Positions 1-64,000 of a stretch of DNA of 64,000 bases are shown in pieces. Each line of letters starts with the position of its first letter. Within the stretch, counting starts at the first letter, position 1. The stretch is from Patescibacteria group bacterium (GTDB taxonomy: Bacteria; Patescibacteriota; Saccharimonadia; CAILAD01; JADZBC01), in assembly GCA_052034495.1 (NCBI GenBank), contig JBPOIL010000010.1, positions 14,457 to 78,456 of the forward strand. The letters are read 5' to 3'. Below the pieces are notes generated by a model. It had not been told where the DNA came from, did not search any database, and was given only the letters and a program-made list of their open reading frames with translations. The position numbers and the translations under genes were made by a program.

Positions 1-382
1 CTGAGCCTTGGCTTTTGGGAACTCATCACGGATCTGCTTCGTAATCTTCTTTGCCTTTTCCTGGTCTAAACCCTTGAGCAATGGAACAGTCAGCTTGCTG
101 ACCATACCGCTTTGCACAATCTCCCCCGACTTATCGAGCACCTTTAGACTGATTCCCCGCTTAAGCAGCTTAGATTCGACCACATCAAGAATCGTTTGAA
201 CCTTAAGGTCCGAGTTCGCCTCTAGCTCCAAGGTGCCTGCATCCCGTACAAACTCACACTTTGCCCCTGTGCCTTGAAAGTCATAACGCGTCTGCAGCTC
301 CCGCCCTACTTGATCGATCGCATTTATCATTTCGGACAAATCGTAATCGCTTACAACATCGAATGAAAAATCTTTTGCCATT
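1..382 (-). CDS. yajQ: YajQ-family nucleotide-binding protein (UPF0234), C-terminally truncated by the window edge
   Basis: Reverse-strand translation begins MAKDFSFDVVSDYDLSEMINAIDQVGRELQTRYDFQGTG..., matching the conserved N-terminus of YajQ. The ORF runs off the window start. Confidence 0.75.
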
Positions 383-426
383 GGTTGGGCCTCCTTATAT
401 CAGGTTTGATTATACCAGACCAAGAG

Positions 427-1461
427 CTATTCCACCCTCGTGTCCTTATTGAACACAATGTCGCTCTTTGGCTCAGCTGTCGTACCGACCTTGCCTAAGT
501 CTTTTTTGGTAACCACTGTGTTGCTCAATATCAGCTGTGTGGAGCTACCATTGCTCGTTGATACCTTAATTGTTTCGTTTGCCCTAAAGATCTGCTCACT
601 ACCGGCGACCATAGTGGCACTAAATACGTCCTTGCCGTCCGCATTCACGCTAATGTTTGCCGTGTCAGGCCCAATACGCACGACCACCTCCACGCCACCA
701 GCAACGGCCGAAGTGCTGCCGATTACCTTTTCTTCATCCGGCAAGTCAGCGTTAATCGTCCTGACTATAGTCGTACTTTTATTAAGTCTGCTGCGGGCCG
801 TTACCTTCACCTGGTTCGGGCCATCTACTAGCGTTACCCTTTCACGGAACGACCCATCGGCACCAGTAGAGACCTCTGTATCATTTATAAATAGTTCTGC
901 CGTTTGGTCGGTCTTGCCCGTAACGTATACGATGCTCGATTTAACCGTAGAGTTTTCCTGATTGTTCACCGTGAGCACTGGTGGAGCCGAAAGCACACTC
1001 AACTGCCATACAATGTACGTCGTGATGAGCCCGATGAGCACAACGCCCATGAGGGCGAGCAAGCTCTTTGGCGTAACGACAAACTTAGGAGCTCCAAGTG
1101 GCTTAAGCCCTAGTGCGGGAGAATCGGCGTGCTTGCGGTCGGCGCCACGACGTTGAGATGAAGCCTGACGCTCTTTTTTGTACAGGCTCAGCAGTGGAGC
1201 TGTATCAAAGCCCAAGTAGTCTGCATAGTTTTTAACATAGCCACGGGTATAGATATCATCAGGCAACTTATCGTAAGCTCCTGCTTCTATTCGTTCAAGG
1301 TAGCTACTGCGGATTTTAGTCTCCTTCTCTGCCTGCTTAATGGTAATTTCAAGCTCTTCACGACGGCGCTCCAATAACTCACCCAACGAAAAATCAGCGA
1401 CTCGCTTGGGAGTCGGCTGACTCTTTGGTGCTTCTGCAATTGGCTTAGTCTTCGGAGTCAC
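427..1461 (-). CDS. HTH-domain membrane protein, RodZ-like (XRE-type HTH, one transmembrane segment, DUF4115-like C-terminal domain)
   Basis: N-terminal LGELLERRREELEITIKQAEKETKIRSSYLERIE is a RodZ-type HTH. A central hydrophobic helix is followed by a Ser/Thr-rich extracellular domain. Confidence 0.65.
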   Translation of the reverse strand: MTPKTKPIAEAPKSQPTPKRVADFSLGELLERRREELEITIKQAEKETKIRSSYLERIEAGAYDKLPDDIYTRGYVKNYADYLGFDTAPLLSLYKKERQASSQRRGADRKHADSPALGLKPLGAPKFVVTPKSLLALMGVVLIGLITTYIVWQLSVLSAPPVLTVNNQENSTVKSSIVYVTGKTDQTAELFINDTEVSTGADGSFRERVTLVDGPNQVKVTARSRLNKSTTIVRTINADLPDEEKVIGSTSAVAGGVEVVVRIGPDTANISVNADGKDVFSATMVAGSEQIFRANETIKVSTSNGSSTQLILSNTVVTKKDLGKVGTTAEPKSDIVFNKDTRVE

Positions 1462-3562
1462 TCAGGCCTCCCCCGCCGCCGAGTTCGTCAATGCTACTAA
1501 TTAGCACCTCTCGTGGTTTTGCACCATCCGGTGGCCCAACTACGCCCTGTTCCTCGAGCATATCCATGAGTCTCGCCGCGCGAGCGTAGCCGACCTTCAA
1601 ACGTCTCTGAAGGTAAGATGCCGAGGCCTTGCCGCCTTGAATAACGGCTTCTGCTGCGTCGTTAAACAAGTTGTCCTCGCCCGTGTCATAGTCTCCGCCG
1701 CCCACGCCCTTTATGCGCACAGACTGAGCCAATACCTCTTCATTATATTCAGGTTCGCGAGCACTACGTAGATAGTCAGCTACCCCCTTAACCTCTTCTT
1801 CACTCAACCACACACCCTGGACACGTTTTGGCTTAATGAAGCTTGGGCTGGCAAAGAGCATATCACCCTTACCAAGCAACTTCTCCGCACCGGCCATTTC
1901 GATAATAGTCCGTGAGTCCACTTGACTAGCAGTGGTAAGGGCCACGCGAGTCGGCACGTTCGCCTTAATAATACCTGTGATTACGTTCACACTTGGGCGC
2001 TGTGTAGCAAGTACCAAGTGAATACCGACGGCACGAGCCATCTGTGTAAGGCGCTGAATAAGTGCCTCTACATCTTTGCCGGCAACCATCATCAAATCAG
2101 CGAACTCGTCTACAACGATTACAATGTACGGCATGCTATCAACGTCCTTCTGTGCATTGAACTCATCAATGCCGCGTTTGCCATGATCCTGAAGCAACCT
2201 ATAGCGTCGATCCATCTCGGCCACTGCCCACTTGAGGGCCGATATTGCCTGCATAGGCTCGACAATAACCGGGGTAAGTAAGTGTGGAATGTCTTGGTAC
2301 AAGCCAAGCTCAACGCGCTTTGGATCAACCAAGATAAGCTTGAGTTCGGAGGGTGAATTGCGATACAGCAAACTCGTGATGAGGGTATTAATCATAACCG
2401 ACTTACCGGCACCAGTCGCACCAGCAACGAGTAAATGGGGCGCCTTGCCAAGGTCTGCCGTGATAATCTCGCCGCTCACATCCCTACCAAGCACAAAGGT
2501 TAACTTGGTGCCTTTGCCGCTCACCTCTTTTGAAGCAAGAATGTCACCCAGGCGCACGGTAGCTGCCTTTTTATTTGGTACCTGAATACCAACCAAGCTT
2601 TTTCCTGGAATTGGGGCCTCAATACGAATCTGCTCGGCTTCGAGGGCCAGCGCAAGGTTGCGGTCAAGTGCGGTAATCTTGTTTAGGTTCACTCCATTCG
2701 GCGGACGCAAGCTGTACTGGGAAACCGTCGGCCCGACGTCTACACCGTGCATGTCGACTTCGTAGCCGAAGTCGCCGAAGGTACTCTGAATAAGCTTGGC
2801 GGTGGCTTTGGCATCTCCGGGATCAGCTTGAGTGGAGGTTGCTTTGACTAAGTCTAAAGGAGGATAGACCCAGTCCTTGTCCACGCTTGTGAGCATCACA
2901 CTGGCCTTCTTCTTTGGCTCTGGCTCTTCTTCTCCTACCGAACCCTTTATAGGCAACGTGGTGTTAATCTTAAACTCACTTTGCTCCACAACTTCGCCTT
3001 CACTATTACGCTCGCGGTGGAAAAGAGCCAGGAAGCTTTTAAACAAATCCTTAACTCGAGTATTGGCAGCCACAACAAGACTAATCATGAGTAATGCGGT
3101 CAAGATAAAGATAGAAACTGGCTTGTTGAGTATTGGCAGCATAGCTGAGCTCAGGCCGAGCCCAACCATTCCGCCACCGCTGCCGACAGTGGCGAAGTCT
3201 ACGCCTTCTGGAGCAAAGATTAAATGAGCCAGACCCGCCAAGCAGACGAATACAAAGATCGTGCCGAAGAGGTTATTGGGCTTAAACTCGTATTTATCGG
3301 GCTGGAATAGAACCCAAGCAATAAGCAGGAGTGCGAATGGAAGCACAAAAGCCGCCAAGCCAATTACAAAGCTGACGGCCATAAATATCCATCCACCCAA
3401 GCTGCCGGCAAAGCCGATCATAGATAGAATTAAAAACACTGCGATGGTTATAAGCACAATAGCTGCTATCTCGCGCTTTGCTTCGCCCGAGATTTCCATG
3501 CGCGGCTCGCGCGGCAGCTTTGCCTTGTCCTTCTTCTTTACCTTGCGCTGCTTCTTAGCCAT
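1445..3562 (-). CDS. ftsK: DNA translocase FtsK/SpoIIIE
   Basis: Multi-pass N-terminal membrane region. Walker A GATGAGKSV within the FtsK motor domain, and a C-terminal gamma (winged-helix) domain LEEQGVVGPPDGAKPREVL. Confidence 0.9.
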   Translation of the reverse strand: MAKKQRKVKKKDKAKLPREPRMEISGEAKREIAAIVLITIAVFLILSMIGFAGSLGGWIFMAVSFVIGLAAFVLPFALLLIAWVLFQPDKYEFKPNNLFGTIFVFVCLAGLAHLIFAPEGVDFATVGSGGGMVGLGLSSAMLPILNKPVSIFILTALLMISLVVAANTRVKDLFKSFLALFHRERNSEGEVVEQSEFKINTTLPIKGSVGEEEPEPKKKASVMLTSVDKDWVYPPLDLVKATSTQADPGDAKATAKLIQSTFGDFGYEVDMHGVDVGPTVSQYSLRPPNGVNLNKITALDRNLALALEAEQIRIEAPIPGKSLVGIQVPNKKAATVRLGDILASKEVSGKGTKLTFVLGRDVSGEIITADLGKAPHLLVAGATGAGKSVMINTLITSLLYRNSPSELKLILVDPKRVELGLYQDIPHLLTPVIVEPMQAISALKWAVAEMDRRYRLLQDHGKRGIDEFNAQKDVDSMPYIVIVVDEFADLMMVAGKDVEALIQRLTQMARAVGIHLVLATQRPSVNVITGIIKANVPTRVALTTASQVDSRTIIEMAGAEKLLGKGDMLFASPSFIKPKRVQGVWLSEEEVKGVADYLRSAREPEYNEEVLAQSVRIKGVGGGDYDTGEDNLFNDAAEAVIQGGKASASYLQRRLKVGYARAARLMDMLEEQGVVGPPDGAKPREVLISSIDELGGGGGLSDSED

Positions 3563-3703
3563 TAGCTTATTATAGGCTCTCCTGGCGCACTGTGCTAGAT
3601 GATTTATGCATGATTCACCCTCATGTTAGTCTCCATTATAGCACAGCCGTACAATAATTACAAGACTTGTCAAATATAACCATTTTGCCTACCATTAGGT
3701 GGT

Positions 3704-5458
3704 ATGAAGAACTTATTTAAACTCTACAAATATCTCGATAACTATTTTTGGAAACTGCTGGGAGTAATCCTCGTCAGTACTCTTGTTGCCGTCATGCAAT
3801 CAGTTATGCCACTCGTGGTAAAACAAATCATAACTGTTATAGGTAACTCTGCGGGGAGCAAATCTCTTACTCCACAAATTATATTCTGGCTTGCCGTAAT
3901 CCTCGCCGCAGGCCTCATAGGTAATATCGCTATGTTTTTCCAAGATAAATATCAGAATGTCCTTGGCGTAGAAGTAGCACACAAAGTACGTAATAAAGTG
4001 TTCCGAATCACACTTAGCCTCACCCCTTCCCATGTTGAGCATGAGGGGGCTGGAAAGATCATTCAGCGAATTAACGAAGGTGTCAGCCAATTCAGAAACT
4101 GGATAGGTACCGCGAGCTATGTGTTATCTAATGTCATTTTCGTCATTATCGCGTTTATCGTGATTTTCTCAAAGAGTCCCCTTTCTGCATTAATATTCTG
4201 TATAGTTTTTGCACCTATTCAAATCTATGTAATCGCAAAGAAGCTACGCCTAACAAGGCCAATGTACAAAAAATGGCAAGAAGCAGGAAGTCGCTCTATG
4301 GGCCTCTTGTCAGAAACGTTGTCCAATCTTGCCATGGTGCGCTCACTCTCGGCAGAAGATGCACTCCAAAAAAAATATAATAGCTACAATGAAGAAGTAT
4401 TTGGCCTTCAACTAGAAACAAATGTACTAGAGAGACGCTACAATACAGCACGAGACATATTGGGCCAAAGCTATCAGTTTCTGGCGATCGCGATCGCAAC
4501 TATATCCGCAGTTTATGGCAAACTCTCTCCCGCGGATATTTTTGTGTTTGCGTACTTTGCGTCCAATCTAACGAACTCTCTCAATCCAATCGCAAGAATC
4601 GTTCAGACCACAACTGAAGCCGATGTTGCAGCTGGTCGTCTGATTGAATTCTTAGAAACAAAGCCCGCCATCATTGATAAGTCGGATGCGCTCCCCCTTG
4701 TACGGCTAGAAAGCATTGAGTTCAAGAATGTGAGCTTCACATACCCTGATAGTAAAAAGAACAAGGGGGCTATAAAAAACATTGGATTCAAAATCGAAGG
4801 AAATAAAACTTTAGCATTGGTGGGCCCTAGCGGCACAGGTAAATCTACAATCACTAAGCTATTGCTTCGCTTCTTTGAACCTACTGAAGGCCAGATACTG
4901 ATAAACGGTCAGAGCATTAGTACTTTTACACAAGACTCCATTCGACAACATATTGGCATGGTTATGCAAGACGTAGCGCTATTCAACACCACGATTGATG
5001 AGAATCTTGGAATGGCGAATGCTCGTGCCGACAAGGCTGCGATTGTACAAGCCGCTAAACAGGCACATGCCGACGAGTTCATCCAAGATTTGCCAAAGAA
5101 GTACAAAACCCTGGTTGGCGAACGTGGTGTAAAACTCTCTGGTGGCCAAAAGCAGCGTGTAGCGATTGCTCGAGCAATCCTAAAGGACCCACAGCTTATC
5201 ATCCTAGACGAAGCTACGAGCGCGCTAGACAGTGAATCTGAGCGCTTAGTACAAGATGGGCTTAAGAAGCTCATGACTGGCCGAAGCGCGCTCGTTATCG
5301 CCCACCGCTTAAGTACTATTATGCACGCTGATGAGATCCTGGTGCTCAAAAACGGGAAGGTTGCTGAACGAGGCACCCACAGCGAACTGATCAATCAAAC
5401 CGGCCTGTACAAGAAGCTCTTTAACCTCCAGTCCTCAAGCGGTAAAGTTAAGCTTTAA
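3704..5458 (+). CDS. ABC transporter, fused permease/ATP-binding protein (MsbA/exporter type)
   Basis: Six transmembrane helices, then Walker A GPSGTGKST, ABC signature LSGGQKQRVAIARA and Walker B ILDEATSALD. Confidence 0.85.
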   Translation: MKNLFKLYKYLDNYFWKLLGVILVSTLVAVMQSVMPLVVKQIITVIGNSAGSKSLTPQIIFWLAVILAAGLIGNIAMFFQDKYQNVLGVEVAHKVRNKVFRITLSLTPSHVEHEGAGKIIQRINEGVSQFRNWIGTASYVLSNVIFVIIAFIVIFSKSPLSALIFCIVFAPIQIYVIAKKLRLTRPMYKKWQEAGSRSMGLLSETLSNLAMVRSLSAEDALQKKYNSYNEEVFGLQLETNVLERRYNTARDILGQSYQFLAIAIATISAVYGKLSPADIFVFAYFASNLTNSLNPIARIVQTTTEADVAAGRLIEFLETKPAIIDKSDALPLVRLESIEFKNVSFTYPDSKKNKGAIKNIGFKIEGNKTLALVGPSGTGKSTITKLLLRFFEPTEGQILINGQSISTFTQDSIRQHIGMVMQDVALFNTTIDENLGMANARADKAAIVQAAKQAHADEFIQDLPKKYKTLVGERGVKLSGGQKQRVAIARAILKDPQLIILDEATSALDSESERLVQDGLKKLMTGRSALVIAHRLSTIMHADEILVLKNGKVAERGTHSELINQTGLYKKLFNLQSSSGKVKL

Positions 5459-5642
5459 CCACGGCGGCAGATCCCTCGTCCGCCAGCTGGCGGATCGGAA
5501 AGACGAATCCGCATATACTAAAAGGCAGCCAGGAAATGTGGCAGCCTTTTATATTCCTCCTAAAACCTTGAGGGTGCTCAAGAGCTTGGGAAGAACAAGG
5601 ACATAGGAGTGGGCTGTGCGGGGGCCCGAAGGCCCCCGCGGG

Positions 5643-5963
5643 TCAGCTGTTGACGATCTTCTTGTGCCGGCGTACATGGCCGCGAGGGGTCTTCCCCAAC
5701 TCATCCTCGTAGCGGCTGCCGCCCGCCCCGACGCCCAACAAGATGTAGATGAGCCAATGGCCCCTGTTGCAGAAGCCCTTGGCTTCGTCGTCGTAGGAGA
5801 ACAAGCAGCTCTTGGTGACGCCGCACTGCGCGCACGTCCCCGAGCCTTCCTTCTCACGCAAGACAGTGCCAGCCTTCTTGTCCGACGTAACCTGGACTCG
5901 GACTGGCTGATCCACTTTCGCCACAATGACCTCCTGGGTCGTATAGATGAATGGGGGCGACAC
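5643..5963 (-). CDS. Small hypothetical protein in a high-GC islet. The likely true start is an internal GTG near 5900 that follows an AGGAGG ribosome-binding site.
   Basis: The ORF lies inside a short high-GC patch. A minus-strand TTGACA-N17-TATAGAAT promoter sits at ~6060-6105. A GC hairpin gcgggggcc-cgaa-ggcccccgc at 5620-5641 follows the stop. No recognizable domain; contains a CxxC pair. Confidence 0.35.
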   Translation of the reverse strand: MSPPFIYTTQEVIVAKVDQPVRVQVTSDKKAGTVLREKEGSGTCAQCGVTKSCLFSYDDEAKGFCNRGHWLIYILLGVGAGGSRYEDELGKTPRGHVRRHKKIVNS

Positions 5964-6110
5964 TGATCCTTAGTCGAAACAAGGTCCAGTAGAGTGCGCT
6001 CTCGTGAGAAGAACGCACATTACCGGACCCTGCTTTCCTATATCCTTGTAATGTACCTTAGCTAGGCTAAAGTTTTACTATTCTATAGTATTTTTACCTT
6101 TTTGTCAATA

Positions 6111-8186
6111 CTAGACTTCGATCACAACGGGCACAACGATTGGGTTTCGTTTGGTCACCTTGTATAAGTGATTTGAAAGCTCATCGCGCATGCGAGTTTT
6201 GATAACCAGCGAGTTGGCTGGCGTAGCTCGATCTCGATGATCGAAAATGTTTTTAACAATCTGGCGTGACTTGTTAATCAGCTCTTCGTTGTCCTTCATA
6301 TACACGAAGCCTCGGGAGATGATATCCGGGCTGGTGGTTAGTCGGCCAGTCTTGCGATCCACCGTAGCGATAGCAGTAAAGATACCATCTGAGCCCATCG
6401 CCTTACGATCGTTAAGCACCACTGCCTGGACGTCGCCGATACCATTACCATCAATCAGTACGATACCGTTCTGAACGATTGGTCCCTTCTTGATCCCCTC
6501 CTTGTCAGCAACAAGCGTCTGACCGTTCTCGATAACGAACACGTGGTCATCATCGAAGCCCTTGCGCTTACCTATTGCCGCATTGTGCACGAGGTGATGA
6601 AGCTCACCGTGGATTGGTAGGTAATACTTAGGTCGTACGAGATCCAGCATTTCTTCTATCTCTTCGGTCCATGCGTGACCAGTGGTGTGCATAATGCCGA
6701 GTCCGTCAAAGTCACGAGTACTCGACTGGTATACATATGCGCCCCAGCGGAATAGGTTGTCTACCATGCCCCAAACAGATTCTTCGTTGCCTGGGATGAT
6801 CGAGGAGCTAAGGATTACAACGTCGTTTTCTTTGAGTTTCACGTCGCGGTGTTCGCCACGGCCCATGCGCTGCAAGGCTGAGAACTCTTCACCCTGTGAA
6901 CCGGTGGTTAGAATCGCGATTTCACCGTCCTGATACTTGTTCATCTCCTGGCCCTTAATGAGCGTTCCTGCCGGAACCTTAATGTATCCAAGCTTCATAG
7001 CAAGCTCTAAGTTGTTTACCATGCTACGACCAAGCACGACGAGCTTGCGCTTTGCCTTCACCGTAGCGTCCACTACGATCTGCATACGAGTCACCTGCGA
7101 TCCAAACGATGCGATGATCGCCCGCTTGTTGTAGTTACGGATCATGATCTCGTCGAGGGTTTCTACAATCCCCTGCTCGGTTGGTGACTTACCAACAACT
7201 TCACAGTTCGTACTGTCACTCATGAGCATCAATACGCCTTCATCACCCAACTCCTTGAGGCGCTCTTTGTTCGAAGGCTTGCCGTCGATTGGGTTCTCTT
7301 CGAATCTCCAGTCGCCCGTGTCGATGATTGTGCCAAGTGGTGTACGAATAGCAAGCGCACAAGCGTCAGGAATTGAGTGGGTTATGCGGATAAACTCTAC
7401 TGAAAACACACCGGCCTGTATGCGCTCACCAGCATCCTGATCTACGATTCGCAGGTCTGGCTTGAATGGAAGCTTGTATTCTTCGAGCTTGCGTTCAATG
7501 AATTTAATGCTGAATTTAGCACCATAAATCGGAGCCGGCATCTTTGGCAGCAAGAATGGTACGCCTCCTACGTGGTCTTCGTGTGCGTGGGTAATAAAGT
7601 GCCCACGGATTTTATGCTTGCGCTCTTCTAGGTAGGTTACGTCTGGCACGATAAGGTCGATGCCTGGCTGGTCATCGCCTGGGAAGGCAAAGCCAAGGTC
7701 CAGTACGATGATATCGTCCTCGTACTCGAGGGCCATGACGTTCTTACCAATCTCACCTAATCCACCGAGGGGGATGATTTTGAGCTTGCCAGCATCAGCC
7801 TTGCTCGTTTGAGCACGTACAACCTTTGAGCCATTGCCGTTTTGGTTAAATGACCCAACTACAAAGTTGGCCTTGCTGTCGCGTCCACGTCGTGGACCGC
7901 CGGGACGACCTCCGCCACCGCCACGGTTGCCCCCAGATCGACCTCCTTGGCCGCCTTGTCCGCCCTGGCCACCTTGACCATTAGGTCGGCCGCCGCGGTT
8001 GCCGCCCGGGCGGTTGTTACTATTACCCTGTCGATTGCCGGTACCTTGTGACTGTGCGGACTTTTGTTCGCCAGTTGGTTGCACTAATGTATCACGCGCA
8101 GGCGTAGCGGACTGGGCGGCTGGCTTGCTGGTCGGCATACCCAAATCGGCTGCGCTTAATGGTCGTGATGATAATTCGTTACTCAT
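6111..8186 (-). CDS. rnj: Ribonuclease J (metallo-beta-lactamase/beta-CASP RNase) with a Gly/Arg/Gln-rich N-terminal extension
   Basis: HAHEDHVGG metallo-beta-lactamase motif with beta-CASP architecture. The first ~130 aa are low-complexity (GGQGGQGGQGGRSGGNRGGGGG). Confidence 0.9.
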   Translation of the reverse strand: MSNELSSRPLSAADLGMPTSKPAAQSATPARDTLVQPTGEQKSAQSQGTGNRQGNSNNRPGGNRGGRPNGQGGQGGQGGQGGRSGGNRGGGGGRPGGPRRGRDSKANFVVGSFNQNGNGSKVVRAQTSKADAGKLKIIPLGGLGEIGKNVMALEYEDDIIVLDLGFAFPGDDQPGIDLIVPDVTYLEERKHKIRGHFITHAHEDHVGGVPFLLPKMPAPIYGAKFSIKFIERKLEEYKLPFKPDLRIVDQDAGERIQAGVFSVEFIRITHSIPDACALAIRTPLGTIIDTGDWRFEENPIDGKPSNKERLKELGDEGVLMLMSDSTNCEVVGKSPTEQGIVETLDEIMIRNYNKRAIIASFGSQVTRMQIVVDATVKAKRKLVVLGRSMVNNLELAMKLGYIKVPAGTLIKGQEMNKYQDGEIAILTTGSQGEEFSALQRMGRGEHRDVKLKENDVVILSSSIIPGNEESVWGMVDNLFRWGAYVYQSSTRDFDGLGIMHTTGHAWTEEIEEMLDLVRPKYYLPIHGELHHLVHNAAIGKRKGFDDDHVFVIENGQTLVADKEGIKKGPIVQNGIVLIDGNGIGDVQAVVLNDRKAMGSDGIFTAIATVDRKTGRLTTSPDIISRGFVYMKDNEELINKSRQIVKNIFDHRDRATPANSLVIKTRMRDELSNHLYKVTKRNPIVVPVVIEV

Positions 8187-8286
8187 GTATTAGAATTTCC
8201 TTTCGTTTCGTTATGAGTTCATTCTGAATGTGGTTCAGAATCCCTGATCTCTAATTCCGCTAGGAGCGAGAGACCCTGAAGTCTAT

Positions 8287-8883
8287 TCACAATGAGGTTT
8301 GTTTAATAATCTCCGGGATGCGAGCAAAGTCTTCGAGGAGTGTTGCCCGCATACTGCCGTTATACAAGGCTGCGGCCGGGTGATACAGCGGCAAGAACCT
8401 CTGGTCTTTGAGTTCTAAGTCTCCAGCCTGCACTGTGTCTTTAATCGCTACACCATGCGCCTCACTAATCTTTAGTTTCGGGAAGAATACATTCATGGAA
8501 TGTCTACCCAGAAACACGACTAGGCGCGGACGAATAACGTGTATCTGCTCTATAAGGTACGGTAAGCAAGCCTTAATCTCTTGTTTACTCGGGTCACGGT
8601 TATCAGGCGGGCGAAACTTCACGATATTGGTTATAAATACTTTCTCGCGGCTCAGGCCAATGCTACCAAGCATCTCGCCCAAAAACTTACCGCTTGCACC
8701 AATAAAGGGTCGTCCTTGCCTATCCTCCTGTGCCCCGGGGGCTTCACCCACAAACATAATGTCTGCTTCTGGGGAACCCTCGCCGGGCACAGGGTTGAGA
8801 CACGTTCTAGCAATTTCTAGATCTAGCTCGCGGCTGCGAATGCGCTTGGCAATCGCCTCTAGCTGATCTGGCTTGCTTACCAT
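8287..8883 (-). CDS. Uracil-DNA glycosylase, family 4
   Basis: GEAPGAQEDRQGRPFIGASGKFL motif, characteristic of family-4 UDGs. Confidence 0.85.
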   Translation of the reverse strand: MVSKPDQLEAIAKRIRSRELDLEIARTCLNPVPGEGSPEADIMFVGEAPGAQEDRQGRPFIGASGKFLGEMLGSIGLSREKVFITNIVKFRPPDNRDPSKQEIKACLPYLIEQIHVIRPRLVVFLGRHSMNVFFPKLKISEAHGVAIKDTVQAGDLELKDQRFLPLYHPAAALYNGSMRATLLEDFARIPEIIKQTSL

Positions 8884-8893
8884 GCCCCTCGGA

Positions 8894-11071
8894 CTAATCC
8901 CTGCCTATTACTTTCTTGCTAAGGTTCAATCTGCCTTGTGAATCGATCTCCACGAGCTTGACGTCAAACTCATCGCCTTCCTTCAGGACAGTGTTAATGT
9001 CCTCCACCCGCTCGTCAGAAATCTGGCTGATGTGCAGCAGGCCGTCTTTGCCAGGCATAATTTCCATGAAGGCGCCGAAGTCCATTACTCGCACGACTTT
9101 TCCCTTATATACTCTGCCGACTTCTGGCTCGGCCACAAGGCTCTCAATCCACTCTTTGGCAGCCCTGGCCGCAGACTCATCGTTTGAAGCGATCATTACG
9201 AGGCCGGTGTCATCAATATCGATCTCCACGCCCGTTTCATCGATAATACGGTTAATCATTTCGCCGCCCTTACCAATAACTTCGCGGATCTTTTCTGGAT
9301 TAATGTTGAGCTTGGTAATGCGCGGTGCATATGGGCTGAGTTCTGGTCGTGGTGCGTCTAGGATCTCGAGTAACTTGCCCATGATGTGCTCACGCCCCTC
9401 GTGCGCTTGGGCTAAGGCATTCTTCATAATCTCTACAGTAATGCCTTTAACCTTAATGTCCATCTGAAGCGCAGTAATACCATCACTCGTTCCGGCAACC
9501 TTGAAATCCATGTCGCCAGCAAAGTCTTCAGTACCCTGAATGTCAGATAATACAATGTACGTACCAGGCTTGTCGTGATCGAGTACAAGACCCATAGCGA
9601 TGCCAGCAACTGGTTTGCGAATAGGAACGCCGGCGTCCATGAGGCTCAACGTAGAACCGCACACACTCGCCATAGATGTGGAGCCGTTCGAGCTCAGAAT
9701 TTCCGACACAACGCGGATGGTGTATGGGAATTCCTCGTGATCAGGCAGAACAGCTAGGAGCGCCTTTTCTGCCAAGTAGCCGTGTCCAATCTCGCGACGG
9801 CCGGCTGAGCGCATTGGCTTGGCCTCGCCCGTGGAGTATGGCGGGAAGTTATAGTGGTGCATGTAGCGCTTCTTGGTGTCTTCTTCCATAGTATCGATAA
9901 GCTGTGCATCGCTGGCTGGGCCTAGAGTCACAACGCTCAATGCCTGAGTACTGCCACGAGTAAATAAGGCGGAGCCGTGCGTACGTGGTAGTAAGCCAGT
10001 GTCGCCACTGATTGGACGAATCTCGGTAGTAGCGCGACCATCAGGTCGAGCGCCATCCTCTAGAATTGCGCGTCGGATCTCCATATCAATTACCTTGCCA
10101 AAAGCAGCCTTCACTTCGGCACGCGGATAGCGATCCTCGTTGGCTTCGTCGGTTGGGTTGTCTTCTAGAAAAGCTAGCTGATCAATCGCGTGCTGGCGGA
10201 GTTCCCCAAGAGATTCATTGCGCAGCTTGGCATCCTTGTGGCGCACGCCATCGCCAAGCTTGCCATCAAGCACCTTGGCTACTTTTTCTATAACTTCGCC
10301 TTCTGGCATGTGAAGGTCGAACTTCTGGGCCTTCACGCCCACAGCGGCAGCCATCTCCTCTTGGAGCTGAATAACCGGCTGCCAGGCTTCCTTGGCCAAA
10401 TCAAGCGCTTCAATGATTACGTCTTCGGCCACTTCGTTAGCTTCAGCCTCGACCATCATGATGGCGTCCTTGGTCCCTGCGACAGTTAGGCTTAATTTGC
10501 TATTCGCTAGCTGCTCAGCTGAAGGATAGGCAATCAACTCATCCCCCGCCATTCCGATGCGGCATGCGCCAACAGGACCGTCAAATGGCGCGCCTGAGAG
10601 CATAAGCGCACTCGAAGCGGCAATGATACTGATGATATCTGGTGTATGCTCTAAATCGGCACTCAATACCACCACGACTACTTGAACGTCGTTACGATAC
10701 CCCTTAGGGAACAGTGGTCGAATTGGTCGATCGATTAATCGACTCGTTAGAATGGCCTGCTCACTTGGGCGGCCTTCGCGCTTCACGAATCTACTGCCAG
10801 AAATCTTGCCAGCAGCATACATGCGCTCTTCGTAATCAACCATTAGGGGGAAGAAGTCGATACCTTCTCGAGGTTCGCTCGATGTCGTAGCTGTAGCCAT
10901 AACTACGGTGTCGCCATAACGCACTGTTACCGCGCCGTCAGCCATAAATGCCAATTTACCTGTCTCAATCGTTAGTTCGCGTCCTGCAAACTGCGTAGTA
11001 AAACGCTGAGTTTTACCACCAAATGGGTGGATTATCTCCATGTGTCTCCTATTCTCCCTTTGTCTTCGCAA
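8894..11071 (-). CDS. pnp: Polynucleotide phosphorylase (PNPase)
   Basis: Two RNase PH domains followed by KH and S1 domains. Sits in the conserved position downstream of rpsO. Confidence 0.95.
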   Translation of the reverse strand: MRRQRENRRHMEIIHPFGGKTQRFTTQFAGRELTIETGKLAFMADGAVTVRYGDTVVMATATTSSEPREGIDFFPLMVDYEERMYAAGKISGSRFVKREGRPSEQAILTSRLIDRPIRPLFPKGYRNDVQVVVVVLSADLEHTPDIISIIAASSALMLSGAPFDGPVGACRIGMAGDELIAYPSAEQLANSKLSLTVAGTKDAIMMVEAEANEVAEDVIIEALDLAKEAWQPVIQLQEEMAAAVGVKAQKFDLHMPEGEVIEKVAKVLDGKLGDGVRHKDAKLRNESLGELRQHAIDQLAFLEDNPTDEANEDRYPRAEVKAAFGKVIDMEIRRAILEDGARPDGRATTEIRPISGDTGLLPRTHGSALFTRGSTQALSVVTLGPASDAQLIDTMEEDTKKRYMHHYNFPPYSTGEAKPMRSAGRREIGHGYLAEKALLAVLPDHEEFPYTIRVVSEILSSNGSTSMASVCGSTLSLMDAGVPIRKPVAGIAMGLVLDHDKPGTYIVLSDIQGTEDFAGDMDFKVAGTSDGITALQMDIKVKGITVEIMKNALAQAHEGREHIMGKLLEILDAPRPELSPYAPRITKLNINPEKIREVIGKGGEMINRIIDETGVEIDIDDTGLVMIASNDESAARAAKEWIESLVAEPEVGRVYKGKVVRVMDFGAFMEIMPGKDGLLHISQISDERVEDINTVLKEGDEFDVKLVEIDSQGRLNLSKKVIGRD

Positions 11072-11198
11072 AAGGTGCTCTTCATAAGTGCCAGAGACAA
11101 TTGATCAACTTTTGATCACTTAACTCTATCACCTACAAAACGAGCAATTATTGTGTTCTATCTATGTCAAAAACGGCTGTCTAACGAACTGCTTGAAA

Positions 11199-11465
11199 TT
11201 AACGTCGAAGCTTGAGCTTCTTTACCAAAGACTCGTAACGTTTAGCGTCCTTCTTCTGGAGATAGTCCAAAAGTCGTCGGCGCTTACTCACCATTGCAAG
11301 CAAACCACGGCGGCTATGATTGTCGCCTTTGTGGAGCTTTAAGTGCTCAGTAAGTTGCTTGATTTTTTCGGTAAACAAAGCAATTTGAACCTCTGGTGAA
11401 CCAGTGTCCTTGCCGTGTACGGCGTTTGCTTTGATAAGTGTTTTCTTTTCAGTAGTTTGTAACAT
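11199..11465 (-). CDS. rpsO: 30S ribosomal protein S15
   Basis: 88-aa protein, sequence ...[32 protein letters not shown], typical of S15. Confidence 0.95.
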
Positions 11466-11495
11466 CGTTATCCTATAGTAGCAGATTGTGCCTAC

Positions 11496-12143
11496 CTAAT
11501 CAAGGTGTACGGCGTCATCTAAATTATACTCCCCAACCCTGGTACGCGTGAGCGCACTCATGTAGGCACCTGTGCCCAGGGCCGCACCAATGTCCTCCAC
11601 GAGGCTACGAATGTACGTGCCGCTCGATACGTCAGCTCGAAAATGCAGTTTGGGGTAGCTATAATTCAGCAACTCAATGTGCGCGATGGTGACCTTGCGG
11701 GGCTCTATGGTTACTTCTTTGCCCGCTCGAGCCAACTTATACGCTCGCTGACCGCCTACCTTGATCGCCGAATATACTGGTGGCGTCTGCATAATCTCTC
11801 CCTGGAACTTGAGTAACGCTTGCCTGACATCGTCCTCGTCTGGTTGCTTATCAGACACCCGGGCTAGCTCGCCTTCGCGGTCCCCTGTTGTAGAGGTCTG
11901 GCCAAGCTTAGCCTCCACCTCGTAGGTCTTATCGAGCTTTAGGAAGCTATCTGCCTTACGGGTGTAGTCTTTGCCAACCAGAATGATCATCAATCCTTCG
12001 GCCTCAGGATCAAGCGTGCCTGCATGACCGACCTTTCGAATGCCAGTTATGCGTCGTACGCGCGCCACAACGCCAAACGAACTAATGCCCGTCGGCTTGT
12101 GAACCAACCACATACCCTCACCTGTAATTTCTGCATTTGCCAT
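11496..12143 (-). CDS. truB: tRNA pseudouridine(55) synthase TruB
   Basis: GHAGTLDPEAEGL catalytic motif. Conserved truB-rpsO-pnp gene order. Confidence 0.9.
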   Translation of the reverse strand: MANAEITGEGMWLVHKPTGISSFGVVARVRRITGIRKVGHAGTLDPEAEGLMIILVGKDYTRKADSFLKLDKTYEVEAKLGQTSTTGDREGELARVSDKQPDEDDVRQALLKFQGEIMQTPPVYSAIKVGGQRAYKLARAGKEVTIEPRKVTIAHIELLNYSYPKLHFRADVSSGTYIRSLVEDIGAALGTGAYMSALTRTRVGEYNLDDAVHLD

Positions 12144-12157
12144 AACTACAGTATAGC

Positions 12158-13273
12158 CTAGCTAGCTTCGAGTGGACTCTTCATTTCGAATGGAGAACTT
12201 GGCGCCTTTGCTGCCTTCGATTCGTCCCGACCAGCGTCCAATGCTTTTTCCAGGTTGTTCGGCGTCTTCGCTCGGTTTATCGAGTTTTTTTTTAAGCCGT
12301 TTGACTCGTCTTTAGACTCCTTAGGAGCATCCTCGTCTGAGTTTGTCGGTTTAGGGTTCTTAGCTGGCTCATCTTTTGGCGCGTCTTTTGGCTCACCACT
12401 ATCGTCCGATTTAGCCGAGGCTTCTGTTTCTGCTGCAGGTTTTTCTTCGACCTTTTTAGCTTCTGGCTTTGGCTGAGAATACACCTTGGCTGGCTCTTGG
12501 GCTTTCGGCTGTGGCTGACGTTCCTGTGCAACAAGTGCCTTTACAATCTCCTGCTGTTTCGCACCTGCCGACATCATCTGGGCGGCAATGGTAAGTGCCT
12601 TAGCGGTAGTAGCTGGAGCAGTAAAGTTCGCAGTGTTAGACATGAAGCTGGCTAAGAATGCTGTAGCAATAGGCGCATCGATCATGCCCTGGCCAAGTGA
12701 TTCGATGGTAGAAATAAGGATTTCAGCCACACATGTAGCAGTCGTGTCTACCAGGTTCACGCTACCGTAATTATCATTAATACGGTGGTAGTCGATGTTA
12801 ATTAAGTGCAATCCATCAAAGATTGTCGGGCTCGCTTCGTGTAGCCTATCGAGCTTAGACAGAGATGGTACGCCAAGAGCGATTACCAAATCAAACTGGT
12901 ATGCTCCGTAGCCAAAGCTAACGTCCTTGGCCTGGAAGTTCCCGCCATGAGGAGTAATCGTTACATCCAAGCGCTGGCCTTCGACGTCGTATTTGACCTT
13001 ATCCACCTGAGTAGAATGCATATCTAGGCTGATTATGAAGTCCCGTACGCCCTGCATGTCTTTGGCCACCATAGATGTATCAAGCACGCTTGCAACTTTA
13101 GGCAAACGATCAGTTATAACCACATTAGCAACCTTGCCAAGCTTAGTAAGCACAGCGTGAAGCCCAACGGCACTGGCCAGCTGGTCGTTATTCGGATCAC
13201 GACCGGTCACAATAAGTATGTTTTGTGCCTGGCGGATCAGTTCGGTTGTTTGCTGTTTGGGTGTTAAATCCAT
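12158..13273 (-). CDS. DHH/DHHA1 phosphoesterase (NrnA-like nanoRNase/pAp phosphatase) with a Lys/Pro/Glu-rich C-terminal tail
   Basis: N-terminal DHH fold. The C-terminal ~130 aa are low-complexity (KPEAKKVEEKPAAETEASAK...). Confidence 0.75.
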   Translation of the reverse strand: MDLTPKQQTTELIRQAQNILIVTGRDPNNDQLASAVGLHAVLTKLGKVANVVITDRLPKVASVLDTSMVAKDMQGVRDFIISLDMHSTQVDKVKYDVEGQRLDVTITPHGGNFQAKDVSFGYGAYQFDLVIALGVPSLSKLDRLHEASPTIFDGLHLINIDYHRINDNYGSVNLVDTTATCVAEILISTIESLGQGMIDAPIATAFLASFMSNTANFTAPATTAKALTIAAQMMSAGAKQQEIVKALVAQERQPQPKAQEPAKVYSQPKPEAKKVEEKPAAETEASAKSDDSGEPKDAPKDEPAKNPKPTNSDEDAPKESKDESNGLKKNSINRAKTPNNLEKALDAGRDESKAAKAPSSPFEMKSPLEAS

Positions 13274-13387
13274 GAGAATCCTTTGAGATTCACTATAATA
13301 GCAATTTTTGAGTGATTTGTCAATACTAGCACAAGCTTTTTACAGGTATACAGGTCTGTGGCCCGGGGACGAATCCCCGGGCCACGG

Positions 13388-13666
13388 TCACAACTTCTTT
13401 ACAACGCGCTCGGCAATCGGGCCCAATGCCCAGAAGATCGCACAGCTGGCGAGAAGCCAAACTGCGGTGGGATGGAACCCGGCGAGGAGAATGGCGGGGA
13501 TCGTGCCCGCAATCAGGCTCGTCAGCAACCGCCCGACCAGAATCAAACGCTTCTGCGCGCCCTGGTCTGGCCAACTGGGATCCTCCTTCCCAGATTCGCC
13601 GCTCCAGCCTGGAATTTGGCTTTCGTTCACGTCACGCTCCTTTGTAGCGTAGAGTTGTGCTTTCAA
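13388..13666 (-). CDS. Small membrane protein (two predicted transmembrane helices) in a high-GC islet
   Basis: High-GC ORF. A GC hairpin gcccgggga-cgaat-tccccgggc (13358-13383) follows the stop. Possible GTG start preceded by AAAGGAG. Confidence 0.35.
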   Translation of the reverse strand: MKAQLYATKERDVNESQIPGWSGESGKEDPSWPDQGAQKRLILVGRLLTSLIAGTIPAILLAGFHPTAVWLLASCAIFWALGPIAERVVKKL

Positions 13667-14114
13667 AGTCCCTTGCGAACCTGCGCGAATTTTACGCCTA
13701 GATGGTCAGAATAACAAGCCGCCATGCCATAAGCTCATTGACTTTTAGCCTCAACTTTGCTAGTATTTATAGCCCTGTCCGCTTTATGCAAGTTCAAAAG
13801 GATGTACAAACGTGCATTGCACGCATAGCCCATGTAAACTCACCTGCCCAGCGGTTCAGTCCGTCCTGGAATGGATCAAGCACATGCTCGACATGTTCGG
13901 GAACATCATGCTCAGTGGCGTAGAAACCCTGTGCGAAGACCTTCACCGACTCCCCCTCTGCACCCGCTAAGGGGCCAAGTCGCAAAGCGGATGGCGGTGT
14001 TCGAGGCCTCGCGGCCTCGGATGCCCATCCCAGCTATTATCCCACTCTCTTTACAGGAGAGCCCAGTTACGCTATAATAAGCGCTGTTTTAATTGATTCT
14101 AAGAAAGAGACTAC

Positions 14115-14522
14115 ATGCCAATTATCAAATCAGCCATTAAGCGCGTTCGTCAGCAAAAAGTCCGACGTGCTCGCAACGTGGAAACCAAGACCGAAGTCCG
14201 CAAGCAAATTAAGCTCTTCCGAGCTGATGTATCTGCTGCAGACCTTAAAAAGGCCCAGGCCGACCTCGTAGCTGCCGTGTCTAAGCTCGACCGCGCCGTA
14301 AAGCGTGGCGTATTGCACAAGAACACTGCCGCTCGTAAAAAGAGCCAGCTCACCAAAGAGTACAACGCCGTAGCGGCCAAGCCATATGGCACAGAGAACC
14401 CAGGCACTGCCAAGGCTAAGCCAGCCGCAAAGAAGGCACCAGCCAAGGCTCCTGCCAAAAAGGCCGCTCCGAAGGCAACTGCCTCAAAGAAGCCAGCTGC
14501 CAAAAAGCCAGCTAGCAAGTAA
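14115..14522 (+). CDS. rpsT: 30S ribosomal protein S20 with an Ala/Lys/Pro-rich C-terminal extension
   Basis: MPIIKSAIKRVRQQKVRRARN... matches the S20 N-terminus. A TATAAT -10 box lies at ~14068. The tail is AKPAAKKAPAKAPAKK. Confidence 0.9.
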   Translation: MPIIKSAIKRVRQQKVRRARNVETKTEVRKQIKLFRADVSAADLKKAQADLVAAVSKLDRAVKRGVLHKNTAARKKSQLTKEYNAVAAKPYGTENPGTAKAKPAAKKAPAKAPAKKAAPKATASKKPAAKKPASK

Positions 14523-14539
14523 AGGCTTCTCGCCTACTA

Positions 14540-14566
14540 AAAAGACCCTCATCTGAGGGTCTTTTT
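14540..14566. terminator. Bidirectional intrinsic terminator between rpsT(+) and holA(-)
   Basis: aaaagaccctca-tctg-agggtcttttt: a perfect stem with A/T runs on both sides. Confidence 0.8.
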
Positions 14567-15503
14567 AGTTAGCCTGCTCGTCTTTCCTGCACAGAGCAAT
14601 AATCAGGTCCTGCAATGCGCCGCGGCTATCCTTGTTACCCGACTTAATGCTGTAATCGGCATCAATAATCAGCTTGTAGGCGTGCTTGAGGTCTTCCATC
14701 GCCACTCGCGTAGCAACTCGGCTGGCGTTTTTAGCCGCGTAGGGCGAAATACCAAAGTCCTTCATCCATCCGTCCCCTCGACCCAGGTTGTCGCTAGCAA
14801 GCACGATATTTCTATACTGCCACACTAACATAGCGAGTATCTGCTGATCAGCCACCCCCTGGCGAGTAAGTGCTTTGTACATTTTCATTGCTCGGTCCAA
14901 GTTCTGAGCCACCACTGAATCAGTTAGTTCGAATATAGTCTGCTCTACATTCGGCACCACAAGCTCATCGATTGCTGCTTGCGACACGTTAGGGTCATAA
15001 GCCACGAGCTTGCGGACTTCCTGGACTAATTGCCATTGGTCATTGCCAACCGTGCGAATCAGGTTCATAGCCAAGCCAGGGTTTATGCTCCCGCCCAGCT
15101 TGGTCGCCTCTGCAATCAGCCAATCCCGCAATTGTGGATCACTTAGCTTCTTGAACTCTTTGGCCTGTTTGAGTTTTGAGAGCGTTTTGAAGTATACACT
15201 ACGCCTATCCACCTTGGGTTCTTCTATGAGCATAACGGTCGTATCGGATACTGCAGCTAAGATATCGTCGATACTCTCGGTCGCCTTTTTGTTATCCCCC
15301 AACCCGCGCACGATTATGAATCTGCTCATAGCGAGTAACGGCATCACGGCCAAAGCATCGAGCAAATCAACGGCCTTCTTCTCGCCCATATCAATTACCT
15401 CGAGGTTCAAGTCGCCATCAGACTTTTTAATATAGTGCTGCTTGAGCCGCTCGACTTCCTGTCGCATTGCGTAGCTGTTCTCGCCATAAAAGAATAGAAT
15501 CAT
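14565..15503 (-). CDS. holA: DNA polymerase III delta subunit
   Basis: MILFFYGENSYAMRQEVERLK... matches the HolA N-terminus. Length 312 aa. Confidence 0.8.
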   Translation of the reverse strand: MILFFYGENSYAMRQEVERLKQHYIKKSDGDLNLEVIDMGEKKAVDLLDALAVMPLLAMSRFIIVRGLGDNKKATESIDDILAAVSDTTVMLIEEPKVDRRSVYFKTLSKLKQAKEFKKLSDPQLRDWLIAEATKLGGSINPGLAMNLIRTVGNDQWQLVQEVRKLVAYDPNVSQAAIDELVVPNVEQTIFELTDSVVAQNLDRAMKMYKALTRQGVADQQILAMLVWQYRNIVLASDNLGRGDGWMKDFGISPYAAKNASRVATRVAMEDLKHAYKLIIDADYSIKSGNKDSRGALQDLIIALCRKDEQAN

Positions 15504-15523
15504 ACCTTACATTGTACCCTACC

Positions 15524-16006
15524 TCAGGTATAGAGTTTGGCAATCTTCTCAATGATCTGGGTTGTCGACACCTCTTCACTAAAACGAGGAATTGCCACGA
15601 GCTGAGTGCCCTGAGCATTAAGCCACTCTTCGTCTTCGAACCAGGCCGGATGCTCTTGACCAAAGACAAAAAAGTCAGGTTTTAGATCTTTAAGCAGTTT
15701 GTGCCCACGAATGGCAAGGTTCGGGGTGTGGCTCGGGGCAATAAATACATAGTCAACGCCGCCTAGTCCGTCCACAATAGCCGCCCGCTGTTCTTGAGGA
15801 ATTATTGGTCGCTTTTCCCCCTTCCTAGCTCTTGCCCTGTCATCCGGGGTAATGCCAATAACTACAATTTCCCCCTGTGACTTCAAGTGTTTTACTAGGT
15901 CGAGGTGGCCGATATGAAAGAGGTCAAATACACCGCCCGAATATGCGATAGTCTGGCCTTCGTGCTTCTTGCGGATATCTGGAAGGTCTTCTAGCGGTAT
16001 GATCAT
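15524..16006 (-). CDS. Cytidylyltransferase-like nucleotidyltransferase (glycerol-3-phosphate cytidylyltransferase / RfaE domain-II type)
   Basis: HIGH-type nucleotidyltransferase motif GGVFDLFHIGHLDLV. Length 160 aa. Confidence 0.75.
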   Translation of the reverse strand: MIIPLEDLPDIRKKHEGQTIAYSGGVFDLFHIGHLDLVKHLKSQGEIVVIGITPDDRARARKGEKRPIIPQEQRAAIVDGLGGVDYVFIAPSHTPNLAIRGHKLLKDLKPDFFVFGQEHPAWFEDEEWLNAQGTQLVAIPRFSEEVSTTQIIEKIAKLYT

Positions 16007-16030
16007 GTGACCATTCTACACTGTACTGGG

Positions 16031-16096
16031 AAATAAAAAAGGACCCTGCCGGCCGGCTCGCCTCCCGAAGGGTTTGAGCCAGCCAACCGAGTCGTC
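16031..16096 (-). repeat. Copy A of a ~65-bp conserved palindromic repeat (terminator-like or attC-like)
   Basis: gaAATAAAAAAGGACCCtGCcGGCCGGCTC-gcctcccgaagggttt-GAGCCaGCCAaCCGAGTCGTCA. Lies immediately 3' of the minus-strand ORF 16095..16487. The stem is imperfect. Confidence 0.7.
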
Positions 16097-16487
16097 AGTG
16101 GCACATGCGAGCATGACGCCTGGCCTCCTTGCGCGAGAAGCCATGCTCCATGTAATACTTGCGCGAGTCTCGCCGACGCCGCGAGCGCTCGAAGTCCTTG
16201 TGGACACCCGGCAAGAGACGCTCCGCCCCCATCTCACTGGAATAGTTCTGGCAAAAGTTAGCCAGGCACCTCAGAGGACTCTTCAGCCTTATGAGCACCA
16301 GTAGCAGTATGAGCACGGTGGCCGCACCACGCCACAACAAGACCAGCTTGAGCACGAACCACAACAGGCCGACGAAGACCAGAAGAGGGCCCATGCTCCA
16401 AGTCACCAAGCTGGCAAGCAAGCAGAAGCCTGCGAGCAAGATGGTAACGAACCCCAACTGCTGCCTCGTCATGGGATCTTGCGGCAA
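16095..16487 (-). CDS. Hypothetical membrane protein: three predicted transmembrane helices and an Arg-rich C-terminal tail. High GC.
   Basis: TTG or internal ATG start (MTRQQLGFVTILLAGF...). Three hydrophobic helices, then ERSRRRRDSRKYYMEHGFSRKEARRHARMCH. Confidence 0.4.
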   Translation of the reverse strand: MPQDPMTRQQLGFVTILLAGFCLLASLVTWSMGPLLVFVGLLWFVLKLVLLWRGAATVLILLLVLIRLKSPLRCLANFCQNYSSEMGAERLLPGVHKDFERSRRRRDSRKYYMEHGFSRKEARRHARMCH

Positions 16488-16631
16488 CCACCAGCGGATT
16501 GCCGCGCGGGCATGCTGACGGACGGTCAGCGACGTATCGAGGTCAGTGGTGATCTCGGTGGTATTTCCTCCTTATGAGGTACGGGTGGACACACAAAGTA
16601 TGCTACTACGCATGGATAATTTCAACCCCTT

Positions 16632-16699
16632 GAAATAAAAAGGACCCCGCTGGCCGGCTCGCCTCCCGAAGGATTTGAGCCGGCCAGCCGAGTCGTCAC
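16632..16699 (-). repeat. Copy B of the ~65-bp palindromic repeat (perfect 12-bp stem)
   Basis: GAAATAAAAAGGACCCC-GCTGGCCGGCTC-gcctcccgaaggattt-GAGCCGGCCAGC-CGAGTCGTCA. On the minus strand it reads as hairpin, then GGGGTCC, then TTTTTATTTC. Confidence 0.75.
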
Positions 16700-16947
16700 G
16701 CGCGAAGTTCGAGCTCCCTCTCGGTTCCATCAGCCGCCCGAACAATGATGACACCCCCCTCCAGGGCACCACACTCGACGAGCCATCCAAGCGTCTGGAG
16801 GGAAGACCTCAAGACCCAACTTGTATTCACGCCGAATCTGTCTTTGAGTCCTTCGAGGATGGCTTTCTCCTCGCGATTGACCCTGACCTGCAAGGTTTCC
16901 TCGCGGGACTGTGTACTGGACAAACTGAGCACCTGACGATCTGCCAC
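16696..16947 (-). CDS. Ribbon-helix-helix-like small protein, paralog A (~83 aa). It is the 3' part of the annotated 228-aa ORF.
   Basis: A GTG start is preceded by AAGGAGG plus 8 nt. Sequence ADRQVLSLSSTQSREETLQVRVNREEKAILEGL...VIIVRAADGTERELELRA is homologous to ORF 17620..17868. The upstream 140 codons of the table ORF are compositionally non-coding. Confidence 0.5.
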   Translation of the reverse strand: MADRQVLSLSSTQSREETLQVRVNREEKAILEGLKDRFGVNTSWVLRSSLQTLGWLVECGALEGGVIIVRAADGTERELELRA

Positions 16948-17491
16948 AACAACTACCTCCTTATTGGGTGCGGTGAAAACCGCTAGTATGGGGCTTTCTA
17001 ACCTAGACTTCAAGTCCAAAAACGAAAGAAGCCCCAGCCGGCCCCGCCCTTCCACCCGCCGAAGCGTGGTGGTTGGTACGGGACCGGCCGAAGCCGACGT
17101 GCGGTTGGCATGGCATGCATACTTCCCCGCGGGATGTCGCTGTCGCTGTGAGCTGAAGGCTGTGAGCCGACTGCCGATGGCGATGCGCAGGCTCCTGTGA
17201 CCCTGGGCAGGGGGCCGTAGACACACTCGAGCGCTCGAGTCAGGAGCTTTGCCTGCTCCAACCGTACCTCTAGTTCCCAGCTCTCGCCAAGGAGATTCGG
17301 CCTGCCTACGTATCAACCTACGTGGTGATCCGTGGATCTTTCCACTCCACCGTTCTGCGCAAGGCATCGGGTTTGGGGTCAATTCTCGTCTTTCCGAGCC
17401 GGCAACGGTCTCTCCCGTTCGTTTTTTAGATAGAAGGGGTTACGATCCCCACGTGATGGCGTCCGGCTTTTTGTTTTGCGGGACAAAAAAT

Positions 17492-17519
17492 ATTATACCA
17501 AACTTACCCAATGTGTCAA
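17492..17519 (-). promoter_or_regulatory. Consensus sigma-70 promoter (TTGACA-N16-TATAAT) reading toward RHH paralog A
   Basis: The minus strand reads TTGACAcattgggtaagtttggTATAAT, immediately downstream of repeat copy C. A ~500-nt high-GC leader follows. Confidence 0.6.
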
Positions 17520-17527
17520 TAGGGCGA

Positions 17528-17593
17528 GAATAAAAAGGACCCCGCTGGCCGGCTCGCCTCCCGGAGGATTTGAGCCAGCCAGCCGAGTCGCCA
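17528..17593 (-). repeat. Copy C of the ~65-bp palindromic repeat
   Basis: GAGAATAAAAAGGACCCC-GCTGGCCGGCTC-gcctcccggaggattt-GAGCCaGCCAGC-CGAGTCGCCA. Lies immediately 3' of ORF 17620..17868. Confidence 0.75.
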
Positions 17594-17619
17594 ACGGCTG
17601 CAAGCACCGCAAGAGAACG

Positions 17620-17868
17620 CTACAGCAAGACATGAACGCGTTCAGTCGAACCATCTGCCCTACGGATAAATAGCTCACCGCCCTTGTCTTTCACCTCCTC
17701 CAGGTACCATAGGTACATCTTCATCGCATCATTGGTCAAGGCGGCAAGAGATCTTTCCATATCTGTCGACCGCTCTCTCAGCCTGGTGGCCGTAGCCGGA
17801 TTGAGACTCAGTGACATCTTCACAGCCGGCACCGCATCAGTCCTGGGCATTGCGCACCTACCTTGCAT
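17620..17868 (-). CDS. Ribbon-helix-helix-like small protein, paralog B
   Basis: ...KMSLSLNPATATRLRERSTDMERSLAALTNDAMKMYLWYLEE...FIRRADGSTERVHVLL shows the beta-strand/helix/helix pattern of CopG/Arc-type folds. The C-terminal RADG(S)TER motif is shared with paralog A. An upstream promoter TTGAAA-N17-TATAGT lies at ~17880-17915. Confidence 0.5.
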   Translation of the reverse strand: MQGRCAMPRTDAVPAVKMSLSLNPATATRLRERSTDMERSLAALTNDAMKMYLWYLEEVKDKGGELFIRRADGSTERVHVLL

Positions 17869-17923
17869 TAGGGATTACGGATGATTACGATACTATAACA
17901 CTATAGTTAATACTTTTCAATAG

Positions 17924-18799
17924 CTACTTTAGTATCTGGCACCTGGGGCAAATATGCGTGCCGCGGCCAGCTACGCGAATCTTCTCTATTACACTGCCGC
18001 ACACGGGGCACTGCTGGCCCTCACGGCGGAACACCTGTGCGAACTTTAGGTAGCTCCCCTTATTTCCATCCGCATCCACATAGTTCTTGTCACTTGAGCC
18101 GCCGTGGTCAATCGAAAGCTGCAGAAAGTACTTGATAGCCTCGTGCAGCTTAGCGATCTTAGCCGGGGACACGTCCCCTACTTTTGTAGCCGGATGAATC
18201 TTAGCCATATGCAAGGACTCGTCAGCGTAAATGTTCCCCACGCCCGCCACGGTCGACTGATCAAGGATTGCGGCTTTGATTGTAGTCCTGGTTCGCCGCG
18301 CCAAGCGCTTACGGAACTCAGCCAACGTAAAGTCAGGCCCTAACGGCTCAGGACCCACACGTTTGAAGAAGTCAATTTCTGGCACCTCGACCGTCGGGTA
18401 GAGCTTAACCCAGCCAAACTTGCGCTGGTCGTTAAAGTACAGCTTGTCGCCATTCGTAAATTCGAGAGTAGCTCGAGTAGACCTGTCAGGCAGCTCACCT
18501 ATCAAGCTGTCGTTGGGGTGCCCAGCCCCCCAACGCTCACCATCTCCCGCTCTATATACCAACTGGCCTGTCATCTTTAGGTGAATGACCAGAGTGTACT
18601 CACTGTTCAGATCAATGAGTAAAACTTTTGCTCGCCGGCGCACACCGAGAATTTTTGAACCAATAAGATACATATTTACCTGTACGGGGTCGTTAGGGAA
18701 ACTTTTTGGCCAATCAAAATCAACCGACTCGATGGTTTTTCCTGGCAAGTATTTGTTAAGGCCTATTCGTACTGTCTCTACCTCTGGTAACTCCGGCAT
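17924..18799 (-). CDS. fpg: Formamidopyrimidine-DNA glycosylase (Fpg/Nei family)
   Basis: N-terminal MPELPEVE with catalytic Pro2, and a C-terminal zinc finger CPVCGSVIEKIRVAGRGTHICPRC. Confidence 0.85.
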   Translation of the reverse strand: MPELPEVETVRIGLNKYLPGKTIESVDFDWPKSFPNDPVQVNMYLIGSKILGVRRRAKVLLIDLNSEYTLVIHLKMTGQLVYRAGDGERWGAGHPNDSLIGELPDRSTRATLEFTNGDKLYFNDQRKFGWVKLYPTVEVPEIDFFKRVGPEPLGPDFTLAEFRKRLARRTRTTIKAAILDQSTVAGVGNIYADESLHMAKIHPATKVGDVSPAKIAKLHEAIKYFLQLSIDHGGSSDKNYVDADGNKGSYLKFAQVFRREGQQCPVCGSVIEKIRVAGRGTHICPRCQILK

Positions 18800-18866
18800 A
18801 ATCACTCCTTGGCCTCATTATACCTGGGTGGAGCGATGGGGCCAAAGAGCGAAACGTGGATATTAG

Positions 18867-19688
18867 CTAAGAAAGATCCCCATTAAACCTCCTGTCCTCA
18901 CCGTAGCCAACAAAAGTTCGCGTTCTATCCCCTGTTTCTGGGTCTGATACCCACTCATATTGCTTCGTGAGACGACTCGATATGAGATTACTACTTACTG
19001 AGACAATATAGTCGCGTAGCGACAACCCTGCTTGAGCAGCGGTTCTGTATGCCTTAAGAGGAACATCTTCGGGATACATAAGCACGCTCTTTGGATCAAC
19101 AAAAGCATCGCACAACACCCTCACAGCCTCTGCCCTGATTTGTCGGTCGTCCGCAACAGGACCAAGCCTTTCTCGTGCTAACTTCTCTAGGAAATGGGAG
19201 GGCAAGGCACTACCGATATCGATGCTAGCACGCCCGTCCAGCACCTCTTCCATATGCTTTTGAAGAAAGCCACCGCCCACCGCCATATTAACGTACATAA
19301 AACGAGAAACCCGACCATTGCCATCGGCAAAAGGATGAATCTGATTTATGCCCGCTGATACTAGTAAGGCTGCGTCCTGGATATCTGGAACCTTTTGCGC
19401 AGCAGCGTGTAGATGCTCGAGCAGCTCCAACTTATCAGCTTCATCTGGTGGCCGGTGTTCAATTATTGGTCCGTCTGGAGCATCAAGATCGCCAACAATA
19501 ACCCCCTTTCCATCTAGGCCATGGAGTGCTGGGTTTAAACCCCTTACTTTAGCATTAACCTTCACCAACAAACCCTTGAAGTCCTCAAAGGGGATGGCGT
19601 CAAATTTTTCCTTACGCTCAACTTCATCGCCATAAAGCGTCTTGGCGTCACGGCCGCTATCACGATTTTTCTCCAAAGTATTAGCCAC
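18867..19688 (-). CDS. Fic/DOC-family protein (AMPylation-type motif)
   Basis: Canonical Fic motif HPFADGNGRVSR. Its start overlaps the stop of the upstream HAD gene. Confidence 0.8.
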   Translation of the reverse strand: MANTLEKNRDSGRDAKTLYGDEVERKEKFDAIPFEDFKGLLVKVNAKVRGLNPALHGLDGKGVIVGDLDAPDGPIIEHRPPDEADKLELLEHLHAAAQKVPDIQDAALLVSAGINQIHPFADGNGRVSRFMYVNMAVGGGFLQKHMEEVLDGRASIDIGSALPSHFLEKLARERLGPVADDRQIRAEAVRVLCDAFVDPKSVLMYPEDVPLKAYRTAAQAGLSLRDYIVSVSSNLISSRLTKQYEWVSDPETGDRTRTFVGYGEDRRFNGDLS

Positions 19689-20265
19689 CTAGAACCTCCT
19701 CCTCTAAATGCCTTTTAAGGGCCTGGAGGCCGCTATCATAACAGTAGCCCTGCATGCCGGCAGCAACTGCGCCGTCAACGTTACGCTGGCGGTCATCTAC
19801 AAATAGTATTTCTTCTGCTGGAATATCGACTTTGGCCAAAATCTGTTCGTAGAAGCCGGCCTGGGGCTTAACCACACCCATATTTGACGACACAAACACG
19901 TGTTTGAAGATGGTATTAAAGCCTTCCTTTTGCAACAATTCATCGAGCAAGCTCGCGCTTGCGTTACTAGCAATGTAGATCTCGTAGCGCGGTGCGAGTT
20001 CGTTTTTGATATAGCTAAATAGCATTGGCTCGATTGGGCTTACGCCGTGCTCTCGTGCCCGCAGCACGTCCGCGTCTACCCCCGAAACCTCTCCCACCGC
20101 CCTGTAGTAGGCCTCGTCATCTGCGATCTCGCCTAGATCCCGCTTGCGAAAAAGGTCATGAAGCTTAGCCTTAACATCTTCCGGAAGCGCGGACTGATTC
20201 ACCCAATTATGGCCATAGTCGTCCAGCAAGACTCCAAAGCAATCGAAGGCAATCGCGCGAATCAT
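19681..20265 (-). CDS. HAD-superfamily hydrolase
   Basis: Motif I AFDCFGVLLDD and a HAD fold. Overlaps the polA stop by 4 nt and the Fic start by 8 nt. Confidence 0.75.
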   Translation of the reverse strand: MIRAIAFDCFGVLLDDYGHNWVNQSALPEDVKAKLHDLFRKRDLGEIADDEAYYRAVGEVSGVDADVLRAREHGVSPIEPMLFSYIKNELAPRYEIYIASNASASLLDELLQKEGFNTIFKHVFVSSNMGVVKPQAGFYEQILAKVDIPAEEILFVDDRQRNVDGAVAAGMQGYCYDSGLQALKRHLEEEVLGG

Positions 20266-23021
20266 AGTTCCTCCAGGTTCCCCCAGCTGGTGCCGCTTGA
20301 AATATTTACTTCGATCGGCACCCCGAAGGCATGCACGCCAAGCATATCGCGCCGTAATACCTGGGCCACCTCTTCAACTTGGTCCCCACCACACTCAACG
20401 ATGAGTTCGTCATGAATCTGCAGTAGCATCTGTGCGCCTTCTGGCAGCTCCTGGTGTATCTTAACCATAGCCAGCTTCATCATGTCGGCTGCCGTACCCT
20501 GCAAAGGCATATTAACCGCTGCCCGCTCTGCCGCTGAACGCACTATGTAGTTGTTAGACTTTACGTCCGGGCACGGACGGCGTCGGCCAAAGATCGTTTC
20601 GGTGTAGCCATTCTGATGCGCTTCTTTCTTAATCCTATCTATGTAATCCGCTACGCCTTTGCGAAGTTCGAAGTATCTATCTATGAAGGCTCGGGATTCA
20701 GCGTAATCCATACCTGTAGCCTGACTGAGCCCATGTGGATTCATGCCGTAAAGTACACCAAAGTTAATGGTCTTAGCCCCAGATCGCTGCTGCTTCGTAA
20801 CTTCGCTTGGATCCACTCCGAACATCTCGGCAGCTGTGAGTAAATGAATATCGACCCCACTTCTGAACGCCTCGATCATCGGCTCGTCCTGGGCCAGCTC
20901 AGCTGCCAGCCTCAGTTCGATCTGGCTGTAATCGGCCGAAACCAAAACTTTACCCTTGGCGGCCACAAAGGCCTTACGGATCTCCCTGCCCAATTCGGTT
21001 CGTACAGGTATATTCTGTAGGTTCGGATTTGTGGAGCTTAAGCGCCCAGTCTGAGCAATTGTTTGATTGTAGCTCGTATGCACCCGACCAGTAGACGCGT
21101 TTACAAGTAATGGCAGCGCGTCTACATAAGTGCTCTTAAGTTTGGCGGACTCGCGGTATTCGAATAGCAAATCGATAATTGGATGCACGCCCCGTAGCTT
21201 CTCGAGCTCCTTGGCAGCGGTCGACACTCCAGTCTTTATCTTTTTGAGCTCAGCCGATTCAATCTTAAGCTTATCGAACAAGATCACCTTGAGCTGCTGT
21301 GTGGACGCGATGTTAAACTTCTCACCTGCTAAGTCCCAAATCTGCTCTTCAATCTTTGTCAGACGGGAGTTTATATCCTTAGCAAACTCCGCCAAAAAGT
21401 CTACGTCCAGCTCTACCCCAGCGCACTCCATGTCCCCCAAGACCGGTATAAGCGGCCACTCCATACGCTGAGCCACTTCGTTCACGCTTCCGTAGGATTC
21501 GAGCTGTGGCGCAAGCAGTTCGTATAGTCGCCATGTGATGTCTGCATCCTCTGCGGCGTACATAACCGCCTCGTCCACCGGAGCCTCTGCGAAAGTCTTC
21601 TGATTCTTGCCCTTGGGTCCAATCAGCTCTGTAATGTCGATCATCTCGATACCCAGTTCATTGAAGGCCAGTGCTCCAAGCGTTTGGGCTCGACCAATTG
21701 GATTGAGCAAAAATGCAGCAACCATAGTGTCAAAACCTACTGGAGATAGATTCACACCTGCTCTCTTCATGACTTGGTAGTCAAACTTAATGTTATGACC
21801 CACTTTACCAATCTTCGGATCTTCCAAGGCTGGTTTTAAAGTATCCAGAACTACCTTCAGCTCTAGCTGTTCTCCCTCAGCGTGACCAACCGGCACATAA
21901 TAAGCTTCGCCAGTCTTCCAGCTAAAGCTCATGCCTACCAAGTTGGCATTAATTACGTCTAGACTGTCCGTTTCGGTATCGAATGCAAACTTCTTTTGCT
22001 TAGAAAGCTTGGCTGCTAAATCCTTTAGCTTTTCGGCTGAATTAACACATGCATACGTGGACGTTTTTAGGTGGTCACGATTCGGCTCTGGGCGGTTATT
22101 AGCCTCATTTTCTTCCTTGAACAGGCTGTTTTGATCACTTATTGTGTTCACGGTGTTATGGCCAGGCAGCTTAGCAAGCAAACTACGAAATTCTAAGCGA
22201 TGGAACAGTTCGTGAACATGCTTTTTGTCGTAATCGTGTATATGCGCCTTTTTGAGATCAAAGTCTAGCTCTACCTCGCGACTAATGCGAGACAGCTCCA
22301 GACTCAAGTCCGCCAGCTTACGGTTTTCTTCGAGCTTCCTACGCACAGCCGGCTTTAATTCATCGAGATGGTCATAGATACCATCTAGGGTTTTGTATTT
22401 GGAAACAAGGTCGGTAGCCGTCTTATCTCCCACCCCCGGTACACCGGGAATGTTATCACTCGCATCGCCCTTGAGAGCCTTATAAACCACGAATTCCTCT
22501 GGTGTGACTCCATACTTGGCTTCTACCGCAGCGCGGTCATACAGCACCGTGTCGCTGAAGCCACGACGCATGGTGTAGACCTTTACGTGGTCATCTACTA
22601 GCTGAAGTTCGTCCATATCCCCCGTGACAATGACCACCTCGAGCTCCTTGCCGTAGCGATGTGCCAAAGTTCCAATCACATCATCTGCCTCATAGCCGTC
22701 GCGCTCCATGAGCGGCATGTTGAAGGCCTCAACCACTTCGCGCGTTAAGGGCATTTGCGCTATCAGCTCATCGTCCGTCTTTTTACGCGTGCCCTTATAG
22801 TCGGCGTACATATCGTGACGGAACGTTTTGCCCGGTAGGTCCCAAGCTACCGCCACATAATCTGGCTTCAGGTCGGTTAATGCCTTGAGCATAATGGTCA
22901 CAAAGCCATACACGGCATTCGTAGGCGTGCCATCCTTGGTCGATAAATACGGGATAGCGTGGTAGCCGCGGTGCAACAATGCGTGACCGTCGAACAGTAC
23001 TAACTTTTTACGTTGGCTCAT
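20262..23021 (-). CDS. polA: DNA polymerase I
   Basis: 5'-3' exonuclease N-terminus (MSQRKKLVLFDGHALLHRGYHAIP), a 3'-5' exonuclease domain, and the polymerase domain (...RRRPCPDVKSNNY..., HDELIVE). The likely start is the ATG at 23021, not the table start at 23165. Confidence 0.95.
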   Translation of the reverse strand: MSQRKKLVLFDGHALLHRGYHAIPYLSTKDGTPTNAVYGFVTIMLKALTDLKPDYVAVAWDLPGKTFRHDMYADYKGTRKKTDDELIAQMPLTREVVEAFNMPLMERDGYEADDVIGTLAHRYGKELEVVIVTGDMDELQLVDDHVKVYTMRRGFSDTVLYDRAAVEAKYGVTPEEFVVYKALKGDASDNIPGVPGVGDKTATDLVSKYKTLDGIYDHLDELKPAVRRKLEENRKLADLSLELSRISREVELDFDLKKAHIHDYDKKHVHELFHRLEFRSLLAKLPGHNTVNTISDQNSLFKEENEANNRPEPNRDHLKTSTYACVNSAEKLKDLAAKLSKQKKFAFDTETDSLDVINANLVGMSFSWKTGEAYYVPVGHAEGEQLELKVVLDTLKPALEDPKIGKVGHNIKFDYQVMKRAGVNLSPVGFDTMVAAFLLNPIGRAQTLGALAFNELGIEMIDITELIGPKGKNQKTFAEAPVDEAVMYAAEDADITWRLYELLAPQLESYGSVNEVAQRMEWPLIPVLGDMECAGVELDVDFLAEFAKDINSRLTKIEEQIWDLAGEKFNIASTQQLKVILFDKLKIESAELKKIKTGVSTAAKELEKLRGVHPIIDLLFEYRESAKLKSTYVDALPLLVNASTGRVHTSYNQTIAQTGRLSSTNPNLQNIPVRTELGREIRKAFVAAKGKVLVSADYSQIELRLAAELAQDEPMIEAFRSGVDIHLLTAAEMFGVDPSEVTKQQRSGAKTINFGVLYGMNPHGLSQATGMDYAESRAFIDRYFELRKGVADYIDRIKKEAHQNGYTETIFGRRRPCPDVKSNNYIVRSAAERAAVNMPLQGTAADMMKLAMVKIHQELPEGAQMLLQIHDELIVECGGDQVEEVAQVLRRDMLGVHAFGVPIEVNISSGTSWGNLEEL

Positions 23022-23066
23022 AGGAGTATTATAGCTTATCGAGACGCCGTGTGCTTTAATGTTTGT

Positions 23067-23432
23067 ATGAGCATACGAGAACCAATTGGGGGCCATCCCC
23101 ACCTCAACGAGGAAGCTCTCCGGAGAGCAGCGGATAAGCAAGCTGCAATTGAGCGGCACCTTCACCCGGTACCGGATCTTGATCCTGACTATGGCCTAGA
23201 TGATAGCGACGACAGTAGCGAACCCCCAGCAACTTCCCCGCAAACCGAGATTCCTGTAGACCAGACAGTGGGTCGAGAGCGAGCAGCTCAAGCACGAGCG
23301 GCACTCGAGGAAGCAAAAAGACGAGCAGCGACACAAGACGAGCTGCCTACGCGGCCTCGTACTCCGAACGCTGATGACTTTGATGAACACGGTGATTTAA
23401 AGCCAGGATGGAACAAAGAAAGAACCCAATAG
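23067..23432 (+). CDS. Hypothetical acidic protein
   Basis: ORF of about 120 aa with no recognizable domain. Followed directly by a strong intrinsic terminator (23415-23450). Confidence 0.3.
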   Translation: MSIREPIGGHPHLNEEALRRAADKQAAIERHLHPVPDLDPDYGLDDSDDSSEPPATSPQTEIPVDQTVGRERAAQARAALEEAKRRAATQDELPTRPRTPNADDFDEHGDLKPGWNKERTQ

Positions 23433-23450
23433 CGGGTTCTTTCTTTGTTT
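23415..23450. terminator. Bidirectional intrinsic terminator (rpoD minus / small ORF plus)
   Basis: aaagaaagaaccc-aata-gcgggttctttctttgttt. Confidence 0.75.
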
Positions 23451-23465
23451 AGAAATGTCTTATAT

Positions 23466-24587
23466 TTACCCTAGATAGTCACGAAGCTTTTTAGCATCTT
23501 TGTGCTTGCGCAGCTTAGCCAAAGCCTTCGCTTCGATCTGGCGAATGCGCTCACGAGTTACGCCAAACTCCTGACCAACTTCCTCGAGAGTGTGGCCACG
23601 ACCTGTTTCCAAGCCAAAGCGCATGCGCAGAATCTTCTGCTCACGTGGCGTCAGCAGTGCCAGTGTTTCGTCTATGTGTTCCTTAAGTAGCTCGTAGGTA
23701 GCGGCTTCTTCAGGGCTCACACTGTCTTCGTCCTGGATGAAGTCTCCTAAGCTTGAGTCTTCGTCCTCACCCACTGTGGCGTCAAGGCTCGTAGTATCCT
23801 GAGAGATTTTGATAATGTGATTTACTTTGTCTACATCAATCTCGAGCTCTTTAGCCAGTTCCTCTGGAAGTGGCTCACGGCCGAGTTCCATAGTTAAGCG
23901 GCGCTGTGTGCGAACCAACTTGTTGATAGTCTCGACCATGTGAACCGGGATACGAATCACACGAGCTTGGTCGGCAATCGCGCGGGTAATAGCCTGGCGA
24001 ATCCACCAAGTGGCGTAGGTACTAAACTTGAAGCCTTTGGTGTAATCAAACTTCTCTACAGCACGTAAAAGCCCGGTGTTACCTTCTTGAATCAAATCTA
24101 GAAGGTCTAGGCCACGACCAATGTATTTTTTGGCAATGCTTACAACCAAGCGCATGTTCGCCTCTGCTAGGGCATCCTTTGCGGCCTTATCGCCTTTTTC
24201 GATGCGCTTAGCGAGCATAACTTCGTCTGCACCGGTAATTAGTGGGATTTTACCAATCTCACGTAGATAGAGTCGTACGGAGTCGTCAGCAATATCTTTT
24301 AACGTAGCGTCATTTACTGCGTTCTCGATATCTTCTTCTGGTTCAGTTTCCCAGATCAACTTATCTTTTTGATCAGTGACCTCGATACCCTGATCCATGA
24401 GGGTAGAATATAAATCATCGAGCGCTTCGATGTTTTCTTCGGCGTCTGGGACAGCTCCCATAACTTCTTGCTGGGTAATAAAACCCTGTTCACGGCCTTT
24501 GGCTAAAAGCCGTTCGATTTCTGGTGTCTGCTCTTGCTTATCGTCCTTCGGACCAGCAGCAGCCACAGGCAAATTCTTTTTTGCCAT
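23466..24587 (-). CDS. rpoD: RNA polymerase sigma factor RpoD/SigA (sigma-70)
   Basis: Region 2 [30 protein letters not shown] and region 4.2 [25 protein letters not shown]. Confidence 0.9.
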
Positions 24588-24595
24588 ATATTGTA

Positions 24596-26341
24596 TTACT
24601 CCTCGTTTAGTAGTGCCTGATAGTCGGCCAAGATGCGCTTAGCGCCTTCTCGGTCCCCAGCGGCTTCAGCTTCAGCTATTTGCTTTGCTAACCGTCGCTT
24701 ATTCAATTCTCGATTTAGTTTTTGCAATCTATGCACTTGGGTGTAGGCTTCGAGCCCAATATCGTGCTCCGTTAGTTCGGAGTATTCTTCTTCACCCTTT
24801 AACGCAAGAATTTTAACATCATTTTCGTGCTGTGGCAAGAGTTTTGCTAGGGTTTCCAGCTTTGCCTTTGGTTGCTTTTGGATAACTTCGAAGTATGGTC
24901 TAAACTGCTCCGTGACTTCGCTCAACTCTATATCATGCACGGCCACCCTGGCTTCAGGGTGTGCCAACATGAGTTTTAGCAGATTCTGCTCCCCTCGTTC
25001 TTGTTTGCTGAGCTGTGGGCCCTCAGATTGAGGCTGTGGGGCGGGGGCAACCTGCTGTGGGGCGGGGGCAACATCCTCGTCCTGATCCAACTTACGGCGC
25101 ACTGAATCTTCGCTCACGCCAAGCTCCTCGCTCAACCTCTTTACATAATGATCCTGCTCCACTGTGTCTTCAAGCTTGCGCAGCGTTGCGCTCAAAAAAC
25201 TACTCATCTGCTTCTTGGCGCTCGCGCTTGAAACGCCGATTGTCTCTTTGGCATAATCAAAAAGGTAGTCAACCGCGTAACGAGCATCTGCTACGGCCTT
25301 TTCCCAAAGCTTCTTGTCCTTGCGCATAAGCTCATCTGGGTCCTTCGCATTGTCAAAGGTGATAACCTCCAGCTTAATATCGATCCCCTGGGCTAATTCG
25401 ATCGCCCGCTGGGCGGCCTTAACCCCCGCTACGTCTTGGTCAAAACAAATCTTAATATTCTTTGTCAGCCTAGAAAGCACCTTAAGTTGTTCGCATGTTA
25501 AAGCCGTACCGCTACAAGCCACCACCTGCTCAAAACCACCGTCGTAGAGCGCTACCACATCCATATTGCCCTCTACAATTACAACTTCGTCATGCTTGCG
25601 AATGGCTTCTTTGGCCTGCAGGAGCCCGTAAATAGCAGTACTCTTATTATAAATTGCGGTCTGCGGGGTATTAATGTACTTAGCACCGCCTTCATCTCCC
25701 GGCAAAACTCGACCGCTAAAACCGACGGGCCTTCCCTGACTGTCAAAGATCGGAAAAACGATGCGAGCACGGAACATATCATACGCGCTACTGTTGCCTT
25801 GCTTTTGCGCCGCTACGCCAGCCTGTACCATTTGCTCGTAGCTATAGCCCTTCTTTTTGAGCATCCCAGCTAGGGCGTCCCAGCTCTGCGGAGCGTAACC
25901 CAGTTGAAACGCCTTAATTGCTTTAGGGCTCAGGCCGCGTTCCGTACGGAGGTAATCAAGCGCCTGTGGGTTGCGAGATAGAGATAAATGATAGTACCGC
26001 ACGGCGAGCTCAGCAATATCGTAGAGTGGTGCTTTGGCAGGGCCACGCTCGCCCTTACCACGCGGCTTTAGCGTAACTCCGGCACGCTTGGCTAGAATCT
26101 CTAGCGCCTCTGGAAAGCTTACTCCCTCCATACGCATTACAAAGGTGAATATGTCCCCACCCTCGTCAGTTGAAAAGTCGTGCCATATCCCCTTGTCAGG
26201 GCTGACCATGAAGCTCGGGGTCTTTTCGGCGTGGAATGGTGAAAGCGCCTTCAAGTTACGGCCGGCTGGCTTGAGCTGAATATACCCACCGATTACGTCG
26301 GCGATATCCAGCTTTTGTTTGATTTCTGCGACCTCATCCAT
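24596..26341 (-). CDS. dnaG: DNA primase DnaG
   Basis: Zinc-binding N-terminus ([11 protein letters not shown]) and a TOPRIM domain ([10 protein letters not shown]). Sits in the conserved dnaG-rpoD operon. Confidence 0.9.
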
Positions 26342-26447
26342 GAAGTTATTATACGCCAGACCTTAGAATAAGAACAAAGTATGAATAAATGGCTGAGGGC
26401 CAGGACAAAGCTTCGTTGCTCCGTCCTGGCCCGATGGTTCGATTTTG

Positions 26448-26813
26448 TCAGAGGATGATCGCAGCTCCTCGCTGGCCACGATATGCCGCGTTATCCCTGT
26501 GTGTCTGGCGACGAACCGCACGATTGCGACGACGCCGTCGCTGCTTGCGAGCCTCCAGCTTCCCTGCGTACGCCACAGTAGTGGCGATTTGGCTGTCCGT
26601 GAGACTAGCCACGAGCTGATCTACAGAGCGTGTTGAGCCACCCTCGATCAGCTTGCGAACCTGCACGAACAAGAGCTGAACTGCAGCTCTGACCACTGGT
26701 TGCTTGCGGCATCCAGTCACTTCGCAGACTCTCCTCCTAAGAGCCTGTCGCAACACCTTGTCAGGACTGGACTTGGTGGTTTTGGTCAAGGTTTCCCCTT
26801 GATGTTCTGTCAC
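26448..26813 (-). CDS. Hypothetical basic protein (Arg-rich C-terminus)
   Basis: 121-aa ORF of moderately high GC ending RKQRRRRRNRAVRRQ. No recognizable domain. Confidence 0.3.
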   Translation of the reverse strand: MTEHQGETLTKTTKSSPDKVLRQALRRRVCEVTGCRKQPVVRAAVQLLFVQVRKLIEGGSTRSVDQLVASLTDSQIATTVAYAGKLEARKQRRRRRNRAVRRQTHRDNAAYRGQRGAAIIL

Positions 26814-26864
26814 TCCGCCGCTCGGAGTGAGGTAGCAGAATTCTACACCTTAGCTGAGCTTAAA

Positions 26865-27431
26865 TCAAGAGAGGATAATATCACGTACGCTCGGAAGCTC
26901 TTCGCAGCCATGCAGGCCAGCAAAATGTCCTTTGCCAGGATCAAGAATATTTGTAGCGCCGAGCTCTCTGCCAAGCTGCTCTGACCATTCTGGGGGTAAG
27001 ACTTCGTCGTTATCTGAATAGATAGAATAAATACGTTCTGCCCTTTGCCGAATCTTGGCAAAATCAACCTCTGGTAGAACCCTTTTGCCTTCGGATTGAC
27101 GCTCGTGACCAGCAAAGCCCGCTACTAGGATCAATTTCCCCAGCCTGCCACCACCCTCATATTTATCTAGATAACGCAGGAGTATGTAGACACCTAAGCT
27201 ATGGCCCACAAGGACCGTGTTTTCATCGAATTCACCGACTACCCTGGCAACTTCTTCCACCCATTCATCAATGTTCGGCCGCTTGGGATCCGGCATAGGT
27301 GGTGCTATCGCAACGATTCCCTGTGCATTCAGCCTTCGGACAAGCCAAGATATCCAGCCCCTGCTTGGATCGTCGGCCCAACCGTGCACAATAATTACAC
27401 GCCCCACATTCTTGTCGTCAACTTTATTCAT
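26865..27431 (-). CDS. Alpha/beta hydrolase, YdeN/RBBP9-like serine hydrolase
   Basis: VIIVHGWADDP and nucleophile elbow GHSLG. Length ~190 aa. Confidence 0.7.
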   Translation of the reverse strand: MNKVDDKNVGRVIIVHGWADDPSRGWISWLVRRLNAQGIVAIAPPMPDPKRPNIDEWVEEVARVVGEFDENTVLVGHSLGVYILLRYLDKYEGGGRLGKLILVAGFAGHERQSEGKRVLPEVDFAKIRQRAERIYSIYSDNDEVLPPEWSEQLGRELGATNILDPGKGHFAGLHGCEELPSVRDIILS

Positions 27432-27460
27432 CGAATAACTATTTTATTCGATTTCGAATA

Positions 27461-28993
27461 TTATTTCCAGGACCAAGTACTTTCTAAGGTAGAAACAGCT
27501 GCTTTTGTGAACTCATCACTGCTCGTCATGTTGATTTCAAAAGACGTAATCTTCTCGCCATCAAGCTTGTATTTGCTGTCTTTGAGCACTACCACAATCA
27601 TTGTCTTGTTTTGCGGTACTTCGGTAGTGCCAGCGTTAAACACAACCTCCGTTGCATCAAAGCCACCTAGCGTAATTTGTCGCTCGGAAACAGTATTGGC
27701 TGCCGTTATCTTGTTGGCCTCTTTGGAGGCGACCACTGCCTTTTCTAGATCTTCGTACGCGGTAATAGAAGGCAGCACTGCGATAGTACTTACCCCCTGA
27801 GCACCGAAGGTGGCGTCTAACTTACACGACGTGTCGTCCGTAGGAACTGTATTGTCTGTGGGTAGTCCAAACTCATAACATTCCTTAACGATAGCCGTGT
27901 AGCCCTCTGGGACGGTAATCGTTGGCTCGGTAGATACGCTCTGGCTCTGCTCTTGGTCTCCTGAAAGCGAATCAGCTGGAACCTCGGTAGTTGGCTTACG
28001 GCCTAGAATGAGGGCCAACACAATAATTCCAAAGATCAGGACAGCGGCGCCGATACCGACTGCCATAAATATACCTTTACCGCCTTTTGCTTTACCGCTA
28101 GAGCTGCTCGCGGCGGCCATGAGCGCAGGGTCCGAGTATGGGTCGACTCCAGCTGCTGGATTAGCCGCAGGGTCATCTAGCATGGATTGTAATGTTGGGT
28201 CAGTCCCTGCCATAGCAGGATCAACTGGAGCGGCTACGCCTGGAGCCATACCTGCACCGGCCGCTGGGTCAACAAACTGCTGTCCAAACGCCGGTTCGGG
28301 TGCGGCTGGCGCAGGCTCGGGCATAGTGGGGGCAACAGGCATAGGTCCGGGTCCCATTGGGACCACCATAGGCGCTGGCTCCGGCATTGGGGCTGGTGCT
28401 GCCACTGGAGCAGCCGCTATTGGTTGTTCTGGCAGGAAGGGTGCTGGTGGCGCTGTCGCAGCGTCCATCTCGAGTGGGTTGGGCGGTAATGGCTCAGGAG
28501 CTGAGGGGTAAGAACTAGCTGGAGCGCCCACACCTACATCCTGCGAAGGGTCGTAGGCTTGAGTCGGCATTGGAGCAGGTGCTATTGGCGCTGGCTCCGG
28601 AGCAATTGGCTGGGGCGCAACCGAGACAGTATCTATTGGCGCGGCGACTGCGGGCATAACGGGCGCGACAGGTGCAGCGGCAACCGCAGGGTCAGTAAAG
28701 CCGGCCATAGGGTTTGGCTCTGGGTCTGCTATATGCGCCTCTACTGCGGCTGCAGCAGGATCTGCTGGCGCCACAACCGGCATTGGAGCTGCCACGGGGG
28801 CTGGAGCTACTGAGTCCACCATAGGCGCGCTATTGAGCTGAGCATTTACAGCATCCTGGAGCGGCGAACCAGTACTGGGTGCAGCAGCAGCACCTGGGGC
28901 GTAGGTAGGGGGAATTTGCGCGTTTAAATCAGCCCCAGGTTGCGAGGCTGCGCTCTGATCATTCAGTGGTGATTGTGGATCTTGTGGCGTCAT
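27461..28993 (-). CDS. Pro/Ala-rich membrane-anchored protein with a globular C-terminal extracellular domain
   Basis: ~280 aa of PA-rich low complexity, then one transmembrane helix (IFMAVGIGAAVLIFGIIVLALIL), then a ~180-aa domain. Confidence 0.6.
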   Translation of the reverse strand: MTPQDPQSPLNDQSAASQPGADLNAQIPPTYAPGAAAAPSTGSPLQDAVNAQLNSAPMVDSVAPAPVAAPMPVVAPADPAAAAVEAHIADPEPNPMAGFTDPAVAAAPVAPVMPAVAAPIDTVSVAPQPIAPEPAPIAPAPMPTQAYDPSQDVGVGAPASSYPSAPEPLPPNPLEMDAATAPPAPFLPEQPIAAAPVAAPAPMPEPAPMVVPMGPGPMPVAPTMPEPAPAAPEPAFGQQFVDPAAGAGMAPGVAAPVDPAMAGTDPTLQSMLDDPAANPAAGVDPYSDPALMAAASSSSGKAKGGKGIFMAVGIGAAVLIFGIIVLALILGRKPTTEVPADSLSGDQEQSQSVSTEPTITVPEGYTAIVKECYEFGLPTDNTVPTDDTSCKLDATFGAQGVSTIAVLPSITAYEDLEKAVVASKEANKITAANTVSERQITLGGFDATEVVFNAGTTEVPQNKTMIVVVLKDSKYKLDGEKITSFEINMTSSDEFTKAAVSTLESTWSWK

Positions 28994-29052
28994 ACAAATA
29001 CTATTTGCCTACAAGTATATCAACTTTACCCGATAAGCACAAAATACTTATG

Positions 29053-29976
29053 CTAGTGCGATTCCAGATAGCGCATGTAGCGCGACCACTCTCCTCCGAG
29101 TAGACTAACTGCCAGCTCAATGCCGAGTTGAACGGTCTTCCCCTCTTCGTCCCGCGCGGGATTCACCTCTACCACATCTACCGCAACAATATTTAGTTCA
29201 GAAAGTTTCCTGCAAAGGTAACCGACTTCTCGATAGCTCAGCCCGCCCTGGTTAATGATTCCCGTTCCTGGAGCTTCGCTCACGTCGACCGAGTCGATAT
29301 CGAGCGCTACGTGCAATGGCCTCTCCCCCACAAGCTCCCGAGCGGTAGTAAACGCATGCGCCACCCCCTGCTCAGTAATCTCATCCATAGTAATGTAGCG
29401 AATTCCTTTGGCCTGCATATAGCGCACCTCGTGATCATCCATGTCTTTGGCCCCAAGGATAATCACCTCGTCATAATTGTAGTGAGGTCCACCGAACTCA
29501 GCGTGCAAGGCATCGCCGAGCGCAGTTGAAAGCGGCATTCCATGCAAATTGCCGGTTAGGGTCTCTTCTGGATTAGAGCAATCGGGGTGTGCGTCGATAT
29601 ACACGATGCAAGCGCCAGCATGCCTTTGCTTTGTGGCCAGCATACTACCCATGCCAATGGAGTGATCTCCGCCCAGGGTCAAAGCGATGTCGCCCCTGTT
29701 CGTACTCTCCGTAATCTGGCCCAGTAACTCTCTATTGAAATTAACTACCGCATCAAAGTTGCGCAGCTTGCCTTTGTCGATCGGCTCCCCATCCGCTTCG
29801 ATCGACTCACGAACCTCTGCTTTAATTCCGTTATGTGCGAGGGCCGTCAATAAGCCCTCCCGGAGCATTGCGTCGGGCCCCTGATCCACGCCATTACTAA
29901 AACTACCGAGTGCGAGTGGGGCCTGGAATATCTTTAACATCTCCACTATTATACGCCGCGACCCTATAAGCGCCAA
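29053..29976 (-). CDS. Arginase/agmatinase/formiminoglutamase-family ureohydrolase
   Basis: Manganese-binding motifs GGDHSIGMGS and DAHPD (VYIDAHPDCS), plus SLDIDxxDP-like (ALDIDSVDV). Confidence 0.85.
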   Translation of the reverse strand: MALIGSRRIIVEMLKIFQAPLALGSFSNGVDQGPDAMLREGLLTALAHNGIKAEVRESIEADGEPIDKGKLRNFDAVVNFNRELLGQITESTNRGDIALTLGGDHSIGMGSMLATKQRHAGACIVYIDAHPDCSNPEETLTGNLHGMPLSTALGDALHAEFGGPHYNYDEVIILGAKDMDDHEVRYMQAKGIRYITMDEITEQGVAHAFTTARELVGERPLHVALDIDSVDVSEAPGTGIINQGGLSYREVGYLCRKLSELNIVAVDVVEVNPARDEEGKTVQLGIELAVSLLGGEWSRYMRYLESH

Positions 29977-29978
29977 TC

Positions 29979-31319
29979 ATGTATAATGGCCTTATGTCTA
30001 AAGCAATCAAGCAAATAAAAAACACCCTCCGTCCACTTATCCCCCGCGAAGCCCTGAATCGCTACCACTACCCCGAAGCTCGCCTAGCCCAGCTAAAGCA
30101 TAAAAACCCGTCTGAGAAGATGATTATCATTGGTGTGGTTGGCTCTAAGGGAAAAACCACAACCTCGAACATGATTTGGGCAGCACTTAGTGCCGATGGC
30201 AGCAAAGTTGGTCAAATTGGTACCGCCAACATCCGCATTGCCGGCCACGAGGAGCTGAATAAGCACCATATGACCATGCCGAATGCATTTATATTGCAGG
30301 GCTACCTAAAGCGTATGTTGGCGGCGGGCTGCAAATACGTCGTCATGGAAGTCCCAAGCGAGGGCCAAACACAGTACCGCCATGTGGGCATTAACTTCGA
30401 TGTGCTCGTGTTTACCAACGTAACGCGCGAGATCATGGCCGCGCATCGTAACAGCATGGAGGTCCTACACCAACACAATAAGCGTGTTTTTGTACAGATG
30501 GCACGAGGCAAGCACAAAATTCTGGGTGGCAAACGCATTCCTAAAATCATCATCGCCAACAGCGACGCCCACGATGCACCAGCCTATTCTGGCTTCAAGG
30601 CAGACCAAAAAATTAGCTACAGCATAAAGTCCAATAGTGACTATAAAGCAATTGATGTAAAAGCATCGAACAAGGGCATTGATTTTAAGATCAACGGCCA
30701 CCCATACCACCTAGACATACTTGGCACCATTAACGTCATTAACGCAGCTGGAGCGATCGCCACAGCGTTCGCGCTCGGCAAAGACGCAGAAGCAACTAGC
30801 AAAGGGCTTACTACTCTCGGAGCAATCCCCGGCCGCATGGAAGTTATTGACGAAGGCCAGGACTTCACTGTAATCGTCGACTACGCTCACGAGCAAGTTA
30901 GTATGCAGGCACTCATGGACGGCGCAAACGCCATGAAGGCCAAGGGGGCCAAGGTCATTACCCTACTCGGTGCCGAGGGTGGAGGCAGGGATGTAGAAAA
31001 ACGCCCCGACATGGGTGCAATCGCCGCCAAGGGCTCGGACACCATTATAATCTGCAACGTCGATCCGTATAGCGATGATCCAATGCAGATCATTCATGAC
31101 ATTGCCAAGGGCGCAGAAGAAGCCGGCGCCAAGCTAGATAAGGATATGTTCTGCATCGAAGACCGTCGCAAAGCAATTGCCAAGGCACTCAAGTTAGCCA
31201 AGAAGAACGACATAGTGCTCATTACCGGCAAAGGCAGCGAGCAATCAATGGTTATTGGTGGCAAGAAGATTGATTGGGACGACCGCGATGTGGTCCGTGA
31301 AGAGCTTAAAAAGCTTTAG
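29979..31319 (+). CDS. Mur ligase family protein (MurE-like)
   Basis: GVVGSKGKTTTSNM P-loop, DYAHEQ, GAEGGGRDVEKR and ITGKGSEQ motifs typical of Mur ligases. Confidence 0.8.
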   Translation: MYNGLMSKAIKQIKNTLRPLIPREALNRYHYPEARLAQLKHKNPSEKMIIIGVVGSKGKTTTSNMIWAALSADGSKVGQIGTANIRIAGHEELNKHHMTMPNAFILQGYLKRMLAAGCKYVVMEVPSEGQTQYRHVGINFDVLVFTNVTREIMAAHRNSMEVLHQHNKRVFVQMARGKHKILGGKRIPKIIIANSDAHDAPAYSGFKADQKISYSIKSNSDYKAIDVKASNKGIDFKINGHPYHLDILGTINVINAAGAIATAFALGKDAEATSKGLTTLGAIPGRMEVIDEGQDFTVIVDYAHEQVSMQALMDGANAMKAKGAKVITLLGAEGGGRDVEKRPDMGAIAAKGSDTIIICNVDPYSDDPMQIIHDIAKGAEEAGAKLDKDMFCIEDRRKAIAKALKLAKKNDIVLITGKGSEQSMVIGGKKIDWDDRDVVREELKKL

Positions 31320-31336
31320 TGGTCGCAAGCGAAACT

Positions 31337-32215
31337 CTAGTGTAAATTCTTGTTGAGGATATAAGTATAATCCTCTAAGGTGTTGATCTCTTTAGTTTGG
31401 TCTTCTCTCTTATCGATCTTTATTCTACCCTGAATTGCGCCCGTGCTCCTGTAGGTCACCCCCATGGGCCTAGGTAGATCCTCTATCGGTATCTTCGGGT
31501 TTGGAGAAGATATTCCATACGTCGTAACTACCACACCACTACGAAAACTTTTAAGCTGTGAGTCACTAAAATCGGTTTCTCCGTCAACCTTACTAGAGAG
31601 TAACTTACCCATAATGCCAGCGGGAAATTTTATCTGTCCACATATCTCATCAAAACCAACGACAGTCCCCTGCATATTCCTAAAACCATAGGCGGGGTAT
31701 ATATCATAAAAGTAAGTGGGAGCGGAAGCACCTCTTGAGAAATAGTCATATGTAGCATCTGAATGGCCTGTTGATGAGATTGCCGGAGAAAGCTTGTCTT
31801 TTCCGAGTACAAAGCTTCTATCGATCACCGTCTGCCTAATGGTTGGGTGAAACCCCTCTACACCGCAGGCAGTTATGACCAAGTGGTCGACAATGCTATC
31901 CTTATTCACGTATGCAGTCGCCCACCAGCCCCTGCGGGAATATGTATAGACCCTATATCCAATAGGGAGATCCTCCGCCTGTGTAGGCACGCCCAACTTG
32001 TCGTCAAAGTATTGCTTCGGCTGCATGGGCGCAATACTCTCAATTTTTGATTGTTCTACCTCCCTCCAGCCGAAATATTGGTTATAAAAGCTAGTAGCTC
32101 CACCCACGATAGCTATTGCAGCAACAACGCCAGACATTATCGTAGCAAATAAAATAAGTGCCTGGAGAACGCTACTATGAGGGCTGGTCTCTTGTAGTGG
32201 CGTCTCCTTAGCCAT
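31337..32215 (-). CDS. Hypothetical membrane-anchored protein
   Basis: N-terminal transmembrane helix and a 292-aa ORF with no recognizable domain. Confidence 0.5.
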   Translation of the reverse strand: MAKETPLQETSPHSSVLQALILFATIMSGVVAAIAIVGGATSFYNQYFGWREVEQSKIESIAPMQPKQYFDDKLGVPTQAEDLPIGYRVYTYSRRGWWATAYVNKDSIVDHLVITACGVEGFHPTIRQTVIDRSFVLGKDKLSPAISSTGHSDATYDYFSRGASAPTYFYDIYPAYGFRNMQGTVVGFDEICGQIKFPAGIMGKLLSSKVDGETDFSDSQLKSFRSGVVVTTYGISSPNPKIPIEDLPRPMGVTYRSTGAIQGRIKIDKREDQTKEINTLEDYTYILNKNLH

Positions 32216-32226
32216 TCTGGGCGACC

Positions 32227-33120
32227 CTAAGCTTTTTGGAGCTTACTGACTGCCTCTGGGCACATACCCTCATGCTTTGCTTCGCAGTCTTCGCAGCAAA
32301 TGAACAGCTGGTGGCAATCTGGCTTGGTACAGTCAATGTAGTGGTCGCTTGGTGTGCCGCAATGCTCACATTCAGCTAGAACCTTCTGCCCTGCCGGAGT
32401 ATCGATCTTTTGAGTCAGTCGGTCGTCGAACACAAAGTTCTTGCCTTCGAAGTAGCCATCCGGGAATTGCTCAAGGTACTTCACAATTCCGCCTTCCAGC
32501 TGCTTTACATTCTTATAGCCCATTTCCTGCAGTAGTGGTGCTGCCTTTTCGCAACGGATTCCGCCTGTGCAATATGGCACGATCGGTGCATCTGGGTCCT
32601 CAGGTAAGTTCATTTGCTTTACCTTTTCAGGCAATTCATAAAACTTATCAGTCTCGGGCTGAATGGCGTCCTTGAATCGACCCACCTTGTACTCATAATC
32701 ATTGCGCATGTCCACCAATGTGACCTGCTTACCACTCTCGAATAGTTCGTGTAATTCCTCTGGCTTAATGTAGCTATTCTTGCTCATATCCACTTCCCTA
32801 CCCAGAGTCACGATCTCGTCGCGCTTCTTAACGATCAGTTTGTGGAATGGCATGCGTGGTGCTGGGCTCCATTTAAATACAATGTCGTTGAACTGTGGGT
32901 GTGCGTTCATATAGCGCACGTAGTCCTTCAGCTGCGCCTTGGTCCCTGCGACTGTACCATTAATACCTTCTTCGGCAATCAAAATCCGGCCCATTATGCC
33001 AAGCCCTTTGCAAACAAGCTTGTGTTGCTGGGCTTCAAACTCTGGGTTTGGCACCTGAACAAACTTGTAGTACAAAAGCACAAAGATTGGCTTCGGATTT
33101 GGTTGTTTTACGGTTGTCAT
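32227..33120 (-). CDS. trhO: Rhodanese-domain protein, TrhO/YceA-type tRNA uridine(34) hydroxylase
   Basis: N-terminal UPF0176 region (ILIAEEGINGTVAG), a rhodanese domain with catalytic CTGGIRCEKA, and a C-terminal Cys-rich tail. Confidence 0.8.
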   Translation of the reverse strand: MTTVKQPNPKPIFVLLYYKFVQVPNPEFEAQQHKLVCKGLGIMGRILIAEEGINGTVAGTKAQLKDYVRYMNAHPQFNDIVFKWSPAPRMPFHKLIVKKRDEIVTLGREVDMSKNSYIKPEELHELFESGKQVTLVDMRNDYEYKVGRFKDAIQPETDKFYELPEKVKQMNLPEDPDAPIVPYCTGGIRCEKAAPLLQEMGYKNVKQLEGGIVKYLEQFPDGYFEGKNFVFDDRLTQKIDTPAGQKVLAECEHCGTPSDHYIDCTKPDCHQLFICCEDCEAKHEGMCPEAVSKLQKA

Positions 33121-33170
33121 ATAGATAGGATTATAGCCGATTTAAGGTGATATTTCCAGCAGTCTGCAGC

Positions 33171-33599
33171 TTAGGAGTTCAGGGCGGCAACAACTATGAT
33201 GGATATCCAAAGCGCTTGGGAAAGTGCAATAGAAAAGACCGACCAGGCTTTATAGCTATTTGGCGTGTCCCAGAACTTCTGGCCACTTAGCTGGGTGGTG
33301 CGTTTACGGAGTGCATCGAGATTCAAGCCATTCACCGCCAGCAGTATTACGAGTGTCATCTTTACCCTCGTTAAGGGTTTGCTTAAATCCGGACCAAGTA
33401 GGGCGCCGCTGATCATCATACCAACAAGCCCTGCCCATATGACTGGCTGAGCCCAAGCGGTGATTTTGAGCATGCGCTCTCGACCAAGTTCGCCTAAAAG
33501 CCATAATCCACCGATTAAATCCACGATAATAACCGTTCCGTAAGCCAGGGCCAGTGATGCCAAATGTACAATAAACCAGATTGTGCTGCCGTCTTCCAT
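33171..33599 (-). CDS. Hypothetical integral membrane protein
   Basis: Four predicted transmembrane helices. Length 142 aa. Confidence 0.5.
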   Translation of the reverse strand: MEDGSTIWFIVHLASLALAYGTVIIVDLIGGLWLLGELGRERMLKITAWAQPVIWAGLVGMMISGALLGPDLSKPLTRVKMTLVILLAVNGLNLDALRKRTTQLSGQKFWDTPNSYKAWSVFSIALSQALWISIIVVAALNS

Positions 33600-33642
33600 A
33601 CTCTAAGTATGCGCCTAGCTATCTAAGTTTGCCAAGTGCAAA

Positions 33643-34458
33643 TTACCTAAGCCTGTAGTGGTCTTTTGTATTTTCTATAAAGCCTTCCTGTATAAGTGCG
33701 TCTATAATCTTCTGAACTCGAGCCGTGTCGGCCTCTAGGTGCTCAAGCTGACTCAATATATCTTGGCGAGTCGTTGCACCACCCAGTAGCATCCTCAGCA
33801 CTTCGCCCCGAATCTGTCTATCAGACCCTGCAAATTTTGACTGCTTAGCATAGTGTTTACTCCTCCGATTTGGGTTCGGCAACTGAGTCGCCAAATAACT
33901 GCCGTAATCCATCAGCGCCCAGTACCACTCCCGCGGCTCTTCGCCATCGAGCGCCTTCTCGATGAGTGGTAAAAGCTCGGTGTCAGCCACCCCTTCCTGG
34001 TCGGCAAAGCAATGGTGAATAAACACCCTGCGAATGTTGGTTTCAATAAAAACGACGGGGGCATTAAAGGCAAAGGCGGCTATGGAGCCTGCAGTATTTG
34101 GGCCGATGCCAGGCAACTTGCGGAGCTCTGCTGGATCGTTTGGCAACTCTCCGCCACACTCCCCCACTACTATCTCAGCGGCGGCCTTAAGCCATAAGGC
34201 ACGGCGATTATAGCCTAGCCCCTGCCACAGTCTAACGACTTCCGCCTGCGGGGCAGCAGCTAGCTGCTCGAAGCTCGGGAGCTCCGTAATAAATTCCGTG
34301 TACTTCGCCCGCACCCTACTAACTTGTGTTTGCTGAAGCATAACTTCGCTGATGAATATCGAATACGGACTGACATCAACGCGCCATGGTAAATCATGGC
34401 GGCCATGCTCCCTGTAGTATTCATGTACGTACTTTTTGAGTTCTTGAAGGCTCTTCAT
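33643..34458 (-). CDS. HhH-GPD DNA glycosylase, MutY/EndoIII-like, lacking the 4Fe-4S cysteine cluster
   Basis: LPWR...PYSIFISEVMLQQTQV, an HhH LPGIGPNTAGSIAAFAF, and a catalytic Asp region. No Cys-x6-C-x2-C-x5-C cluster. A helical tail replaces the Nudix domain. Confidence 0.7.
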   Translation of the reverse strand: MKSLQELKKYVHEYYREHGRHDLPWRVDVSPYSIFISEVMLQQTQVSRVRAKYTEFITELPSFEQLAAAPQAEVVRLWQGLGYNRRALWLKAAAEIVVGECGGELPNDPAELRKLPGIGPNTAGSIAAFAFNAPVVFIETNIRRVFIHHCFADQEGVADTELLPLIEKALDGEEPREWYWALMDYGSYLATQLPNPNRRSKHYAKQSKFAGSDRQIRGEVLRMLLGGATTRQDILSQLEHLEADTARVQKIIDALIQEGFIENTKDHYRLR

Positions 34459-34470
34459 TCAATCAGTATA

Positions 34471-35196
34471 TCAGGAGTGGGTGCGAAGCCTGTGCTCTGC
34501 CTGACGCAAGAACTTCAACCATGCCCAGAAAACCATATGATTCTTGACCGAAGCCCAGAAGTGACCCAGATAGCGATTCCTGATTATCCGATGCTTAACG
34601 CCAGATGCCGCTAGTGCCTTTACGAATAACTCCGTATTGTTCGGCGGTATCGTCTTATCGGCCTTGGAGTAATACAGCAGGACATGTCGTTTTCCAAGCC
34701 TATCGAGGTGCTCGCAGGCTTCGACTGGACGTAGTTCGTTGTAGAGTGTTGCCTCGCTGTAACCCTGAACTTCATAGAGCGGGCGGAAAGCCTGCCCATA
34801 AGGTGAATGCCAAATAAATTCGCTCGTGCTGCCCCTCATGGTGTTCAGAATGACCGCGGAGATTGCGGGAATGGTCTTGGTGCAAGCCAGTGCCAATTCA
34901 GACCCTAGGCTATTCCCAAACGCCGCAAAGAACTCGACGCCCTGCGCGTGAAAGCCTAGCACATCTGCCTCCACATCATCAGTAAGTGCCTTGAGCTGGC
35001 CCAGGAATCCTTTATTGTCAGCTTCGATCACGTAGTCCTCTGCCAGGCTATAAGCGTGCACCCTATAGCCAGCAATGTTCGCCATCCAGTACACAGGCAA
35101 ATATGCCCAGAGCGGCATGCGCCAGCCGCAAAAGTAAAAAATGACCCCTCGCCTGGCCTTACCATATATACGCTTCTTAAACGGGTCTACGTGCAT
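34471..35196 (-). CDS. Alpha/beta-hydrolase-fold protein (GxSxG)
   Basis: GNSLG nucleophile elbow. Length 241 aa. Confidence 0.5.
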   Translation of the reverse strand: MHVDPFKKRIYGKARRGVIFYFCGWRMPLWAYLPVYWMANIAGYRVHAYSLAEDYVIEADNKGFLGQLKALTDDVEADVLGFHAQGVEFFAAFGNSLGSELALACTKTIPAISAVILNTMRGSTSEFIWHSPYGQAFRPLYEVQGYSEATLYNELRPVEACEHLDRLGKRHVLLYYSKADKTIPPNNTELFVKALAASGVKHRIIRNRYLGHFWASVKNHMVFWAWLKFLRQAEHRLRTHS

Positions 35197-35219
35197 ATCC
35201 CTATCATAGCATGAGCGGC

Positions 35220-36200
35220 TTAGCTAATACGGCTGCGCCACTCCTGAATAACCTTGTGAGCACTCGCGTAATCTTTGCACTCCATAAGCTCAGCCCGGAA
35301 CTCGGACGCATTAGCAAAGTCCTTCACGTAGATCTTGAAGAACTTTTTGAGCGGCTCGAAGCGCTTCAGATTGTTCCAGGTTTTCTCGTGTAGCTCTAAG
35401 TGATAAACGAGTATATCAATCAGTTCATCGGCGGCGTGCAGTTGTTGCTCCTTCTCAAACACATGAATGTTCTGGAATATGCCTCGTCCAATCATGATAC
35501 CGTCAACTCCCGACTCCTGCGCCAACTGCTCGCCCTGCTCGCGACTCAGCACATCGCCGTTTCCTACGATAACTGTACTAACGCCGAGCTCGTCGCGCAG
35601 TTTTACAACCTTACCAATCTCGTCCCAGTGTGCGGGCACTTTGCTCATCTCCTTGGCAGTACGTCCATGAATAGTTAGCGCCGCCAGATTGTGACCGAGT
35701 AAAAACTCTGCCCACTCTTCCGTCATTACCTTGTTGATGCCAATGCGCGTTTTAACACTAACGGGCAACTTGCCGCCGCTCCCGTTCTGGACTGCACGAA
35801 TAATCTCCCCAGCAAGTTCGTATTGGCCGATCATACCAGCACCATTGCCGCCCGCTACTACGCTACGCTCAGGGCAACCCATATTAATATCGATTCCCGC
35901 AAAACCCATGTCCACTAGTTCACGGGCCATCATGAAGTAATTTTCTGGGTTCTTACCCCAAATCTGTGCAATCAATGGCTGCTCGACCTGATTATCCCAG
36001 CGTAGTTTTCGACCAACAGAATCCTTGCCAGGAGAAAAATATCCATCTACATTGGTAAACTCGGTAAAGAATAAGTCTGGCTTGGCGGCTTTTGCCACTA
36101 CTTGTCGAAACACCGTATCGCTCACATCATCAAGCGGCGCGAGTACAAAAAATGGCTTCACCAGCTCTGCCCAAATGTTATGTGAACTTTTTTTGTTCAT
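35220..36200 (-). CDS. dus: tRNA-dihydrouridine synthase
   Basis: TIM-barrel flavoenzyme with a DINMGCP active-site motif. Confidence 0.9.
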   Translation of the reverse strand: MNKKSSHNIWAELVKPFFVLAPLDDVSDTVFRQVVAKAAKPDLFFTEFTNVDGYFSPGKDSVGRKLRWDNQVEQPLIAQIWGKNPENYFMMARELVDMGFAGIDINMGCPERSVVAGGNGAGMIGQYELAGEIIRAVQNGSGGKLPVSVKTRIGINKVMTEEWAEFLLGHNLAALTIHGRTAKEMSKVPAHWDEIGKVVKLRDELGVSTVIVGNGDVLSREQGEQLAQESGVDGIMIGRGIFQNIHVFEKEQQLHAADELIDILVYHLELHEKTWNNLKRFEPLKKFFKIYVKDFANASEFRAELMECKDYASAHKVIQEWRSRIS

Positions 36201-36243
36201 AGCGTCATATTTTAGCCTTTTTAGCCTATAATGTTAAGTACTT

Positions 36244-37713
36244 ATGCGAGATATCGGCCCCAAGAAACCTGCAGCGGCTAAAAAGCCGGATATAGAAACT
36301 CCGCCGCCGGCGTTTACTTATGACCCCCTAAACCCGGCGGACAACCTGGAAGAGCTAGATAGCTTGACCGATTCAAGCAACTCCCCTCTGCCTCCGCATG
36401 GGCCCAGAGGCAAAAAGCCGAAAAAGAAGTTCAAAGATCAGAAGTGGTGGAAATGGCTCCTAGGCATTGGCCTGCTCACAGGCTTACTTGCGTTTGCCTT
36501 CCTATCATTTCAGGTTGGTAAGATAACTACAAATCCGTTTAGCTGGGGTAAGCTCAAAGGCGAAGCCGACGGCAGGGTGAATATTCTACTCCTAGGCGTT
36601 GGTGACCCTGGTCACGCTGGCGAAGGCCTGGCCGACACCAACATGGTGATTAGCCTGAACACCAAGACCGACAAGGTCGCCATGATTAGCTTGCCTCGTG
36701 ATTTGCGGGTTAAGGTACCTGGCTATGGCTACCAAAAAATCAACAACGCCCATGCTGAGGGAGACATTCCGCTAGCTGTTAAAACGGTAGAGCAAACGCT
36801 CGATCTTCCAGTCCACTATTATGTCCGTGCCAACTTTAGTGGGCTCGAGCAGGCAGTAGACGCAGTGGGTGGCATTACAATTGACGTCAAGGAACCTCTC
36901 TACGACCCCGAATACCCGTGTGATAAGAATCAATACCGCAGCTGTGGTTTTAAGTTAAAGGCCGGCACGACCCAGATGGATGGCGCCCTAGCGTTAAAAT
37001 ACGCCCGCTGCCGCAAAGGAACTTGTGGTGATGACTTTGGTCGCGCTATGCGCCAGCAGGAAGTCTTGCAAGCGATTCGCGCCAAAGCCATGAGTATGGA
37101 AACCCTATCAAACCCCGCTAAGCTCAATGCCCTACTTGGGTCTGCCGCCAACAATATCAAAACCGATTTGAGCATTAATAACATCATGAGGCTCAGCGAA
37201 TTCTCCAAGAAGTTCGGTGATGCAAACGAAACGATCAACGTGGTATTCAGCCTTAAGCCAAATGGCTTCCTAAAAAGCTCTGGTACGAGCAGTGACTTAT
37301 TGCCAGTTGGTGGGAACTTTGATGCCATTCAGGCCTTCGTAGCCAACGTGTTCACCGTAGGCCCGGTGTGGAAGGAAGAGCCAACCGTAATTATCCAAAA
37401 CGGCACCACCACGCCAGGTGTCGCCAAGAAGCTTAGTGACACAATCGAAGATGGTAAGTTCGCCAACCTGATTGAGATTTTAGCGCTAACCAACGCTACG
37501 ACAAAAGATTACACGACGAGCCAGATCGTTGACTACACCGGCGGCAAGAAGCCAGCTGCTGCCAAATATCTACAAAGCCTGGTGGGCGTGACCCCGACTG
37601 CTCCAGCCAAGACGGCCAGTGGAAAGCCAGAAGCATCTGTAGCCGACTTTGTAATCATCCTAGGCAGTGATTACATAGCGAAAACTAGTTCGACCACAGC
37701 TACCAAGCAATAG
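36244..37713 (+). CDS. LCP-family (LytR-CpsA-Psr) cell-envelope phosphotransferase
   Basis: N-terminal transmembrane anchor, then an LCP domain with DTNMVISLNTKTDKVAMISLPRDL...NAHAEG. Confidence 0.85.
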   Translation: MRDIGPKKPAAAKKPDIETPPPAFTYDPLNPADNLEELDSLTDSSNSPLPPHGPRGKKPKKKFKDQKWWKWLLGIGLLTGLLAFAFLSFQVGKITTNPFSWGKLKGEADGRVNILLLGVGDPGHAGEGLADTNMVISLNTKTDKVAMISLPRDLRVKVPGYGYQKINNAHAEGDIPLAVKTVEQTLDLPVHYYVRANFSGLEQAVDAVGGITIDVKEPLYDPEYPCDKNQYRSCGFKLKAGTTQMDGALALKYARCRKGTCGDDFGRAMRQQEVLQAIRAKAMSMETLSNPAKLNALLGSAANNIKTDLSINNIMRLSEFSKKFGDANETINVVFSLKPNGFLKSSGTSSDLLPVGGNFDAIQAFVANVFTVGPVWKEEPTVIIQNGTTTPGVAKKLSDTIEDGKFANLIEILALTNATTKDYTTSQIVDYTGGKKPAAAKYLQSLVGVTPTAPAKTASGKPEASVADFVIILGSDYIAKTSSTTATKQ

Positions 37714-37753
37714 CCTGCGTGACTTAAGCCCCAGATAAGGCTATAATAGACAT

Positions 37754-37936
37754 ATGAATACTACGAGCATGACCAAAGAAGAAATTATCAAGCGTCTTGC
37801 CGCCGTCGAAGTTGAACTCCAAAAATACTACGACAAAGCCCAGATAACAGACCCAGATGAGCTCAAAGCTATGAGTGCACGTGCATATGACTCATTGATT
37901 GCCGAACGCGATCGCCTGAACCGCGCTCTCTCTTAA
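37754..37936 (+). CDS. Small hypothetical protein (60 aa)
   Basis: ORF only; predicted helical. Confidence 0.25.
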   Translation: MNTTSMTKEEIIKRLAAVEVELQKYYDKAQITDPDELKAMSARAYDSLIAERDRLNRALS

Positions 37937-37952
37937 ATCCCAAGTGACGCAA

Positions 37953-38381
37953 CTATTTTGTGTTGTGCTCGAACTTTACTGCACACCAGTCTTCGTCTAA
38001 GTTACAGACGGTTTTTGCTACTAAGCCTGCCTTCTTGCCAACTTCTTTCACGTCACCTTCACTCAAGTCACTCTTTAGCTCTGAGGCCTCCTGCGGCCAA
38101 GTGATCCAAAGCGCGCCTTTGCCATTTAGGCAGTTCATTAGGTACTCAAACTGCTGTTCCAAATCAGCCTTTTCCTGAGTAAAGAATTGGATGAGGTCGA
38201 ACTCAACCTCTTCTAAAAAATTCTCAACTCTTACGGAATCAGGCAGGTCGCCTAAGCGCTCCTCGAAATTCTCTGGTGGATTAATAATAGTAATGCAGTA
38301 CTCAGGCTTAATGCCTAGCTTCTCTACAAGTGATTTTTCTGCGCCTGTCATAATAATTACCTCTTCATCCTTACTATACAA
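37953..38381 (-). CDS. Hypothetical cytoplasmic protein
   Basis: 142-aa ORF with no clear motif. Confidence 0.45.
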   Translation of the reverse strand: MYSKDEEVIIMTGAEKSLVEKLGIKPEYCITIINPPENFEERLGDLPDSVRVENFLEEVEFDLIQFFTQEKADLEQQFEYLMNCLNGKGALWITWPQEASELKSDLSEGDVKEVGKKAGLVAKTVCNLDEDWCAVKFEHNTK

Positions 38382-38468
38382 CTTTCGCCGCGACTAGGCC
38401 AATCAAGAAGGCCTCGAGATTACTCTCGAGGCCTGGGCTAGCGGATCCTATCGCCCGCCTCACCCTCG

Positions 38469-38843
38469 TCATTGCTGAAGCCACCACTCATAGAACAGCT
38501 GGTGCTTCGTCAGAAGCCCAAGGAGCTCATGATTGCTCCTAGAAACGTCTTCTAGCTCGACAACCACAACTTCTGCGGCGACGGACATCGGACGAGCATG
38601 TGCCGCGCTACTCTCCCGAATAGCGGTGAGCTCTTCGTTGGTGGCTAGACGCACCCGAACGACTTGACGAACGCCGTCGAACATCACTCCTCGCTCGCCG
38701 TCGCCCTGACAGTGGTTCCAGTGTGTGCACTCGGACCTGAACTTGCTACCAGCGGTCAGCTTTGGAGGAGCTTCTGGCGTGACCAGTGTGTAGTACCTCC
38801 TACCGATCAAAAGGAGCCTTACCCTTGGCGCATGAACGCTCAA
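38469..38843 (-). CDS. Hypothetical protein (moderately high GC)
   Basis: 124-aa ORF with no recognizable domain. Confidence 0.3.
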   Translation of the reverse strand: MSVHAPRVRLLLIGRRYYTLVTPEAPPKLTAGSKFRSECTHWNHCQGDGERGVMFDGVRQVVRVRLATNEELTAIRESSAAHARPMSVAAEVVVVELEDVSRSNHELLGLLTKHQLFYEWWLQQ

Positions 38844-38954
38844 TCACCCCACCTCCTTAGGTTGCGTTGGCTTGAACATATTTATACATCATAACCCGCC
38901 ATCACGCGAGCATAAGCGTTTTATTCGCTGAGCGTTCGGTAGTATACTATATGG

Positions 38955-40145
38955 ATGATACCGCAAGCCAATACCCCCCTCGCCGAGCGCATGCGTCCCA
39001 ACACGATTAATGACGTCATGGGTCAGGAGCACATAATCGGCGACCAACAATTCCTAAGAAGCGTCATTGAACAAGGCAGGCCTGTCAGCATGATCCTGTG
39101 GGGTCCCCCAGGAACTGGTAAGACAACGCTGGCCCGAATCATTGCCCGCGCAAGTAACTTTGAGTTTGAAGAAATTAGTGCGGTTACATCTGGCCTACCG
39201 GATGTAAAGAAGGTAATAGAACGAGCCAAAATTGCGAAGAATGAAGGTAAAAACTCCCTGCTTTTCGTAGACGAGATCCACCGCTTCAACAAAGCCCAGC
39301 AAGACGCCTTTCTGCCCCATGTAGAGAACGGCACCATTGTAATGATAGGTGCTACAACTGAAAACCCGAGCTTCGAGGTTATTGGCCCCCTACTTAGTCG
39401 CAGTCGCGTAGTCGTGCTTGAACCACTCAGCAAAGACAGCATAGTCGCCATTCTAAAGCGTGCTGTTAAGCACCTGGGCACTACAAAAGTTGAGCCCAAG
39501 GCTATTGATCTACTCGCTGAAATGTCAGGAGGAGATGCGCGCATGGCTCTGACCGGCTTGGAAGCAGCTGCAGCAATTGAACAAAAAACCATCTCAGCCG
39601 AGACCATCAAGCAGGCCATGCAGCAAAAAACAGCTCGTTACGACAAGGGTGGCGAGTATCACTTCAACTTAATATCCGCATACATTAAATCCATGCGCGG
39701 CGGAGACGTCGATGCAGCACTCTACTACATGGCTCGCATGCTAGCCGGCGGCGAGGACCCTAAGTTCATAGCTCGTCGCTTAGTGGTCTTCGCTAGCGAA
39801 GACGTTGGTCTAGCCAGCCCCGGAGCGCTGACCTTGGCTGTATCAGCATTCCAGGCTGTTGAGCGAATCGGCATGCCAGAATGTCAAATAATACTCTCCC
39901 AAGCAACCATCACGATGGCTCGGAGTAAAAAGTCTCGTAGTAGCTACGATGCCATAATGACTGCAAACCAGGCGGCAAAGGATTTCCCCGATGCCCAGGT
40001 GCCTTTGCACTTACGGAACGCCCCCACCAAGCTCATGAAGAACCTTGGCTACGGCAAGGGAGCCAAGTGGGAAGCTGGCTTTGAACACCCAGACGGATTC
40101 ATACCAAAAGAGCTAAAAGGAAGAAGTATTTACCCAGGAGAGTAA
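38955..40145 (+). CDS. rarA: Replication-associated recombination protein A (AAA+ ATPase RarA/MgsA)
   Basis: Walker A ILWGPPGTGKTTLARIIA and Walker B LLFVDEIHRFNK. Confidence 0.9.
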   Translation: MIPQANTPLAERMRPNTINDVMGQEHIIGDQQFLRSVIEQGRPVSMILWGPPGTGKTTLARIIARASNFEFEEISAVTSGLPDVKKVIERAKIAKNEGKNSLLFVDEIHRFNKAQQDAFLPHVENGTIVMIGATTENPSFEVIGPLLSRSRVVVLEPLSKDSIVAILKRAVKHLGTTKVEPKAIDLLAEMSGGDARMALTGLEAAAAIEQKTISAETIKQAMQQKTARYDKGGEYHFNLISAYIKSMRGGDVDAALYYMARMLAGGEDPKFIARRLVVFASEDVGLASPGALTLAVSAFQAVERIGMPECQIILSQATITMARSKKSRSSYDAIMTANQAAKDFPDAQVPLHLRNAPTKLMKNLGYGKGAKWEAGFEHPDGFIPKELKGRSIYPGE

Positions 40146-40149
40146 TAGA

Positions 40150-40578
40150 ATGATAGTAGCCAGGCCAATTACAGAGCTCAATGATGAGCTGACTCAAAGA
40201 ATCCAAGAACTTAAAGCGCAATTATCAAAAGGCCGTAGAGGCAGCCTGAAGCAGTATGATGCGGCCGTAAACAATACCAATACAATAATAATCGGTGCTT
40301 GGGACGGGGAAAAGCTAGCTGGTATCGGAGTACTAAACATTGTTCAGACCCTTGGTGGCTGCGCGGGCGACATAGACGACGTAGTGGTGGGCGAAGAGTA
40401 TCGAGGCCAAGGCGTAGGTCGGATTATAATGGATGCGATAATTACTACGGCGAAAAACAAAGGCGCCACAAAGCTTAGGCTAACGTCAGCCGCGCGACGC
40501 GTAGAGGCTAACGGTCTGTATAGATCACTGGGCTTCAAACTACGCGAAACAAATAGCTACGTTTACAACGTAAAGTAA
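40150..40578 (+). CDS. GNAT-family N-acetyltransferase
   Basis: Acetyl-CoA-binding motif RGQGVGRIIMDAI. Confidence 0.8.
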   Translation: MIVARPITELNDELTQRIQELKAQLSKGRRGSLKQYDAAVNNTNTIIIGAWDGEKLAGIGVLNIVQTLGGCAGDIDDVVVGEEYRGQGVGRIIMDAIITTAKNKGATKLRLTSAARRVEANGLYRSLGFKLRETNSYVYNVK

Positions 40579-40797
40579 GCTAAATAAAAGCAGCCTAGCA
40601 AAGCTAGACTGGATAAGTGCTGATAGTGCTTCGAGCTCGCGGGGAGGATCTCCCTCCCCGCCGCTCAAGTACTGCATGAACCGTGCTTCAGCTGATGCTG
40701 CTTTGCCGAAGCCACTCCTCCTGAGAGGATGCGTGCAACAGGGAGTACCCTACTGCAACGACGACTGCCGCGATCAACCCGATCGCCGCCCAGCGCT

Positions 40798-41229
40798 TCA
40801 TCCCAGCCTGCCGAAAGCTTCGAGCCCAGCGGTGTCGGCTGCGGCCGGGGTGGACCAACTCTTTGGCCTGGCCAGGCCACCCTGCTTTGCCGACCTGGCT
40901 GTACAGCGCTTGCCCTCCAGCCTCTTCTGGGCGGCACCCTTGGCGTCGCTGTAGATCTTGATGAGGAGGAAGTCGAAGAGGACCACCACCCCAGCAAGCA
41001 GCTTCGGGTAACGCCTGGCGAGACGCAACACCGGGCCGGCCGTGACGGCCAGAACACCAGAGAAGGCGCCGATGCCAACCCAGACGATCTTGCTGGGGTT
41101 GTCTTCGGTGTAGACCCTCCCGTGGGCAGCGGCCTCCCGCTTTGCCGACGCATCGCCGAACTTGGCGAAGAGCCAGAACAGGGTGGCCCCCACCAAGCCA
41201 CCCACTACCAATTGCTGAGACTTCCGCAT
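40798..41229 (-). CDS. Hypothetical membrane protein (three transmembrane helices) in a high-GC islet
   Basis: High-GC ORF. Overlapping alternative frames look non-protein. A GC hairpin gcggggagg-atct-ccctccccgc at 40640-40661 lies downstream. Confidence 0.4.
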   Translation of the reverse strand: MRKSQQLVVGGLVGATLFWLFAKFGDASAKREAAAHGRVYTEDNPSKIVWVGIGAFSGVLAVTAGPVLRLARRYPKLLAGVVVLFDFLLIKIYSDAKGAAQKRLEGKRCTARSAKQGGLARPKSWSTPAAADTAGLEAFGRLG

Positions 41230-41312
41230 GTTTCCCCCTAGGGTCTAGACGATTGCGGTAGCAACATTGTGCCCTAAATAGACCTGGTTTTCAAGCATAA
41301 GGATGCTTTAAC

Positions 41313-41888
41313 TTACTTGATAAACCCTTTTATCGCCTCATTGCCCGTTAGCAACTTCAGCTGATCCTTCATCCAGTACGAATACACGCCCGGATCATGT
41401 GGGTCTTTGGCTACCTCGTCTAGTAGCCACTGCCAAGTAACCCATTTGTAGTCTGCTACCTCGTCTGGGTTTGGCACAGGATCTTGATCCAACACACCAG
41501 CAAAGATCGGACAAAATTCGTATTCTACGATTCCATTGTACGGCGGCGTCTTATATATGTATTCACTAACCGCATTAACGAGGCCGTTCACGGTCGGGAG
41601 CCCGAGCTCATAATCAAGACGGCGGGCGATTGCAGCTTCAAAAGATTCCCCTGGCCCAGGATGCCCACAAACGCTATTCGTCCAAACATTCGGCCAAATC
41701 TTCTTACCCGCAGCGCGCTGTGTGATGAGTAGCTCTCCCTTAGAATTAAACACATAGCAGGAAAAAGCCCGGTGCAATTTAGTGAGCGCACCATGGCTAT
41801 CGATCTTGGGGCCCGTCTCACCCGTAGGCTTGCCAGTATCGTCTACGAATACTACTTGTTCCTGATTCAGCTGATCTATACTTACCAT
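41313..41888 (-). CDS. idi: Isopentenyl-diphosphate delta-isomerase, type 1 (Nudix)
   Basis: FSCYVFNSKGELLITQRAAGKKIWPNVWTNSVCGHP...E-rich Nudix-like motif matching type-1 IDI. Confidence 0.85.
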   Translation of the reverse strand: MVSIDQLNQEQVVFVDDTGKPTGETGPKIDSHGALTKLHRAFSCYVFNSKGELLITQRAAGKKIWPNVWTNSVCGHPGPGESFEAAIARRLDYELGLPTVNGLVNAVSEYIYKTPPYNGIVEYEFCPIFAGVLDQDPVPNPDEVADYKWVTWQWLLDEVAKDPHDPGVYSYWMKDQLKLLTGNEAIKGFIK

Positions 41889-41895
41889 ATACTAA

Positions 41896-42603
41896 TTATA
41901 CCTCACCCCGTAAGTATTGTTGCCGCAATGGCTCGTCGAAACGCTCAATTGCGTAACGTAACATGGTGCGCGGCATAACCCTATAATGTTTCTTTAAAAA
42001 CTCCTCTTCGACCTCCTGACCACAACTCTTCCCCACCTCCCTGAGCATCCAGCCGACGGCTTTATGAATCAAATCATGTGTGTCACCCACCAAGATCTCG
42101 GCAATAGCAAAGGTGTCTTTATTCTCTCCGAGGCTAATGAAATGTGCGGTAGCAATAATAGCAATCCTGCGTTCCCATAAGTTGTCTGAACGAGCTAGTT
42201 CGTATAGCACGGCGCGATCTTTGTCCGCCAGGTACGCACCAACAATATTTGAGGCCGAACTATCTACCAGGTCCCAGTTATTTACGCGCTTGGTGTGCGC
42301 CATATAAAAGTCGTATATCTCGCCTCTCGCCTGCTCATCCAACTTCTTGAACCTATAGACCAGTATCAGAAGGCCCGTTAATCGCTCTTCGTGCACCGGG
42401 CTCAGTAGTAACTTTTCTACTTCCCCAAAGCTTAGGTCGGCGTATTGCCTAGCTACCTTGCGCTGATTCGGCACGGTCACGCCAATAAATACATCGCCCT
42501 CGCCATACTGGCCAGGACCTGTTTTGAAGAACCACTCAGAATTCTTAGCACGCTCGGGCGATGCGACCTGCTGCAACGCCTTTACGACGTCAGCGGCCCT
42601 CAC
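41896..42603 (-). CDS. DNA alkylation repair protein (AlkD/AlkC-like HEAT-repeat glycosylase)
   Basis: 235 aa. N-terminal KALQQVASPERAKNSEWFFKTGPGQYGEGDVFIGV is characteristic of the AlkD family. Confidence 0.75.
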   Translation of the reverse strand: MRAADVVKALQQVASPERAKNSEWFFKTGPGQYGEGDVFIGVTVPNQRKVARQYADLSFGEVEKLLLSPVHEERLTGLLILVYRFKKLDEQARGEIYDFYMAHTKRVNNWDLVDSSASNIVGAYLADKDRAVLYELARSDNLWERRIAIIATAHFISLGENKDTFAIAEILVGDTHDLIHKAVGWMLREVGKSCGQEVEEEFLKKHYRVMPRTMLRYAIERFDEPLRQQYLRGEV

Positions 42604-42836
42604 TTGCCTGCCTTATGATTGGTCCTTCCCCAAGAAATATGCGCCCAGACGCGTTCGTGAAAGTAATATATGACGGTACTGATTACAGCTGCCCAGCCAG
42701 TTAGCTGAACGGCGCTATCCATACTGCCAGTGACGAAATATGTAACAATAAATAGCTCGAGCGAGATAATCACCCGATAGGTAAATGTTTTAGCCAGAGA
42801 TCGATAGCTATGTTCGTGATGTTTGGGTCTTTGCAT
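42600..42836 (-). CDS. DUF2061-like small membrane protein
   Basis: 78 aa with two transmembrane helices. FTYRVIISLELFIVTYFVTGS pattern. Confidence 0.55.
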   Translation of the reverse strand: MQRPKHHEHSYRSLAKTFTYRVIISLELFIVTYFVTGSMDSAVQLTGWAAVISTVIYYFHERVWAHISWGRTNHKAGK

Positions 42837-42874
42837 AAGACCATTATACTCGGCTTAGCGACGCGAGTAAGTAC

Positions 42875-43129
42875 TTAACGACGAGTTTTGCGCGAGTTTG
42901 ATGGAAAGAACTTCTTCACAAGGTCGGCCAACATTATAAGTGGGCTTGCTGTGTCCCGAACCGCCCCACTGACCTCCTGGAGGTTGTCTAGGATTTCTCC
43001 CATTTGTGCCGGTACTGTCTTCATATCCTTCATAAACCGAATAAGTAATGTTGTGGCAATAATTGCCAGCACCAAGAAGACTGCGAGAGTTATTGATAGG
43101 ATTACGACGAGTATTTGGAAAGCATTCAT
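42875..43129 (-). CDS. Small membrane protein (DUF948-like)
   Basis: N-terminal transmembrane helix, then a coiled region. Followed by the bidirectional terminator at 43188-43211. Confidence 0.5.
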   Translation of the reverse strand: MNAFQILVVILSITLAVFLVLAIIATTLLIRFMKDMKTVPAQMGEILDNLQEVSGAVRDTASPLIMLADLVKKFFPSNSRKTRR

Positions 43130-43238
43130 ATCTATATTCTATCAGATTATATGGCCTTTGTCAATGCTTAAGATCTGACGTAACTTTAAAAGGCGCCCGA
43201 GGGCGCCTTTTAACTAAGCCGTGTAGATTTACACTGAA

Positions 43239-43640
43239 CTATTCTACTACTTTGACCTCATCGCCGTGAACGGTAAGAGCAAAGATTACCAATACACTAA
43301 CTGCGATTGTGATAACCGACCAAATTGGGTAGATGTTGACTGATGCCAAGTTTGCAGCTGCGCTACCAAGTGCAATCAATACACCAACTACGCGAGCCCA
43401 AGCGGAACCCTTCATAACACCAAAGCCTGCTAAGAGAACAGTTAGGCCCAAGAGGAAGTAGGTCCAGCCCCATGTGCTAAAGTCGAGCAAGAGCAGCTTT
43501 GACTCTGTAGTAACGAGCCAATCGCTGTTGAAGAGGACTGTGAGTCCGGCGATCATTTGGAAAGTACCAAGCATGGTCATCATGAAGCCTGCGAAGAAAA
43601 TCCAGCCGACCCAGCCAGTAACGTTATTTTTAGTTGCCAT
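43239..43640 (-). CDS. Hypothetical integral membrane protein
   Basis: Four predicted transmembrane helices. Length 133 aa. Confidence 0.5.
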   Translation of the reverse strand: MATKNNVTGWVGWIFFAGFMMTMLGTFQMIAGLTVLFNSDWLVTTESKLLLLDFSTWGWTYFLLGLTVLLAGFGVMKGSAWARVVGVLIALGSAAANLASVNIYPIWSVITIAVSVLVIFALTVHGDEVKVVE

Positions 43641-44036
43641 GATAAAACTTCTTAATTACCCTTTAATTGTCCTCCTGCCCTTGGTATCTTGTCAATAGTA
43701 TGGTCTAGCTATGCTTCTGTCGTGGTGTTGTAACAATGTAGATAAGCGCCACGAAGGCCAATAGTACAAGAATAGTACAAACAATACTGAGTGGCGTTTG
43801 GTCCGGCCAGAACGCAAGGTATAGGGCGGACAGAGCAGCTGCGGCGCCATAAAGATACTGACGAGCGGCAACGTTGCAATTCCTTTTGGCATGCTGAGCG
43901 CCGGCACAGTGCTCTTGGCACGAAACCTAGGCCTGTTTGCATCTAACTCTTCCGCCACTGGAATCCTCTTGCTCCTTATCGGGCTTGGCATTTTGGTAAT
44001 TGCCGTATCCCCCAAGGGCAAACCACAAGACTAGAC

Positions 44037-44471
44037 TTATTCGCCGGCTTTTAGCTTTTGTTTGCGTTCGCGTAGCTTTTTCAAGTTCGTAACATTTGGT
44101 ATGGGTTGAGTCTTTATACTTAGGTCTGGCACTTCTTTAGAAAACCCAAGTCTTGCCATACCTATAAATGCCCCGATAGTGAGCCAGGTCGCGGAGTATG
44201 CAAAGCTCTTGCCGAATGCGCGCCCTAATCGCTCTGCAGTGGCGAGCGAGTAAACAAACCCAACGTACGGAACGAGGGCATAGAAAAACCAGTGTCGAGG
44301 TAGGCCTACAGATGCCATCAGCGCCATGAAATTATATCCAGGTACAAACGCCTGCCACCAAGGAGTCTGTAATTTACGTAGCACAGCAGCCAAGCAGATG
44401 CAGTACCAAAAGTAAGCCACGAGAATAATCGCTATCACAATCATGCCAAATTGGGCTATAGCTTCACTCAT
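44037..44471 (-). CDS. Hypothetical integral membrane protein
   Basis: Three to four predicted transmembrane helices. Length 144 aa. Confidence 0.5.
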   Translation of the reverse strand: MSEAIAQFGMIVIAIILVAYFWYCICLAAVLRKLQTPWWQAFVPGYNFMALMASVGLPRHWFFYALVPYVGFVYSLATAERLGRAFGKSFAYSATWLTIGAFIGMARLGFSKEVPDLSIKTQPIPNVTNLKKLRERKQKLKAGE

Positions 44472-44510
44472 GTCTATATCGTAGCACAGAGGCTCATTAT
44501 GAAGCGCAAG

Positions 44511-45281
44511 TTATGGGCGCAACGTACCAAAGAACACTTGCCAGGCGAGTGCTGATTTGGCAACTAGGCTAAGAATTATATACACGCGCTCACCATACAG
44601 GTAGTCCTTCCATTTTCCAACTTGCTTGTACTGCAGGAACATATTGATCGCAAAGATGTTAAAGAAGGCAAAGATCGAAACGTAAATCCAGTAAACAAAA
44701 GCGGGGATGTTGCCACTGCCGTAGGTGTTGCTCGCCCAGAATGAAGTAGCAACGATTATCCATGGAACTATGCCGGCAATACAACCAACGACGAAACTAA
44801 CCCACTTAGTCTTTTCTGTAGTCTGATTGTGAATCTCCATCACCAAGCCCATCAGATTCATGACCGCGACAAGCGCAAATATACCGATTAAAAGCGAGAG
44901 GTCGTATATGCCGACCAGGAGCGAAATAGCCACCATCATGGTGCTAGCAGATAACGAGTATTCGATCCAGCGAGCTCGGTTGATACCTTTGCCAAGGTCC
45001 TTGTTATAACGCTTATTGTAAACCGTAGCGATTATCAGGTGCGCCAATGATGACATTACCAGGAACGCAACCACGAGGTATGCTAGCGGGACATCAAAGA
45101 GGGTCTTTGTAGCAGACTCTAAGTTTTGAGTCTGCCGGTTGAAAGATAGGAAGCTCGTGGTAACAGGCAGTAAAAACTCTTTGCTCAAGAGCAAGATAGC
45201 CAAGGCCTGGACCGCGTGCAACGCAGCCATTTTAAAGTTAAATGATCTCAGCCCTGCTTTCGTAATCTTTTTTCGAGCCAC
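44511..45281 (-). CDS. Heliorhodopsin
   Basis: Seven transmembrane helices. Strong similarity to heliorhodopsin 48C12 in RWIEYSLSASTM, VGCIAGIVPW and YLYGERVYIILSLVAKSALAWQVFFGTL. The retinal Schiff-base Lys in LVAKSA is present. Confidence 0.85.
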   Translation of the reverse strand: MARKKITKAGLRSFNFKMAALHAVQALAILLLSKEFLLPVTTSFLSFNRQTQNLESATKTLFDVPLAYLVVAFLVMSSLAHLIIATVYNKRYNKDLGKGINRARWIEYSLSASTMMVAISLLVGIYDLSLLIGIFALVAVMNLMGLVMEIHNQTTEKTKWVSFVVGCIAGIVPWIIVATSFWASNTYGSGNIPAFVYWIYVSIFAFFNIFAINMFLQYKQVGKWKDYLYGERVYIILSLVAKSALAWQVFFGTLRP

Positions 45282-45776
45282 TTCGTAATCTCCTTATTTA
45301 GGATGATTATAGCATAACGCCTATGCTAGCGGTTGCACGTAGTGTTCTATACCATACTGTTAGGCCGGCCATGAAAGGAGTCGAGTTGCCGAATAGGATA
45401 GCCAAGCGGCACCTGGTGCCAACTCACGACAGTCCGCGAACGTGGTGTCAAATGGGATCAGGCCACGTTCACACAACTGAAAGCCCATCTGGGGCAACAT
45501 GCAACGGGTGTCTCAAGGCGTATTGGAGGACGGTAGTACCAGATCCAGCTGTCATTACAGACCTGCTGCTAGCACTCCACCCCAACAACTCAGACCCCAT
45601 GACCTCGTGCCAGCGTGTGCTCTACCAAGTACTAACTGGTCACAAGCTCCCAAATGCCTGAACTCACATCGACGTGGGTTCAGGCATTTCCCTTTATCTA
45701 CTTTTTTGTTTCAGTTTATCGCAGTGTTTCCTTGTAAATTACCTATTTAACAGATTGTATTTAGTGCCAATAAGCA

Positions 45777-45805
45777 TTGACAAAATACTAAATTTGTGCT
45801 AATAT
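45777..45805 (+). promoter_or_regulatory. Consensus sigma-70 promoter TTGACA-N17-TAATAT for the high-GC operon
   Basis: TTGACA at 45777-45782, a 17-nt spacer, TAATAT at 45800-45805. AAGGAG lies 7 nt before the TTG start at 45873. Confidence 0.65.
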
Positions 45806-45872
45806 TCTTGGGTTACCTGGCTTCGAACCAGGAGCACATCACATCCAAGAAGCATACCAAGGAGAAGGTGCC

Positions 45873-46502
45873 TTGCAGGCAACCGACCAGTCCACATCCA
45901 CCTCGCGAGCACTCGTGCTCGCCGACAAGATCCTGCCGGCCATCATGGACCCGGCGCAGTTCCCGCAGATCGCGGGCGGCAAGTCCCAGACCGACAAGAT
46001 CAACCTCGCGCGCGACGTGGCCGACATCGTCGTTCGTCGCAACGCCGACGAGAGCCAGGACGAGGGCTTCGCCCTCACCCTGGTGACCACCATGGACGAG
46101 TTCCCCAAGAAGGCTTCCAAGGCTGCCGTCAGCCTGCTGCTCGACACGGGGATGAGCTCGATGGAGGTGCACGGGGCGATGAAGTTCGCCACGGAGCTGG
46201 ACGTCAGCCTGGACTTCGCCATCACGTGGATGAAGTACTGGGACGTCACCCTGTCCGACGAGGACGAGGTGTCAGCCTGTGCGGACTCCACCATCGAGCT
46301 GCTCAACGCGCAGCCGCGCGGCGTCGGGATCAACGCCCAGGGCAAGCTCCAGGGCGGGACCCGTCCGCGGAACCCGCACTCGGTCCCCGACCCGGGGCAG
46401 AGCCAGGACCGCGAGCAGATCCTGCTCACGGCCCGCCAGCTCGGCGAAGACCTCAACAAGAGGACCCTCGACGAGCTGGTCGACCACTTCGGTGGCTCCT
46501 GA
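45873..46502 (+). CDS. Hypothetical protein (high GC), first gene of a two-gene operon
   Basis: TTG start with a good ribosome-binding site. 209 aa, no recognizable domain. Its stop overlaps the next start (TGATG). Confidence 0.5.
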   Translation: MQATDQSTSTSRALVLADKILPAIMDPAQFPQIAGGKSQTDKINLARDVADIVVRRNADESQDEGFALTLVTTMDEFPKKASKAAVSLLLDTGMSSMEVHGAMKFATELDVSLDFAITWMKYWDVTLSDEDEVSACADSTIELLNAQPRGVGINAQGKLQGGTRPRNPHSVPDPGQSQDREQILLTARQLGEDLNKRTLDELVDHFGGS

Positions 46503-47431
46503 TGGCTCGCCTACAGAACCCCTTCTTGACCCTCGGGCTCACCCCCGCAGTGGTCAAGAAGGCCAAGTTCGAAGGCGCCATCGCCATCGCCAAGGTCATG
46601 TACCTGCAGAACAGTCGCCTTCACCACCCCGACACGGGCGGTGACAGGCGGCTGTTCGAGGCCGTGGCCGAGGCGTGGGAGCTACTCAACGGCGAGATGG
46701 CACAGGCCTTCTACGACGAGTACGTCTCGTCGCAGGCCGCCAAGCGGGCAGAGTCAGCAGCCCAGCTCCGCCTCGAACATGAGGCCGAGCTGAAGCAGTG
46801 GCGGGACGCCCTCGAGCGCACGCTCGAAGCGCCCCACCGTCAAGGAAACGTGTTCAACCCCACGGCAGGCCTTCGGGTCCTGCTGAGGGGCAAGCACTCC
46901 TTCCTGGAGCTGACGTTCGAGGGCGGCAAGCTGGCAGTACACACGCATGACCAGCTAGACCAAGAAGAGATGCCCTCCACTGTCAAGGGAGGCATGTCGG
47001 CCTACTACTACTCCAACGGGGAAACCCTGAAGAGTCATGGTGGAATCGACGGTGACGGCAAGGAGCTGGAAGCCGACGAGGGCCCAACCGACCTTCGGGA
47101 AGGATGGTACCAAATCGGACCAGTCACGGACGAAGGGACCAATCTCTACTCCCCGCTGGAGCCTTCGGGCAGAAAGCAGGAGAAGGACGTCTCGCCGTTC
47201 GTGCTGATCAGGGGCCACGCCACACGGGTCGCAGCCGACATCGGTCGGCAGCGTAGGCTCTCGGCAGGCGAGGACGATGCGTCCATCGCCGGCATCGAGG
47301 TCTCAAGTCTCGTGAGCAACCCTCAGCTCCTCAGCTTCGAGTGGAAGGAGGGCGCAGCCCTACTGGCCATCACACCGGGCCAAAGGATCGACATCCTCGG
47401 CACGGTGGTTGGCATCTACGCGCCGACCTGA
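46502..47431 (+). CDS. J-domain (DnaJ-like, HPD motif) protein with a ~240-aa C-terminal domain of unknown function
   Basis: MARLQNPFLTLGLTPAVVKKAKFEGAIAIAKVMYLQNSRLHHPDTGGDRRLFEAVAEAWELL has helix II, the HPD loop and helix III spacing of a J domain. The table ORF starting at 46226 overlaps the upstream gene and is an over-extension. Confidence 0.6.
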   Translation: MARLQNPFLTLGLTPAVVKKAKFEGAIAIAKVMYLQNSRLHHPDTGGDRRLFEAVAEAWELLNGEMAQAFYDEYVSSQAAKRAESAAQLRLEHEAELKQWRDALERTLEAPHRQGNVFNPTAGLRVLLRGKHSFLELTFEGGKLAVHTHDQLDQEEMPSTVKGGMSAYYYSNGETLKSHGGIDGDGKELEADEGPTDLREGWYQIGPVTDEGTNLYSPLEPSGRKQEKDVSPFVLIRGHATRVAADIGRQRRLSAGEDDASIAGIEVSSLVSNPQLLSFEWKEGAALLAITPGQRIDILGTVVGIYAPT

Positions 47432-47463
47432 GCTGAGCTCTCATGCTTCCTGGGATGTGATTC

Positions 47464-47541
47464 CCGGGGACGCCCCTAAAAAGGCGTCCCCGGTTTCCCA
47501 AGCAATTATCTAAAAACCACCTCAAACACGAGGTGGTTTTT
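47464..47541. terminator. Tandem hairpins ending the high-GC operon
   Basis: A GC hairpin ccggggacgcc-cctaaaaag-ggcgtccccgg (47464-47493) is followed by the bidirectional terminator aaaaaccacctc-aaacac-gaggtggttttt (47512-47541). Confidence 0.75.
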
Positions 47542-47567
47542 GCTTCATAAGATATTAAATACCTAGC

Positions 47568-47909
47568 TTAACAACGCTCATCGCCCCATACACTTAAATC
47601 TTTAATCACTTTGTGAAGCGAGCGGCCCTTTTCGGTAAGAGTGTACTCAACCTTAGGTGGCACTTCGGCATACACCTTCTTCGTTATAATCTTATCCTGT
47701 TCAAGCTGCTGTAGGCGCAAGGCCAGCGTACGAGGACTAAGGCCTAAATCATCCTGCAATTCCCCGAAGCGCTTAGTGCCATCAAACAAACTATACAGAA
47801 TCATAAGCGCCCATTTGCTGCCAATTATCTTGAGAGTCTTGGCAAGACCGCAGTTAACATAGTCTTTCTTTTGCTCTGGTTTGGCTGATTTTTGGGTTGC
47901 TTTCATAGC
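47568..47909 (-). CDS. HxlR-family winged-helix transcriptional regulator
   Basis: CGLAKTLKIIGSKWALMILYSLFDGTKRFGELQ is the HxlR/MarR-like HTH. Divergent from the FMN reductase gene. Confidence 0.8.
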   Translation of the reverse strand, partial: AMKATQKSAKPEQKKDYVNCGLAKTLKIIGSKWALMILYSLFDGTKRFGELQDDLGLSPRTLALRLQQLEQDKIITKKVYAEVPPKVEYTLTEKGRSLHKVIKDLSVWGDERC

Positions 47910-48018
47910 CGAATTATAACACAAAACTATAGCATGATACTATACTGTTTGTAACTGCTTTACATTGTATAGTTATTACTATAGACTTTATACTATATAA
48001 AATATAGTAAGGAGAAAT

Positions 48019-48537
48019 ATGAAAATACAAATTATCACCGGATCTGTTCGTAAAGAAGCGCTAGGCGCAAGCGTAGCCAGCTGGGTTGTAGAGGTTATAA
48101 ACAAAATCGACAATCTTGATGTCGAGCTGCTGGACCTGCGAACATACGACCTCCCCTTATCTCTCGAGCAGAATGCCGACACGGTAAAGTGGAACGAAAA
48201 GCTGTCTGAGGCCGATGCCTATGTGCTCATCACGCCGGAGTACAATCACGGCTACCCTGCTGCGCTTAAAAACGCCTTGGACCACAGCCACGCATGGGAA
48301 GGCAGGCCCGTGCTATTAATCGGCTACTCTGTAGGCCCAGCTGCCGGAATCCGTGCCGTAGAGCAATTACGACCAGTAGTCAGCGAGCTTGGCATGGTGC
48401 AGCTAAAGTACGCCCTGCAACTCCCGTCTGCGCAAGACACACTCGCTAAAGATTCCGAGATAAAACAGCAGCTCGGCGAATCTCTTGTCCGCTCAGTCGA
48501 GGACTTGAAAGACTTGGCGTCTAGACTAAGCCGCTAA
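48019..48537 (+). CDS. NAD(P)H-dependent FMN reductase (flavodoxin-like fold)
   Basis: MKIQIITGSVRKEALGASVASWV... and LITPEYNHGYP motif. Confidence 0.8.
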   Translation: MKIQIITGSVRKEALGASVASWVVEVINKIDNLDVELLDLRTYDLPLSLEQNADTVKWNEKLSEADAYVLITPEYNHGYPAALKNALDHSHAWEGRPVLLIGYSVGPAAGIRAVEQLRPVVSELGMVQLKYALQLPSAQDTLAKDSEIKQQLGESLVRSVEDLKDLASRLSR

Positions 48538-48575
48538 CGCTTAGTTCGCTCGGCTTTGTAGAGTATAATTACGTT

Positions 48576-50078
48576 ATGAGCAAACTTCTCCGCGAACATG
48601 ACGACATGATCAACGCAGCCTTAAAGAAGGCTTCGGATCTAGGGGTTTACCTAGTGTTGAGAGTTAACAAGAATGAACGCATCTCCCTTGACTGGAAAGA
48701 TGGTGGCGTTGAGTCCGTTTCTATTGGGGATAAAACAGGGGTCGGGCTATACACGTTTACGGAGTCTGGTCATGTCGGCTTCGGCTCTAGCAACCTAATA
48801 AGCGAGGCCAATATCGTCGCTCTGGTAGAGAGTACTGCCGCCATCGCCAAAGCAAATGAACTCACAGGTACTGACAGCGCCAAAGAAATATACGGCCTAG
48901 CCAAACAAGAGAACCTTGGTGAAGACGGCCTCCACTATAATACTGTCGAGGTAGCTTCAATCGACCAGAGTGACCTGCAAAAATACTGCAAGAAGATCGA
49001 AGATATCATCTTGGCGAACGGCAAGGACGTACGCCCGATCATTAGCACGAGCTACGAGCAAGTCCAGTGGCGAATTCTACGTAGTGACGGGACTGACGTC
49101 GACTTTGCCCTGCCCTACGCCCGTGCCAGAATCAGTATGACGCTGCGCAAAGACGATGTCTCGACTCGAGGATTCGTAGCCCTATTCAAACCAAGCCTGC
49201 AAGCACTCTTGGACGACCTAGGAACACCGAGTGAACTCATAGCCCGCGAAGTTGCAATGATGCGCGACCAACTGAAAGTCGGCCCAGTCCAAGATCCTGG
49301 TACGAACAAGCCCGTCTTGATAGCTGGCGATCTAGCCGGAACGTTGGTACATGAAGCTCTGGGGCATCCGGCCGAATCAGATGCTGTTGCTGAAAACGCA
49401 AGTGTGCTTGGCGATGAAAACAGCCAGTTTACAAAAGGGGCTCTAGTCGCCGCCATAGGGGTTACTGTCGTTGATCACGAAGAAGGACTAAACCACGGCT
49501 TTCATCCGTACGGCACGTTCGGGAACAAGCGCGAACCAGTAACAATTATTGACGATGGCATACTTAAAGAATCACTAAGTGACATATTTACAGCGGCAAA
49601 GTCCGGTGTGGCAAACAAGAACACCGAACGGAGCGAAGACTATAGCATGGTCGCAATCCCGCGCATGTCCACCACCTACATTAAGCTCTCTCCCGAGCTG
49701 CTTATAGAAACTGACCTAGCGAGTACTGAGCCACAAGCGGTCCAGGCTGCCCTAAAGAAACACGGCATATTTAAGAAATACCCGACCATCCACTACCTTA
49801 TTGGTTTTAGGGGTGGTTCAGTCTCGCCAAAAACTGGAACATTTATGTTCGGGTCAGGCTACACTTACGAGCTTAGTGAAAAAGGAGCAAAGGCAGTTAA
49901 GCCAGCTTCATTCAGTGGTGATGTCCTTGGCGCACTTAAGTCAATTGAGTTTGGTGCCGGCAAACTCACGACGGACGACATTGGCTACTGCGGTAAATCT
50001 AGTCAGCGCGCCTATGTGAGTGATGGCGGTCATGAGCTCATATTCTTTGCGCCAACCAAGCACGTGGGGATAGCATAA
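48576..50078 (+). CDS. tldD: TldD-family metallopeptidase (U62)
   Basis: HExxxGH zinc motif VHEALGHPAESD. Length 500 aa. Paired with the downstream TldE/PmbA-like gene. Confidence 0.85.
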   Translation: MSKLLREHDDMINAALKKASDLGVYLVLRVNKNERISLDWKDGGVESVSIGDKTGVGLYTFTESGHVGFGSSNLISEANIVALVESTAAIAKANELTGTDSAKEIYGLAKQENLGEDGLHYNTVEVASIDQSDLQKYCKKIEDIILANGKDVRPIISTSYEQVQWRILRSDGTDVDFALPYARARISMTLRKDDVSTRGFVALFKPSLQALLDDLGTPSELIAREVAMMRDQLKVGPVQDPGTNKPVLIAGDLAGTLVHEALGHPAESDAVAENASVLGDENSQFTKGALVAAIGVTVVDHEEGLNHGFHPYGTFGNKREPVTIIDDGILKESLSDIFTAAKSGVANKNTERSEDYSMVAIPRMSTTYIKLSPELLIETDLASTEPQAVQAALKKHGIFKKYPTIHYLIGFRGGSVSPKTGTFMFGSGYTYELSEKGAKAVKPASFSGDVLGALKSIEFGAGKLTTDDIGYCGKSSQRAYVSDGGHELIFFAPTKHVGIA

Positions 50079-51364
50079 TGGAAAAGATGATTGAAGAGCT
50101 GGCATCTAAGCTCAAGGCGGATCCGTCAATCTCAAAGTACCAACTGAGTCACAGTGTAAACCGTACAGTCAGTGGCGGCTTCCTTAATAATGCTGTTGGC
50201 GGCATATATAGGCCTGTCCAGGTATGTGATAAGTCGGCCATGTCATACCGGGTTGAGTTTGCAGATGGCCAGGCAAGTAACGGCGGCATGCCGGCAAGCA
50301 CAGAGATCAAGCAAATAATCAAAGTGATCAACCAGGGCAAGCACAAACCGACTGAACAAATCGAGATCGCGCCTAAACTAGATACTATTCCGAACATCAA
50401 GCTCATGGATACCGAGCTAGCTGCCAAGATTCAAGGCGAGCCTGATTTTATTAGCCAATCTGTCAAGGAACTCCAGAATAACCATAATTTCGAAGAGATA
50501 GAAAATACTGAGGGAGAAATAGAAGCGACGCATGGCATGACGAGGATCGTGAACTCGAACGGTCTAGACATTACATCTGAGGGCACCAAGTATTCGTCCT
50601 ATGTCTCACTTAATGACCGTATTGGTTACGCTGAGTCGACACGAAGGCTGCAAGACCCTCGAGCTATGCAGAACTATAGCAACCACTATACCGAGATTGC
50701 TCTTGCCCTAGAATCAAAGCCGGCCGAGCTAGCTTCTAACACATACCCGGTACTCTTTTCTTCAAGCACTGGCTGGAGCATACTGGGTGCGTATTTGCGC
50801 TCAAATCTGAGTGGATTTAACCTTGATGCCGGACAAAGCCGCTTCACACTTGATGAGCTTAAGTCTCACAAGCAAATTGCTCACGATGGTTTTAATTTAT
50901 CTTACAACCAGCTCGTGGACATGGACCCGTACAGCTTTAAATTCGACGGCGAAGGCATTCCTGCCCAGAAGTTTGAGCTTATAAAAGGCGGTAAACTTGT
51001 TGATCCTATTTGCGACCTTAAGTCGGCCCATAAGCTGGGTCATGTGCCGCGCTCGCTCGGCGGGCTAAAAACCAATCTTGTGCAGGCGACTGAATATGAT
51101 GAGTTCAAGAAGGAAAAGCCTACTTTCCTGCTGGTCTTTGGACTTCTCGGCCTTCACTCAGTAAACAACGTAACTGGTGACTTCTCCCTCCCATCAGACA
51201 ACATACTTCTCGTGCAGGACGGGAAGATTATTGGTCCAGTCAATGGAGTTTTTAGCGGCAACTTCTTCGACATTCTCATGCAGCCTTCAACTGGCTTCGT
51301 AAACGCTCCACATCTGTTCGACTCACCAGCCCTTACCTTCGAAACTCAAGTAACGGTAAAGTAA
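50078..51364 (+). CDS. TldE/PmbA-family protein (U62 partner, no HExxH)
   Basis: U62-like fold, similar in length to TldD, immediately downstream with a stop/start overlap. Confidence 0.75.
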   Translation: MEKMIEELASKLKADPSISKYQLSHSVNRTVSGGFLNNAVGGIYRPVQVCDKSAMSYRVEFADGQASNGGMPASTEIKQIIKVINQGKHKPTEQIEIAPKLDTIPNIKLMDTELAAKIQGEPDFISQSVKELQNNHNFEEIENTEGEIEATHGMTRIVNSNGLDITSEGTKYSSYVSLNDRIGYAESTRRLQDPRAMQNYSNHYTEIALALESKPAELASNTYPVLFSSSTGWSILGAYLRSNLSGFNLDAGQSRFTLDELKSHKQIAHDGFNLSYNQLVDMDPYSFKFDGEGIPAQKFELIKGGKLVDPICDLKSAHKLGHVPRSLGGLKTNLVQATEYDEFKKEKPTFLLVFGLLGLHSVNNVTGDFSLPSDNILLVQDGKIIGPVNGVFSGNFFDILMQPSTGFVNAPHLFDSPALTFETQVTVK

Positions 51365-51550
51365 CCCGAATAGGAGAAGGCCCAGAGTCGAAACCCTGGG
51401 CCTTATTCACCCTCCTTCGATGCAGGTCTATGACCCGCTCAGATAGCCGTCGCTCGGCTAGCACACTATTCCCTTGTGCTAGGGTCGCTGCCATTATGTT
51501 GCCTGGCTGCAGCGAGGTGATTCTTCCGAATCTACCACGGGCCAAAGCCC

Positions 51551-51868
51551 TCAGAAGCGGCTGCTGCACTCCTTGGGGAGCATCAACACGTCGCCCTTGC
51601 TGAACTGCTCCTTGCCGTAGACCTCACTGCGCTGGATGATCAGCCGGCGCCACGCCTGGAGCGACTCGCGCCCCGGCTTGGTCGTCTTGGCGAACTCGTC
51701 CATCGTCAGCGGCGTCTGCAGCGTCACTGCCGCTTCGCAGCCGTAGCGGTCGTTCAGCGACTGGCCGTTGAGTGAGTGGCTCACGCCACCGCAGCCGGCC
51801 AGCACGAAGACGAGGAGGATTGCCGCAGTAACCGCGCGGCGCCGATGAGTGGTGATGTGTGTGTTCAT
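51551..51868 (-). CDS. LysM-like small lipoprotein, paralog 1 (high GC)
   Basis: Signal peptide with lipobox LAGC. C-terminal ...WRRLIIQRSEVYGKEQFSKGDVLMLPKEC resembles the end of a LysM motif. Paralogous to 57370..57678. Confidence 0.5.
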   Translation of the reverse strand: MNTHITTHRRRAVTAAILLVFVLAGCGGVSHSLNGQSLNDRYGCEAAVTLQTPLTMDEFAKTTKPGRESLQAWRRLIIQRSEVYGKEQFSKGDVLMLPKECSSRF

Positions 51869-53462
51869 CTCGCTACTGGCATTACCAGCAATGAGATGAA
51901 CACAACGCTCAACCGAATTTCAACTCCTGTTTCGCCATAACTTGGCTCATCGGTGCAGATCACTATCTGCAGACAGGGTCCCTCCAAGGAGCACGTCCTG
52001 CTCCCTGTAGGGATTTACGCATTGCCCGATCGGGCTTGAAGGCCACTTCGCGCTGGCCTGCTCTCTTTTTGTGGTCATGAGCTAGACCGTTGCGGTGCCT
52101 AGAAGGCTTCTTTTTCTCGCCAACTATACTTCTGTTGTCAGGCCGTCGCTACGGCCCCGAAGCTCCTACCGGCGGCGGCGTGGGTTCGGCGGACCGAACG
52201 CCTCGTCGTAGCTGATGGGGTCCCCCTTGAGGTCTTCCGGATCCTCATCCGTCTCCCAGCGCCCAAACAGGACATTGCGAGGATCGAACGATGCACCTTC
52301 ATGCTCTTCTGAACTACGTGGCATAACCGCCCCTTGCTACGGAGTTGCGATTCAACTCCCCGACGGGAGGCACCCGCCTCTTACCTCCGGCTGGGGAGTT
52401 GAATTGTTAAAGTCTGTAAAAGTTCTCTGATAGTTTCGTCATTTCTGACTCATCAGCTCGGACATACATCCGAGGACTATCTACTCACGAACCCTTAACG
52501 GGCTCGCGAGCGACCCTGGGGAGCCTCTGCACGACAGCGCAAAGTCTACAACCCAGGTAAGGTTTGCCTAGCTTCACTCGACCGAGTGACCTAGAGCGGC
52601 TTACCTTCTGCCGCGGCGTGATTGCGTTCGCCTTAGAGGGCATACCGGTTTTCAGGCCGTGTATGTCCGGGGTAGCGAAACGCACTTTTAGCTAGTGGAG
52701 TTAACCCCGGATCACTTGTTGGTCTCCCACCACTCTCGTGGTCGCGCGTCCCGCTTGGGACTACACGTCGGGGTTTGTACCCGCAGGCTGATCCAATCTC
52801 CTCTCCTGTGCATACCCCTTTCTCCGCGCCGCGGAGGGTTTGGACGGGCCGCCCTCATCGCTCGATCGCGACATGCACTTTACTAGCATCGAACTGTGGC
52901 TGTGATTGGCGGGGATGCTTCCGCGCAATCACTTTGCTAAGGTCTATCCAGGTAAGCTGCGGGTAGCAACCTTACTGGACTCCTTGGCTTCTAGGTACTA
53001 CGTAGCTCTGGGAGGATCTGGTACCTCAACCGGAGCCGGGGTTGTCATGGCCGTGCTTTCGCTCGGCGCCCCTATTCCCTAAGGGCACGTGCCATACGCG
53101 CCCACTTTCGTCCACAATCCTCGCTCGCATAGGCTGGCAAGGAAACTCCCGAAGGAGCGCTGTCCGTGAACATTTGTTGGCCTCAACAGCCAGGGTGCTG
53201 GCGTCCTGTCATGCTTGGTGTAAATATTTACAGAACCCAGCGCCTTGACTGTCGATAACCTTTGACGTTTATTTTTTGAAGTTCTACGCGCTCTTCAGCT
53301 GCACTGTCGAGAATATTACACGGTTGTTTATTTTTTGTCAATACTTTTTGTCACTATATTGCAAACATTATGCAATATTATCTTGATCTAACCTGTAAAA
53401 TACTGTTGAACTTTCCAAACACTTAAGCATAAGCCTGTTGGGTACTTGTAGGTTTTTGTAAC

Positions 53463-53485
53463 AAAAAACGCCCTTAAGGGCGCTT
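53463..53485 (-). terminator. Intrinsic terminator on the minus strand
   Basis: The minus strand reads aagcgccctt-aagggcgttttttg. Confidence 0.55.
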
Positions 53486-53887
53486 AGAGTGAGAATGATA
53501 TCTGTGATGCCAGGGTGGCCGACCGATCCCTCGCGGGAAAGGCCGGCCACCCACGTGGCGCAGAGCTGTGTCGTTCGGCGCTGGACGCACCGGCGAGAAA
53601 GCTCTGTGAGCACGGAGGCTCGTAGTTCCGAGCAGTGGTTGCTCGATTGCGGCCTGGGCGCTGGGCCCTGGCTACATCCGGTGATGAGGACGATCACTCG
53701 CCCTCCTCCTGGTTGTTGTTGGCGGCTAGATGCCGCCACCGATGCGAGCGGTCATGGTAGACCTCCCTGTGTATGACGGGCTTGCGCCATCTCGAGACGA
53801 TCCCGAGATACGGCAGCTATGCACGCATCATGTGCACTGCCGTCAGTCAGTGTTGATAATAGCAGATTTAGCCATAATTGTCAAGCT

Positions 53888-54649
53888 TTATTGACGTTTT
53901 TGGTTATTCCAGGCGAGCTCGAACAGCTGTCTTAATGCGGCTGCGATCTCTTTGCTTTCAATAATTACGCTAATGGAGTCATGTTCCCCGTAGGTGCCGA
54001 TAGCAACGCCTTCTTCGTAGAGAGCAATGTCGGCCGAAATCGGTGTATCCAGCTTAGACGTCTCCCTCATCAAGCTCTTATCCGTGTTCAGGTCCCCGAT
54101 AGTTGAGTAGTAGAACATCTTACTTGATATCTTTTTCTTTAGGCGCTTTGTCGGGTTGGCCTTCAACGCATCCGGAAAGAGTTTAACGACTTCGTTATAG
54201 TCAGAGAGGGCGTACACGGAAGACCCAGTTCTAGCCTTCCTGCGGAGGTAGCCATCAATGGCGACTGCACCTTCCTTACCGCGGAAAAACCTTACCTCTG
54301 GAGCGTCAGAAGAGCCGCCGTGCTCCTGCTGCTTTAGACTTGGCATTAAGCTCTTCAATTCACTCTTTTTTGCCTCAATACTTGTCTTCTGGCCTTCCAG
54401 ATATCGTTCTAGAGCCTCGGGGGGTTCGGCAACGAAAACAGTTTTTTTACCCTCTGTAGACTGGCTAACCATGCCCATCCCGGCAAGCTCATCGAGAATT
54501 ACATAGGTGGTAGCACGGTTTACTTCGGCTTGCTGAGCTATCTTTTGCGCGCTTGCTGAACCTAGAAAAAGCGCAGCCACGTACACACGGGCTTGCTTGT
54601 CGGTCAATCCAACAGATTGTAGTTTGGTTGCGAGTTCGATTATTTGCAT
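53888..54649 (-). CDS. TrmB-family transcriptional regulator, paralog 1
   Basis: N-terminal TrmB HTH LGLTDKQARVYVAALFLGSASAQKIAQQAEVNRATTYVILDEL, plus a C-terminal effector-like domain. Confidence 0.75.
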   Translation of the reverse strand: MQIIELATKLQSVGLTDKQARVYVAALFLGSASAQKIAQQAEVNRATTYVILDELAGMGMVSQSTEGKKTVFVAEPPEALERYLEGQKTSIEAKKSELKSLMPSLKQQEHGGSSDAPEVRFFRGKEGAVAIDGYLRRKARTGSSVYALSDYNEVVKLFPDALKANPTKRLKKKISSKMFYYSTIGDLNTDKSLMRETSKLDTPISADIALYEEGVAIGTYGEHDSISVIIESKEIAAALRQLFELAWNNQKRQ

Positions 54650-55064
54650 GCCCTACAATATACTATATTTGTCAAAATTTGTCAACATAATATAATTCTA
54701 ACCTGTACAGAGTGTCATAATGATGTTAGAATAGGCTGTCTCTGATGAAAGGAGATCACCGTGGGGAGCCTCCCCGCCGTAACCAAACCCGCCGGCCAAC
54801 GAGTGGCCTGCATCAACTTCAGAACGCAGATGGCAGCAACGCTGTCGAGCACTCCTTCTCGAGGAGATCCACCCAGCCCCTCAACGCTGGAGCACGTCAG
54901 CTCTTGTGGCTTCTGCCAGCTCGAACGATCAGGCCTTCTGAGGCTCAACTGATGCCCAGGGCGAACAAAGCCCAATATATGCCACCTACTACCCTTCCCT
55001 GGGTGGTAGGTGGCATAAGCATTTTGTGATACTATTCAGGGTGAATAGGAGGCATGTACCAATG

Positions 55065-56234
55065 CTAGAAAACAGCTCAAAAGGGGGTGAACCCCTCTCA
55101 TTTAATCCTCAAGCCAATGCCGAGATCATCAACGACGCACTAAAAGACCCTACCTACGACCCAGACGAACTCGAGGGGCTCACCAAGGAGGCTACCGCCG
55201 GCATAGGGGATTATCAAAGAAGCCAGGAGTTTGCAGACCTTACGGCAGAAGACGAAGTCACATCCATGGCGCATGAAACAATAACAAGCCTTACCGAGAT
55301 AGCATCGGACGCTGGCAAGACTCTCAATGAGATGCTTTGCGACCCTGCATTTACAGATAAAGTCCTAAGTGGTGAAACCGCCGGCATGGACCCCCGTGAC
55401 AGAGTTCGTCTGCTTGGAATAATCGCCCTGACTGCAAAGCCCGCCGGCCAGTTCTACACTGAACAAACAGTTATTAGCCGTAATGATGAAACACCAGCGG
55501 GAAAGTCTTGGCGCAAAGCAGTCAACTCGCTCCGCTCGTTCGCATACGACGAACCTACGGCAGCTAGATTTGAGGAAGCTAGTGGCGATAAGGTAGCGAT
55601 GCAGAAACTCGAAGACAGGGTGCGAGCTGCTGCCCAGGCAAGATACTGGTTAGCCAACCTAACAGAAGCTACACACACTACTCAACCGCCAGGAGACACC
55701 CAGAAGGGGCTGCAAGAAAGAGTCGAAGCCTCCACAGCAATTGACCTAGCTGACTTCATGCAGATACCCATAGGTGAGCTTGATTTCACGGTTCTCCCAG
55801 CTGGTAGTGGCGAAACACGGGCCAGCGGATCATCAGAGGATCGCGCCCATGCCGACACAATCCTCCGCGAAATAGACCCAGCAAGGATAGCTCTAATCAA
55901 AGAGTTAATCGGTATGTTCCCCGATAAGAACGGCCGCGTATACCTCTCGAGGAAACGCGATAAGAACGGGGAGCTCCACCGGAGCGTGCAGCTAGTGACT
56001 GTTTTTGATATCGACGACGCGCACCAAGTAGCAATGGCGGAGCGTCCAGCTGGCCATATTAGGAATAATGAAGCAGCAATCTATATCGTAAGTGAGCTCG
56101 TAACAGCAGGTACCTGGCAGGAAGTGCTGGCAGTGGAAAGAAAAGAGATTACAGGCTACGGTGCCGAGAAGGTCGTGCATGCGGGCGATTGGGAGAACAG
56201 AATAAGGAATAGACTCCGAGAGATATTGGTATAA
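55065..56234 (+). CDS. Hypothetical protein (~390 aa)
   Basis: A ribosome-binding site precedes MLENSSKGG. No recognizable domain. Preceded by a 16-bp-stem palindrome. Confidence 0.5.
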   Translation, partial: LENSSKGGEPLSFNPQANAEIINDALKDPTYDPDELEGLTKEATAGIGDYQRSQEFADLTAEDEVTSMAHETITSLTEIASDAGKTLNEMLCDPAFTDKVLSGETAGMDPRDRVRLLGIIALTAKPAGQFYTEQTVISRNDETPAGKSWRKAVNSLRSFAYDEPTAARFEEASGDKVAMQKLEDRVRAAAQARYWLANLTEATHTTQPPGDTQKGLQERVEASTAIDLADFMQIPIGELDFTVLPAGSGETRASGSSEDRAHADTILREIDPARIALIKELIGMFPDKNGRVYLSRKRDKNGELHRSVQLVTVFDIDDAHQVAMAERPAGHIRNNEAAIYIVSELVTAGTWQEVLAVERKEITGYGAEKVVHAGDWENRIRNRLREILV

Positions 56235-56285
56235 GAGTCTGAACATCAACTAAAACACCCGAGGCGAACCTCGGGTGTTTTAGTT

Positions 56286-56375
<90 letters not shown>

Positions 56376-56408
56376 AAACTAACTGGTATAGTTTAGCCGA
56401 AAGCCAGG

Positions 56409-57185
56409 CTATTTTCCAGCTTTACCGGCCCGCAAACCATCCCTGACAAGTCCAAATATCTGTGTCATAGCCTCGGCAATTTGTGGACTCTCTATAATGG
56501 TGCCAATCACTTCCTCGCCGTATGAGATTAGCGCGGTTTTATTGCCGTAAACATACATGTTCACCGGAGCAGTAAATGCCTCCCTGGGTGCCCAAGTCAT
56601 TTCCCTGAGCATTCGCTTGTCATTCTCCTGCCCATAGTGGATGTTGTCATCCTCGGCAGGCTCAATACCGTGGGCCTTAATCCCAAGCTTTGCACGCTGC
56701 TCCATGTGCTTATAGAGATCCTTACCAAGCACGTTAAAGTCTGCATCAGAGCGAATAAAGTAAATGTCCTGCGCCGTACGTCGCTGATCTTCGTACATCT
56801 TCATAATACCTTCTTTACCCTGAAAGAAGCGTACACCCGGCTGATGCTGGTAAGTATAGAAGTAATTAAGTAGCTGGGGCATACTGTCGCGCACCTGCTT
56901 TTCAGTACTCATTACATCTTTACGCTTCTGCTCTATCAAACGTTCAAGTGCTGTCGGGTTGGCGGGCCTATATAGCAGCTTCTTACCGCTCTCGTCCTTC
57001 TCAATAAGCCCCATGTCTACCAGGCGGTCGAGGACCATATATGAATTGGTGCGTGTTTCGCCAACCTTCTCGGCTAGCTGTGGTGCTGGTAGCGAGCCGA
57101 ATTTGATCAATGCTATGTAGGCTTTGGCTTGGCTTTTGGTCAAGCCTATTTGAGTGAGCAGCTCTATATTCATAGAGTTTATCAT
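56409..57185 (-). CDS. TrmB-family transcriptional regulator, paralog 2
   Basis: LGLTKSQAKAYIALIKFGSLPAPQLAEKVGETRTNSYMVLDRL HTH. Architecture matches the 53888..54649 paralog. Confidence 0.75.
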   Translation of the reverse strand: MINSMNIELLTQIGLTKSQAKAYIALIKFGSLPAPQLAEKVGETRTNSYMVLDRLVDMGLIEKDESGKKLLYRPANPTALERLIEQKRKDVMSTEKQVRDSMPQLLNYFYTYQHQPGVRFFQGKEGIMKMYEDQRRTAQDIYFIRSDADFNVLGKDLYKHMEQRAKLGIKAHGIEPAEDDNIHYGQENDKRMLREMTWAPREAFTAPVNMYVYGNKTALISYGEEVIGTIIESPQIAEAMTQIFGLVRDGLRAGKAGK

Positions 57186-57369
57186 AGCAAAGATTGGCTA
57201 TTTTGTCAATCCTATTTTGACTATATAGTTACCTTTTCTTATCTGTTGGTCAATATAACGTATATTATATATTGACTATTTAGGCCATTTATTGTATACT
57301 TCTCCAGGCTCAAGCAACACGGCTAGAGCCCGGGGAACACCACCCCGCCCGCTCCCTAAGGAGAGCACC

Positions 57370-57678
57370 TTGAAGACCACGACCACCCACCCCCGTAAGC
57401 GCTGGCTCGCCACCGCAGCCCTGACCCTGGCCGCCCTACTCGGCGCCCTAGGACTCAGCAGCTGCGCAGAGAGCACGCGAGACGCCTACGCCTGCAACAC
57501 CGAGGTGACGATCGACTACACCAAGCCGGTCAAGCTCAGCGACTTCGCGCAGGACACGGACCCGCGGGGCAACTGGCGAGAGTGGAAGCAGCTCCTCATC
57601 GAGCGCAACCACCTCTACGCGGACACCCTGAAGCCCGGGCAGAAGGTCAAGCTGCCTCAGGCCTGCAAGAAGGTCTGA
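57370..57678 (+). CDS. LysM-like small lipoprotein, paralog 2 (high GC)
   Basis: TTG start after AAGGAGAG. Lipobox LSSC. C-terminal WREWKQLLIERNHLYADTLKPGQKVKLPQAC is homologous to paralog 1. Confidence 0.5.
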   Translation: MKTTTTHPRKRWLATAALTLAALLGALGLSSCAESTRDAYACNTEVTIDYTKPVKLSDFAQDTDPRGNWREWKQLLIERNHLYADTLKPGQKVKLPQACKKV

Positions 57679-57807
57679 GGGGAGGAGCACAAAGGTAAAC
57701 GGGGCGGTACCTACAAACCCGCCCCCTGACTCGGAGAGTAACGCGCTCTCCCTGACGATGACCGCGCACGGTCGAAAGTCAGCACCGCACCCCACAAGGA
57801 GCAAACA

Positions 57808-58050
57808 ATGCCAGACTATGAAGCAGAAGCCAGGGCTGCTGAGCTCGAAGGAAGAGCTGAAGCAGCCCGCATCAGAGCGCGCGGCTATGAACAGCAAGCT
57901 GCCTACGCGCGCGGAGACCATCTGCGTGAAGCCACTCGCAGGCGCGAGGAGCAAGCACACATCCAGCGCGAGGTAGCTGCCGGACGTATGTGCCCTGGCG
58001 GCTGCGACACCTACTCCGGCGGATGCCGCATCCACGCCGACTCCTGCTAG
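57808..58050 (+). CDS. Small Cys-rich hypothetical protein (80 aa, high GC)
   Basis: A ribosome-binding site AAGGAGCAAAC precedes the ATG. Helical Arg/Glu-rich N-terminus. C-terminal CPGGCDTYSGGCRIHADSC. Confidence 0.4.
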   Translation: MPDYEAEARAAELEGRAEAARIRARGYEQQAAYARGDHLREATRRREEQAHIQREVAAGRMCPGGCDTYSGGCRIHADSC

Positions 58051-58111
58051 GCAGTAGCGCTCAAGGTTCCAGGGAGGTCCTTATAAAATCTCCCTCTTAC
58101 TTATTTTGGAG

Positions 58112-59157
58112 CTAACCAAGCTCCTTTTTGAACTTCTCAACGAGTTCTACTGGCGCAGGATCGACTTCATTTAAAATCCCCAGGTATGCCGATACATAAT
58201 CGCCGAGCATAATCGTGCTAAGGAGCTGCTGAATGTGTGTACTCCCTACCACTTCGACCTCGATTGGCTCATAACCATGTTTGGCTAGCACCTGCCGGGT
58301 AACCAAAATTCTCTTCTTAATCCGGTCGCTATCTAGGCTAGAATGTAGTTCCACTATCTGCGCATGCTTGTTTTCGGGTAGTATCCAGCCCTGCATCTCA
58401 TTATGATTTAGCTCTGGGAAAACGTTAGCACTGGCCATTTGCTTAGCGTTCTCATTAATGTCGATCTTCCACTTGTACGCTGCGGAGCCAAGAACAGGAC
58501 CGGCGTAAATAATGCTCGTTTTGCCATGGAGCTGCTTGGCAATCTTGCGGGCTACATTGTCATCGGCAGCATCCAGGTTCCATTGCGACTTCTGTGTGTC
58601 TAAAAAGTTCGCTACGTTCTGTAACTCCCGGCGCATGTCGACCTTACTCGCAAGGCCAAGGTTCTCGAGCACACACACAAATGCTTTGATATCGGCAAAT
58701 ACGCCTAGTCGCGGCTGGTCGTAGTGCTGCAACTCAATGTCCAGCAGGACTTTGTTTTTAGCAGCCTGCTCCAAGAGCCCACCACTCGACATCACAATTA
58801 CTTGAGCGTTTTTACGCTGGGCATCTTTTAGACAGCTCAGGGCCTCCTCTGTATTACCCGAGGCGCTCGAGACCACTACGAGCGAATGGCCGTTTACGTA
58901 GCCAGGCAGCTCATAGCCCCGTACTACCTCGAGTGGCACTATAAGCTGGTCATTAAGCCAGTTCTTCACGATCACGCCGGCAAGAGCTGAGCCGCCCATA
59001 CCCGCAAATATCACATTACGAATTCCGAGCCCGAGCTCTAGGCTCAGCTTGTCACCCATACTATCGGCAAAGTTGAGCCGCAGCTGAGCTGGCTGCGCGT
59101 CAATCGCATTGAATATATGATGCTTGTCGTACTTTTTGATGCCGTCTGTATTAACCA
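58112..59157 (-). CDS. Bifunctional phosphoglucose/phosphomannose isomerase (SIS domain)
   Basis: SIS motif VIFAGMGGSALAG. The likely start is MVNTDGIKKY at 59157, not the table start at 59293. Confidence 0.7.
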
Positions 59158-59216
59158 TAAGCTTATTATACACTGCTTGCATGGTATAATTTAGCCGATA
59201 GGGCAAGGAGTAACTT

Positions 59217-59846
59217 ATGCAAGACAAGACATATGAAGAGCTTATAGATGCGGCCAACGAGGCGCGCATTACAACTGAAGACGCCGAGGCCATTGATCTT
59301 TACCGACAAGCACTCGCAATCGGTGGTCCGCGCGATACTGAAGCACATTGGATGCTTGGCGTAAGTCTTATTAACAATGAGGAATATAGCGACGCGCTCG
59401 TTGAGCTGAACCAGGTGCTTAAAGATTGTGACGACAGCGACAAGCCAAATGTGCTAAGAGATCGCGCTAGAGCTTACGGTAAACTCAAGAAATTCGATGA
59501 GTCTGCGGCCGATATCACAAGTTCACTTAGGCAGCTTAAAGCGAGTGGCAATGAAAGCGAATACGGCGCCACCCTTGGTTTTGGCGCGCGGCTAAAGCTA
59601 GAACAAGAGGATGCCGAAGGCGCCCTAGCAGACTTCACCCATGCTGACGAAATCCTGAAAGCAGCCGACAACCGTCACTACGAACTTTACAACAAAATGC
59701 ATTATGCCGAAGCACTCGTGGACCATGGCAGCAAGCAAGATGCTGAAGCGGTCCTCGCCGAAGCAGAAGCCCTCATTCCGCAGTATGGTGGCGAAAAGCA
59801 CAGTAAACGAGCACAGGAACTGCACGACAAGCTAGCCGAAAAGTAA
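59217..59846 (+). CDS. Tetratricopeptide-repeat protein
   Basis: Repeated TPR-like helical pairs (AIDLYRQALAIGG..., ALVELNQVLKD...). Terminator at 59866-59896. Confidence 0.65.
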   Translation: MQDKTYEELIDAANEARITTEDAEAIDLYRQALAIGGPRDTEAHWMLGVSLINNEEYSDALVELNQVLKDCDDSDKPNVLRDRARAYGKLKKFDESAADITSSLRQLKASGNESEYGATLGFGARLKLEQEDAEGALADFTHADEILKAADNRHYELYNKMHYAEALVDHGSKQDAEAVLAEAEALIPQYGGEKHSKRAQELHDKLAEK

Positions 59847-59914
59847 TAAGGATCAGTACTAATCAAAAAGAGCCGGAAATCTCCCGGCTCTTTTTAGTCT
59901 TAGCGATTGGACCT

Positions 59915-61827
<1,913 letters not shown>

Positions 61828-61879
61828 GTTTACCTCCTTGTTAATTGCTTAGTGCACACAAATTACTCTTTTGTAAGCA

Positions 61880-61906
61880 TTAGCACTCTAATGCTTTGAG
61901 TGCTAA
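61880..61906 (-). promoter_or_regulatory. CIRCE operator (HrcA-binding site) upstream of groES
   Basis: TTAGCACTC-N9-GAGTGCTAA is a perfect match to the CIRCE consensus. Confidence 0.85.
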
Positions 61907-62378
61907 ATATAGTGTACAAAATGACGGGCTTGAGCGTCAAGACCCCTGCCACTTGCATCTCCGGCCTTGGAGCTCCTGCCTTCCGCGACATTCGAATATC
62001 CTGGACGTGATTCGGAGTACTCAGAACAGAAAGACCGAGGATTGTTTGAGCCTGTTTCAGGCGAGTCCCGCAGGACGCTTCTGTTTGAGTACGGAGAATC
62101 ACCACCAAGAGATGAGCCCCATGTCGCAAATACTTTTGACTACTTTTGGTATCTTCAAAAGTAGTAATGAAGAATGAGCTATCTTGTTTTAAACTGGATG
62201 CCCTTTTGAAAGACCCAAAAGGGCGAAAAGGTCTTCCGACCACGGGTTCGCATCTAGGTGCGTTCGTTCACTCATGAAACTAGAATGTCGTGCCCACTGC
62301 GAGTTTGAGGACTCTCGTGGTTCACTTGTTCTGGTTCATGAGCTCCTCACTGCCTGATGCTCCAGGGTCGGGGAGCAT

Positions 62379-62434
62379 GCAACTTTCGCTCTTTTGAGCT
62401 CATCAGAATAACCTACAGTTATTGAGTTGCCACC
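62379..62434 (-). ncRNA. Type-III hammerhead ribozyme (candidate)
   Basis: Minus strand: GGUGGCAAC-UC|AAUAAC-UGUAG-GUUAUU-CUGAUGA-GCUC-AAAA-GAGC-GAAA-GUUGC. Stem I is 6 bp with a 5-nt loop. Stem II is 4 bp with an AAAA loop. Stem III is 6 bp including A15.1-U16.1. Cleavage triplet is CUC. Confidence 0.6.
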
Positions 62435-62520
62435 CCAGGCCGAAGCCCGGGATGAGGAGTTTATATGGCTTACTCCTGTGCCTGCGTAGTTCCCGAAGGA
62501 GCTACTTGTTGTGTTGCGGC

Positions 62521-64000
62521 CTAGTTGCCGCTAGCCGATGCCGTTCGTCGACTGCGCTCTTCAGCGCTGAGCTGCGACAGCTCGTCGATGGTCGCATCGA
62601 TCTGAGCCTGCAGCTCGGCATCCGTGAGGGCCGAGAGCTCCTCGTCGGACTCACCGGGCGTGGGGGTCTCCCCCGGCACAGCCAGTTCGTCCTCGGTGCC
62701 ATCGATCAGCACGCGACCAATCTCGCCACCGTTGAGCTCCACCGCCTGATCGAGCTGACCAGGTCGGATGCGGAGCAGGTAACGGGGCTGGCCGGACTGC
62801 GTGGCGAACACCACCCAGTTGCCATCCTCGCCCGGGATGAACTCCTCCAATCGACCCTTTTGCCCCTCGTTGAGGAACGCGGGGTCGAGCTTGCGGAGGA
62901 TGTCCCTGGCGCGCCGTTCCAGATCTTGCTCGGTGAGGGCGTTGCCGTCCTCGTCTCCGTGCACCTGGACTCGAATCGTGTTCAGCTGGCCGTACGTGAC
63001 GGTGTCGCTGGGAACGAAGCTGACGGCCTGGATGACCTGGCTGCGGGTGCCCTTGGCGGTGAGCGGCGTCACGAAGTACATCCGCCCATCCTCCTGGCTC
63101 CGCAGGTTGTAGTCGGCAGGGTTCTCGGCATTCGCATCGATGTTTACCGGCTCGAAGCCGAAGGCATCGTTGCTGTACCACTTGCGCCCAGCAGCCCAGT
63201 TGACCATCTCGCGCTGCTTGGTAGCGACGCTGATGGGGTACACCGGGCCAGGAATCTCACCCGACTTCACCGAACGCTTGTACTCGATGGCCGGCGAGCC
63301 GGACTCCGAGCCACGCACCACGATGACGCCCGCAGGCACCTCAATGCTGCGTGAACCGTTCCACCGGTCGGTCTTGACCGGGATCACGATCACGGGGTTG
63401 TCATGGGTGTCGCAGTAGCCATAGACGTCGCTGAGACCCCAGTACACGTTGGCGCTCACCTGCTCCCGGATACGATCCGAGAGGCTGTTGGCGTACTCGC
63501 CCGTGATGGCCGCGTCGAGGCGGTTCTTGCCCTCGAAGCGACACTGGTGGACCTTCTCGGCGTCACCATTCCACTCGACGATGCTGTCGATGTGGATGCG
63601 CTTGCCTTCGCCGTCGCGGATGGCCGTCCACTTGCCCTTGCCTTCTCGATCTGAGATGTAGGCGTAGGTGTCGTCCAAGATGTCAGCCTTGGATGATCCA
63701 GTGGCGCGCTCGCTCATGATCCGTTGGGCGCCAGCCAGCGAGGCAGGGCGCTCTTCGAAACCACTTGCGAGGTACTCCGTGGGCTTGCCGGCCACGATCT
63801 TGGCCGGACCGACGTCGTGTCCACCCTCGAGCAACCGAGCCAGGATGCGCGGAGGCGCGTCCTTGTCAGCGTACTCGATCGAGACCGAACGCACAAACGG
63901 CGCGGCCTCGAGCTTGGAATCTGTTCCTGTGGGGAAACTCGCGGGCATAGTCATCAGGATGAAGCACACGCAAGCGACCACGGCTGTCGCCGTGATCAGC
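62521..64000 (-). CDS. Secreted or membrane-anchored hypothetical protein (high GC), probably 5'-truncated by the window edge
   Basis: Long high-GC ORF with a hydrophobic N-terminus (TATAVVACVCFILMTMPASFP), an acidic C-terminus and no recognizable domain. The opposite-strand ORF 62422..63354 is a compositional artefact. Confidence 0.5.
   Translation of the reverse strand, partial: LITATAVVACVCFILMTMPASFPTGTDSKLEAAPFVRSVSIEYADKDAPPRILARLLEGGHDVGPAKIVAGKPTEYLASGFEERPASLAGAQRIMSERATGSSKADILDDTYAYISDREGKGKWTAIRDGEGKRIHIDSIVEWNGDAEKVHQCRFEGKNRLDAAITGEYANSLSDRIREQVSANVYWGLSDVYGYCDTHDNPVIVIPVKTDRWNGSRSIEVPAGVIVVRGSESGSPAIEYKRSVKSGEIPGPVYPISVATKQREMVNWAAGRKWYSNDAFGFEPVNIDANAENPADYNLRSQEDGRMYFVTPLTAKGTRSQVIQAVSFVPSDTVTYGQLNTIRVQVHGDEDGNALTEQDLERRARDILRKLDPAFLNEGQKGRLEEFIPGEDGNWVVFATQSGQPRYLLRIRPGQLDQAVELNGGEIGRVLIDGTEDELAVPGETPTPGESDEELSALTDAELQAQIDATIDELSQLSAEERSRRTASASGN

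Follow-up and report, generated by a model that had tools for sequence, protein, structure and literature searches.

A probable hammerhead-punctuated polycistronic RNA locus at a Saccharibacterial ssrA site that lacks ssrA

To our knowledge, the biological roles of hammerhead ribozymes in bacteria are largely unproven. GOLLD, ROOL and OLE are large, ornate bacterial RNAs in the 0.6-1.2-kb range to which no function has been assigned, and GOLLD and ROOL often adjoin tRNAs; these features were reportedly described by Weinberg et al. in 2009 and 2017. Within bacterial prophage regions, hammerheads occur in clusters on either side of single genes, and in vitro they divide polycistronic RNAs into pieces of gene length (Perreault et al. 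2011, PMC3088659). Our literature search found nothing relevant on hammerheads in Saccharibacteria or adjoining tmRNA, and no earlier description of ssrA preceded by a large RNA and a hammerhead.

We have analysed a stretch of about 2 kb in a window (the whole stretch of DNA considered, 64,000 nucleotides) from a genome of Candidatus Saccharibacteria (TM7), and compared it with related loci, numbered here with the prefix L. One of these, L002, is from an uncultured Saccharibacteria MAG (about 89% identity over 9.5 kb). It is likely, in our judgement, that the stretch is a composite minus-strand locus in which hammerheads punctuate a polycistronic RNA, and that it occupies an ssrA site lacking ssrA. 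Like the prophage clusters (PMC3088659), it has several hammerheads, all oriented alike, that bracket a single gene or a short block of one polycistronic unit, with the same core sequence, three-stem architecture and proposed processing role. Unlike them, it is a chromosomal Saccharibacteria ssrA locus around which neither integrase nor phage genes were seen, its cleavage is a prediction, a large structured non-coding RNA lies upstream of the first hammerhead, and the downstream unit in relatives is a tmRNA rather than a protein gene. A blastn search of the 2-kb stretch against phage records gave no matches. The features are listed in Table 1.

Table 1. Features of the locus in transcriptional order on the minus strand, with the third hammerhead of the window (aa, amino acids)
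Feature	Position	Strand	Basis and remarks
Promoter-like site	53856..53884	-	TTGACA-17-TATTAT, TG before the -10; 11/12 matches; starts 4 nt past the TrmB stop
GC-rich putative transcription unit, ~390 nt	53460..53849	-	Promoter scan and intrinsic terminator (stem 53485-53466, U-run)
Predicted promoter of the large RNA operon	53313..53341	-	TTGACA-17-TAATAT; consensus scan; probable start near 53306
Large structured RNA, ~830 nt	52475..53306	-	Fold z-score, covariation, seven-species alignments
HHR-A, type III hammerhead	52429..52481	-	Rfam RF00008, 43.5 bits, E = 1.5e-7
Conserved hairpin just downstream of HHR-A	52350..52404	-	12-bp outer stem and inner GGAGG/CCUCC stem
52-aa protein gene MPRSSEEHEGASFDPRNVLFGRWETDEDPEDLKGDPISYDEAFGPPNPRRRR, AAGGGG ahead	52166..52324	-	Codon-position differences
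Conserved non-coding segment, small gene to HHR-B	51978..52165	-	Near-identical in L002, conserved in L015, part common to L005 and L022
HHR-B, type III hammerhead, U4C core CCGAUGA	51926..51977	-	Descriptor scan
20-bp hairpin, 3' arm includes lipoprotein start codon	51860..51904	-	Inverted-repeat search
GC-rich lipoprotein gene, 105 aa, lipobox LAGC	51551..51868	-	ORF; GC3 0.92-0.96
HHR-C, third type III hammerhead, outside the 2-kb stretch	62379..62430	-	Rfam 35.6 bits, E = 6e-4; descriptor scan

A preliminary description of this DNA presented the region as about 2 kb of GC-rich sequence with no ORF longer than about 70 codons. Two blocks do exceed the GC content of the whole window (0.573 in 51870-53220 and 0.595 in 53461-53880, compared with 0.514), but an AT-rich stretch (53221-53460, GC 0.346) parts them. 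The absence of longer reading frames holds for 51870-53360, where the longest ORF is 71 aa, but fails for the right-hand 500 nt because ORFs of 95 codons (53489..53776, plus strand) and 123 codons (53368..53739, minus strand) are present there. The same description offered two interpretations, a structured non-coding RNA or a heavily decayed pseudogene block, and missed which strand matters, both hammerheads, the 52-codon gene and the fact that related genomes have their tmRNA here. The first interpretation is right in part: an RNA of about 830 nt with compensatory pairs is present, but the stretch is a composite, not one 2-kb RNA, and also contains the ~390-nt GC-rich unit, two hammerheads, a conserved hairpin and a small protein gene.

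The second interpretation, decayed coding sequence in the form of pseudogenes of horizontally acquired high-GC genes, is very improbable. The stretch does lie among GC-rich, foreign-looking genes, the 95- and 123-codon ORFs of the right-hand block carry a lipobox-like VLITGC, and the locus no longer has its tmRNA gene (see below), all of which would suit it. Against this, third-position GC periodicity is absent from 51900-53200, whereas the adjacent lipoprotein gene has a GC3 above 0.9, and substitutions between species are compensatory in the helices and track no reading frame. The ORFs scanned (the small gene and the flanking genes) have no match in Pfam or NCBIfam; the flanking lipoprotein, earlier labelled a LysM protein, has no LysM match in Pfam. 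The 123-aa ORF reads through a strong intrinsic terminator, and its sole protein match is an unannotated 80-aa predicted protein from a 2.3-kb contig (91% identity over 65% of the ORF).

The large RNA has a long 5' hairpin (53251->53187), a variable central domain with two mutually unalignable forms, and a conserved 3' domain (52901->52475, with a core at 52686->52564). Its fold z-score is -5.5 on the minus strand compared with -2.9 on the plus strand, and many of its conserved G-U pairs fit the minus strand only. Among the 115 predicted pairs of the 3' domain, 17 show double-sided changes, against 8.4 +/- 1.8 in shuffles (0/500 reach this number); the alignments comprise seven closely related sequences, to which two weak ones can be added as carriers of the RNA, and the shuffle control ignores phylogeny. 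Sliding the structure along the alignment gave only 2-7 double-sided pairs, and 94% of the cells of the seven-species alignment are paired. In the 5' and central part, 14/84 pairs are compensatory. The RNA thus has compensatory substitutions beyond those of the controls, the general mark of a structured non-coding RNA. Alignment to related genomes, which had been suggested as a check, showed that both its structure and its promoter are kept across seven Saccharimonadales species: in the promoter (53341-53313) the -35 box is invariant in 7/7 species and the -10 box reads TA(A/T)A(G/T)T. The TTGTCA boxes reported earlier do exist, and are the reverse complement of this minus-strand -35 TTGACA (53341-53336). 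A palindrome reported nearby, TTGCAAACATTATGCAA, also exists, although at 53359-53375 rather than at about 53369-53385, and it is found in just two of seven related species.

When run on the seven species it was trained on, a covariance model of the core gives 137-156 bits and one copy per locus, and beyond this set it finds two weak, diverged copies in L033 with the helices kept; nhmmer with the large RNA finds weak homologues in L031 and L033. In the more distant L034, the promoter and a hammerhead are present, and neither a homologue of the 3' domain nor a tmRNA was detected. Scans of viral contigs with two invariant motifs of the large RNA gave chance matches or none. A scan of metagenome contigs with the loop pattern GGCCTGAAAACC-N32-44-GAAGGTAAG gave three matches, none with further similarity, in a collection that evidently does not hold these genomes, as it did not yield the JGI contig behind L005 even though the pattern occurs in L005.

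With all 4227 models of Rfam 15, a cmscan of 51300-54000 at E <= 10 returned the hammerhead only; the large RNAs and introns proposed earlier as candidates (GOLLD, ROOL, OLE, HEARO, group I/II introns) gave no match. Two short motifs, UUAACUCCAC and GAAGGUAAGC, had suggested RNase P or SRP RNA; we rejected both identities because no covariance model matched at E <= 10, and 6S RNA gave no match in the same search. The orthologous regions of L002, L005, L015, L022, L025 and L027 were likewise without matches at E <= 1 to those large-RNA and intron models or to RNase P, SRP or 6S. A duplicate of tmRNA was also considered and rejected, blastn similarity being absent. At gathering thresholds, Rfam reports tRNA-Ser alone in the whole window.

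On sequence evidence, then, the large RNA is a new family, so far confined to a narrow Saccharimonadales clade. It resembles GOLLD, ROOL and OLE in size, in its many covarying helices, in having one half variable and the other conserved, and in its elevated GC within a lower-GC genome, and resembles GOLLD and ROOL in its genetic link to a tRNA-like gene. It differs from all three in matching no Rfam model at E <= 10, in having no prophage context among the genes examined, in its predicted hammerhead-made 3' end and in its narrow distribution. It is a candidate addition to the short list of bacterial RNAs longer than 0.5 kb that have no known function, and its source, the CPR/Saccharibacteria, is under-studied.

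The hammerheads themselves belong to a known kind, of which they are new members. Compared with the hammerhead core (C3 U4 G5 A6 N7 G8 A9, G12 A13 A14, an A15.1-U16.1 pair and H17), HHR-A and HHR-C are complete and HHR-B departs at one position, U4C. The architecture is type III: loops close helices I and II, and helix III is open; the stems are of 7, 4 and 4-5 bp, and stems I, II and III all show compensatory changes between species. HHR-A has CUGAUGA, GAAA and a GUC cleavage triplet, and its stem II varies across species as GUCA/UGAC, GUCG/CGAC and GUGC/GUAC and its stem III as GAUAG/CUAUC and UACAG/CUGUA. Stem I of HHR-B covaries completely (UGCAGAU/AUCUGCA compared with CGCACGU/ACGUGCG). 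Both Rfam scores in Table 1 are below the RF00008 gathering score of 48.5 bits, but the E-values, together with the lack of matches in shuffled sequence, argue that the low scores reflect a short stem II and loop variants rather than chance: our descriptor scan found 15 well-formed motifs of type III across 163 kb of the loci compared and none in 20 shuffled windows. Rfam does not report HHR-B at E <= 5. In L002 and L015 the core of its orthologue is canonical, CUGAUGA, and the scores are 42.4 and 41.5 bits, respectively. The U4C form is expected to be much less active, although a viroid U4C variant reportedly kept sufficient activity in vivo (PMC3088659).

Orthologous pairs of hammerheads are present in L002 and L015, and HHR-A also in L022, L025 and L027. 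In L005, HHR-B is lost and HHR-A truncated while the large RNA and the small gene are kept; cleavage would therefore be dispensable in at least one lineage.

The surroundings of HHR-A in relatives identify the site. The order TrmB, a gene-poor gap of 1.5-3.5 kb and PmbA/TldD is common to L005, L022, L025 and L027; in L015, TrmB and the gap are kept and other genes follow. A full-length tmRNA (102-105 bits) lies 90-350 nt past HHR-A in L022, L025 and L027, with the small gene right after it in L025 and L027, and in L031, too, a full-length tmRNA occupies this slot or lies near it. The slot in L015 holds an 82-nt element consisting of a tRNA-like domain only; L033 has a similar element elsewhere in the TrmB-to-HHR region. 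The window shares its slot with the tmRNA loci of L022, L025, L027 and L031 but differs from such canonical loci in having no tmRNA or tRNA-like domain, as judged by Rfam (E <= 5), ARAGORN and blastn with the L025 tmRNA. An RNA of the tmRNA kind (RF00023), which combines a tRNA-like domain of acceptor stem and T-arm with an mRNA-like tag reading frame and pseudoknots, was thus not found in it. We also considered whether the segment between the hammerheads might be a decayed tmRNA, for which blastn similarity is absent, and whether a 5' GGGGC might be a tmRNA remnant, which was dropped as only about 9/22 positions match by eye.

Since tmRNA follows HHR-A and the hairpin in relatives, and is itself followed by the small gene in L025 and L027, the ancestral unit would have consisted of the large RNA, a hammerhead, tmRNA and the small gene. 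Most likely, to judge from these gene orders, the lineage of the window lost tmRNA from the locus and gained HHR-B and the lipoprotein segment. In at least three species, ssrA has apparently been lost from its ancestral locus. This raises the question of whether trans-translation has been relocated or abandoned in these reduced-genome episymbionts.

The locus could work as follows, where consensus promoter and terminator scans alone suggest the start of transcription and the joint transcription of all parts. The TrmB-family gene would be followed by a short self-contained unit with its own promoter and terminator. The conserved sigma-70-type promoter near 53341-53313 would then drive one long transcript comprising, in order, the ~830-nt RNA, HHR-A, the hairpin, the 52-aa gene, the spacer, HHR-B, the start-codon hairpin and the foreign-looking lipoprotein gene. 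Because the cut of a type III hammerhead lies close to the 5' edge of the ribozyme, HHR-A would give the released large RNA a precise 3' end: the predicted cut, between 52475 and 52474, falls exactly at this end, and the product would terminate in ...GAUAGUC with a 2',3'-cyclic phosphate. HHR-B, with its predicted cut between 51972 and 51971, would separate a 503-nt small-gene RNA from the lipoprotein mRNA. The hammerheads would thus punctuate the RNA as it is transcribed, dividing a single transcript into separate stable RNAs and mRNAs. This genomic logic suggests a concrete role for a bacterial hammerhead, as a ribozyme at the 3' edge of a conserved RNA and upstream of tmRNA in sister genomes.

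A different use of the two ribozymes, as a retrozyme- or viroid-like module, is quite unlikely. Here they would excise the 503-nt RNA (52474->51972) with a 5'-OH and a 2',3'-cyclic phosphate, and an RtcB-type ligase would circularise it to yield either a mobile RNA intermediate or a circular mRNA encoding the 52-aa protein. As in eukaryotic retrozymes and viroid-like circular RNAs, a same-orientation type III pair flanks 0.5-0.8 kb: the spacing is 503 nt here and in L002 and 840 nt in L015. In L022, moreover, two identical hammerheads in a 69-nt exact repeat flank one gene, and Perreault et al. raised circular products as a possibility, although they did not detect any from bacterial clusters (PMC3088659). 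Retrozymes, however, have long direct repeats around their hammerheads, multiple genomic copies and a circular RNA product. The first two are absent here: HHR-A and HHR-B differ in sequence and are joined by no direct repeat, and the window has one copy of the module. L025 and L027 have HHR-A ahead of tmRNA but no HHR-B, the HHR-B of the window is the weakened U4C variant, and no reverse transcriptase or ligase gene was seen nearby. The element differs further from retrozymes and viroid-like RNAs in its bacterial chromosomal location, in its conserved ORF and in giving no sign of circularisation or retrotransposition.

It is also unlikely, if somewhat less so, that the ~830-nt RNA is just a long structured 5' leader, one that lacks a function in its own right, serves to regulate or stabilise what lies downstream (tmRNA originally) and is merely removed by the hammerhead. 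Such a leader would fit the single transcription unit, with no terminator predicted between the large RNA and the downstream genes, and the position of the RNA, which is always upstream of the tmRNA or small-gene slot; in L005 the truncation of HHR-A leaves it joined to the downstream mRNA. But the 3' domain is better conserved than the neighbouring protein genes, with the loops GGCCUGAAAACC and GAAGGUAAGCC invariant even in the distant L033, and a ribozyme placed to give a clean 3' end suits a product better than a discarded leader. Retention of the large RNA in genomes that have lost tmRNA from the locus also speaks against a leader.

We therefore retain punctuation by hammerheads as the working model of the locus. 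Tentatively, and as a serious possibility rather than a probable one, the large RNA may be the first known member of a new class of large structured bacterial RNAs, specific to Saccharimonadales (CPR), with a hammerhead-matured 3' end and ancestral co-transcription with tmRNA. If so, its retention where tmRNA has been deleted from the locus would suggest an independent role in the cell, perhaps tied to ribosome rescue or RNA quality control, and this would be the first self-cleaving ribozyme that matures housekeeping stable RNAs in a bacterium.

Several parts downstream of HHR-A are also conserved. The hairpin next to it is kept in six aligned species and sits between HHR-A and tmRNA in relatives; in L025, A-U to G-U and C-G to U-G changes in the outer stem maintain pairing on the minus strand only. 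The preliminary description had reported three copies of a repeat, two of them forming a 9-bp inverted repeat. Two copies of ATTCAACTCC(C/T) are exact (52350-52360, plus, and 52394-52404, minus). The third, placed near 51935, has a single mismatch and reads TTTCAACTCCT (51918-51928); five such one-mismatch matches were seen compared with 1.9 expected, which is chance level. The inverted repeat is real but longer, with 12 perfect bp in 21-nt arms that are 86% complementary.

The 52-codon gene differs between the window and L005 at 1, 4 and 12 sites in the three codon positions (11 synonymous and 4 non-synonymous differences in 40 codons), which indicates that it is a real gene under purifying selection. 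Homologues are present in L002, L005, L015, L025 and L027. The protein has no match in Pfam or NCBIfam, and an exhaustive profile search among 1.84 billion representatives found two related clusters only, both from its own clade; by this measure the family is restricted to one clade. The hairpin at the lipoprotein start codon is a candidate translational sequestration element: in L015, a 10-bp hairpin of different sequence covers the start codon at the same place. The lipoprotein gene is the last of the unit, and is followed by a bidirectional terminator (51378-51420). It is missing in L025 and L027, where the operon consists of tmRNA, the small gene and a terminator.

The right-hand GC-rich unit (53849->53460) would be driven by the promoter-like site after TrmB; a TTGACA-17-TATCAT is similarly placed after the TrmB stop in L025 and L005. 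The minus-strand terminator noted in the preliminary description is the one that ends this unit, its stem being followed by a T-run. The unit folds with an MFE of -190 kcal/mol compared with -146 +/- 6 for shuffles (z = -7.3) and is probably a structured small RNA or a 3' extension of TrmB. Its sequence is not conserved with relatives: L005, L025 and L027 have another, mutually alignable sequence between the same promoter and terminator.

The third hammerhead, HHR-C, lies 90 nt downstream of a GC-rich 486-aa ORF. The idea that hammerheads mark the borders of GC-rich islands was rejected, as there are just three hammerheads for more than 20 islands. Finally, the motif ACAGGTTAG (53396->53388), upstream of the large RNA promoter, recurs upstream of the TrmB1 promoter.

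The gene-poor stretch carries, on the minus strand, a structured RNA of about 830 nt (the large RNA), a type III hammerhead ribozyme (HHR-A), a 52-aa ORF (the small gene), a second hammerhead (HHR-B) and a 105-aa lipoprotein gene. Related loci (L-numbers; L005-L016 and L022-L035) were fetched by homology to the TrmB-family regulator upstream and to a small ORF within the region. L002, an uncultured Candidatus Saccharibacteria MAG contig with about 89% identity to the window over 9.5 kb, was retrieved via the adjoining PmbA gene. Alignment to related genomes, recommended in the preliminary description, gave recognisable copies of the locus and compensatory changes among seven distinct, closely related species (window, L002, L005, L015, L022, L025 and L027), which form a small comparative set. 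The order TrmB, gene-poor gap of 1.5-3.5 kb and PmbA/TldD is common to the window, L005, L022, L025 and L027; L015 keeps TrmB and the gap, followed by other genes. Between the window (43000-53500) and L002, blocks of 100% identity (for example, 45900-46400, 47100-47500, 49800-51300 and 52000-52400) alternate with blocks of 60-85%, a mosaic that suggests recent recombination between strains.

Features of the RNA locus and its surroundings in the window
Feature	Position	Strand	Evidence or remarks
Lipoprotein gene	51551-51868	minus	105 aa
Start-codon hairpin	51860-51904	minus	20 bp
HHR-B	51977→51926	minus	counterpart of relatives' second hammerhead; descriptor scan
Small gene	52324→52166	minus	52 aa
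HHR-A	52482→52428	minus	Rfam type III hammerhead with E-value threshold, 43.5 bits, E = 1.5e-7
Large RNA	53306→52475	minus	
Large-RNA promoter	53341-53313	minus	sigma-70-type, TTGACA-17-TAATAT; kept in 7/7 species
Right-hand block	53849→53460	minus	
Right-hand promoter-like site, strong	4 nt after TrmB stop codon	minus	TTGACA-17-TATTAT
TrmB-family paralogues (two)	53888-54649; 56409-57185	minus	
402-aa ORF	55026-56234	plus	
tRNA-Ser(GGA)	56286-56375		
HHR-C (third hammerhead)	62431→62378	minus	Rfam type III hammerhead with E-value threshold, 35.6 bits; also descriptor scan

When the window and L002 are aligned on the RNA-sense strand 5' of HHR-A, conserved blocks are seen with hairpins bearing compensatory changes between them. 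The promoter position places the start of the large RNA near 53306, and hence its length at about 830 nt. The TTGTCA boxes noted earlier as promoter-like are real, and are -35 boxes of a minus-strand promoter. The fold z-score is -5.5 for the minus strand and -2.9 for the plus strand. For the 3' domain (52901→52475), RNAalifold predicts 115 pairs across the seven species, with standard pairs in 94% of cells. Double-sided changes occur in 17 pairs, compared with 8.4 ± 1.8 in column shuffles (0/500 reach it); sliding the partners by 1-3 columns leaves 2-7. Read on the opposite strand, many invariant G-U pairs would become A-C, which fixes the RNA sense as minus, in agreement with the hammerhead strand. 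The 5' and central part adds 14 compensatory pairs among short-form species, including a 65-nt hairpin (53251→53187). The central domain has two mutually unalignable forms, one short (window, L002, L025 and L015) and one about 330 nt longer (L005, L022 and L027). A covariance model of a 123-nt core (52686→52564) scores 137-156 bits, once per locus, in its seven source species and identifies two diverged tandem copies in L033; these retain the helices and both loop motifs, GGCCUGAAAACC and GUAAGCC. In addition, nhmmer gives weak large-RNA homologues in L031 and L033. The suggested search of all Rfam families, including those of large RNAs, gave no match to the large RNA at E ≤ 10, and nothing was found in phage, viral-contig and metagenome-contig searches.

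The fold z-scores and compensatory pairs support the structured non-coding RNA first proposed, except that the small gene is a real coding sequence and the right-hand block is treated as a separate unit. The other proposal, a decayed pseudogene block, can effectively be ruled out over 51900-53300; GC at third codon positions is not periodic at 51900-53200. Relative to the whole window (51.4% GC), the reported elevation holds for 51870-53220 (57.3%) and 53461-53880 (59.5%) but not for 53221-53460 (34.6%). Similarly, the reported lack of ORFs above about 70 codons is correct for 51870-53360 (longest 71 aa) but not for 53368-53776, which includes ORFs of 123 aa and 95 aa. Two of three reported repeat copies are exact ATTCAACTCCC and form the arms of a hairpin with a perfect stem of 12 bp, not 9 bp; the third contains a mismatch, and such matches are no commoner than chance would give. 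The palindrome is present at 53359-53375, not ~53369-53385, and a terminator scan confirmed the minus-strand terminator.

At gathering thresholds, Rfam identifies only tRNA-Ser in the whole window, hammerhead scores falling below. The Rfam scan also found two same-strand hammerheads each in L002 and L015, and HHR-A in L022, L025 and L027. Across 163 kb of these loci, our own descriptor scan (core, three stems, U16.1 and non-G at position 17) gave 15 motifs, against 0 in 20 shuffled windows. Compensatory changes among relatives are present in all three hammerhead stems (between species, GUCA/UGAC, GUCG/CGAC and GUGC/GUAC in HHR-A stem II, GAUAG/CUAUC versus UACAG/CUGUA in HHR-A stem III, and UGCAGAU/AUCUGCA versus CGCACGU/ACGUGCG in HHR-B stem I). 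The core, covariation between species and the shuffled-window null make the sub-threshold motifs credible hammerheads despite their low scores. The HHR-B core in the window is CCGAUGA (U4C) instead of CUGAUGA, a variant also found in HHR-A of L027; a U4C viroid variant, though far less active in vitro, is noted to suffice in vivo (Perreault et al., PMC3088659). In L005, HHR-A is truncated and HHR-B absent, which counts against an essential role for the hammerheads.

Type III hammerheads cut near their own 5' edge. Cleavage is predicted after C52475 (HHR-A) and C51972 (HHR-B). Because of this geometry, the RNA upstream of HHR-A would keep only seven ribozyme nucleotides, with a cyclic phosphate, and the ribozyme body would remain on the downstream fragment, as would be expected of a ribozyme for 3'-end formation and detachment. 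HHR-A would define the 3' end of the large RNA and detach it from tmRNA (in relatives) or small-gene mRNA (in the window), and HHR-B would split a 503-nt small-gene RNA from the lipoprotein mRNA. For hammerheads clustered in prophage regions, a processing role has been put forward and demonstrated in vitro (PMC3088659); we propose the same for HHR-A and HHR-B. A circular-RNA or retrozyme-like module is disfavoured, since HHR-A and HHR-B are not repeats of each other, HHR-A occurs without HHR-B in relatives that carry a tmRNA, and there is a single copy of the element. The large RNA may be a leader that lacks a function of its own.

L022 shows the most retrozyme- or cassette-like arrangement: two identical 53-nt hammerheads (365-417 and 1062-1114, minus strand), within a 69-nt exact repeat, flank one 192-aa gene. 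HHR-C (62379-62430) follows a GC-rich 486-aa ORF (62521-63981, minus strand), 90 nt beyond its stop codon, and precedes a CIRCE element (61880-61907) and groES/groEL; it may define where the preceding mRNA ends, ahead of this heat-shock operon. HHR-C and the L022 pair are consistent with hammerheads serving generally as operon punctuation in these bacteria.

HHR-A and a conserved hairpin are followed, after 90-350 nt, by a full-length tmRNA gene (102-105 bits) in L022, L025 and L027; L031 has a tmRNA near its TrmB gene. The large RNAs of L025 and the window are 84.6% identical over 1067 unbroken nt, the alignment stopping at the L025 tmRNA start. No tmRNA was found in the 64-kb window by Rfam (E ≤ 5), ARAGORN or blastn with the L025 tmRNA, and it is missing at the locus in L002 and L005. 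L015 (6034-6115, 52.1 bits) and L033 (6837-6914, 44.8 bits) match RF00023 only through a tRNA-like domain of about 80 nt, the mRNA-like domain being absent. The two domains have the T-arm CCCGGGUUCGAUUCCCGG in common, and an AUG comes within 1-4 nt after each; the L015 AUG is the start codon of the small GPPNPRR-family gene. Rather than simple remnants of deletion, the domains could represent a paralogous element that has been conserved.

By its substitution pattern, the small gene is a real gene: compared with L005, there are 1, 4 and 12 differences at codon positions 1, 2 and 3, and 11 synonymous and 4 non-synonymous changes in 40 codons. Homologues ending GPPNPRRR occur in L002, L005 and L015, and also in L025 and L027, about 60 nt 3' of the tmRNA, which places tmRNA before the small gene in the ancestral order. 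The family has no match in Pfam or NCBIfam and was confined to its own clade when 1.84 billion representatives were searched exhaustively with a profile. On this comparison, the ancestral unit was promoter, large RNA, HHR-A, hairpin, tmRNA, small gene and terminator. In the window lineage, the tmRNA is apparently gone and the small gene is followed by a conserved spacer, HHR-B and the GC-rich lipoprotein gene; L025 and L027 have neither HHR-B nor the lipoprotein gene. The lipoprotein start codon lies within the 3' arm of the 20-bp hairpin, and a hairpin of different sequence occupies the equivalent position in L015 (~6530-6590), which suggests translational control.

The right-hand block, between the TrmB gene and the large-RNA promoter, is treated as a separate unit and is probably non-coding. 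It has an intrinsic terminator about 390 nt 3' of its promoter-like site, and its RNA has a fold z of -7.3. The same promoter and terminator in L005, L025 and L027 enclose sequence unrelated to that of the window and alignable among the three. The 123-aa ORF extends through the terminator; its sole homologue, from a 2.3-kb contig, is an unannotated 80-aa predicted protein with 91% identity across 65% of the ORF. In the corresponding interval of L025 (5790-6290) and L005 (4150-4640), very short ORFs (MGEGL* and MGEGLFTPA*, respectively) follow Shine-Dalgarno-like sequences; these could be leader peptides or chance.

The window has only two copies of the 9-mer ACAGGTTAG, against 0.25 expected: one precedes the large-RNA promoter (53388-53396, minus strand) and the other the TrmB1 promoter (54698-54706, minus strand). 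The former is kept in all six species whose aligned stretch reaches it, and ACAGGTTAG is a candidate operator of the adjacent TrmB-family regulator. Between the two TrmB paralogues lie the tRNA-Ser and the 402-aa ORF. A GC-rich leader and a 17-bp hairpin (54978-55017) precede this ORF. L005 and L015 have one TrmB, directly after the tRNA, so the window arrangement looks like an insertion or duplication.

Islands of 60-65% GC occur at many sites in this 51% GC genome (for example, 28101-28900, 40601-41200, 45801-47500, 57301-58100 and 62501-63900), and the ORFs tested in them gave no Pfam matches. GC3 was checked for the lipoprotein gene, where it is 0.92-0.96. The islands look like horizontal acquisitions from a high-GC donor; our guess would be the Actinobacteria hosts of Saccharibacteria. 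A heliorhodopsin gene (44511-45281, minus strand; PF18761 from the precomputed L001 annotation) lies 6 kb from the RNA locus.

What the first reader, a model, noticed from the sequence alone, without database searches (positions are those of the whole stretch)
62379..62434. Complete type-III hammerhead ribozyme motif in a long ORF-free spacer upstream of groES
On the minus strand all eleven invariant core nucleotides (CUGAUGA...GAAA plus the UH cleavage site) sit in the correct register between three helices: stem I AAUAAC/GUUAUU, stem II GCUC/GAGC, and stem III GCAACU/AGUUGC with the obligatory A15.1-U16.1 pair. A chance CUGAUGA heptamer is expected a few times in 128 kb of two-strand sequence. 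The additional GAAA spacing and three compatible helices make a chance match unlikely. It lies inside a ~560-nt region (61907-62520) without a plausible ORF, between the groES CIRCE operator and a high-GC secreted-protein gene. Bacterial hammerheads are often associated with mobile or phage-derived DNA.
Basis: seen in the sequence. Interest (0 to 1): 0.75.

Follow-up and report, generated by a model that had tools for sequence, protein, structure and literature searches.

The report
Genuine hammerhead ribozyme upstream of groES
The flagged sequence is very probably a real self-cutting RNA (a type III hammerhead ribozyme) of a kind already common in phages, here kept in a bacterial chromosome just after a conserved gene, where relatives have an ordinary transcription terminator.

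Summary
On the minus strand at 62430..62379 there is a complete type III hammerhead: all core bases, three helices, G10.1-C11.1, A15.1-U16.1, and cleavage after C62424. It falls below Rfam's curated cutoff (35.6 vs 48.5 bits). A model built only from 85 independent metagenome and viral members of the same architecture scores it at 54.6 bits (E=3.5e-13). A strict three-helix descriptor gives 0 hits in 1000 shuffles of the window.

Orthologues sit at the same place in four other distinct Saccharibacteria-like lineages, with compensatory changes in stems II and III. The ribozyme lies about 90 nt after a conserved orphan ORF of about 580 aa. More distant relatives have a classic U-tract terminator at that position.

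Across the class, a stable hairpin lies just upstream and unstructured RNA lies downstream. The most likely role is to make a hairpin-protected 3' end on the upstream RNA and cut it free from read-through into groESL. Cleavage itself and this role are inferred, not shown.

Verdict: new member of a known kind, in a noteworthy context.

The parts
62379..62430 (-). HH#1: type III hammerhead ribozyme. The predicted scissile bond lies between C62424 and A62423.
   Evidence: RF00008 gives 35.6 bits. Class model R1 gives 54.6 bits, E=3.5e-13. Orthologues were found in L001, L093, L094, L087, L092 and L337.
62432..62520 (-). Conserved structured 3' UTR of the upstream ORF. It has three hairpins: 62505-62486; the AGGAG...CUCCU hairpin at 62477-62455; and a GC-rich UUCG hairpin at about 62453-62432 that abuts the hammerhead. 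There is no U-tract.
   Evidence: Alignment with L001 and with the other orthologues shows stems that co-vary. The 45 nt upstream of HH#1 fold at -19.6 kcal/mol.
62521..63981 (-). C-terminal 486 codons of a conserved orphan ORF. The full length is about 578 aa and the start lies beyond the window end. The ORF is consistently GC-rich. It is the gene whose transcript carries HH#1 at its 3' end.
   Evidence: One search found 19 clusters with no Pfam domain. Searches found no family match. One search shows the ORF is 7-14 GC points above the rest of its locus in all relatives. The AlphaFold model is low-confidence (pLDDT 58) with N-terminal helices and a beta-rich body, and has no fold match.
61948..62377 (-). 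Lineage-specific 430-nt ORF-free insertion that begins at, or within a base of, the nucleotide after HH#1. It is strongly structured and its function is unknown.
   Evidence: blastn blocks show it is absent from L001, L093, L094 and L337. Fold z = -4.75. No Rfam match.
61880..61940 (-). groES promoter-like site (TTGACG-N18-TACACT, 61940-61911) and CIRCE operator (61906-61880). These are the downstream neighbour of the ribozyme module.
   Evidence: promoter scan; sequence. The site is conserved in L001, L092, L093 and L337.
52429..52481 (-). HH#2: second type III hammerhead with the same architecture. Cleavage is predicted after C52475.
   Evidence: RF00008 gives 43.5 bits. R1 gives 67.0 bits, E=7e-17. 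The orthologue is at L337 12975..12923.
51925..51978 (-). HH#3: hammerhead-like copy with a core variant, CCGAUGA (U4 to C), and a 5-nt loop 2. It lies about 450 nt downstream of HH#2. It is possibly weakened or inactive.
   Evidence: R1 gives 37.5 bits, E=4e-8. It has no counterpart in L337.
52482..53305 (-). ORF-free, highly structured transcript of about 820 nt that ends at HH#2. It is a candidate large non-coding RNA, preceded by a promoter-like site at 53341-53313.
   Evidence: Fold z = -6.4 and -4.8. There is no Rfam family match. Its 3' 330 nt are 86% identical to L337, with 1-nt indels and compensatory changes.

Best explanation
HH#1 is a genuine type III hammerhead ribozyme. It is co-transcribed on the minus strand as the last element of the 3' UTR of a conserved orphan gene of about 580 aa, in a Saccharibacteria-like (Patescibacteria) chromosome.

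Shown from sequence: the complete core; three helices supported by compensatory changes; membership of a large, stereotyped class of hammerheads that is abundant in phage and metagenome contigs; and conservation at the same place in several lineages.

Inferred mechanism: once RNA polymerase has transcribed past position 62379, the ribozyme folds and cuts between C62424 and A62423. Because a type III hammerhead cuts near its own 5' end, the upstream mRNA is released with only about 8 extra nucleotides after a very stable UUCG hairpin, and it carries a 2',3'-cyclic phosphate. That gives a protected 3' end without any need for transcription termination. The downstream RNA starts with a 5'-OH and the ribozyme body, and is thereby uncoupled from the upstream message. 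Here that downstream RNA is read-through towards the groES promoter, CIRCE and groESL.

The module therefore does the job that a hairpin plus U-tract terminator does at the same position in more distant relatives. HH#2 would do the same for an ORF-free structured RNA of about 820 nt.
For: Identity:
- full core, E=3.5e-13 with a model trained on unrelated sequences, and 0 of 1000 shuffles matching the descriptor.
- Class: the search pattern did not require pairing, yet 113 of 137 metagenome and 128 of 142 viral matches have all three helices. Loops 1 and 2 of the window copies fit the class consensus UGYGUR and NAAA.

Orthologues: L001, L093, L094, L087, L092 and L337 all have the hammerhead 90-110 nt after the homologous ORF. 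They show C-G to U-A in stem III, an added A-U pair in L092, and two swapped pairs in stem II. In A4, 98% of cells are paired and 15 of 16 pairs change on both sides.

Conservation: the ORF-plus-hammerhead block is 85-89% identical in DNA, against 73-79% for groESL, and the block ends exactly at the ribozyme's last base.

Terminator swap: relatives with 58-60% ORF identity (L081-84, L088-91) have no hammerhead. They have a GC hairpin plus a hairpin with a T-run at that place.

Class-wide anatomy:
- Same-strand ORFs lie on both sides in about 85% of loci, the median distance from the preceding stop is 46 nt, and a T-run follows in only 8 of 94.
- The 45 nt upstream fold at -13.7 vs -7.5 kcal/mol for controls (p=1e-19), and the 45 nt downstream are unstructured (p=5e-14).
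- The 5' product ends in a hairpin with a median 3-nt tail, and only 7 of 236 tails are U-rich.
- Paired copies in phage contigs bracket single ORFs tightly.

Literature: Perreault et al. 2011 (PMC3088659) showed in-vitro cleavage of clustered bacterial hammerheads and proposed processing of long transcripts into gene-length mRNAs.
Against: - No cleavage assay and no RNA data exist for this locus. Activity and the fate of both products are inferred.
- The Rfam score is below the curated cutoff.
- Loop 1 of HH#1 is one base shorter than in most class members, and its stem I hairpin is among the weakest 0.5% of the class (-1.2 kcal/mol). The rate at physiological Mg2+ could therefore be low.
- In L087 a terminator-like hairpin still follows the hammerhead, so the ribozyme is not simply a terminator replacement everywhere.
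- HH#3 and the L337 orthologue of HH#2 carry U4C in the core, so some copies may be decaying.
- The class statistics use partly related phage sequences, so the p-values are inflated.
- The promoter of the upstream ORF lies outside the window, so co-transcription is assumed from strand and spacing.
Confidence: 0.6

Rival explanations
1. It is a real hammerhead but a functionless relic. On this view a copy was left behind by a phage or other mobile element and persists by inertia, contributing nothing to expression of the neighbouring genes.
For: The class is abundant in viral contigs. HH#3 and the L337 orthologue of HH#2 carry a core change, U4C. L085 has the slow U15.1-A16.1 variant (PMC3088659). 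The region downstream of HH#1 is an insertion hot spot. HH#1 has an unusually weak stem I.
Against: The HH#1 core is intact in all five distinct orthologous sequences. Stems II and III changed only by compensatory substitutions. Meanwhile the adjacent ORF diverged to 64% protein identity and groESL to 73% DNA identity. The hammerhead and its 3' UTR are better conserved than housekeeping genes. No phage genes are nearby.
Confidence: 0.15
2. The ORF plus hammerhead is a horizontally moving cassette, and the ribozyme marks or helps form its 3' boundary, for example through an RNA intermediate.
For: The ORF is 7-14 GC points richer than the rest of its locus. The block is more similar between genomes than groESL. 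Similarity ends exactly at the last base of the hammerhead. L002 lacks both the ORF and the hammerhead.
Against: The GC excess is present in every relative, including those with 38% identity, so it is an old property of the gene. The ORF keeps the same neighbourhood next to groES in lineages with and without the hammerhead. No integrase, reverse transcriptase, terminal repeats or second flanking ribozyme were found. Only 19 protein clusters exist.
Confidence: 0.1
3. It is a regulated, temperature-sensitive switch. The marginally stable, invariant stem I melts on heat shock, cleavage stops, and intact read-through transcripts then add to groESL expression.
For: HH#1 sits 13-20 nt from the groES -35 box in L001, L093 and L337. 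Its stem I hairpin is in the weakest 0.5% of the class, yet it is invariant in sequence across orthologues.
Against: L087 has the same ORF, 3' UTR and an identical stem I, but a terminator-like hairpin and a convergent sigma-factor gene downstream, with no groES. The window has 430 nt and L092 about 110 nt inserted between the ribozyme and the promoter. groES has its own promoter and CIRCE. There are no expression data.
Confidence: 0.07
4. It is a chance match to the hammerhead consensus.
For: The Rfam score is below the gathering threshold. The core pattern alone is not enriched. The fold z-score of the bare 56-mer is only -1.2.
Against: 0 of 1000 shuffles contain the full descriptor. E=3.5e-13 with an independent model. 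There is a second copy in the window, and syntenic orthologues show compensatory changes.
Confidence: 0.01

Closest known systems
Clustered or intercistronic hammerheads of prophages and phages (Perreault et al. 2011, PMC3088659; review by de la Pena et al. 2017, PMC6155905)
   Same: - The ribozyme has the same stereotyped architecture that I recovered in more than 240 metagenome and IMG/VR loci: 6-bp stem I, UGYGUR loop 1, 4-bp stem II and an NAAA loop 2.
- It is co-directional with flanking genes and lies just after a stop codon.
- HH#2 and HH#3 lie about 450 nt apart around a tiny ORF, as described for bacterial copies.
   Different: - HH#1 is not in a prophage. It sits in a conserved chromosomal block next to groESL and is inherited vertically across several Saccharibacteria-like lineages.
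- It is a single copy after a 580-aa host gene, not one of a flanking pair.
- Sister lineages have an intrinsic terminator at that position.
Rfam RF00008 Hammerhead_3 (type III hammerheads of viroids, satellite RNAs and plants)
   Same: It has the same core, the same topology (stem III open) and the same cleavage chemistry. The match runs over the full length of the model.
   Different: It scores below the family's gathering cutoff (35.6 and 43.5 bits vs 48.5). Its loops are shorter and different. It is DNA-encoded in a bacterial chromosome and is not part of a circular RNA replicon that processes multimers.
Intrinsic (Rho-independent) terminators
   Same: It occupies the same position after the same gene as the terminator of relatives L081-84 and L088-91. 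It leaves the upstream RNA ending just after a stable GC hairpin.
   Different: There is no U-tract. RNA polymerase is not released, and the 3' end is made by RNA self-cleavage (2',3'-cyclic phosphate) after transcription has passed.
Synthetic ribozyme insulators such as RiboJ, derived from the sTRSV type III hammerhead (from my own knowledge, not checked here)
   Same: A type III hammerhead placed between an upstream transcript and a downstream gene cuts near its own 5' end. This removes upstream context and leaves the ribozyme body on the 5'-OH end of the downstream RNA.
   Different: RiboJ is engineered and sits in a 5' UTR after a promoter. The element here is natural, lies upstream of the downstream gene's own promoter, and appears tied to the upstream gene.
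Hammerheads in 3' UTRs of mammalian CLEC2 genes, and the glmS ribozyme / RNase J1 pathway (from my own knowledge, not checked here)
   Same: In these systems self-cleavage within an mRNA sets its fate. In Bacillus subtilis, 5'-OH products are known substrates for RNase J1.
   Different: The CLEC2 hammerhead is discontinuous and eukaryotic. glmS is a different ribozyme class in a 5' UTR and is controlled by a metabolite. No ligand or regulator is evident here.

Membership tests
Hammerhead ribozyme, type III | Conserved catalytic core: C3 U4 G5 A6 N7 G8 A9, G12 A13 A14, and H17 at the cleavage site | tested here: met
   CUGAUGA at 62406-62400, GAA at 62387-62385 and C17 at 62424. The same holds in HH#2. 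HH#3 has C at position 4.
Hammerhead ribozyme, type III | A15.1-U16.1 and G10.1-C11.1 closing pairs | tested here: met
   A62384 pairs with U62425, and G62399 pairs with C62388. Both pairs are invariant in the 85-sequence class alignment.
Hammerhead ribozyme, type III | Three helices around the core, with stems I and II closed by loops and stem III open | tested here: met
   Stem I has 6 bp, stem II 4 bp and stem III 6 bp. The minimum-energy fold of both the 56-mer and the 146-nt native context shows the junction.
Hammerhead ribozyme, type III | Helices supported by covariation in related sequences | tested here: met
   Among the orthologues and paralogues (A4), 98.4% of cells are paired and 15 of 16 pairs change on both sides; slid controls give 29-49% paired. 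Between HH#1 orthologues there are compensatory changes in stems II and III and an added pair in L092. Stem I is invariant among orthologues, so it is uninformative there.
Hammerhead ribozyme, type III | Score at or above the curated Rfam gathering threshold for RF00008 | tested here: not met
   35.6 bits for HH#1 and 43.5 bits for HH#2, against 48.5. The E-values are still 6e-4 and 3.5e-6 for the whole window against all 4227 families.
Hammerhead ribozyme, type III | Loop 1 / loop 2 tertiary contact needed for fast cleavage at physiological Mg2+ | tested here: inconclusive
   The loops match the class consensus (UGYGUR with AAAA or GAAA). No contact can be verified, and HH#1's loop 1 is one base short (UGUAG).
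Hammerhead ribozyme, type III | Site-specific self-cleavage giving 2',3'-cyclic phosphate and 5'-OH ends | not testable with these tools
   This needs in-vitro transcription or end-specific RNA sequencing.
Prophage/phage clustered hammerheads | Located in a prophage or near integrase or phage genes | tested here: not met
   No PHROG hits for neighbouring proteins apart from one weak match to a family of unknown function for the 105-aa ORF at 51551-51868 (E=0.0036). No phage DNA similarity around HH#2 and HH#3. Housekeeping synteny is conserved.
Prophage/phage clustered hammerheads | Several ribozymes close together that flank single genes or short gene blocks on the same strand | tested here: inconclusive
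   This is met for HH#2 and HH#3, which are about 450 nt apart around a 52-codon ORF. It is not met for HH#1, which is a single copy 10 kb away, although it is co-directional with both neighbours.
Intrinsic terminator | GC-rich hairpin followed directly by a U-tract | tested here: not met
   The hairpin at about 62453-62432 is followed by GGCAACUC, and no terminator-like site was found there. Relatives L081-84 and L088-91 do have one at this position.

The most novel reading that the evidence does not exclude
In this Saccharibacteria-like lineage, phage-type hammerheads may have been domesticated as chromosomal 'hairpin plus ribozyme' modules that make RNA 3' ends in place of intrinsic terminators. 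One module serves a conserved membrane-protein gene that abuts the groESL promoter. Another defines the 3' end of a previously undescribed structured non-coding RNA of about 0.8 kb. If the hairpin-upstream, unstructured-downstream anatomy seen across more than 200 class members reflects the same mechanism, it would give a concrete and testable answer to the long-open question of what prokaryotic and phage hammerheads are for.
Probability: 0.3. Interest if true: 0.6.

Novelty: new member of a known kind. Interest (0 to 1): 0.4.

Why it matters
Bacterial and phage hammerheads have been known since 2010-2011, but their biological role is still described as open (PMC6155905). This locus offers a natural comparison. 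The same gene in the same neighbourhood ends either in a hammerhead or in a classic terminator, depending on lineage, and the ribozyme has been kept with compensatory changes. Combined with the class-wide finding of a stable hairpin placed flush against the cleavage site, this points to a specific and testable function: ribozyme-made, hairpin-protected 3' ends that insulate the upstream transcript from downstream genes. The full-text library held no paper that mentions hammerheads together with Saccharibacteria or the candidate phyla radiation, so this may be the first such report. It also shows that Rfam's cutoff for RF00008 misses a very large natural class.

Tried and rejected
1. Repeat or mobile-element origin. 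A self-BLAST of 50-64 kb against the window found no similarity between the flanks of the three hammerheads.
2. Identity of the partner ORF. Pfam, PHROGs, PDB sequence search, an AlphaFold model (pLDDT 58) and Foldseek against the PDB gave nothing usable.
3. Known RNA families. A permissive Rfam scan of 61800-62600 and 51400-53900 found only the hammerheads.
4. Phage origin of the HH#2/HH#3 region. blastn against 50,697 phage records found no match.
5. Recent horizontal transfer as the cause of the ORF's high GC. I rejected this because the GC excess is present in all relatives, down to 38% identity.
6. The weak R1 hit at 47443-47487. It has no catalytic core, so I rejected it as a hammerhead.
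7. The very stable fold at 46.3-47.1 kb. I first suspected a non-coding RNA, but the region encodes a J-domain protein.
8. Upstream hairpins as ordinary terminators. I rejected this because only 7 of 236 class members have a U-rich tail.
9. L095 (37% ORF homologue). It has no recognisable hammerhead downstream.
10. The 95% paired figure for A3 is partly circular, because I selected those sequences for pairing. The fair number is the unfiltered 86%.

Full report
**1. The observation**

Read on the minus strand, 62430..62379 spells GCAACU-C / AAUAAC-UGUAG-GUUAUU / CUGAUGA / GCUC-AAAA-GAGC / GAAA / GUUGC.
- the CUGAUGA and GAAA core strands;
- C17 at plus position 62424;
- A15.1-U16.1 (62384 with 62425) and G10.1-C11.1;
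- three helices of 6, 4 and 6 bp, with stem III open (type III).

The ORF list shows only short or implausible overlapping ORFs between the stop of the upstream gene (62521) and groES (61827). CIRCE is at 61906-61880.

**2. Is it more than chance?**

- The core pattern alone is not significant: 2 matches against 0.75 expected.
- A strict descriptor requiring all three helices is found twice in the window and never in 1000 dinucleotide-preserving shuffles.
- Rfam's Hammerhead_3 model aligns end to end at 35.6 bits. That is below the gathering score of 48.5, so the default scan is silent. The E-value is 7.5e-6 locally and 6e-4 for the whole window against all 4227 families.
- The whole-window scan revealed a second, better type III hammerhead at 52482..52428 on the same strand (43.5 bits).

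**3. A class-specific, independent test**

I searched the metagenome and viral collections with a pattern that fixes only the core, the UC site, "UG" at the start of loop 1 and an NAAA loop 2.

The pattern does not demand any base pairing. Even so, 113 of 137 metagenome matches and 128 of 142 viral matches have a 5-6 bp stem I, a complete stem II and at least 3 further stem III pairs. This is therefore a very large natural class: loop 1 is UGYGUR and loop 2 is AAAA, then GAAA, in order of frequency.

I built a covariance model (R1) from 85 diverse members, excluding the window and its relatives. Over 201 kb it scores HH#2 at 67.0 bits (E=7e-17) and HH#1 at 54.6 bits (E=3.5e-13). It also finds a third copy at 51978..51925 (37.5 bits, E=4e-8) whose core reads CCGAUGA (U4 to C).

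**4. Orthologues and covariation**

GroEL places the window in a sparsely sampled Saccharibacteria-like lineage. The best matches are 81% ("bacterium SJ655") and 78% (Candidatus Saccharibacteria MAG).

The gene upstream of HH#1 belongs to an orphan family of only 19 clusters, each about 570-640 aa. I fetched DNA around 12 of the 19 clusters.

| Group | ORF identity to window | Loci | What follows the ORF |
|---|---|---|---|
| A | 64% or more | window/L096, L001/L094, L093, L087, L092, L337 | Three hairpins (the first two merged in L092), then the hammerhead, 90-110 nt after the stop |
| B | 58-60% | L081-84, L088-91 | A GC hairpin plus a canonical hairpin with a T-run; no hammerhead |
| C | 38% | L085, L086 | A hammerhead with U15.1-A16.1 (30.9 bits) |

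The group C variant is known to cleave slowly (PMC3088659). Supporting calls: 16, 18, 26-40, 56, 84, 85.

Among the five distinct group-A sequences:
- stem III shows C-G to U-A, and L092 has an added A-U pair;
- stem II shows two swapped pairs;
- L092 carries a 31-nt insertion in loop 2;
- the core is untouched.

On the model-guided alignment, 98.4% of cells pair and 15 of 16 pairs change on both sides. Slid controls give 29-49% paired.

The ORF-plus-hammerhead block is 85-89% identical in DNA between genomes whose groESL is 73-79% identical. Similarity stops exactly at the last base of the ribozyme.

**5. Local anatomy**

In L001, L093, L094 and L337 the hammerhead ends 13-20 nt before the groES -35 box, which is followed by CIRCE and groES. 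In the window, a 430-nt ORF-free, strongly structured segment (61948-62377, z = -4.75) is inserted directly after the ribozyme. L092 has about 110 nt of other sequence there. L087 has a terminator-like hairpin and a convergent sigma-factor gene.

The ORF's high GC is not a sign of recent transfer. The ORF is 7-14 GC points richer than the rest of its locus in every relative examined. The ORF itself remains unidentified: no Pfam, PHROG or PDB match, and a low-confidence model with N-terminal helices and a beta-rich body.

**6. How it most likely works**

Across the class:
- The ribozymes sit inside co-directional gene arrays. The nearest upstream ORF is on the same strand in 80 of 94 loci, and the nearest downstream ORF in 78 of 94.
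- The median distance from the preceding stop is 46 nt, and a T-run follows in only 8 of 94.
- In phage contigs, pairs bracket single ORFs tightly.
- The 45 nt immediately upstream fold far more stably than control segments 300 nt away (-13.7 vs -7.5 kcal/mol, p=1e-19). The 45 nt downstream are unusually open (-3.6 vs -7.0, p=5e-14).
- The predicted 5' cleavage product ends in a hairpin with a median 3-nt tail, and only 7 of 236 tails are U-rich.

The three window copies fit, at -19.6, -26.7 and -23.2 kcal/mol.

A type III hammerhead cuts near its own 5' end. The upstream RNA is therefore released almost flush with a stable hairpin and carries a cyclic phosphate, while the downstream RNA keeps the ribozyme body and a 5'-OH. 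Together with the terminator found at the same position in group B, the best-supported reading is a ribozyme-made, hairpin-protected 3' end that also severs read-through from the downstream unit, here groESL.

The anatomy and conservation are shown. The cleavage, the stability effects and the insulation are inferred. This extends the proposal of Perreault et al. 2011 that such ribozymes process long transcripts into gene-length RNAs.

**7. Caveats**

- There are no activity data and no RNA data.
- HH#1's loop 1 is one base short, and its stem I hairpin is in the weakest 0.5% of the class. That stem is nevertheless invariant across orthologues, including L087, which has no groES downstream.
- HH#3 and L337's copy of HH#2 carry U4C, so some copies may be weakened.
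- The class statistics include related phage sequences.
- The A3 pairing statistics are partly circular because of how I selected the sequences.

**8. The second locus**

HH#2 terminates an ORF-free stretch of about 820 nt that starts at a promoter-like site (53341-53313). The stretch folds with z = -6.4 or -4.8. It has no Rfam match.

Its last 330 nt are 86% identical to L337, with 1-nt indels and compensatory substitutions. Of 127 consensus pairs, none is broken, 4 are changed on both sides and 10 on one side. It is a candidate new structured RNA whose 3' end would be made by HH#2. With only two sequences this is suggestive, not established.

**9. Comparison and novelty**

Type I, II and III hammerheads in bacterial intergenic regions and prophages are established (PMC3088659, PMC6155905). 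The motif itself is therefore a new member of a known kind.

What is less ordinary is the context:
- a chromosomal, vertically inherited copy in a Patescibacteria lineage, for which the full-text library held no paper;
- the swap with a terminator in sister lineages;
- the class-wide hairpin-ribozyme anatomy.

Together these make the open question of function directly testable.

Noticed in passing
window 52429-52481 (-): A second complete type III hammerhead (HH#2). It scores higher than the reported one: RF00008 43.5 bits and R1 67 bits. All three helices differ in sequence from HH#1.
   Followed up: yes
window 51925-51978 (-); L337 12923-12975 (-): A third hammerhead-like copy (HH#3) has the core CCGAUGA (U4 to C). 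The same U4C change occurs independently in the L337 orthologue of HH#2. Either the variant is tolerated in this class or these copies are decaying.
   Followed up: partly
window 52482-53305 (-): An ORF-free, highly structured RNA of about 820 nt (z -4.8 to -6.4) with its own promoter-like site, ending at HH#2. Its 3' third is 86% conserved in L337 with compensatory changes. It matches no Rfam family and may be a new large non-coding RNA.
   Followed up: partly
window 53466-53850 (-): A GC-rich ORF-free unit of about 385 nt between a strong promoter-like site (53884-53856) and a clean intrinsic terminator (53485-53466). Fold z = -7.8. It is a likely small or medium non-coding RNA of unknown family.
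   Followed up: no
window 61948-62377 (-): A 430-nt structured (z = -4.75), ORF-free insertion placed directly after the last base of HH#1. It is absent from all relatives examined and contains a long imperfect inverted repeat.
   Followed up: partly
window 46300-47122 (+): A high-GC coding region (J-domain protein starting near 46502, 'MARLQNPF...HPD') folds far better than shuffles (z about -9, 15 shuffles only). This is unexplained.
   Followed up: no
window 47443-47487 (+): The hairpin CUGGGA-UGUGAU-UCCCGG resembles stem I and loop 1 of the hammerhead class but has no catalytic core (R1 14.3 bits, E=0.34). It lies just after the J-domain gene and before a terminator, and could be a decayed copy or chance.
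   Followed up: partly
window 62521-63981 (-) and homologues in L001, L081-L096: The orphan ORF of about 580 aa upstream of HH#1 is 7-14 GC points richer than the rest of its locus in every relative, and it is usually the gene immediately upstream of groES. Only 19 clusters exist among 5.8 billion proteins.
   Followed up: partly
window 51551-51868 (-) and 57292-57678 (+): Two GC-rich paralogous small lipoprotein-like ORFs; the second has a weak LysM-like C-terminus. The start codon of the first (51868) is buried in the 3' arm of a long hairpin just after HH#3.
   Followed up: no
L085 8099-8152 (+), L086: Downstream of a 38%-identical homologue of the ORF lies a hammerhead with U15.1-A16.1 in place of A-U. 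This is a natural variant type reported to cleave slowly (PMC3088659).
   Followed up: partly
L092 4283-4364 (+): This orthologue of HH#1 carries a 31-nt GC-rich insertion in loop 2 and an extra A-U pair in stem III, with the core intact.
   Followed up: no
L097-L336 (metagenome and IMG/VR loci): A class-wide pattern: a stable hairpin ends a median 3 nt before the hammerhead cleavage site, and the 45 nt after the ribozyme are unusually unstructured. In phage contigs, pairs of copies 0.4-2.2 kb apart (about 1.0-1.1 kb in half of the intervals) bracket single ORFs, one of which recurs (MRQITR...NAGW..TTKER).
   Followed up: partly
window 53888-54649 (-) and 56409-57185 (-): Two paralogous TrmB-family regulator genes flank the tRNA gene (56289-56375) and a 402-aa orphan ORF. 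L001's contig breaks just past this point.
   Followed up: no
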